Positions 1-29,748 of a DNA stretch of 29,748 bases are shown here, in pieces. This DNA comes from a virus (Duplodnaviria; Caudoviricetes), in IMG/VR virus record IMGVR_UViG_3300034894_000022, positions 1-29,748 of that record; one strand, written 5' to 3'. The notes below the pieces were generated by a model. That model was not told the DNA's origin. It saw only the letters and a list, made by a program, of their open reading frames with translations, and did no database searches. Position 1 is the stretch's first letter. The number at the start of each line of letters is the position of its first letter. The position numbers were made by a program, and so were the translations under genes.

Positions 1-1526
1 GGCAGGGTCCGCGCGACGTGTACGGCACCGGCCTCCGCGTACACGGCATCGATGTGCCCGGCGCCTTTGCGGTCGAAGATCCACAGGTCGCCGCGCGGTC
101 GCTGGATCGCGTTACCCACGTGCGTGGTCGCAAGCTCGTGGCCGTCGTGGCGCAGCTCGTCGGAGTCGAGCTGCTCGACAAACCCCATGCACACGGCGGG
201 CGTGCCGGTCGTGATCTCGACGAGCTTGACGCCGCGCGGGGGCCAACGCACGGTGGTGGCCGTGCCGCGCCGCGGTGCGGCCAGCTCGCCCATGACGCCG
301 GCGGCCGGACCGTTCGGGAACCACACGAGCACGCGCGGCCGGACGGCCGCCATGATGCCGGGTAGCTCGCGGCGCATCGCGGCCGTCGAGTCCCATGCCG
401 CGATGATGCCGGTGTGCACCTTGCCGTCGACCACGGCCGCGCCGGCGAGCGTGGCGTGCCGGCCGTCGAGCGACACGTCGAGACACGTGGCGAGGGCGCC
501 CCGGTGCTCGGCGAGGTTGAGTGCGGGGCGATCCTCGCGTGGTCCGCGCTCGATCCACGTGGTCATGTTGATCGCCGGGCGCAGTGCTTCCCGGGCGATG
601 CACATGTACTCGGTGTAGAACTCCTCGAGGGCTTCGCCGCCTTCCGCCTCGGCGGTCATCGCGTCGGCCAGGAGCGCCTCGGCGTCGATGCGGCCGCCGA
701 GGTCGGGGTTGGCCATGGCGAGAGCGGCGAGGTCGGTCGGCCGGGCGTCTTCGGGTGCTGACCACTCGATCAGCCCGAGCCGGCGGTCACCCTGGCCTGT
801 GGCGATGTAGCGCAGCGCCGCTTCGCGCAGCGACTTGAGCACGACGGCGTCGCTGTATCCCTGGTTGCTGGTGGCGATGAGCTGGGCGTACCGGTCGGCG
901 CGCATGGCGCCGACGACGGCGGCGAACGCTTCGCGGCTGTGGTGCTCGCGGAGCTCGTCGACGTGCGCGCGGTTGATCGACCGGCCGCGGCCCGCCCGGC
1001 GGTTGGGTGCCTTGAACACGTAGTGGGCGTCGTGGACGTTCCAGAAGTCTTCTTCGCCGGGCTGTAGGCGCTGGTGGTAGGTCGGCAGCTCGACCTTGAG
1101 GAGCTCGTGGCCCTCGGCGATGTTCACCACGGCTTGCCACGACTTCTTGGCTTCGCCCCGGTCAAGGTGCGTGGCGACCGTCAGGCCGATGCGCTGCACG
1201 AACATCCAGAACAGGATCAGCACCCGGGCGAAGACCGTCTTGCCGTTCTGCCTCGCGACGATGATCAGGAGCGTGCGGAAGCGCGGGCGGCCGTCGGGCA
1301 GCAGCTCGCCGACGTGGATCGCGAGGAATCGCTGCCACTCGTCGAACGGCCAGCCGATGACCTCGGCGAACCGAATCAACCGAAACCCGTAGCTGGTGGC
1401 GTTGGTCAATGCGCATCCGCACGGGCACTCGCCGGGCGGGCCGGTCACGAGCGGCGGTGTCCAGAGGCGGGGCAGGACGCTGCCCCGGATCGTGTCGACG
1501 TCGGGCTCAGCCTGTGTGGCGGGCAC
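1..1526 (-). CDS. terL: Terminase large subunit (3' end runs off the window)
   Basis: Absent from the ORF track because it has no stop inside the window. Hand translation from GTG 1526 gives MPATQAEP..GECPCGC..LIIVARQNGKT (Walker A)..RAHVDELRE (Walker B)..TSNQG..EWSAP..ANP..CLDVSLD..HIDAVYAEAGAVHVARTLP. The start overlaps the terS end. Confidence 0.93.
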   Translation of the reverse strand, partial: MPATQAEPDVDTIRGSVLPRLWTPPLVTGPPGECPCGCALTNATSYGFRLIRFAEVIGWPFDEWQRFLAIHVGELLPDGRPRFRTLLIIVARQNGKTVFARVLILFWMFVQRIGLTVATHLDRGEAKKSWQAVVNIAEGHELLKVELPTYHQRLQPGEEDFWNVHDAHYVFKAPNRRAGRGRSINRAHVDELREHHSREAFAAVVGAMRADRYAQLIATSNQGYSDAVVLKSLREAALRYIATGQGDRRLGLIEWSAPEDARPTDLAALAMANPDLGGRIDAEALLADAMTAEAEGGEALEEFYTEYMCIAREALRPAINMTTWIERGPREDRPALNLAEHRGALATCLDVSLDGRHATLAGAAVVDGKVHTGIIAAWDSTAAMRRELPGIMAAVRPRVLVWFPNGPAAGVMGELAAPRRGTATTVRWPPRGVKLVEITTGTPAVCMGFVEQLDSDELRHDGHELATTHVGNAIQRPRGDLWIFDRKGAGHIDAVYAEAGAVHVARTL

Positions 1527-1905
1527 GTCGGCTCGCTAGCTCGTCTTCTTCGGCGCGCAGTGCTGCGAGCGGGCTCGCCGGCGCGGTGTCGGTGACCGCC
1601 TGTCCGACCGCGGCCCGGGCCTTCGGCGTGAGCAGTAGCGCGTCGAGAGCGGCGAGCAGCTTCGGTCCGAGGTCGCTGGCGACGGTCACGGCCGAGACCG
1701 CCGCGCAGACCTTGTCGAGCGCGTCGCGTGCTTCGTCGCTGCCCGCCGCGTCCACGGTCGTCCTGACGACCTGGAGCGCCTTGGCGAGTCCGAGCGTCGT
1801 GTGCGTCGCCTCGTCGATCCGCTCGGCGTAGGTGAGCGCGAGGACGGCGGCCGGGGCGCTTTTGCCGTCGGCGACGGCGGTCGCAACGGCTTCGGTCAGT
1901 CGCAC
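1507..1905 (-). CDS. terS: Terminase small subunit
   Basis: GTG 1905 with GGAGG RBS (1913-1917). Helical protein with ALTYAERID..LGPKLLAALDALLLTPKARAA, typical of actinophage TerS, directly upstream of terL. Confidence 0.8.
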   Translation of the reverse strand: MRLTEAVATAVADGKSAPAAVLALTYAERIDEATHTTLGLAKALQVVRTTVDAAGSDEARDALDKVCAAVSAVTVASDLGPKLLAALDALLLTPKARAAVGQAVTDTAPASPLAALRAEEDELASRRARHTG

Positions 1906-1937
1906 GTGGGCACCTCCCTGTCGATGCGCTTGATGGG

Positions 1938-1966
1938 AACGATAATCGTTTTCATGTACGATGCGC
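1938..1966 (-). promoter_or_regulatory. Fur/Zur-like operator and promoter element, copy 1 (terS/portal divergent region)
   Basis: Minus strand reads GCGCATCGTACATGAAAACGATTATCGTT, with palindromic core AACGAT-A-ATCGTT (1938-1950). 23/29 identical to the element at 13908-13936. Confidence 0.65.
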
Positions 1967-2000
1967 ACGTGACCTGGTGATCATCCGAGGGAGTGCAGTT

Positions 2001-2264
2001 GTGACGACGGCGACCGCGCCCGTACCGAGCCTCGCGGCGACGCGCGGCCGGGTTGCCGCTGCGGTCGCGCGCGTCGCCCGCGGCGTTGTCGCGCGGACCG
2101 TCACGGCCGCCCGCGCTGGCGGGGCCACGGCGATCGGCGCGGCCGGGCTCACTTCGATCGCCGTCGGCGCCGGGGCTCAGTGGGGTTGGCCCGTCGGGCT
2201 CATGGTTGGCGGCCCGCTCGCCGTCTGGTTCGCCTCGCTGCTGCCGGGCGGCGATCGGCAGTGA
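2001..2264 (+). CDS. Small membrane protein upstream of portal
   Basis: GAGGGAG RBS, GTG 2001, hydrophobic C-terminal half (IGAAGLTSIAVGAGAQWGWPVGLMVGGPLAVW). Stop overlaps the portal start (GTGA). Confidence 0.7.
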   Translation: MTTATAPVPSLAATRGRVAAAVARVARGVVARTVTAARAGGATAIGAAGLTSIAVGAGAQWGWPVGLMVGGPLAVWFASLLPGGDRQ

Positions 2265-3553
2265 GAAACGTCTTTGCTCCGCGCAAGCCGGCCGCCCCTG
2301 CCCCGCCCCGCAACGACACCATGTCGATCAGCGACCCGCGGTTCGCCCGGTGGCTCGGCATCGACTCGGCGGCCGGCGTGCCGGTCACCGACTACACGGC
2401 GCTCACCGTCTCGGCCGTCTACCGGGCCGCGATGCTCGTCGCGAGCTCGTCGGGCGGGCTGCCCCTGCGCACCATGCGCGAGTGGGGCACGACGCGTTCG
2501 GTGGTCGGTTCGTGGCTCGACGACCCCGCTTCGGCGGTCGGGTACAAGCCGTTCAACTGGAAGCAGACGAGCTTCCTGCACATGCTGCTCGGCGGCGACT
2601 CGTTCCAGCGCCACCTGTACAACGTGGCGGGCGCGCTCGCCGGCCTCGAGCCGATTAACCCCCGCCACGTGGCCGTCTACTGGGACGACACACGTCCGGG
2701 CGGCAAGCGCTTCGAGGTGTCGCTACTGCGCGACGGCAAGACGTGCAGGGAGACCTACGACCCGTCGACCATGACCCAGGTCATGGGCCCGACGCTCGAC
2801 GGGCTGCGCGGCCTGTCGGTCGTCGGGCTCGCGCGCACCTCGCTCGGCGGCGCAATCGCGGCCGACCAGGCGGCGGCCAACACCTTCCGCAATGGGCCGA
2901 TGATCGGCGGGCTCGCGGTGCCGACCGAGGACCTGGACGACGGCGACGCCGCCGCGGCGTCGGACATCATCAACGACGCGATCGGCGGCACCGAGAACGC
3001 GGGCCGGATCGTCGTGCTCGAGCGGAAGTTCGACCTCAAGCCTTGGACGATGACGCTCAAGGACGCGCAGTTCCTAGAGTCGCGGCAATTCTCGATCCAG
3101 GAAATCGCGCGCTGGTTCGGCGTCCACCCCGTGTTCTTGATGGACCCCGGGTCGGTCAGCACCTGGGGTACCGGCGTCGAAATCCTTCAACGCGGGCTCG
3201 GACGCTTCACGCTCCCGCAGTACACCGACCCGTTCCAAGAGGCCATGTCGGCCCTGCTGCCCAACAAGTCGTGGGCCGAGTTCGACTTCGCCGAGCTCGA
3301 ACGTGGCTCGCCGCAGGAGGAGATCGCGCTAATCATTCAGCAGGTCGAGGGCGGTCTCATGACGATCAATCAGGCGCTCAAAGCCGTCAACCGCCCCGGC
3401 ATCGGCCCGGCCGGTGACGTGCTGCGCCTGCACGGCGAGCCGCTCAACCCCGAGGTCGCCGAGCCTGTCAGTCCGACGTCGGCCATCCCGGCGACCAACG
3501 CGGTGCCAACGGCCGCGCAACTCCGTGCACTGATGGGGGCCACCAATGCGTAA
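2261..3553 (+). CDS. Portal protein (HK97 family)
   Basis: ALTVSAVYRAA..LPL..GLRGLS..DAQFLESRQFSIQEIARWFGVHP..GTGVE motifs; start taken at the GTGA overlap. Confidence 0.95.
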   Translation: MRNVFAPRKPAAPAPPRNDTMSISDPRFARWLGIDSAAGVPVTDYTALTVSAVYRAAMLVASSSGGLPLRTMREWGTTRSVVGSWLDDPASAVGYKPFNWKQTSFLHMLLGGDSFQRHLYNVAGALAGLEPINPRHVAVYWDDTRPGGKRFEVSLLRDGKTCRETYDPSTMTQVMGPTLDGLRGLSVVGLARTSLGGAIAADQAAANTFRNGPMIGGLAVPTEDLDDGDAAAASDIINDAIGGTENAGRIVVLERKFDLKPWTMTLKDAQFLESRQFSIQEIARWFGVHPVFLMDPGSVSTWGTGVEILQRGLGRFTLPQYTDPFQEAMSALLPNKSWAEFDFAELERGSPQEEIALIIQQVEGGLMTINQALKAVNRPGIGPAGDVLRLHGEPLNPEVAEPVSPTSAIPATNAVPTAAQLRALMGATNA

Positions 3554-4367
3554 CCCGGTCATCGTCGACCCCGTGCTCCGGGCGGCCGGCCAGCGCCGGC
3601 CCGGCATCAACCACGTCGGTGCTCGATGGCTGCTGCGCGCACCGGACGGCACCCGCGAACTTGGGCACCGCACTGAGCCCGGTGACTCGGGCTGGTACCG
3701 GATCCGCAACGAGGTGTCCGATCAGCGCGCCCGGGTCGACCTGTTCGACGAGATCGGTTGGGACGTTACGGCCGGCGAGTTCATCGCCGACCTGAACGCC
3801 ATCGACGCAGCCGGCATCGACCTGCACATCAACTCGCCCGGCGGCAGCGCATGGGACGGGTTCGCCATCTACAACGCGCTCATCGCGCATCCCGCGTCGG
3901 TGTCTGTCCATGTGATCGGCATCGCCGCGTCGGCCGCCTCGATCGTGGCCATGGCCGGCGACGAGGTCATCATGTACCGGCCGTCGCAGATGATGATCCA
4001 CCGCGCCGGGACGGGGGCGTGCGTGTTCGGCAACGCCGACGACATGCGGGCGGGGTCCGCCGAGGTGCTGACCATGGCCACCTCGCTCGACCAGATCGAC
4101 AACCAGATCGTGAACCTGTACGCGAACAAGGCGGGCACCGACCCGCAGGCCTGGCACGACGCGGTGTGGGCCGAAACCTGGTACGACCCCGACTCGGCGC
4201 TCGCGGCCGGGCTGGCCGACCGCATCAACGGCGACGACGGCCAGGCCGGCGCGCCCACGGATTCCCCCGCCCCGGGGACAGGGGCAACCGCCCGTGCGCA
4301 GGACGCGCCCGGCGCACACATCGTGCGGGCGCGTGCCCGACGGGTCCTCGAAGGAGGAGTCAAGTAA
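3546..4367 (+). CDS. ClpP-like (S14) prohead maturation protease
   Basis: LHINSPGG, GIAASAASIVAMAGD, MMIH, ETWY..ALAAGLAD motifs; lies between portal and capsid. Confidence 0.95.
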   Translation: MRNPVIVDPVLRAAGQRRPGINHVGARWLLRAPDGTRELGHRTEPGDSGWYRIRNEVSDQRARVDLFDEIGWDVTAGEFIADLNAIDAAGIDLHINSPGGSAWDGFAIYNALIAHPASVSVHVIGIAASAASIVAMAGDEVIMYRPSQMMIHRAGTGACVFGNADDMRAGSAEVLTMATSLDQIDNQIVNLYANKAGTDPQAWHDAVWAETWYDPDSALAAGLADRINGDDGQAGAPTDSPAPGTGATARAQDAPGAHIVRARARRVLEGGVK

Positions 4368-5653
4368 TGCGAACGATCGACGAGATCATGGCCGACATGC
4401 AGGCCATCATGTCCCAGGCCACGCTCACCCAGGAGGACGTCAACACGTACCTCACGCTGGAGGCCGAGCTGGCCGCCGCCCAGGCGGCGCAGAGCGCCGA
4501 CGACAGTGGTGACGGCGAGGGCGAGCTTGCCCCGGCCAACGCTCCGGACGAGGCGGCGCCGGCCGCGCCGGCCGCCACCGTCAACGCGCTGCGGACTCGG
4601 CACAACGCGTACACCCGCGTCGTGGTGCCGGCCGGCAGGCCGAGCAACCGGCAGCGGGAGGACGCCGAGGCCGACGGGTTCCGGGCGTACCTGCGCACCG
4701 GCCGCGTCAACTCGGACATGCAGCGCGGCCCGCAGAACGCGCAGACGACCGGCACCGGCAGCTCGGGCGGCTACCTCGTGCCCGAAGGCTTCCTCAACCG
4801 CATCGTCGAGGTCATCAAGAGCTTCGGTGGTGTGCTCAACGACGCCGAGCACCTGACCACGGACAGCGGCAACCCGCTGCCGTTCCCGACCAACGACGAC
4901 ACGTCGAACGAGGCCGTGGTCACGGCCGAGAGCACCACGCCCGCGTCGGGCGCGGACCTCGTGTTCGGCACCGTGCAGCTGTCCGCGTTCGAGTACACCG
5001 CGAGCGGTACCGGCGGCAACGCGCTCGCCGTGCCCCTCGCGCTGATCCAGGACGCGGCGTTCGACGTCGAGGCGTACGTCGCGAAGAAGCTCGGCCAGCG
5101 CCTCGCGCGCAAGATGGCCAAGGACGCCGTGACGGGTACCGGTACGGGCCAGGCGCAAGGCATCCTGCAGGGGATCACCGGTGCGGAGATCAGCTCGGCG
5201 TTGACGTACGACAACCTCGTGGACCTGATCATGTCGCTCGACGAGGTGTACTGGGCCAACGCCCGCTGGTACATGAACCGGGCGAGCTTCGGCACGATCC
5301 TCAAGCTGGAGGACGGCGCCGACCAGCTGATTTTCAAGCCGGCCGTGTCGCTGACTAGCGGCAACGCCACGCAGGCGGACGGCGCGATTCAGGTCGGCGC
5401 GGTGCTCGCGCCGGTCGTGCTCGACTCGGCGTTCTCCGACATCCTGCTGACCGCGGGCGCGGGTCAGAACTGGGGCATCTTCGGCGACATCTCCGAGGGC
5501 TACGTCTGGCGGCAGGTGCGTCAGATCGAGGTGCTCGTCGACCCGTACACGGCCGCCAACAAGCGTCAGATCCAGTACAACGCGTGGGCCCGGGCCGACG
5601 GCCGGCAGAAGAACACCAGCGCGTACAAGGTCATCGCGGGTTACACCGCCTAA
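4367..5653 (+). CDS. Major capsid protein (HK97 fold, N-terminal scaffold domain)
   Basis: AGGAGG RBS, TAATG overlap; GGYLVPE, ALIQDAAFDVEAYV, GTGTGQAQGI, FGD..Y, RADG motifs. Confidence 0.95.
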   Translation: MRTIDEIMADMQAIMSQATLTQEDVNTYLTLEAELAAAQAAQSADDSGDGEGELAPANAPDEAAPAAPAATVNALRTRHNAYTRVVVPAGRPSNRQREDAEADGFRAYLRTGRVNSDMQRGPQNAQTTGTGSSGGYLVPEGFLNRIVEVIKSFGGVLNDAEHLTTDSGNPLPFPTNDDTSNEAVVTAESTTPASGADLVFGTVQLSAFEYTASGTGGNALAVPLALIQDAAFDVEAYVAKKLGQRLARKMAKDAVTGTGTGQAQGILQGITGAEISSALTYDNLVDLIMSLDEVYWANARWYMNRASFGTILKLEDGADQLIFKPAVSLTSGNATQADGAIQVGAVLAPVVLDSAFSDILLTAGAGQNWGIFGDISEGYVWRQVRQIEVLVDPYTAANKRQIQYNAWARADGRQKNTSAYKVIAGYTA

Positions 5654-5669
5654 GTGACCCTCTCGCCGC

Positions 5670-5698
5670 GCGGGGCCGGGCTCGCGGCCCGGTCCCGC
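5670..5698 (+). terminator. GC-rich hairpin after the capsid gene (attenuator or mRNA stabiliser)
   Basis: GCGGGGCCGGGC..GCCCGGTCCCGC, 12-bp stem with one G-U pair, no U-tract. Confidence 0.5.
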
Positions 5699-5744
5699 CG
5701 GTCGGACTCAACCACAGAACCTGTCCACCCAGGAGGGACACGTA

Positions 5745-6176
5745 ATGCGTCAGTCATCGCTCGACGCGATCCGCTCGCTCGGCACGGCCAAGGGCTCGAT
5801 CGCCACCGTGACCACCACGGCATTTGACTTCGGAACGCCGAACGACATCGATCTCCGCTCGACCGGCTGGGCTCGCGGGTGTCGACTGCTCGTCATCCTG
5901 CACAACACCACGGCCGGCACCACCGACACGACGTCGTGGACCATCCAGGACGCGGCCGACAACGCCGGCTCGATCGGCACCCCGGCCACGGCGGACTACA
6001 CGGTGATCGCGGGTACGGCCGCGCTGGCCGGCGGTACCGGCGATGAGTTCGCAGTTGTCGCCGTCACGCCCAAGGCCGACCGGCCGTGGTTGCGGGTCAA
6101 CCTCGTCCGGGCCGCAGGCACCACAGACACCGTCGTGGGCACGGTCACCGTGCTCGCGCTGCCGGCGTCGATCTGA
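5745..6176 (+). CDS. Putative capsid decoration/accessory head protein
   Basis: AGGAGG RBS; Thr/Gly/Ala-rich beta-type 143-aa protein directly after the capsid gene. Confidence 0.6.
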   Translation: MRQSSLDAIRSLGTAKGSIATVTTTAFDFGTPNDIDLRSTGWARGCRLLVILHNTTAGTTDTTSWTIQDAADNAGSIGTPATADYTVIAGTAALAGGTGDEFAVVAVTPKADRPWLRVNLVRAAGTTDTVVGTVTVLALPASI

Positions 6177-6222
6177 CGACCCGTCCTGATCCACACCGAG
6201 AGCCGGAAGGAGGGCCGCGGAC

Positions 6223-6840
6223 ATGTGGGCACCGGATTATCTGGACCAGGAGGAAGCGGCCGACTTCCTTAACCTGGGGACACCCAGCGACGAGGAGGCG
6301 GCCGACCTCGCCGTGTTCATCCCTGCAGCCTCGCGCGCGATCGACCGCGCGTGCGGCCGGCAGTTCGGTGCCGTGGAAACCCCGCAGGAACGGTTCTACA
6401 CGCCCCGCTGGAGTCGGACCCGCGGCCGGTGGATGGTGCGCATCGACGACCTGATGTCCACGACCGGCCTCGTGGTGACGGTCCGGACCGAGGACGGGAC
6501 AGAACTCGGCGCGGCCACGTACACGCTGGAGCCGCGCAACGCGGCCGCGGACGGCGTGCCGTGGACCGACATGGCACTGCTGTCGTCCTCGGCGGTGCTG
6601 CCGGGCGGCGCCGGCGACGAGATGGGTATCACCGCCGAGTGGGGCTGGACGGCGTTCCCCGACGTCGTCACGGCCGCAGCCAAGCTGCAGCTGTCGCGCT
6701 TCTGGGCGCGTCGCCAGTCTCCGTTCGGTATCGCGGGCTCGCCCGACCAGGGCAACGAACTGCGCCTGTTGGAGCGGCTGGATCCCGACGTGGCGGTCAT
6801 GCTGCGGTCCGTGCGCCGCCTTGGGGTGGTGGCGCGCTGA
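6223..6840 (+). CDS. Head-tail adaptor
   Basis: Y..AASRAIDRACGRQF..R.Y..WGWTAFPDVVTAA..RRQSPFG..RLDPDV, typical of actinophage adaptors. Confidence 0.85.
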   Translation: MWAPDYLDQEEAADFLNLGTPSDEEAADLAVFIPAASRAIDRACGRQFGAVETPQERFYTPRWSRTRGRWMVRIDDLMSTTGLVVTVRTEDGTELGAATYTLEPRNAAADGVPWTDMALLSSSAVLPGGAGDEMGITAEWGWTAFPDVVTAAAKLQLSRFWARRQSPFGIAGSPDQGNELRLLERLDPDVAVMLRSVRRLGVVAR

Positions 6841-7244
6841 TGGACGTAGCAGCCGTCATGGCCGCCATCGCGACCGCCGTCACCGCAGGCACCGGGGTTC
6901 GGACGGCGGGCTATCCCGTCAGCACGACCACGGCGCCCAGCGCCTTCGTGGACTACCCGACCGACATCCAGTACGACCAGACGTACGGCCGGGGCTCGGA
7001 CGCGATGACGGTTCCGCTCGCGATGCTCATCGGCCGCAGGGACGACGAGCGCACGACGGCCGCGGTCAGCGCCTACGCAGCCGGCGGTGGCGCGAGCAGC
7101 GTGAAGGCGGCCGTCGAGTCCTACGAGACCGCCGCGTGGGACGTCGCGGTGGTCACCTCGGCCAACTTCGACTACGTGACGGTTGGGGCCGTCCCGTACG
7201 TCGCGGCCGTCTTCGAAATCGAGATCACAGGACAGGGAGCCTGA
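6840..7244 (+). CDS. Tail terminator-like protein
   Basis: TGATG overlap, 134 aa, APSAFVDYP..YDQTYGRG..YVAAVFEIEI; lies immediately before the tail tube gene. Confidence 0.7.
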   Translation: MDVAAVMAAIATAVTAGTGVRTAGYPVSTTTAPSAFVDYPTDIQYDQTYGRGSDAMTVPLAMLIGRRDDERTTAAVSAYAAGGGASSVKAAVESYETAAWDVAVVTSANFDYVTVGAVPYVAAVFEIEITGQGA

Positions 7245-7245
7245 C

Positions 7246-7659
7246 ATGACCCTCAAGCACGGCAAGGACACGGTGGTCAAGGTCAACTCTGTTGACCTGT
7301 CGCAGTACACCAACGAGTCGGAGATCTCCAAGACGACCGACACCCACGACACCACGCACTACGGTGATGACGCGCACGAGCACAGCCCCGGCCTCAACAA
7401 CGGCACGTTCACCATGGGCGGTACCTACGACACCACGGCCGCCACCGGGCCGCGCGCCGCGCTCAACATCGTGTACGCCGGCAACGCCGCCGTCCCGATC
7501 ATCCGTCAGCCGGAGGGCACCGGCTCCAGCAAGCCGCAGGACAGCTTCAACGCCATCCTGACGGGCTACACCGAGACCAACCCGGTGGCGGACATGGTCA
7601 AGTGGAAGGCCGACTTCCAGATCACCGGCGACGTCGACACCACCGCGCAGAGCGCCTGA
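7246..7659 (+). CDS. Major tail (tube) protein
   Basis: HGKDT..DLSQY..DTTHYGD..GL.NGTFTMGG.YD..PEGTGS..WKADFQITG motifs. Confidence 0.88.
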   Translation: MTLKHGKDTVVKVNSVDLSQYTNESEISKTTDTHDTTHYGDDAHEHSPGLNNGTFTMGGTYDTTAATGPRAALNIVYAGNAAVPIIRQPEGTGSSKPQDSFNAILTGYTETNPVADMVKWKADFQITGDVDTTAQSA

Positions 7660-7997
7660 TGAGCGAGATCGTTTCGCTTGACGTGCTCCTCGCGGCCAGC
7701 GTGCCCGAGGACGTCGCGGAGATCAAGGGCGTGGGCTTCGTGAAGGTACGGGGCCTGACGCGGGCGGAACTCCACCTGCTGACGAAGAAAGACGGCGGCC
7801 AGCCGAAGCAGGACACATCGGACCTTTTCTACTTCACGCATGGCTTGGTGGAGCCGAGGGTCACTGATGCTCAGGCACGCGCCATCTTCGAGTCGGTGGG
7901 GTTCGGTGCGATCCAGCCGGTGATCGCCAAGATCTCCGAGCTGTCCGGTGTCAGCAAGGACGACCAGAAGGCGGCCTACAAAAGCCTTCGAGACTGA
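7659..7997 (+). CDS. Tail assembly chaperone (G)
   Basis: VKVRGLTRAE..GLVEPRVT..ISELSG..AYKSLR; lies after the tail tube gene. Confidence 0.85.
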   Translation: MSEIVSLDVLLAASVPEDVAEIKGVGFVKVRGLTRAELHLLTKKDGGQPKQDTSDLFYFTHGLVEPRVTDAQARAIFESVGFGAIQPVIAKISELSGVSKDDQKAAYKSLRD

Positions 7998-8154
7998 CGG
8001 CTCCCTCGACTTTGAGTTCTACCTCGCGGACCGATTGAAGCTGACCGTCGCGAGGCTCCGGCAGGAAATGAGCGCAGACGAGTTCATGCGCTGGGGCGTC
8101 TGGCACGGCCGGCGCGCGCAGGTGCAACAGCTGGCCACGAGGAAGGGCGGGTGA
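7981..8154 (+). CDS. Tail assembly chaperone frameshift extension (GT)
   Basis: Overlapping +1-frame ORF without a good start or RBS: FEFYLADRLKLTVARLRQEMSADEFMRW, typical of TAC C-terminal extensions. Confidence 0.7.
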   Translation, partial: KAFETDGSLDFEFYLADRLKLTVARLRQEMSADEFMRWGVWHGRRAQVQQLATRKGG

Positions 8155-8155
8155 C

Positions 8156-8566
8156 ATGGCTCTGACGATCGCGGTGTCCGGGCTGCGGGAGTTGTCGCGC
8201 TCCCTCAACAAGGTGGACGGCGAATCGGCCAAGCAGCTGCGGGTGGTCTTCAACGAGGCGGCCGAGCTGGTGATCACAACGGCCCGCCCGAGGATCCCGC
8301 GCCGCACTGGCCGCGCGGCCGGCTCGCTCAAGACCAAGAGCACGCGCACCGCGGTACGTGTTGCGTTCGGCGGGCCGAAGGCTCCCTGGTACCCGTGGCT
8401 CGACTTCGGCGGGCGCACTGGCCGGAAGAAGAGCGTGGTCCGTCCCTTCCTGACGGACGGCCGGTACGTGTACCCGGCGTACTACGAACGCCGCGACGAC
8501 ATCATGCGGGCGATGCAGGAAGGCATCGAGCGCGTGGCCCGCGACGCGGGGTTGGAGGTGAGCTAA
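8156..8566 (+). CDS. HK97 gp10-like tail completion/neck protein
   Basis: IAVSGLRELSRSL..PRRTGRAAGS..PWYPWLDFGG..YVYPA motifs. Confidence 0.85.
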   Translation: MALTIAVSGLRELSRSLNKVDGESAKQLRVVFNEAAELVITTARPRIPRRTGRAAGSLKTKSTRTAVRVAFGGPKAPWYPWLDFGGRTGRKKSVVRPFLTDGRYVYPAYYERRDDIMRAMQEGIERVARDAGLEVS

Positions 8567-8997
8567 TGCGACTCGACGTAGGCGATGAGCGCGCGCAGGC
8601 GGTCCACGCTGTCACCGACCATGCCCAGCGCGACGTTGCACTGCTGGCACAGCAGGCCGCGCACGCATTGCCCACAGATCCTGGTCTGCTGGCGCGTGCC
8701 GGGGCAGCAACTGTGGTCGTGGTCGATGACGAGGGCCTTGCGGTCAAAGCCGTACTCGCCGCTACCCGCGCCACCGCAAGCCGCGCACCGACCACCTTGC
8801 GCCTCGTACATCGCCCGGTAGTCGGTGAGCCTGATCCGGTAGAACGTCCACAGCTTCGCGTCCATCCAACTGTCGGGGCTGTCGTTGCGGCGCGCCTTGG
8901 CGCGCGCGTTGGCGCAGGGCAGGCATGTCCAGCCGCTGCGCTTTCCGTCGCGCATCCGTTGCTTCATGGGCGATTCGCACTTGGGGCACGTCTTCAC
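8563..8997 (-). CDS. Endonuclease VII family (HNH-like) nuclease, antisense insertion
   Basis: CPKC..CLPC N-terminus; YRIRLTDYRAMYEAQGGRCAAC..LVIDHDHSCC..CGQCVRGLLCQQCNVALG. GTG 8997 lies 6 nt after a TACCAT -10-like hexamer. Confidence 0.9.
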   Translation of the reverse strand: MKTCPKCESPMKQRMRDGKRSGWTCLPCANARAKARRNDSPDSWMDAKLWTFYRIRLTDYRAMYEAQGGRCAACGGAGSGEYGFDRKALVIDHDHSCCPGTRQQTRICGQCVRGLLCQQCNVALGMVGDSVDRLRALIAYVESH

Positions 8998-9009
8998 GGC
9001 CTCATGGTA

Positions 9010-9034
9010 CCGAATTCCTGTGACAAGAATTCGG
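9010..9034. promoter_or_regulatory. 25-bp palindrome upstream of the endonuclease VII gene
   Basis: CCGAATTCCTGTGACAAGAATTCGG, 11 of 12 positions pair. Confidence 0.55.
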
Positions 9035-9044
9035 CGGTGAGCTG

Positions 9045-10340
9045 ATGGCCGGCAACCAGGTGACGTTGACGTTCGGCGGCGACGCCGAGGCGCTCGTGAA
9101 GGCGGCGGCCAAGTCCAAGAAGGCGCTCGACGACGTCGGGGCCGCGGTGGTCGACGCCGGCGACAACATGGACGGCGCCTCGAAAGAGTCGACGGACCTC
9201 GGCACGCGCCTGGGGCACCTTGGCTCGACGGTGGACGCGGCCTCCGGCGCGGTGGACGACATGTCCGGAGCGCTCCAGGCCGTCGCGGACATCTCGTCCG
9301 CAGCCGAACGCCGCGCCCAGGAGCACGCACGCGCCATCAACGACCTGAAGCAGGCCCAGCAGGATCTGAATCAGGCGCTGCTGGATGGCAAGCAGGCGAC
9401 CCTGGATGTGGACCAGGCGAACATTGACGCACAGCAGGCACAGCTGGACGCGAAGACGGCCCAGGAGGACTACAACACGGCCGTCAAGGAGCACGGCAAG
9501 AACAGCAACGAAGCGCGCCAGGCGTCCATCGACCTGAAGCAGGCGCAAGCGGACCTGAAGCAGGCGAACGCGGACGTGGAGCAGGCCACCAGCGACTCCA
9601 CGCAGGCCACCATCGACGCAGAGGCTGCGCAACTCGATGCCAACGAGGCGTACAAGGCAGCACACCCACCGGACCTCCAGAAGTTCCTTGACCAGATCAA
9701 CCAGTACGCGCCGCTCGTCAACGGCCTGGTGGCCATCATCGGCGTCGTCACCGCCGTGCAGTGGGCGTGGAACGCCGCGCAGCTCGCCAACCCGATCGGG
9801 CTGATCATCGCCGCCGTCGTGGCATTGATCGCGATCATTGTCGTGATCGCCACCAAGACCGATTGGTTCCAGCGGGCGTGGCGCGCGTCGTGGGGATGGA
9901 TCAAGAGCGCCGCCGCGTCGGTGTGGGATTGGCTGAGCAAGCTCCCGGAGCGGATCGGCGCCGTCTTCTCGAAGGTCAAGAACTTCATCACCGCGCCGTT
10001 CCGCGCCGCCTTCAACTTCGTGGCCGACGCCTGGAACAACACCGTGGGCGCGCTGCGCTGGACGGTGCCGAACTGGGTGCCCGGCATCGGCGGCAACACC
10101 GTGGGCGCCCCGCAGCTGCCCCACTTCCACAACGGCGGCGTGGTGCCGGGCTCCCCCGGGCAGGAGGTGCTGGCGGTGCTCCAGGCAGGCGAGACGGTTA
10201 CGCCGGCCGGCGCGGGCGGCGGTAGTTCAACACTGGTGATCAAGTCTGGAGGGTCCGCGCTTGACGACGCGATTGTGGAGATCATCGCTCGCGCTGTTCG
10301 CCGTGGTGGTCCTGGCGTTATCAACGTTCGGACGGCCTGA
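9045..10340 (+). CDS. Tape measure protein (short, 431 aa)
   Basis: MAGNQVTLTFGGDA start, Ala/Gln coiled-coil repeats (DLKQAQ.D), ANPIGLIIAAVVALI hydrophobic segment, Trp-spaced repeats, FHNGGVVPG..GETV C-terminus. Confidence 0.92.
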   Translation: MAGNQVTLTFGGDAEALVKAAAKSKKALDDVGAAVVDAGDNMDGASKESTDLGTRLGHLGSTVDAASGAVDDMSGALQAVADISSAAERRAQEHARAINDLKQAQQDLNQALLDGKQATLDVDQANIDAQQAQLDAKTAQEDYNTAVKEHGKNSNEARQASIDLKQAQADLKQANADVEQATSDSTQATIDAEAAQLDANEAYKAAHPPDLQKFLDQINQYAPLVNGLVAIIGVVTAVQWAWNAAQLANPIGLIIAAVVALIAIIVVIATKTDWFQRAWRASWGWIKSAAASVWDWLSKLPERIGAVFSKVKNFITAPFRAAFNFVADAWNNTVGALRWTVPNWVPGIGGNTVGAPQLPHFHNGGVVPGSPGQEVLAVLQAGETVTPAGAGGGSSTLVIKSGGSALDDAIVEIIARAVRRGGPGVINVRTA

Positions 10341-10341
10341 C

Positions 10342-13113
10342 ATGCCGAAGACGAACGTGGGCGTCTCGCTGTACTACTCCGGGAAGTGGAACAGCGCCCC
10401 GGCGTACACCCGGGACCCCATCACCTCCGTGTGGGGGCTGAAGGACGAAGGTGGCGGCATCACCCCTTCGTCGTGCACGGCCACGCTGGACAACCGGGAC
10501 GGCACCTATATCCCGGACGATGCGCGCTCCTCGCTGTACGGGCTGATCGGCCGCAACACCCCGGCGCGCGTGGCCATCCCTCCCGCGCTGACGTCCGGCG
10601 CCTGGTCCGACACGGCGGACGCCTTCGGGCGGACCTCCGTGGACTCCTGGGGGTCCGCTGACTCCGGCGAGGCGTGGAGCACGTTCTCTGTGGGCGGGAC
10701 CATCCTGGCATCTGACTTCCAGGTCAACTCCGGCGTGGGCAAGTTGTCTGTGCCAGCGGCGAACACACTGCGCGCGACCTACCTGGGAGACATCGCTGTA
10801 ACCGATGTCTCCATCGCGGTGACCACCTCCGCGCCGCAGGCCACGGGTGCGTCCCTGGAGATCGCTACCGTTCTGTTCCGTGGCACCACCACGTCCAGTT
10901 ACCAGTCCGTACGGGTGATCGCCAACACAGACAACAGCGTCCAGGTCCGTGCTGTCACCACGAACGGGACGTCCCTGGCGCTGGAGACGGTGGCCGGCCT
11001 CACGCACGCCGGCACCGGTACGCCGCTCCGGGTGCGGGTAATGGCGCTGGGCACGCGCGTCCTGGCGCGGGTGTGGGTAGCGGCGAACGCGGAGCCGACC
11101 ACGTGGGACCTGGACATGGAGGACCCGGACGACACACCGGTGCCGGGCTGGATCGGCGTCCGTGCCGCGCGCTCCAGCGGCAACAGCAACACCTCCCCCG
11201 TGGTGTTCCAGATGGACAACTGGGAGAGCACCAGCTACGCCCCGGTCTGTCAGGGTGGCGTGATCTCCTGGAAGCCCGACCGGGCACTGAAGACGGACGC
11301 CTGGACCAGCATCGAGATTGCCGGGCCGGCGCAGCGCGTGAACGCGGACCTGGGCGTCCGTTCGGCGCTGACCCGCTCGCTGTCCGCACCGAACGTTGCC
11401 GGCGCACCAGACGCCTGGTGGCCGATGGAGGGCCAGGACCTGGCGGCGCACGTGCCTGGGACGGGCGCGGTGAATACCTCCGTGGCCGCACTGGAGCCGG
11501 GCGCGTTCCACTCCGCGTATTTCCCCGATGAGCCGGTGGGACCCATCACCCAGTACACCGGCCCGGAGCTGGAGGGGACGTCCTCCCTCATCGACCTGGC
11601 GGCCGGTGCGAGCCTGAAGGCCACTCCGCCGTACGACCCCACGGCTACGGCGTACGTCATCGAATGGTCCGTGCAGGGCAAGGCCGCTGGCGACGATCCC
11701 ACGCTGGGTTTCCAGATGCTCCGGCTGGACTTCGACAACGGCTCCACCATCACGGGCGTGGGCGCCTCCACGGCTATCGAGATCGGTAACGCGGCGGGGG
11801 ATGACGCCTACCTTCGGATTGAGTCGCTGCTGGGTGGGACCGGGCTGGGGCACTCCGGGGTGCCGGTCTACAACGACCGCGTGCGGGACTACCGCGTCCT
11901 GATCAAACAAGACGGCGCGGACGTGGTGGCGTTCCTGTCGATTGACGGGGAGATCATGACCTCGGTGGTGCGCACCGGGGAAACCATGGGGTCGCTGCGC
12001 TACGTCTGGATGAACTACCCGTCCGGCAAGGGAGACAGCGTCCCCCGGTACGGCCAACTCCGGGTGTGGAACAGCGAGACCCCCACCTCCTTCTCCTCCG
12101 CTGGCATCGGCTACCGGGGGGAAACGGCAGCGGCACGCTTCGGGCGGGTGTGCGAGGAAATCGGCATCGTTCCCAGCGTCATCGGAAGCGACACCGACCC
12201 CATGGGACCGCAGTACCCCGGGACGCTGGGCAACATCCTGGAGGAGGTGGCGCGCACAGACGGCGGCATGATCTACGACGCGCGCTGGTGGTACGGGCTG
12301 GAGTTCCGGACCCTCCGGAGCATGTACAACCAGACGCCGGCCCTGGAGCTGACCTACGGCACGGACGTCGCGCCGCCACTCGCGCCCGTCTCTGACGACC
12401 TGGGCCTGACGAACTCCGTCACGGCCAACCGGACCAACGGCATCACGGTGGTGGCTCAGAAGACGTCCGGACCGCTGAACATCAATGACCCATTCACCGA
12501 CCCAGACGGCGTGGGCCTGGTGCCCACCACCCTGGACGCCAACCCGGAGACCGACGCGGACATGTACGACGTGGCCGGTTGGGCGCTGGCGCTGGGTACG
12601 TGGAAGGGGACGCGGTATCGCAACATCACCGTGGACCTCACGGCGCGGCCCGCCCACTTCCTGGCCGCCATGAGCATCCGCCCGGGGGACCTCATCACCG
12701 TGGCGAGCCTGGAGGCGGACCTGGTGGAGCTGATCGTGGTGGGCGGGGTGAACGTCGTCGGCAACAACAGCCACCGCGCCACATTCAACTGCCGGCCAGC
12801 CGGCCCGTTCCGTGTCCCCGCAGTGGGCGCCAGTGACGTGCGCGTCGGCTCCGCCACCTCCACCCTGGCCGCAGACTTCGACGCCGGCACGGACACCTCC
12901 ATGAGCGTGGCCGTCACCGGCGCGCTGTGGTCCACCACGGCGGAGCCGTGGCACATCACCGTCGGCGGGGTGGTGCTGAACGTCACCGCCGTTACCGGCG
13001 CCACCTCGCCGCAGACCTTCACCGTGGACGCCACGCCGGTCAACGGCGTCGAACGCACCATCGTGGCCGGCGCGCGTGTCGGCATCTACCCGCCGTATTT
13101 CGTCGGTCTGTAG
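10342..13113 (+). CDS. Large tail tip/baseplate protein (923 aa)
   Basis: Follows the TMP; PSSCTATLDNRDG.Y.P..SSLYGLIGRNTP N-terminus, FGRTSVDSWG beta domain, LamG-like AWWPMEG, GETAAARF..MGPQ..DGG hub region. Confidence 0.85.
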   Translation: MPKTNVGVSLYYSGKWNSAPAYTRDPITSVWGLKDEGGGITPSSCTATLDNRDGTYIPDDARSSLYGLIGRNTPARVAIPPALTSGAWSDTADAFGRTSVDSWGSADSGEAWSTFSVGGTILASDFQVNSGVGKLSVPAANTLRATYLGDIAVTDVSIAVTTSAPQATGASLEIATVLFRGTTTSSYQSVRVIANTDNSVQVRAVTTNGTSLALETVAGLTHAGTGTPLRVRVMALGTRVLARVWVAANAEPTTWDLDMEDPDDTPVPGWIGVRAARSSGNSNTSPVVFQMDNWESTSYAPVCQGGVISWKPDRALKTDAWTSIEIAGPAQRVNADLGVRSALTRSLSAPNVAGAPDAWWPMEGQDLAAHVPGTGAVNTSVAALEPGAFHSAYFPDEPVGPITQYTGPELEGTSSLIDLAAGASLKATPPYDPTATAYVIEWSVQGKAAGDDPTLGFQMLRLDFDNGSTITGVGASTAIEIGNAAGDDAYLRIESLLGGTGLGHSGVPVYNDRVRDYRVLIKQDGADVVAFLSIDGEIMTSVVRTGETMGSLRYVWMNYPSGKGDSVPRYGQLRVWNSETPTSFSSAGIGYRGETAAARFGRVCEEIGIVPSVIGSDTDPMGPQYPGTLGNILEEVARTDGGMIYDARWWYGLEFRTLRSMYNQTPALELTYGTDVAPPLAPVSDDLGLTNSVTANRTNGITVVAQKTSGPLNINDPFTDPDGVGLVPTTLDANPETDADMYDVAGWALALGTWKGTRYRNITVDLTARPAHFLAAMSIRPGDLITVASLEADLVELIVVGGVNVVGNNSHRATFNCRPAGPFRVPAVGASDVRVGSATSTLAADFDAGTDTSMSVAVTGALWSTTAEPWHITVGGVVLNVTAVTGATSPQTFTVDATPVNGVERTIVAGARVGIYPPYFVGL

Positions 13114-13122
13114 GAGGACCCC

Positions 13123-13869
13123 GTGGGCACGTACGTGGCCGGTCCGGAGCTGACCGCCGATTACCTCAATGAGCCAGCAGACGCGTTCTGGGCGGGCTAT
13201 GCGCAGGCGCTGAAGTACACAGCCAACAGCAGTTTCGCGAAGGCCAGCTACCCGGGCCTTCGCGGCGTGATCGTGGAGTGCCAGGGCCAGGGTGGGGGCG
13301 GGGGTGGCACCGGAGCCACGGCGGCCGGAACGGTCGGAGCGGCCAGTGGAGGGGGCGGTGGGGGCTTCGTCCGCGCCTGGATCCCAGCGTCCACGCTGGG
13401 CACGTCTGAGACGATCACCATCGGCACGTCCGGCGGCGCCGGCGGTACCGGTACCGGCACTGGTACCGCCGGCGCTAGTACCACGTTCGGTTCCCTCGTG
13501 ACGGCTGGCGGGGGAGGAGTTGGTGAGTCCGTGGCCGCGTCCTCCGCCACCGTCCGTTCGCAGGGCGGGGACGGTGGCACGGGGTCAGTCAGCGGCACTG
13601 GCGTGGTGGAGCTGTTCTACCGCCCCGGCATGACCGGCGGGTCCGGCTACTCCAAGGGCACGACGGCCACGGAGGCCGGCGTGGGCGGGGACAGCTTCAA
13701 CGGCTCCGGCGGCCGGGTGTCCGCCGCGAACTCCGGGGGCAACGGCATCGCGCCCACCACGGGCGCGTACGGCGCTGGTGGCTCCGGCGCCTGGGCGGAC
13801 GTCTCGCAGTCGGCGTTCAACGGCGGTGCCGGCCTGGCCGGCGTCTGTCGCGTGATCCCTGTGTACTAG
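13123..13869 (+). CDS. Glycine-rich minor tail/fibre protein
   Basis: AGGAGG RBS; VECQGQGGGGGG..SGGGGGGF..GAGGSG..GGAGLAGVCRV glycine-rich phage tail domain. Confidence 0.85.
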   Translation: MGTYVAGPELTADYLNEPADAFWAGYAQALKYTANSSFAKASYPGLRGVIVECQGQGGGGGGTGATAAGTVGAASGGGGGGFVRAWIPASTLGTSETITIGTSGGAGGTGTGTGTAGASTTFGSLVTAGGGGVGESVAASSATVRSQGGDGGTGSVSGTGVVELFYRPGMTGGSGYSKGTTATEAGVGGDSFNGSGGRVSAANSGGNGIAPTTGAYGAGGSGAWADVSQSAFNGGAGLAGVCRVIPVY

Positions 13870-13907
13870 CACGCCCGACCTCGGCAAACCGCGGGGGCGC
13901 ACCGGTC

Positions 13908-13940
13908 GCGCTCAGTAGATGAAAATGATTATCATTATCA
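13908..13940 (+). promoter_or_regulatory. Fur/Zur-like operator and promoter element, copy 2 (upstream of endolysin)
   Basis: TGAAAATGATTATCATTATCA (13920-13940). The reverse complement of 13921-13939, GATAATGATAATCATTTTC, matches the classical 19-bp Fur box at 18/19. Lies 31 nt before the start codon. Confidence 0.75.
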
Positions 13941-13971
13941 CGCCCGGCACAGTTGATCGGGAAGGAGCGTC

Positions 13972-14904
13972 GTGGCCACCAGTCCGGAGTACCCGGATCT
14001 CCCCTGGATCCCCCCGAAGTCATGGACTAAGGGCCGACCATCCGGTCAGCCCACACTCATCGTCATTCACACCACCGAGGGCAGCGAGGGCCTGGTGAGT
14101 GCGGAGAACGGCGCGAGCTACGACACGCGCCGGACCGATGGCGTCTCCACGCACTACTTCCATGATCAGGACACCACCATCCAGTGTGTCCGCACCACGG
14201 ACAGCGCACACACGGCCCGCGCCACCGGCAATGACCGCGGTATCCATCACGAGTTGTGCGGCCGGGCGGCGCAGAGTCCGGAGCAGTGGCGCGACGCGGC
14301 CAGCAAGGGCACCATCGCGCGCGCGGCGAAGCAGGCGGCGCGGGACGCGAAGAAGTACGGCATCCCCGTGCGCCGGCTCACCGCGGCTCAGGTGCGCGCC
14401 GGGGAGAAGGGCTTTTGCGAGCACAAAACGATCTCCGATGCATTCGGGGAGACAGACCACCAGGACCCCGGGAAGAACTACCCGTGGACCTCGTTCCTGG
14501 CGATGGTTCAGGAGGAGATGGAGGACGGCGTGAGCCAGGCCGATGTGATCGCGGCGCTGAAGTCGAAGGAAGGCCGCGAGGCGCTGTGCGCCGCCGCGTG
14601 GAACACGGACGGCGTGGTGGCCGCGCCGGAGGAGGCGGCGGAGGGTAACGACTTCTGGGCGCCCGGGTCGTACATGAAGGACGTCCAGGCGCGCGCGCGG
14701 CGCACAGAGAACGCCCTGGCGGCCACGTCACAGGCGCTCCTGGCCGCCATCCAGGCCGTGGGCGCCAACTTCCACGTAGATGAGCAGGCCCTGGGCAAGT
14801 CCCTGGCGGCCGGCGTGGTGGCGTTGCTCCCCGTGGACACGGACGACGTCACCGTGGAGGAGCTGACCCTGGCCATCCGCAACCTGGTTGCCCCGGTCGT
14901 CTAA
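13972..14904 (+). CDS. Endolysin, N-acetylmuramoyl-L-alanine amidase (Amidase_2)
   Basis: GAAGGAG RBS; IVIHTTEG, STHY, SAHTA..GN..GIHHELCG, EHKTIS..DHQDPG..YPW zinc-amidase motifs; helical C-terminal domain. Confidence 0.93.
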   Translation: MATSPEYPDLPWIPPKSWTKGRPSGQPTLIVIHTTEGSEGLVSAENGASYDTRRTDGVSTHYFHDQDTTIQCVRTTDSAHTARATGNDRGIHHELCGRAAQSPEQWRDAASKGTIARAAKQAARDAKKYGIPVRRLTAAQVRAGEKGFCEHKTISDAFGETDHQDPGKNYPWTSFLAMVQEEMEDGVSQADVIAALKSKEGREALCAAAWNTDGVVAAPEEAAEGNDFWAPGSYMKDVQARARRTENALAATSQALLAAIQAVGANFHVDEQALGKSLAAGVVALLPVDTDDVTVEELTLAIRNLVAPVV

Positions 14905-14909
14905 GCACC

Positions 14910-15209
14910 ATGACCGAGCTCAACGGCCACAGCTACGTCACCCGCGCGGAGATCGGCCATCGGTTCGACGACATCCTGACCGAGCTTCGGTTGTTGCGTC
15001 AGGAAGTGGTGCGCCGCGACGTCTACGACGCGGAGCGCCGGGGGGACGCCGCCACGATGGCGGGGCTGCGGACCGATGTTGACGCGCTCGAACGGCGACT
15101 CGTAGCTAGCGAGGAAAGCAAGGCGTCCGCGCGCCGGCAGGCCGCCTTCGCCGTCTTCGCCGCGCTGCTCGCGCTCGCCGTCAACCTGCTCATCCAATTC
15201 ATTCACTGA
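14910..15209 (+). CDS. Lysis-cassette membrane protein (coiled coil plus C-terminal TM)
   Basis: Coiled-coil N-terminus, AAFAVFAALLALAVNLLIQF TM segment; adjacent to the endolysin. Confidence 0.7.
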   Translation: MTELNGHSYVTRAEIGHRFDDILTELRLLRQEVVRRDVYDAERRGDAATMAGLRTDVDALERRLVASEESKASARRQAAFAVFAALLALAVNLLIQFIH

Positions 15210-15219
15210 GGAGGGCACC

Positions 15220-15543
15220 ATGCCTGACCGCATCGCGGGCTACGTCCGCACCATCTGGCCGCTCGTGCTCGGTCACCTCGCCGCGTTCCTGGCGGCGTGG
15301 GTCGGCGCGCGGGTCGGCATCACCGTTGACGCGACGTGGGTGTACGAGCTGCTCGCGGTCGCGCTCGTCACCGTCATCTACGCCGGCGGCCGCTGGCTTG
15401 AGGTGCGCCCTGGCACGTCGACGCCCGCCCGCGTGGCGCGGGCCGTCGGGCACTGGGTGCTCTCGCTCGGCCTGCCGACCGGCCCGCCGTCGTACCCGCT
15501 CACCACGGGCCCGCCGCCCGCCTCTCCGGTCGTCCCTCGTTAG
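15220..15543 (+). CDS. Putative holin
   Basis: GAGGAGG RBS; YVRTIWPLVLG..IYAGGRWLE..WVLSLG..PSY with 2-3 TM segments, resembling actinophage holins. Confidence 0.7.
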   Translation: MPDRIAGYVRTIWPLVLGHLAAFLAAWVGARVGITVDATWVYELLAVALVTVIYAGGRWLEVRPGTSTPARVARAVGHWVLSLGLPTGPPSYPLTTGPPPASPVVPR

Positions 15544-15553
15544 CCGGTGGCTG

Positions 15554-16324
15554 ATGCCCACGATCCCTGACACCGTGCCGTCGCGCGCCGTCCACATCCA
15601 CATCGTCGGCGGCGCCGGCGGCCACGTGTTCCTCAAATCACCTGCCCTGTTCGACGCCAGCGGCGCCCTGATCCTCCCGGCCACCCGGTGGCGGGCCACC
15701 CTCGACGTGTCCGACGAGGCCACGATCACTGTCCCGTGCACTGACACGGACACGATCAGCCCTGTCGGTTGGGCGTACAAGGTGACGACCAGCATCGCCG
15801 GCGTGGCGCCCATGGGATCGCTGCAAGTGCCCGCAGCGGGTGCCGCCCTGGAGTTCGCGACGGCGATTCAGGTCGGCGCGCCACCGACCCCGGCCGCGTC
15901 GTATGCCACGCTGGCCGCGCTGAACGCGGCGGCCGACACCCTCGCGGCGGCGGACACGACCGAGGCAGACGCGCGTGCAGTCGCCGACACGGCGCTCGGC
16001 ACCGCCGTCGGAACTGCCGCCGGATATGCGGCGGACGCCCTGAACCGCATTGCCGCCATCGAGACTGGCGCCGCAGCCCACGCAGCGCTGAATGTCACCA
16101 ACGGTGCGGTTGTTGGCGGTGACCTCACCGTCATCGGGCCCGCCGTTACCGGCGGTCGCAACGGCCTGCTGCCTTGGCGTCCTGCCGGCCGGCTCACGTA
16201 CGCGGGGCCGCCGGCCCTCGGGACCTGGGAGGAGGGCGACACGGCCCTCGGCTCGACCGGCATCGTGTGGCTCTGCATCGGCGCCGGCGTGGACGAAGGC
16301 GCGACGTGGACGTCCGCACCCTAA
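15554..16324 (+). CDS. Tail fibre/spike-like protein downstream of the lysis genes
   Basis: N-terminal PCTD..PVGWAYKVT anchor-like segment, Ala-rich stalk, C-terminal GPPALGTWEEGD..WLCIGAG..TW motif seen at fibre C-termini. Confidence 0.6.
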   Translation: MPTIPDTVPSRAVHIHIVGGAGGHVFLKSPALFDASGALILPATRWRATLDVSDEATITVPCTDTDTISPVGWAYKVTTSIAGVAPMGSLQVPAAGAALEFATAIQVGAPPTPAASYATLAALNAAADTLAAADTTEADARAVADTALGTAVGTAAGYAADALNRIAAIETGAAAHAALNVTNGAVVGGDLTVIGPAVTGGRNGLLPWRPAGRLTYAGPPALGTWEEGDTALGSTGIVWLCIGAGVDEGATWTSAP

Positions 16325-16366
16325 CCCGGCCCGGGGTACCCACGCGGGGCACCGGGCCGGGTTAGG
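16320..16366. terminator. Bidirectional terminator between convergent genes
   Basis: Perfect 15-bp inverted repeat CCTAACCCGGCCCGG / CCGGGCCGGGTTAGG. Confidence 0.75.
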
Positions 16367-16393
16367 AAAGCGCTTTCCGTGCCTCGCGGTCGC

Positions 16394-16999
16394 TTACTGC
16401 GCCGGCCAGCCGAGGCCGGGCGCCGGGCTGACCGGGGCATCGCCCGCGGCCGCGAGCATCCGGGCCGCCTCGGCCGTGTCGGCCGGCGCCTTCGGGGTGC
16501 GGCTCGCGCGAGCGGCGGCGCGTCGGGCCTTCTCGGCGTCGGCGCGGTTGCGGCGCTTCGTCTCGGCGCCGCGGCGGGCGGCGTCGGACCGGATGGGGTC
16601 GACCACCTTGACCACCGGCTCGACCACCGGGGCGGGCGCCGGCTTGGCCTTGAGCTTCGAGACGAAGAACTCGGCGAGCAGGTACGCGGCCACGGTCCAC
16701 ACACCGACGAGGCGCTGCACGACGTTCTCGCCGACCGCGACGTTGGCGGCCACGGACGCCGAGCCGGCCAGCAGCAGCGTCCACAGCGCGGCGCGGCGGG
16801 CGCCGGCGTCGGCGACGTCGCTGTTGCGCACCATCGCGGCGAGGAAGGCGAGCAGGTCGACGGTGGCGGGGACGGCCCACGCGTAGAGCGTGCCGAGGCT
16901 GGCGGCGGCGAGCAGCTCGTGCTGGTGGCCGTAGGACTGGGCGCCGGCGACCAGCGCGATGAGGTAGGCGCCGATGCGGGCGATGAGCAGGATGTTCAT
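16394..16999 (-). CDS. DUF2637-like (SpdA-like) membrane protein
   Basis: AGAQSYGHQHEL..YAWAVPATVDLL..SASVAANV, four TM segments and a basic tail; GGAG RBS. Confidence 0.75.
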   Translation of the reverse strand: MNILLIARIGAYLIALVAGAQSYGHQHELLAAASLGTLYAWAVPATVDLLAFLAAMVRNSDVADAGARRAALWTLLLAGSASVAANVAVGENVVQRLVGVWTVAAYLLAEFFVSKLKAKPAPAPVVEPVVKVVDPIRSDAARRGAETKRRNRADAEKARRAAARASRTPKAPADTAEAARMLAAAGDAPVSPAPGLGWPAQ

Positions 17000-17092
17000 G
17001 GGGGACTCCAGTTCTTGGGGGCCGGGGGCGCGCCCTGGTGGCGCCGCTCCGTCCGGCTCGGTGTCGTACGGTGGTGCGAGGGGCCGGGAGTG

Positions 17093-17194
17093 CTAGACGA
17101 AGCTGAGGCGCATCAGCCGGGCGACGATCTCCCAGTCGATCCCGTAGCGGCCGCTCAGGAAGGTGATCCGGTCTGTGATGGCCTGGCTCATCAT
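17093..17194 (-). CDS. Small 33-aa protein
   Basis: AAGGGAG RBS then ATG ATG; MMSQAITDRITFLSGRYGIDWEIVARLMRLSFV; first gene after the leftward promoter. Confidence 0.5.
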   Translation of the reverse strand: MMSQAITDRITFLSGRYGIDWEIVARLMRLSFV

Positions 17195-17236
17195 TTCTGT
17201 CTCCCTTGTTCGTTTCCCCTTGCCCTGTGCATTAAG

Positions 17237-17291
17237 TGTACCACAGAAAATCCCCACGGGTCTACACGGGGCCGAAGATTTCTGTGGTACA
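17237..17291. promoter_or_regulatory. Divergent promoters with a 13-bp inverted-repeat operator
   Basis: TGTACCACAGAAA (17237-17249) / TTTCTGTGGTACA (17279-17291). Each copy runs into a -10 hexamer (TACACT leftward, TACATT rightward). Confidence 0.7.
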
Positions 17292-17300
17292 TTTTTCGGC

Positions 17301-17513
17301 ATGGACGAGCAGGAGACCCCCCGCCGACGCGGCCGCCCCGCCACCGGCGTGACCCCGAAGCGCAATATCCGCATCGGCAACGTCTGGGACGAGGCTGCCG
17401 CGATTGCCGAGGCGCGCGGCGAGACCATGACGGCCGTCGTCGAGGCCGAGCTACGGCGGTACGTGAAGCGCCACCGTCCACAAGAGAGCGCTCTCTCGGC
17501 GGATTCCGACTAG
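17301..17513 (+). CDS. Ribbon-helix-helix (CopG/Arc-like) DNA-binding protein
   Basis: RGRPATGVTPKRNIRIGNVWDEAAAIAEARGETMTAVVEAELRRYV; ATG 7 nt after the -10 (leaderless). Confidence 0.8.
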   Translation: MDEQETPRRRGRPATGVTPKRNIRIGNVWDEAAAIAEARGETMTAVVEAELRRYVKRHRPQESALSADSD

Positions 17514-17731
17514 CGGCGCCGCTGCCCGTCGAGCGGCGGCCACACCCGCCCATTGCGCGGCCGCGGCGCCGCTGTGTGCCGGGGCGGCCGCGCGCGGAGC
17601 CGGATTTCCGGCGTGCGCGTGCGGCCGAGCAGCTCGTCGAGGATCTCGGCCGCGTCGTGGCGGTGGTAGTCCCGATCAATACGCGCCTTCGCTAACGCGT
17701 GCAGCACGGCCCGCAGGTCGGCGTCGCTCAC
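17510..17731 (-). CDS. Hypothetical protein
   Basis: GTGA-coupled to the upstream gene; MSDADLRAVLHALAKARIDRDYHRHDAAEILDELL. Confidence 0.55.
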   Translation of the reverse strand: MSDADLRAVLHALAKARIDRDYHRHDAAEILDELLGRTRTPEIRLRARPPRHTAAPRPRNGRVWPPLDGQRRR

Positions 17732-17919
17732 GACGGGCCGCCCGGCTGACGCCGCAGGCGCCGTTCGACGAGGTCGTCGGCGAGGTTCGCGTACGTGACG
17801 TGTAGGCACACCGCGCCCGCCGTGCAGTAGGCGCAGGTGCGGGGGTCGTGGGCGGCCATCTCGTCGGACAGATCGGCCCGCAGTCGTTGGCGGTAACGCT
17901 GGGCGCTGGCCTGGCTCAT
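17728..17919 (-). CDS. Small Cys/His protein
   Basis: GGAGG RBS, ATG 17919; H...CAYC....C.H motif. Confidence 0.6.
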   Translation of the reverse strand: MSQASAQRYRQRLRADLSDEMAAHDPRTCAYCTAGAVCLHVTYANLADDLVERRLRRQPGGPS

Positions 17920-18122
17920 GTGCACCTCCATGGGGTGGCTGCCCGGCGGGCGCGGAGTCGAGTCACGGCCCGCCGGGGCCTCATGTGGGGTGGCCTGTGG
18001 GCGACGGTCGGGGGTGTTCCCCCGGCTCGGCCGGCCCCCGACCGTCGCGTTGTACGCCGGGCCACGACGACGAGGCCCGGCCAGCGCGACCCCCAGCTTG
18101 CGGAGCAGGGTTGCGGTCGCAC

Positions 18123-18148
18123 CGTCAACCTACGTCAGTAGGCTGACG
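18123..18148. promoter_or_regulatory. Inverted repeat with divergent -10-like hexamers
   Basis: CGTCAACCTAC-gtca-GTAGGCTGACG (10/11 pairs); contains TAGGCT (+) and TAGGTT (-). Confidence 0.5.
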
Positions 18149-18159
18149 CAGACAAGCCC

Positions 18160-18489
18160 ATGACCGACGGCGCGCCCATCCAGCTCTCGACGTCCTGGGA
18201 GCCGCTCGCCATCACCGGCGGCACCGCCGTCGAGTGGCCGGAGGACGGCGCCGCGGTTGGCGTCGTGGCGCGCATGGACCGCATCGGCCGGCACGTCGAC
18301 GAGTTCGTCGAGCGGGTGACCGCCCGGCTCGCGACCGAGGACGAGGCGGTTCGGCTGCACCTGGACATCGAGACCCCGGTGCTCGCGATCGTCCGCACCT
18401 ACTACGCCGCGTCGGTCGCGGTGGAGACGGCGGACATCGTGATCGGTGGAGACAGTTACGAGCTGGTGTACCGGGTCCCGGTCGACTGA
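18160..18489 (+). pseudogene. UTRA-domain fragment of a GntR/KorSA-like regulator, lacking the HTH
   Basis: PIQLSTSWEPLAITGGT..GVVARM..ERVTAR..EAVRL..PVLAIVRTY..VETADIV..ELVY is the C-terminal part of HutC-type GntR proteins; no wHTH upstream. Confidence 0.7.
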
Positions 18490-18532
18490 TCGGCGGACGC
18501 GCCGGCGTGCGCGCCGCGTCTACTGTGCCCGG

Positions 18533-18952
18533 ATGACGAAATCCGCCGTACGCCTTGCCGTCGCTGTCGCCCTGGTCCTCACGCTCGGCGCGTGTTCCTC
18601 CAACGAGGACGGGCTCATGGTGCCAGTCGATGCCGCCCCGGCGACGCACTCGGCCGCTCCGAGCCCGACGAAGGGCAAGGTTCGGGTTGCCGCGTTGATG
18701 AAGACGGCCGGGTGCAAGGGCAAGGTCATCGGTACGCAGATGTACAGCCGCGAGACAGGCCGCTGCAACCTCGCTAGCGGCGGGGAGGTCACCATCGCGA
18801 CGTTCGACACCACGAAACTGCGGGACGAGTGGGTGAAGTTCGGCGCGGACTTCGGCGGGAACTTCGCCACGGGCAAGGACTGGGCGGCCTGGTGCGCGAA
18901 CCTCGACGACGCGGAGACGGTCGCCAAGAAGCTCGCCGGCAAGGTCATGTGA
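18533..18952 (+). CDS. Lipoprotein
   Basis: Signal peptide MTKSAVRLAVAVALVLTLGA-C (lipobox LGAC); ATG 6 nt after TACTGT. Confidence 0.8.
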   Translation: MTKSAVRLAVAVALVLTLGACSSNEDGLMVPVDAAPATHSAAPSPTKGKVRVAALMKTAGCKGKVIGTQMYSRETGRCNLASGGEVTIATFDTTKLRDEWVKFGADFGGNFATGKDWAAWCANLDDAETVAKKLAGKVM

Positions 18953-19318
18953 CGAGGTGGCGGACCGCAGTCCCATCGACCGATAACGCCTGTTACCAAA
19001 CCGTTACCGTGCAACTTGCATACGGCGAGTAACCGGCCAAAGGCCTGACCAGGGGCGGGCGACGAATCGGACGCTCGGGCGCCAGTGCTGACATACGGCG
19101 ATCACGGCGCGTAGTGGGAGCGTGCCCAACGAGTGAGGCGGAACGGTACTCCGGTGATCGGCCAATGTCGAGTCAACGAGACGGCCGTATGCGCTGAACG
19201 GTATCGACACACGACGTAGCGTCACCGGCGCGGGGCGTGCGCGGTGATCCGAACAGGCGTACAACAGTGGCTTCCCCCAGACTGGCCCGGCCGTCCCTCA
19301 TCACAGGAGGTCCCCACC

Positions 19319-19927
19319 ATGACCACCGCCGATGACGCGCCAAGCGCAGCGCGCGACGTCGCAGCAAGCGCAACACCGTCCGCGCGGTTCAACGCGCGGA
19401 GCATCACCTTCTGGGCGTTCCTCGCCGCCGGCGTGCTCTACGTCCTGTGGCTCGCCGACAACCTCCGAACCGACAACGCTGTACCCACCGCCCAGCTGAA
19501 CGCGGCCATCCTCACCGTGATGTCCGTCGGCGCGCTCACCCTCCGGCCGCAGCCCGAGCCGGCCGCCGTTGTGCAACTGACGGCCGAGGTGCGCACGCTC
19601 TCAGCGCGCGTCGGCGAGCTGGAGCACCGGGACGCCGAGATGGCGGAGCGCCTGGAGGTCATGGGCCAACGCCTCGTCGTGCTCGACGAATGGGCTCACC
19701 GAATGGGGCGGTGCGTTGACGCGATCGTCTCCAGCCCGGCCGTTATCAGGGCGCTGCACCCGACCGGGTCGCGCCAGCCGCGCGGCCGGGCGCCGCGCAG
19801 TCGCCCGCGCAGTGGGCCCGCACCCACGGGGGAGCCACCCACCATCGGCACCCGACTAGCGGAGGAGTTCGCGGCGTACCTCCAGGAGCGCGAGGGCGAC
19901 CCTGGCGATGGTGACGGCCCTCGCTGA
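19319..19927 (+). CDS. Membrane protein (two hydrophobic segments plus coiled coil)
   Basis: AGGAGG RBS; ITFWAFLAAGVLYVLWL and LNAAILTVMSVGALTL segments followed by heptads. Confidence 0.7.
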   Translation: MTTADDAPSAARDVAASATPSARFNARSITFWAFLAAGVLYVLWLADNLRTDNAVPTAQLNAAILTVMSVGALTLRPQPEPAAVVQLTAEVRTLSARVGELEHRDAEMAERLEVMGQRLVVLDEWAHRMGRCVDAIVSSPAVIRALHPTGSRQPRGRAPRSRPRSGPAPTGEPPTIGTRLAEEFAAYLQEREGDPGDGDGPR

Positions 19928-19950
19928 GTGGTAGCAAGATCGGTGAAATA

Positions 19951-20040
19951 TCGGCCGGCATCGGGCAGGATCGGGGAGTGTCGCGGAAACCGAAATTCGC
20001 AGGTCAGATTGACTCCCCGATTCTCTCCGATGCCGGCCAA
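19951..20040. repeat. Long imperfect inverted repeat in the attP arm
   Basis: 29-bp arms at 19951-19979 and 20012-20040, 25/29 complementary, 32-nt spacer. Confidence 0.7.
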
Positions 20041-20056
20041 TGAATGACCCGACCAC

Positions 20057-20099
20057 CTTTTAATCCGTAGGTTCAGGGTTCGAGTCCCTGGCGGCCCAC
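20057..20099 (+). other. attP common core, equal to the 3' half of tRNA-Lys(UUU)
   Basis: CTTTTAA anticodon loop, TCCG stem strand, T-arm CAGGG-TTCGAGT-CCCTG, acceptor strand GCGGCCC-A-C. The 5' half of the tRNA is absent. Lies 6 nt from the integrase stop. Confidence 0.9.
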
Positions 20100-20105
20100 A
20101 CAGTT

Positions 20106-21608
20106 TTACCTGCTAGCGGCACGTCTGGCGGCAAGATCGATCACGTCCGCCAGGCGGCCGGTAGGTTGATCGGTAGCTTGATCCGTTTCTGGTGCGGGAT
20201 CCGGCGCCCAGAGCAGTTGGCCCATCTGCACGGCGGCCGACTGCTTCGCCTCGTCGGCGACGTCGTCGTAGACCTGGATCATCGACTCGTTCGCCCACCC
20301 AAGGATCTCCGTGATCACGCCCGTCGAGATGCCCAGCGCCCGCAGGTACGTCGCGGCGAAGTGCCGCGCGTCGTGCAGCCGCGCCGGGTCGACGCCGGCC
20401 CGGCGCAGGATCTCGCACCACGTGTTGTAGTCCTGGCGCGGGTCGACGGGCTGGCCGAACGGCGTCGTGAAGTAGTACCCGGTCTCTACCCAGAGGTCGG
20501 CAGCCTCGAGGCGCTCGCGCTGCCGGCTGCGCTCCCACTCCTCCAGCGACTCGACGAGCGGCTCCGGGATCGCGATCGTGCGTTCGCCGGCCCGAGTCTT
20601 GGGCTTGGCCCGCATGAGGCCGCCGCGGCGCTGCGGGCACGCCTTCGCGTGCGCGGTGCAGTTCGACGGGCACGGCTTCGTCGGCTTCGGGCACCCACCG
20701 CGGTGGTAGCGGTTGTGCCGCGCGCCGTGCCCGGGGCATGGCTCGATCCGCGTGACGTGCAAGCCGCCCGGGCGGTGCTTGCGCGGCTTCCCGCCGCAGG
20801 CCTGCGGGTCGTCGCACCCGTGCTCGTAGACGCGCCGGTAGAGCTTCTCCCGGATGGTGATCTGCCGGCGCTTGAGGTCGACGTCAGAGGGCAGCCGCGG
20901 TGCTTCCTTCCGGTGCCGCATCAGCCCGAGGCACTCGCCCTGTCGGGGGCCGAGGGCCAGGGCCAGTTCGTAGCGGGCCCTGTCGCGGTGGGTGGCGAGC
21001 ACCCGGCGGATCGCCTTCGCCTCGGTGAGCGTGAGCCCGCCGACCGACTTCGTGGCAGCCGGCCGCGGCTCACGGATCAGCTTCGCGACGTTGCGGTCCA
21101 CCAGCTCGTCGCGCACCGCGTCGTTGAGCGCGGCGCGCAGCACGCGGTACGCCTTCGCGGCGGCGTGCGCGGAGTGCTTCGCCTCGACGGCCGCCAACAT
21201 GTCCTTGACGAGGTCCTTACTCGCCTCCAGCGCTCGCATCGTGTGGTCGCCGAGGTGCGGCACCAGATACTCGCGCGTGACCAGGCGGTAGTCCTTGATC
21301 GTGTTGTAGGCCCAGCGCGGCGGCGTCGTCTGCTCGCCCTCGGAGATCCAGCGCTCCAGAAACGCGGCGACCTTTGGTGAGCGGCTCGGTGTGACCTTCG
21401 ACCGGCGGGCGTACTCATCCTCGGCGGCTCGGATCTTGTCGGCGACCTCGTCGGACGACTTGCCGCGGCGGTGGACGACGTTGGGCTTGCCGTTGGGCTT
21501 CTTGCCGAGGGTGATGAACGCTTCCCAGCTGCCGGTGGGGTTCCCGTCGGCGTCGAGCACCTCGAACGGGGTGACAGAGATAGGGCGCTTTGTGCGGGGT
21601 CGCGACAT
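20106..21608 (-). CDS. int: Tyrosine integrase with a Cys/His-rich insertion
   Basis: GPRQGECLGL (R), PKT (K), RLHDARH (HxxR), ILGW, VYD (Y); N-terminal arm-binding and SAM-like domains. Confidence 0.95.
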   Translation of the reverse strand: MSRPRTKRPISVTPFEVLDADGNPTGSWEAFITLGKKPNGKPNVVHRRGKSSDEVADKIRAAEDEYARRSKVTPSRSPKVAAFLERWISEGEQTTPPRWAYNTIKDYRLVTREYLVPHLGDHTMRALEASKDLVKDMLAAVEAKHSAHAAAKAYRVLRAALNDAVRDELVDRNVAKLIREPRPAATKSVGGLTLTEAKAIRRVLATHRDRARYELALALGPRQGECLGLMRHRKEAPRLPSDVDLKRRQITIREKLYRRVYEHGCDDPQACGGKPRKHRPGGLHVTRIEPCPGHGARHNRYHRGGCPKPTKPCPSNCTAHAKACPQRRGGLMRAKPKTRAGERTIAIPEPLVESLEEWERSRQRERLEAADLWVETGYYFTTPFGQPVDPRQDYNTWCEILRRAGVDPARLHDARHFAATYLRALGISTGVITEILGWANESMIQVYDDVADEAKQSAAVQMGQLLWAPDPAPETDQATDQPTGRLADVIDLAARRAASR

Positions 21609-21659
21609 GGCGATCTCCGTGCGTGAAGGGCGGTGCGAGGGGAGCGGGGAGGTGGCCGG

Positions 21660-22070
21660 CTATCGGCGCGCTGCGCCGCGGCGGGAGCGCCAGTAGTCGT
21701 GAGCCTGGCGGGTCAAGTCGCGCAAGTGGCTGCGGTCCATCTCGTCGACGGAGGAGTCGGCGAGGTCGCGGCTCACCGCGACCAACACGGGGTCGATCGG
21801 CGGGGGCGCCGGCGGCAGTCCAAGCTCGTCGCGGGTGACGTAGCCCAACTCAATGAGTGCCTCGCGGACCTCAAGCCCAAGGGCCGTGCAGACCGCGCGG
21901 AGGGTCTTCGCCTCCGGGTTGGTCGCCTTGCCGCTCTCCAGCCGGATGACGGTCTGGCGGGACACGCCGGCGAGGTCGGCCACGTCGTCCTGGCTCAGCT
22001 CCAGTAGCTGCCGGCGGTCACGCAGGAGAGTCCGCAGTCGTTGACCGGGGCCCTGCTCCTCGTCCGCCAT
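21660..22070 (-). CDS. Immunity repressor (XRE HTH)
   Basis: LRDRRQLLELSQDDVADLAGVSRQTVIRLESG..LRAVCTALG; ATG 22070 lies 6 nt after TACAGT (leaderless); divergent from cro. Confidence 0.88.
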   Translation of the reverse strand: MADEEQGPGQRLRTLLRDRRQLLELSQDDVADLAGVSRQTVIRLESGKATNPEAKTLRAVCTALGLEVREALIELGYVTRDELGLPPAPPPIDPVLVAVSRDLADSSVDEMDRSHLRDLTRQAHDYWRSRRGAARR

Positions 22071-22104
22071 GGCGTAACTGTAGGCGCCGTCAAGTGTTTC
22101 GTCG

Positions 22105-22338
22105 TGTCGCATCGCTGTTACGTACCGAGCGTGTGACACCTCGCGCCGAGCAGGCGGTGCGCTGTTTTTCGGACCCCTGTTGTGTCGTATGGATGCGACA
22201 TTAGCGGACCCAGTCCATTCGCGGAAGTGGTTTGCCAAGATCAAAGTAATTGGTACTTTACACATGACCTTGTTTCACTCTATGGTGTGTCGCATGGTCG
22301 TTACATCAACCGCCGCCGAGAGTCACAGGTCTGTGACT
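22105..22338. promoter_or_regulatory. Repressor/Cro operator array and early promoter
   Basis: 18-bp sites resembling TGTCRCAT-nn-ATGYGACA at 22105, 22121, 22183, 22288 and 22321; promoter TTTACA-18-TATGGT (22257-22286). Confidence 0.7.
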
Positions 22339-22545
22339 CCCGTCCTCCGCGGCGACTGGATCCGCGAACGCCGCAAGGCGCGCGGTTTCGCCCGGCTGGA
22401 AGACCTGGCCGTCGCCGCCGACATCACGCGGCAGCAGCTGCACCGCCTGCTGAACGGCGAGTGCCTGCCGAACGCCACCACCGCGCACAACCTCGCCGCC
22501 GCGCTGCGCTGCAGCGTCGACGACCTCTACGAGGCGGCCGCCTGA
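22294..22545 (+). CDS. Cro-like XRE HTH protein
   Basis: IRERRKARG..LAVAADITRQQLHRLLNG..PNATTAHNLAAALRCSVDDLYE. Start uncertain (22294 or 22333). Confidence 0.85.
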   Translation: MVVTSTAAESHRSVTPVLRGDWIRERRKARGFARLEDLAVAADITRQQLHRLLNGECLPNATTAHNLAAALRCSVDDLYEAAA

Positions 22546-22835
22546 TGGACGCCGTCAACGCACTGGTGCGCGAGATCGCCGCTGACGCGGCCGAGCAGAT
22601 CAAGGCCGAACTTGAGACCGTGCTGGCCGACCTCCGCCGGCGGGCCCTGCCGCTGATGCTCGACGTCGAGCAACTCATGGAGCAGCTCGGGCTGTCGGAG
22701 ACGACCGTGCGCGGTCTGTGGAAGTCGGGGGAGCTGCCGTCGGTGAAGATCGGCGGACTTCGGTTCACGCGCCGCGAGGACCTCCTGGCCTACGTCGCGG
22801 GCCTGCCGCTCGCCCGGGTCGAGGTGAGCGCCTGA
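22545..22835 (+). CDS. xis: Excisionase-like HTH_17 protein
   Basis: LDVEQLMEQLGLSETTVRGLWKSGELPSVKIGGLRFTRREDLLAYV. Confidence 0.8.
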   Translation: MDAVNALVREIAADAAEQIKAELETVLADLRRRALPLMLDVEQLMEQLGLSETTVRGLWKSGELPSVKIGGLRFTRREDLLAYVAGLPLARVEVSA

Positions 22836-23116
22836 TGGGCAGCACCGGAGGCGCCGGCACCGGACCCGGCAACGGCGACGGCGGATCGACCGGCCCGGGC
22901 CGCATCGCCGCCATCGCGCTCGCGATCGTCGCTGAAGCCGTTCGCGACTTCGGTGCCGCGTTCGCCGTGATGCGCACGAGCCCGATCAGCCCGGACCCCC
23001 GCCCGGTCGTACCGGACGACCTGCCGCCGCGACCGAGCGGCTTCCGTACCCCCGCGCCCGCCGTTGTGGTGGCGGCCGGCGCGGGCAGCGCTCCCCGGTC
23101 TGGCGGGTCCGGGTAG
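22835..23116 (+). CDS. Hypothetical protein
   Basis: TGATG-coupled, GAGG RBS; low-complexity Gly/Pro sequence with one hydrophobic stretch. Confidence 0.5.
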   Translation: MGSTGGAGTGPGNGDGGSTGPGRIAAIALAIVAEAVRDFGAAFAVMRTSPISPDPRPVVPDDLPPRPSGFRTPAPAVVVAAGAGSAPRSGGSG

Positions 23117-23287
23117 AGCGCACGGGCGGCCTGACCCGGGACATGGGCCGGGTCGGGCCGCCCATCAGCTCCGGGTGCCGGCCAGCCGCCGGGACGCGCA
23201 GGCCGGCACCCGGCTCCACACAGCAAAAGGCCCCCGGTCGCAACGGGGGCCCAAGTCCAGACCAACCAACTCTGAGGAGTGGTCCAG

Positions 23288-24466
23288 ATGACCATCACAG
23301 CACACGAGCAGACGGCCGTCGAGCGCCCGAGCAACAACACCATCGTCGCCGACGCGCTGCGCTACCTCGCCAACCGCATCGAGAAGTCCGGCACCCCACT
23401 GCCGGCGTACCACATCAGCGTTACCGGCGCCATGCACAGCGTTGACGACGTCCGCACCGCAGCGAGCATGCTCGGCGGCACGTACACCGTCGACCCGGTC
23501 CGCGACAAACTTCACCACGTCGCCGAGCTGGTCGCGGTGGGGCGCCGGTGGCCGGAGAAGCACACGGGCGTGACGCTGCGCTTCACCAAGGTGGTCGACA
23601 ACCCGCCAGTCGTCGCCGCCGTCCTGGCCCCGGACGACGCGAGGCTCCCGGCGGACGAGCCGGCCGCCACCTTCGAGCAGGCGGAGGCCTGCCGTGCCGA
23701 GCTCCAGGCGGCGATCGAGGCGCTCGACGTTCACGAGTTCGTCTCCACGCACGTGGTGGAGGGCGCCGCGACGGGCGCGTGGTGGGTGGAGATCCGCGCC
23801 GCCGACGACACGCAGATCCTGCGGCTCGCTGTGCACGACACTCTCTGGTTGGTGGGCGACGAGGTCGTCGGGTCGCTGACGGACGCGTCGCCGAGCACCG
23901 TCGCCATGTTCGTGACCGGATGGCTGGAGAGCGCCGCCCGCACCGACCAGCTGCCGGCCGAGGAGCCGAAAGGCGAGCCGGCCGCCGAGGTCGAGCGCCC
24001 CTGGTTCTTCACGTTCGGCGCCAACCACACGCACCCGGTCACCGGCGAGTCGCTCGGCAACTCCTACGTGCAGCTGCATGGCACGTGCGATGCGACGCGG
24101 GCGCAGATGATCGCCGTGTTCGGCAAGCAGTGGGCCATGCAGTACGTGGCGGCGGACCTGGAGCCGGGTCAGCCGGTGCCGGTCGGGGGCGCGGCCGGCG
24201 TGAAGCGGTTCGGGCTGACCCGCATTGAGCTGCCGGTGGCGGAGCGCACGCCGCGCACGTGGAAGGCCGGCCAGGCCATCCCCACCGACGTCCAGGCGGT
24301 CACCGACTCGGACGCCTGCGACCCGGGCGTGTGGCGCCGCGTGGTTGGCCAGGCCTGGCAGTTCTGCCGGGCCGGCAGCACCGTGCAGCTCGGCTACGTG
24401 GCTGAGGACCGCATGCTCGCCCAGTACGGCCCGGTCACCGAGGTGCTGCCCGGGGCGAGCGCGTGA
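23288..24466 (+). CDS. Hypothetical multi-domain early protein
   Basis: GAGGAG RBS; 392 aa with GC-rich third positions; internal WFFTFG..YVQLHGT..FGKQWAMQY module. Confidence 0.75.
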   Translation: MTITAHEQTAVERPSNNTIVADALRYLANRIEKSGTPLPAYHISVTGAMHSVDDVRTAASMLGGTYTVDPVRDKLHHVAELVAVGRRWPEKHTGVTLRFTKVVDNPPVVAAVLAPDDARLPADEPAATFEQAEACRAELQAAIEALDVHEFVSTHVVEGAATGAWWVEIRAADDTQILRLAVHDTLWLVGDEVVGSLTDASPSTVAMFVTGWLESAARTDQLPAEEPKGEPAAEVERPWFFTFGANHTHPVTGESLGNSYVQLHGTCDATRAQMIAVFGKQWAMQYVAADLEPGQPVPVGGAAGVKRFGLTRIELPVAERTPRTWKAGQAIPTDVQAVTDSDACDPGVWRRVVGQAWQFCRAGSTVQLGYVAEDRMLAQYGPVTEVLPGASA

Positions 24467-24795
24467 TGGCCGATCCGTGGGCGGACGCCCCGTTCGTGCC
24501 GACCGAGCCGGACCCGCACGCCAACTGCCCGTCGTTCGCCCTGCAGCAGGTCACCTGCGACCGGTGCGGCCGCACGTTCCAGTGCACGCCCGTCGACGAC
24601 TTCTACTGCTCGGCCGACGGCGACCACTGCTGCGAGCAGTGCCTGCTCGGCGGTCTGGTGCTCGTGAACCTGGCCGTCGACGAGCTGCCCGAGCCGTGCC
24701 AGCCGATCGGCTGCGACGCCGGCTACCACCTGCCGGGCTGCTGGTGGACGCCCGACCACGAAACCAACCAGCCCAGCAGTGGAGGGACAGCATGA
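24466..24795 (+). CDS. Cys-rich putative zinc-finger protein
   Basis: CDRC..C..YC..HCCEQC..C....C....H...C; coupled start. Confidence 0.7.
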   Translation: MADPWADAPFVPTEPDPHANCPSFALQQVTCDRCGRTFQCTPVDDFYCSADGDHCCEQCLLGGLVLVNLAVDELPEPCQPIGCDAGYHLPGCWWTPDHETNQPSSGGTA

Positions 24796-25076
24796 GCCGC
24801 TTCCTCATCACCATCTTCGTCGCCCTCGTCGTCGTGGGTCTGCTGTTCCTGGCGCTCTACCTCGCCGACCGGTACCCCGGCGAGGACCCGCCGATCGTCG
24901 TGATCGGCCAGGCCAGCGCACCCCGCCACGCCGCCATCGGCGAGGCCGAGGACCGCGGCGCGGCGCCTCGTCACGCCGCCGTCTTCGACCAGCCTGCCCC
25001 CGCGAACTACCGGCGCCTGGACAGCCGCTGGCGCGACATCAACGACCCGCAAATCCTCGCCTGGAGCCAGCTATGA
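24792..25076 (+). CDS. Membrane protein
   Basis: GGAGG RBS, ATGA overlap; N-terminal TM FLITIFVALVVVGLLFLALYL. Confidence 0.7.
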   Translation: MSRFLITIFVALVVVGLLFLALYLADRYPGEDPPIVVIGQASAPRHAAIGEAEDRGAAPRHAAVFDQPAPANYRRLDSRWRDINDPQILAWSQL

Positions 25077-25396
25077 CCAACGCCGGACTTGTCAACCTCG
25101 TCACCGTCCTTGGCATCACCGTCATCGTCCTCGTCATCGCCCTGGTCGTCCTCGCCGTCGTCCTGGCCGAGCAGGTCGGCGCCCGCCGGGCGGTCGAGCG
25201 CCGCTCGGCGCGACTGACCCGCCGGCTCGCCGAAGCGAACACCCGCATCCGTCGACTGCTCAAGCTGGACGAGCCCGCCGCGACGCTGCACATGCCCCGC
25301 ATCGAGGCCGCGCCCAAGTTCCGGACGGGCACCGTGCGCCCGCCGTCGACCGCCCTGGTGCCGGCCGGCGAGCGGTCGCTGGAGCGTGTCCGGTGA
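25073..25396 (+). CDS. Membrane protein with coiled coil
   Basis: ATGA overlap; long N-terminal TM followed by a basic coiled coil. Confidence 0.7.
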   Translation: MTNAGLVNLVTVLGITVIVLVIALVVLAVVLAEQVGARRAVERRSARLTRRLAEANTRIRRLLKLDEPAATLHMPRIEAAPKFRTGTVRPPSTALVPAGERSLERVR

Positions 25397-25677
25397 ACAC
25401 CCTCGCCGCGGCGGCGGTCGCCGTCACCGCGCCGGTCGTCGCCGGGGCCCTGCTCGCCGGGGTCCGCTACGTTCAGCGCCGCCAGGCGCACCGCAGGCGC
25501 GTCGAGCTGGTCACCCGACCGCCGGCGAAGGCCGCGGCGGAGCCGGTCGTAAGCCGGGCCGGCCGCGTTGCCGGCCGCGTTGCCGGCCTCGTGCTCCTGG
25601 CCGTCATGGGTGCCATCGTCGTCGTCGCCGGCGTCATCGCGTACGGCGCGACGGGCGTGTGGTCGGTGACCCGATGA
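25393..25677 (+). CDS. Membrane protein (2 TM)
   Basis: GTGA overlap; hydrophobic segments at both ends. Confidence 0.65.
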   Translation: MNTLAAAAVAVTAPVVAGALLAGVRYVQRRQAHRRRVELVTRPPAKAAAEPVVSRAGRVAGRVAGLVLLAVMGAIVVVAGVIAYGATGVWSVTR

Positions 25678-26111
25678 GGAGCTTCCGCCGCCGGCCCACC
25701 GCCGAACAGACCGCACTCGTCGAGCTCCGCGCTGAGTGCGAGCAGCTGCGCCGCGAGCGCAACGACGCCGTGCTCGAGTTGCGCGGGGAGACCGAACGGC
25801 ACACCCGGGCCCGCCGGTTCCTGAGCGAGCGCGCCGACGAGCTGAGCCAGGCGTACAAGCTGAACCGCCAGCTGCACGACAAGGTCGCCAACCTCGAGAC
25901 CCAGCTCGCCGCCGCCCCGGCCACCGACGACCCGATGCTGCCCGCCGTCGAGCCCGAGCCGCGGCCGCACATCCACCGCTCGTGCGCCATGGCGGCGTCG
26001 CGGATCTGCGTGCACTGCCGGCCGGAGCTGGGCTGGAGCGTGGACGCGTTCCTGCCCGGAGCACACCAGCGGCGCCAAACAACCACCCCCGCTGAAAGGA
26101 CTTCCCCGTGA
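25674..26111 (+). CDS. Coiled-coil protein with C-terminal Cys/His motif
   Basis: ATGA overlap; heptads followed by HIHRSC......CVHC. Confidence 0.65.
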   Translation: MRSFRRRPTAEQTALVELRAECEQLRRERNDAVLELRGETERHTRARRFLSERADELSQAYKLNRQLHDKVANLETQLAAAPATDDPMLPAVEPEPRPHIHRSCAMAASRICVHCRPELGWSVDAFLPGAHQRRQTTTPAERTSP

Positions 26112-26956
26112 AGATCGTGCGCCGCAACAACGGCCGCAACCACTGGTACGTCGACCTCGACGCCGGAGGCGAACGAGTGCCCGGCGTCACCACCCTGACC
26201 GGCGACGGGCTGCCCAAGCCGGCGCTGCTCAACTGGGCCGGCGACGCCACCGCCGAATACGCCATGGACAACTGGGACGACCTGGGCAAGCTCGGCCCGT
26301 CCGAGCGGCTCAAGAAGATGAAGGGCGGCCGGTACGAGAAGCGCGACGCGGCAGCCAACAAGGGCACCGCGGTCCACAAGATGGCCGAGCGGCTCATCGC
26401 CGGCGAACGCGTCACCGTCCCTGACGAGCTCGCCGGATACGTCGACGCGTGCGTCGCGTTCCTGGACGAGTTCAGCGTTCGCCAGGTGTACGTCGAGGCG
26501 GTCGTCTACTCCGAGACGCACCGCCACGTCGGCACGACCGACCTGATCGCCGACGTGCTGCTCCCGGACATGCCGGAGTACGACCACATCGGACGCGACG
26601 ACGACGGCTACTCGCGCGGCCTGTTCGACTGGAAGACCTCCCGGTCCGGCATCTTCGGCGACGTCGCCCTCCAGTTGGCCCCCTACCGGCACTCCGAGTA
26701 CCTCATCGACCCCAAGACCGGCGACGTCCTGGCCATGCCGGACGTCGACTTCACCGCCGGCATCCACCTCACCGCCACCGGGTACTCGCTGGTCCCGCTG
26801 ATCACCGACGCCGACGTGTACCGCGACTTCCTCTACGTCAAGGAGGTCGCCCGGATCCAGAACGGACTCCGCGACCTCGTCGGCCCGCCCATCCTCCCGC
26901 CGACCGCGTCCCGCTACGTGCTGGCCAAGGCCGAGGAGGGGACCGATGGACGCTGA
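26108..26956 (+). CDS. PD-(D/E)XK exonuclease (recombination partner of ERF)
   Basis: PGVTT..LPKPALLNW..GTAVH..E.VV..GTTD..DWKTS..QLAPY motifs; AAAGGA RBS. Confidence 0.88.
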   Translation: MKIVRRNNGRNHWYVDLDAGGERVPGVTTLTGDGLPKPALLNWAGDATAEYAMDNWDDLGKLGPSERLKKMKGGRYEKRDAAANKGTAVHKMAERLIAGERVTVPDELAGYVDACVAFLDEFSVRQVYVEAVVYSETHRHVGTTDLIADVLLPDMPEYDHIGRDDDGYSRGLFDWKTSRSGIFGDVALQLAPYRHSEYLIDPKTGDVLAMPDVDFTAGIHLTATGYSLVPLITDADVYRDFLYVKEVARIQNGLRDLVGPPILPPTASRYVLAKAEEGTDGR

Positions 26957-27776
26957 GACCGGCACCCCGCACCTCAACGCGGCGCTGGCCAAGGTCCAGG
27001 CCCGCCTGCCGAAGCTCGAACGCGACCGCACCGTCACCGTCACGCAGAAGAACGGCGAGACCTACTCCTACAGCTACGTCACGCTCTCCAACCTGTCCGA
27101 CGGCGTACTCCCGCTCCTGACCGAACACGGGCTGGCGTTCGTGGCCATGCCCGGCGCCGGGTCCGACGGCAAGATGTGCCTCCGGTACCGGCTGCTGCAC
27201 GAGTCGGGCGAGTCCCTCGCCGGCGAGTTCCCGATCTCCGGCGAGGGCGGCATCCAGATGATCGGCGGCCGGATCACCTACGCCCGCCGCTACTGCCTCG
27301 CCGCGCTGGTTGGCGTGGCGGCCGACGAGGACGACGAGTCCCGGCTGTCGGAGGGCGACGGCCCGAAGACCGCGCAGCGGGCCGCGGCACGGCCCCGGCC
27401 GCAGCGCGCTGACGGGGACGCTCCGCCTGCCGGGCGGACCGCTCAGCGCGCCCAGCGCCCCACCGCCAGCGGGCGCCCTCCGCTGCCGGGCGAGGACGGC
27501 GCGGCTACCACCCCGCAGATGCAGAAGCTCGCAATTCACCTCGGTGAGATCGGCGTGGAGGACCGGGCCGAGCGGCTCAACCTGTGCGGCCGCTACGCCC
27601 GCCGGGAGCTTGCGTCGGCGAAGGACCTGACCCAACGGGAGGCGACCGGGCTGATCGACCTGGTCGTCAAGGCGACCACCATGGAGGCCCCGTTGGCGTG
27701 GCTGACGGAACAGCTCGCCGGCCGCGGCCACGAGGCGTGGCCCGAGGTCGCGCAGCCGGCGGACGGTGCGTCGTGA
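26946..27776 (+). CDS. erf: ERF-family single-strand annealing protein
   Basis: LNAALAKVQ..YSYSYVTL..PLLTEHGL..LLHESGE..GGRITYARRYCLAALVGVAADEDD. Confidence 0.92.
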   Translation: MDAETGTPHLNAALAKVQARLPKLERDRTVTVTQKNGETYSYSYVTLSNLSDGVLPLLTEHGLAFVAMPGAGSDGKMCLRYRLLHESGESLAGEFPISGEGGIQMIGGRITYARRYCLAALVGVAADEDDESRLSEGDGPKTAQRAAARPRPQRADGDAPPAGRTAQRAQRPTASGRPPLPGEDGAATTPQMQKLAIHLGEIGVEDRAERLNLCGRYARRELASAKDLTQREATGLIDLVVKATTMEAPLAWLTEQLAGRGHEAWPEVAQPADGAS

Positions 27777-28051
27777 GCGCGGGCACCTTCATCGTGTGCG
27801 GCTGCCCGGTCAACCCGAGCGGCCACCGCAGCGGCTGCTGGTACGACGAGGTCGAGACCATCGCCCGCGAGGGCCGCGACGCGGCCGCCGTCTACGACCC
27901 GCCCCGCCACCCGCTCGTCAACGTCGTCATCGCGCTCGCCGAGCACGGGCACCTGCGCGACCTGACCAGCGACGAGCAGCTCCTCGGACTCCTGGACGAC
28001 CTTTACGCCGGCGACCTGCTCGGCCCCGCCGAGGACGAGTGCGATGGCTGA
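27773..28051 (+). CDS. Hypothetical protein
   Basis: GTGA overlap; CGC.....H...C N-terminus, acidic C-terminus. Confidence 0.6.
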   Translation: MSAGTFIVCGCPVNPSGHRSGCWYDEVETIAREGRDAAAVYDPPRHPLVNVVIALAEHGHLRDLTSDEQLLGLLDDLYAGDLLGPAEDECDG

Positions 28052-28664
28052 GCCGCCCACCCTCGTCCGCGTCCCGGTCGCCCGGGTCCACGCCGGCCCG
28101 AACGTCCGCGTCCGCCTCGACGACATCGAGGAGCTCGCGCTGTCCATCAAGACGCTCGGGCTGATCAAACCGCTGATCGTGTCCGTCGACGGCGACGAGT
28201 ACCAGATCCTCGACGGACACCGGCGCCTGGCCGCGCTCAAGCGGATCGGCGTCGAGCACGTCGAAGTGATCGTGCGCGGCGAACCGTCCGAGCGGGCCCG
28301 CCTGGCCGTGCAGGTCGCCCTGGCGTCGCACTCGGCGCGGCTGGACCCGATGACCGAGGCCCGCACGATCGAGAAGCTGATGTTCGAGCACCTGCTGACC
28401 CGCGAGCAGATCGCCGCGATGCTCGGCCGGTCGCCGGCGTGGGTACGCGGCCGGACCGACCTGCTGCGGTTGACGCCGACCGAGCAGCAGGAGGTCGAGC
28501 GCGGCCGCATGTCGGTTACGGAGGCACACCTGCGGCTGCGGTCGCACGCGTCGCAGGCCGGCCAGGTCGCCAGCTCGGCGGTCGGTGCTCGCGCGGGCAA
28601 CCAGAACGCCGCGCGGTCCACTAAGCACTGCCGCACCTGCAGTTGCCAGGACGGTGGCCGATGA
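28044..28664 (+). CDS. ParB N-terminal domain protein with HTH
   Basis: PNVR..IEELALSIKTLGLIKPLIV..YQILDGHRRLAAL..TREQIAAMLGRSPAWV. Confidence 0.9.
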   Translation: MAEPPTLVRVPVARVHAGPNVRVRLDDIEELALSIKTLGLIKPLIVSVDGDEYQILDGHRRLAALKRIGVEHVEVIVRGEPSERARLAVQVALASHSARLDPMTEARTIEKLMFEHLLTREQIAAMLGRSPAWVRGRTDLLRLTPTEQQEVERGRMSVTEAHLRLRSHASQAGQVASSAVGARAGNQNAARSTKHCRTCSCQDGGR

Positions 28665-29140
28665 GCACGGATCCGATCCTGACGATCGTGGTGCGCGGCC
28701 GGCCGGCGCCGCAGGGCTCCAAGGAGCGCAAGGGCAACGGCGCGATGGTCGAGTCGTCCAAGTACGTCAAGCCGTGGCGCACCGACGTTCGCGGCGACGC
28801 CCTCGAGGCGCTGGCGCAACACCCGGACTGGGTGCCGCTCGACGGGCCGCTCGTCGTCGACATGGTGTTCACCACGACCCGGCCGGCGTCGCACTACAGG
28901 ACCGGGCGGAACGCGCACCTGCTGCGCGACTCGGCGCCGCGGCGCCCGCACAGCCCGCCGGACCTGTCGAAGCTCGCCCGGTCGACGGAGGACGCGTTGA
29001 CGTCGGCCGGCGTGTGGCGGGACGACGCCCGGGTCGTGGAGTACGGGCGCCTGGCGAAGGTGTACGCCGGCGAGGACGTCGACGCCCTGACGGTGCCCGG
29101 CGCGCTCATCCGGGTGTACACGCTCGGCGGTGCGTCGTGA
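28661..29140 (+). CDS. rusA: RusA-like Holliday junction resolvase
   Basis: GRPAPQGSK..KPWR..PPDLSKLARSTEDALT..WRDDARVV. Confidence 0.9.
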   Translation: MSTDPILTIVVRGRPAPQGSKERKGNGAMVESSKYVKPWRTDVRGDALEALAQHPDWVPLDGPLVVDMVFTTTRPASHYRTGRNAHLLRDSAPRRPHSPPDLSKLARSTEDALTSAGVWRDDARVVEYGRLAKVYAGEDVDALTVPGALIRVYTLGGAS

Positions 29141-29385
29141 GCCTGTACCCGACGCGGACCCGCCGCGAGCTGCTGGCCGCCGTCGCGAACGGCCAGGTCA
29201 TCACCGATTACACCGCGGACTGCTTCGTGGCGGTGCTGTTCCCCGACGCGCCCACGTCGTGGCAGGACCGGGTTACCGTCACCGCCCGCGTACGGGAGGC
29301 GGAGCAGGCCGGCTGGATCAAGGAGCAGGGAACCGACTGGCGACTCACTGAGGCCGGCTGGGACGCACTGGGGCGTGCGTCATGA
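29137..29385 (+). CDS. Hypothetical protein (possible winged helix)
   Basis: GTGA overlap; PTRTRRELLAAV..AGWI..WRLTEAGWDAL. Confidence 0.65.
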   Translation: MSLYPTRTRRELLAAVANGQVITDYTADCFVAVLFPDAPTSWQDRVTVTARVREAEQAGWIKEQGTDWRLTEAGWDALGRAS

Positions 29386-29633
29386 CGACCTTCCCGACGA
29401 GCCCGTGCCCGAGCTGCTCGGCACCGATCATCTGGACGGTCACCGCCTCGCAGGGCAAGCGGCAGCCCGTCGACGCCGAGCCGGCCGCCGACGGCACCAT
29501 CCAGCTGTCGCGCCGCCACGACGGCCAGATCGTGTCGACCGTTCTCCCCGTCGCCGGTCGGTTCGGCCGACAGGGCCGCCTGCACCTAGCCCACCACGCG
29601 ACGTGCCCGCGCCCGGTCCGGAGGCCGCGATGA
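29382..29633 (+). CDS. Small zinc-finger protein
   Basis: CPSCSAPIIW..GKRQPVDAEP..G..HHATCP, a common actinophage early protein pattern. Confidence 0.75.
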   Translation: MTTFPTSPCPSCSAPIIWTVTASQGKRQPVDAEPAADGTIQLSRRHDGQIVSTVLPVAGRFGRQGRLHLAHHATCPRPVRRPR

Positions 29634-29748
29634 GCCGGCAGAAGCGTCCAATGGTTGCTGGCGACGGGGACCCCCGCCACGGCACGACCGGCGGGTACAC
29701 GAACCACCGATGCCGTTGCACCGAATGCCGCGCCGCGTGGGCGGCGAC
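29630..29748 (+). CDS. Cys/His protein, partial
   Basis: ATGA overlap; RHGTTGGYTNHRCRCTEC; runs off the window. Confidence 0.7.
   Translation, partial: MSRQKRPMVAGDGDPRHGTTGGYTNHRCRCTECRAAWAA

Follow-up and report, generated by a model that had tools for sequence, protein, structure and literature searches.

Metal-dependent repressors are known to control cargo genes of prophages through their boxes, as in the DtxR-tox and Fur-stx1 pairs, and in actinomycetes the iron sensor is DtxR/IdeR. The zinc-dependent repressor Zur acts in actinobacteria on zinc-homeostasis genes, and in the available part of the S. coelicolor study its operators at znuA, rpmF and rpmG/B share a 15-bp 7-1-7 motif, tGaNNatSatNNtCa, obtained by ChIP (PMC5472717). 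In CtrA lytic deferment, as outlined in the accessible sections of PMC9437464, a host transcription factor is proposed to act at phage promoter sites and to time lysis to the state of the host. The Ltr and RinA activators of Gram-positive siphophages, in the portion of PMC3753634 at hand, work through a control element 5' of terS that governs packaging and lysis. In the excerpt of PMC9455884 that deals with the Zur regulon of VSP-II in V. cholerae, a host metal repressor controls genes of a mobile element.

The window analysed here, which is the whole stretch of 29,748 nucleotides, is an entire virus record (29.7 kb, 70% GC). Its gene order comprises terL and terS on the minus strand, the head-tail operon, an Amidase_2 endolysin, a tyrosine integrase, cI/cro-type HTH genes and early genes, and the contig stops short of the end of the early region (Table 1). 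The integrase and the cI/cro-type HTH genes, both recognised with Pfam, show a life style that is temperate as far as gene content tells. Since no host genome is attached to the record, the host group is taken from the terL relatives: the nearest genome-borne terL is that of Rhizocola hellebori (66%) and most others sit in Micromonosporaceae and Pseudonocardiaceae, so the host is probably an actinomycete of the Micromonosporaceae. Candidate host-group genomes were reached through loci. The synteny of the head-tail operon is kept in relatives. In the endolysin, residues H33, H151 and D165, which we take to be zinc ligands, are invariant among 8 homologs, and the two small ORFs that follow this gene matched no Pfam family above the cut-off and no PHROG. 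As originally predicted, the window contains no Fur-family gene, with zero Fur-family domains among its 39 ORFs in the Pfam search.

Several other features of the window were recorded. An Endonuclease VII gene at 8563-9030, on the minus strand, lies within the tail operon, is absent from the L347 and L317 alignments and looks like an inserted homing endonuclease. The tyrosine integrase (20106-21608) bears a long Cys/His-rich insertion, and a UTRA-domain ORF at 18160-18489 stands alone, with no HTH recognised by Pfam. An AT-rich inverted repeat at 17231-17296 (GTACCACAGAAA ... TTTCTGTGGTAC), with a leftward ORF on one side and the gene of an Arc-like repressor (17301-17513) on the other, is likely the repressor gene's own operator. 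The palindrome AAAGTA-N5-TACTTT at 22243-22259, between the cI-like and cro-like genes, is a candidate immunity operator; it is unlike the Zur-type boxes, and for this difference the reading of the boxes as repressor "stoperators" was rejected.

Table 1. Coordinates of the genes, boxes and predicted promoter elements of the window
Feature	Position	Strand	Remarks
terL	3..1499	-	phrog_9, E 1.8e-49; final codons beyond contig end
terS	1507..1905	-	PF23931, E 2.2e-7
Site 2, weaker Zur-type operator	1937..1957	.	Core 1940-1954; second register 1934-1948, 6 bp away
Predicted -10 TATCGT, terS-terL promoter	1939..1944	-	TATCAT at the equivalent place in L001; predicted start near 1931
Predicted -10 TACGAT, portal-capsid-tail promoter	1957..1962	+	Identical in L001; predicted start near 1969
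Head-tail operon	2001..13869	+	Rightward promoter; small membrane ORF, portal, Clp-type protease, capsid, tail tube, tape measure, tail proteins (Pfam matches for portal, Clp and capsid; tail-tube match weak; remaining names from position)
GCGC in -35 region instead of TTGACA, candidate activator contact	13908..13911	+	GCG invariant in four aligned sites
Site 1, Zur-type operator	13917..13937	.	21-mer; 7-1-7 core TGAAAATGATTATCA at 13920-13934
Second, weaker 7-1-7 register, possible second dimer	13926..13940	.	12.5 bits; 7.4 in T13938C haplotype (runs X2, X4)
Predicted -10 TATCAT, lysis promoter	13930..13935	+	Predicted start near 13942
Endolysin ribosome-binding site	13960..13967	+	GGAAGGAG; read from sequence
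Endolysin, Amidase_2 domain	13972..14904	+	PF01510, E 1.3e-14
Two small ORFs with hydrophobic stretches 3' of endolysin, holin candidates	14910..15543	+	Role suggested by position

The gap before the endolysin contains TGAAAATGATTATCATTATCA at 13920-13940; at 17/21, no other 21-mer in the window exceeds it in AT content. The original prediction described this place as a nearly perfect Fur box with two overlapping 7-1-7 repeats, and both features hold: the minus strand of site 1 matches GATAATGATAATCATTATC at 18/19 positions, with 0/60 dinucleotide shuffles as good, and the registers at 13920-13934 and 13926-13940 lie 6 bp apart. A motif built de novo and unseeded from 35 actinomycete znuA upstream regions, with which the S. 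coelicolor ChIP motif agrees in the form given in the available text of PMC5472717, scores site 1 at 34.1 bits, a value that exceeds 12 of the 34 leave-one-out host scores (range 13.3-42.2). Site 1 also has all 11 specified positions of that ChIP motif, as the same text reports it (PMC5472717). The predicted -10 belongs to a TATCrTT sequence that is invariant across four aligned sites, and a G13942A variant retains a purine at the predicted +1. A sigma-70 scan of the gaps of sites 1 and 2 returned no -35/-10 pair, promoter or terminator, and RNA structure is unsupported at both places. A terminator hairpin 5' of site 1 was considered and is also unsupported (z +0.57), and the holders listed for the lysin region included no RNA holder.

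The second copy lies at 1938-1954 on the minus strand, and 0/100 shuffles reached 4 matches. The identity of 23/29 between the two copies and their start-codon distances of 32 and 35 nt, both reported in the original prediction, stand on direct reading. Site 2 scores 13.7 and 15.1 bits in its two registers, exceeding 1 of the 34 host znuA sites at the bottom of the host range; it agrees with the E. coli Fur box at 14/19 positions and has 9/11 specified positions of tGaNNatSatNNtCa, as this motif is printed in the part of PMC5472717 consulted. This copy was said to precede terS, which is correct for its position upstream of that gene but is not the whole arrangement, as the gap of ~95 nt is divergent and separates terS-terL (minus) from portal-capsid-tail (plus). 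Because of this divergence, site 2 could act in both directions. The symmetric T>C / A>G difference between the two copies, which had been offered as a sign of a dimer site, is weak evidence because the two closest assembled relatives, L001 and L347, break the left arm of the palindrome in their orthologous sites.

The divergence of terS-terL and portal is a family trait, found in 42 loci (duplicates included) and in 51 non-redundant gaps. A TAnnnT hexamer lies 5-8 nt 5' of the in-frame portal start in 48/51 of these gaps and 5-8 nt 5' of the terS start in 34/51 (perhaps 33, the terS match of L001 being probably spurious), at a chance of 0.36% per start. From this hexamer pattern the gap can be read as a pair of back-to-back, mostly leaderless promoters of putative sigma-A type. 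At site 2 the box runs over the predicted terS -10 and borders directly on the -10 that faces portal, and a regulatory position is likely for both boxes in that family anatomy and conservation would place each of them over a predicted -10 hexamer. The inverted order of terS-terL relative to portal is seen in the window (1-2261) and in 51 relatives (e.g. L002, L126, L159 and L483), and many of the terS/portal gaps are inverted repeats that link both -10 elements. L245 had seemed to match the L001 gap, but its sequence there is coding, and the match was discarded.

Boxes of this type are found in actinomycete genomes mainly at zinc genes. The unseeded search recovered the palindrome TATTGACAATSATTGTCAATA in 34/35 host znuA upstream regions, and the box TGAnAAyNrTTnTCA is present with 0-2 mismatches at 6/6 of the znuA-type loci inspected, which come from five genomes of the candidate host group. 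The pattern TGAAAAYVRTTATCRTT, which represents the shared 17-mer and was widened after the prophage locus L172 had been seen, gave 43 matches in 40/401 actinomycete genomes and 0 with the reversed control. All 43 were annotated, and 37 precede Zur-regulon genes: Azt/ZnuA in 12 cases, choice-of-anchor-M genes of anchored-repeat ABC clusters in 20 and L28/L33/L32 in 5, where the L32 assignment is our own reading of the ORF. The anchor-M clusters are presumably Zur targets, which fits the ZnuA-domain neighbour seen. The other matches precede four chelate-transport/metallophore-like genes of unassigned metal, one glyoxalase and one prophage portal gene. The exact 17-mer of site 2 makes up 14 of the 43 matches, and 14/14 precede Zur-regulon genes. 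At 8/43 host matches TTGACn stands 16 nt 5' of TATCGT, a spacing that supports reading TATCGT as a putative -10 element. In a second sample of 301 fresh genomes there were 21 matches, of which 7 are clear Zur-regulon cases; the others belong to biosynthetic or transport genes or have no assignment, and 0/21 adjoin a phage late gene like those of the window. Host peptides of 35-37 aa with HNSASHSNA, encoded immediately 3' of a Zur-type box (L645 1568-1672, L652 1357-1467), are candidate zinc-regulated peptide precursors.

The E. coli-type Fur box does not mark iron-uptake genes in these hosts, where zinc genes dominate the matches and at most 4/43 are chelate-transport/metallophore-like. Since Zur-regulon genes dominate the host matches, zinc and not iron is the supported candidate for the metal read by this box type, and the preference of the original prediction for Zur over iron-Fur is well supported at the sequence level, with site 1 inside the score range of host znuA.

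Judged by these comparisons, the two boxes are near-exact copies of a host Zur-type operator placed over predicted late -10 elements, and site 1 would very probably be bound by Zur in vitro. In the proposed mechanism, zinc-loaded host Zur would occupy the lysis -10 and block RNA polymerase, so that site 1 would control the lysis cassette, and it would bind the bidirectional packaging/structure promoter more weakly at site 2, which would span both the terS -10 and the spacer of the promoter that faces the portal operon. Zinc shortage would lift the block on lysis, packaging and head-tail transcription, and a phage activator may still be required because the -35 hexamer is absent. We infer that binding would repress rather than activate and that release would depend on zinc; the whole proposal, with repression of both late promoters by zinc-loaded host Zur and their release on zinc shortage, has, in our estimate, about an even chance of being correct. 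Release of a presumed zinc amidase by zinc shortage is not an obvious fit and counts against the Zur reading.

Within the window only two places score above 4 bits, and both are predicted late promoters. Given its -10, the score of site 1 has a probability of ~1e-6 (50% GC), and given GAA-N6-TATCATT one of 3e-5; the corresponding values for site 2 are 7e-4 given its -10 and 8e-3 given the wider core, where scanning of many windows erodes any single value and the two sites are maybe non-independent. Across 308 related phage loci (4.05 Mb, redundant and partly host DNA) the score nowhere exceeds 22.0 bits, against 34.1 for site 1. A scan of viral contigs for the exact 17-mer is uninformative: it gave 119 loci, and those listed all had a GC content of 57% or less. 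The scan for TGATTATCATT with a ribosome-binding site gave 56 loci, of which the L347 contig alone exceeds 55% GC, and short blastn against cultured phages returned chance-level matches, nearly all in phages of unrelated hosts. Neither the single-protein scan of viral contigs with the lysin nor the capsid-alignment scan of genome contigs gave any match.

The box recurs once, in L172, a prophage of Micromonosporaceae whose portal differs from that of the window; there TGAAAACCGTTATCGTT at 3924-3951 scores 22.0 bits and lies over a -10 six bases 5' of the portal start; the boxed gene is a portal-protease-capsid fusion, and this case is in-sample, as the pattern was widened after it had been noticed. 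Matches in L283 (21.8 bits) and in L158 appear inside coding regions and were set aside. It is conceivable, if doubtful, that on more than one occasion temperate actinophages have turned late promoters into operators for host Zur, and that packaging, assembly and lysis would thus be licensed when the host is starved of zinc, with no phage-encoded sensor.

Conservation of the motif in related phages, which the original prediction had named beforehand as the test able to refute it, mostly failed. A tape-measure tree of 22 rows, chosen for near-full-length matches, groups the window with L347 and L001 (100/100), and the motif is absent from the orthologous sites of both. The lysin leader of L347, CGAACGTGATTATCATT, is orthologous to site 1 and scores -7.9 bits, the terS gap of L001, TGAACGGATCTATCATT, is orthologous to site 2 and scores -12.9 bits, and the two retain only GAA-N6-TATCrTT. 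None of the 51 non-redundant terS/portal gaps scores like site 1, and L244 alone is above 0, weakly, at 9.3 bits. All 31 distinct lysin leaders reach at most 3 bits on the six-site matrix and none resembles site 1, where the windows are imprecise if the match starts late in the protein and the conclusion is independent of the two leaders from genome G137. We rejected a host promoter as the captured source of the lysin leader, because L347 shares the leader without the box.

Closer variants come from soil runs. Across the leader the X3 contig shows no difference, yet 46/438 positions differ overall. The contigs of X4 and X2 have no change listed in 13917-13937 and differ in the DNA upstream, X2 being less certain because differences near alignment ends go unlisted. 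X4 and X2 share G13942A and also T13938C, the latter weakening the second register. This conservation spans the whole leader and therefore does not single out the operator. The box is kept only in close soil-run haplotypes and is not a family trait; parsimony suggests that a single narrow lineage gained it recently, at both promoters, upon an older core GAA-N6-TATCrTT. Among other family members, L334, L338, L340 and L343 are of 16-19 kb and have direct terminal repeats, a full head-tail set and a short tape measure, with no lysin matching the window's profile. L336 carries, at 16529-18480 and 3' of its lysin, at least five copies of the AT-rich repeat CTTACCAAG(A/T)(A/T)CTTAGTAAG.

The pattern of conservation bears on the main alternative, rather unlikely in our estimate, according to which the motif is a late-promoter element of the phage, formed by a -10 and the site of a phage late activator in a role like that of Ltr or RinA, and resembles a Zur box so that Zur binding is incidental. 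In its favour, the -35 hexamer is absent and GCG is invariant in that region. The sequence GAAAA is common to the two sites of the window and GAACG to L001 and L347, which looks like lineage-specific covariation, but L001 and L347 are different phages (72% identical) and each is available at one site only. One gain followed by copying between promoters would need a single lucky draw (~3e-5 to 1e-4). No late-activator family was recognised among the 30 proteins scanned, but the contig is cut off before the early region is complete, and in Firmicutes phages the Ltr genes are found at the end of that region according to the part of PMC3753634 seen. Against this alternative stand the zinc genes behind every host match to the exact site-2 17-mer and the abundance of Zur, which in S. 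coelicolor is put at ~3.7 uM in the available sections of PMC5472717. Zur at this level should occupy a 34-bit site on a -10, and therefore the match is unlikely to be neutral.

Zur could also be a fixed lock that silences lysin and terminase in the lysogen and is removed by phage replication, through titration of the operator, or by a phage activator, and not by zinc shortage. The integrase and cI/cro-type genes of a temperate phage suit this possibility, as do the leader that the lysin of the window has for itself, where several homologous lysins directly follow the upstream gene, and the response of Zur at sub-femtomolar zinc with its level constant, as described in the portion of PMC5472717 available. 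At the ~3.7 uM Zur given in the same source (PMC5472717), however, the pool is large for titration by two sites per phage genome, and the relatives do without such a lock, so that we regard this version as clearly unlikely.

It is highly improbable that another Fur-family protein, such as iron-Fur, FurA, Nur or a PerR-like paralog, reads the site. Each of the five candidate host-group genomes (five/five) encodes four Fur-family proteins, site 1 has its 18/19 match to the E. coli Fur box, and a few host matches precede chelate-transport/biosynthetic genes of unassigned metal, but 37/43 host matches are at Zur-regulon genes, and in the annotated host loci the gene that follows the box was never identified as fur or as a catalase or superoxide dismutase gene. 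Hardly credible is the remaining explanation, a packaging (cos/pac) or TerS-binding site at site 2 with site 1 as its copy or a chance AT-rich patch: site 2 is directly 5' of terS, where cos is often located, but the gap has the anatomy of back-to-back promoters, chance is excluded by the shuffles and score probabilities, and 12/45 relatives with complete terL end less than 200 nt past the terL 3' end in a shared A-run terminus, which points to a genome end on the other side of terL. These 12 relatives end 45-159 nt past terL, most of them in a terminus like AAAAAAACAG (L004, L005, L162, L197, L496, L497, L507, L517 and others), which is probably a physical genome end.

If control of the late promoters by zinc-loaded Zur is true, the timing of packaging and lysis in these prophages would follow the availability of zinc in soil and be independent of DNA damage, and the boxes open the little-studied question of the timing of actinophage late genes. 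If the Zur reading is false, a side result remains, namely a widespread actinophage family with a compact, bidirectional and mostly leaderless terminase/portal promoter. Control of phage genes by host factors is already known; what would be new is a zinc-sensor site on core late genes, as the open literature, judged by titles and abstract openings, yielded no report of Zur or a zinc sensor on such genes.

The host Zur loci are among the closest known systems. Those fetched here are composites of the operator and a TATCrT hexamer, as in the phage sites, while the phage promoters are without the TTGACn that 8/43 host loci have. The S. coelicolor operators have the same 7-1-7 motif as the phage boxes and, in the text available, lie at zinc-homeostasis genes, whereas here lysis and morphogenesis genes of a phage would be controlled, with binding predicted from sequence (PMC5472717). 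In concept, CtrA lytic deferment and the Ltr activators come closest. CtrA lytic deferment, as far as the accessible sections of PMC9437464 describe it, is similar in the use of a host transcription factor and in its independent origin in several lineages, but it responds to a cell-cycle signal through a dense cluster of sites, and the present case would involve a metal and two sites on the late promoters of a temperate actinophage. The Ltr proteins are phage-encoded activators that act on DNA repeats in the part of PMC3753634 consulted, whereas the element described here is a palindrome that matches the site of a host repressor; unlike in the Ltr/RinA systems of the same source, a further copy of this element stands before the lysin, and terS-terL and the portal operon are transcribed divergently (PMC3753634). 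In VSP-II of V. cholerae, according to the excerpt of PMC9455884, the genes under the host metal repressor are cargo genes, and in this phage the targets would be the core late genes.
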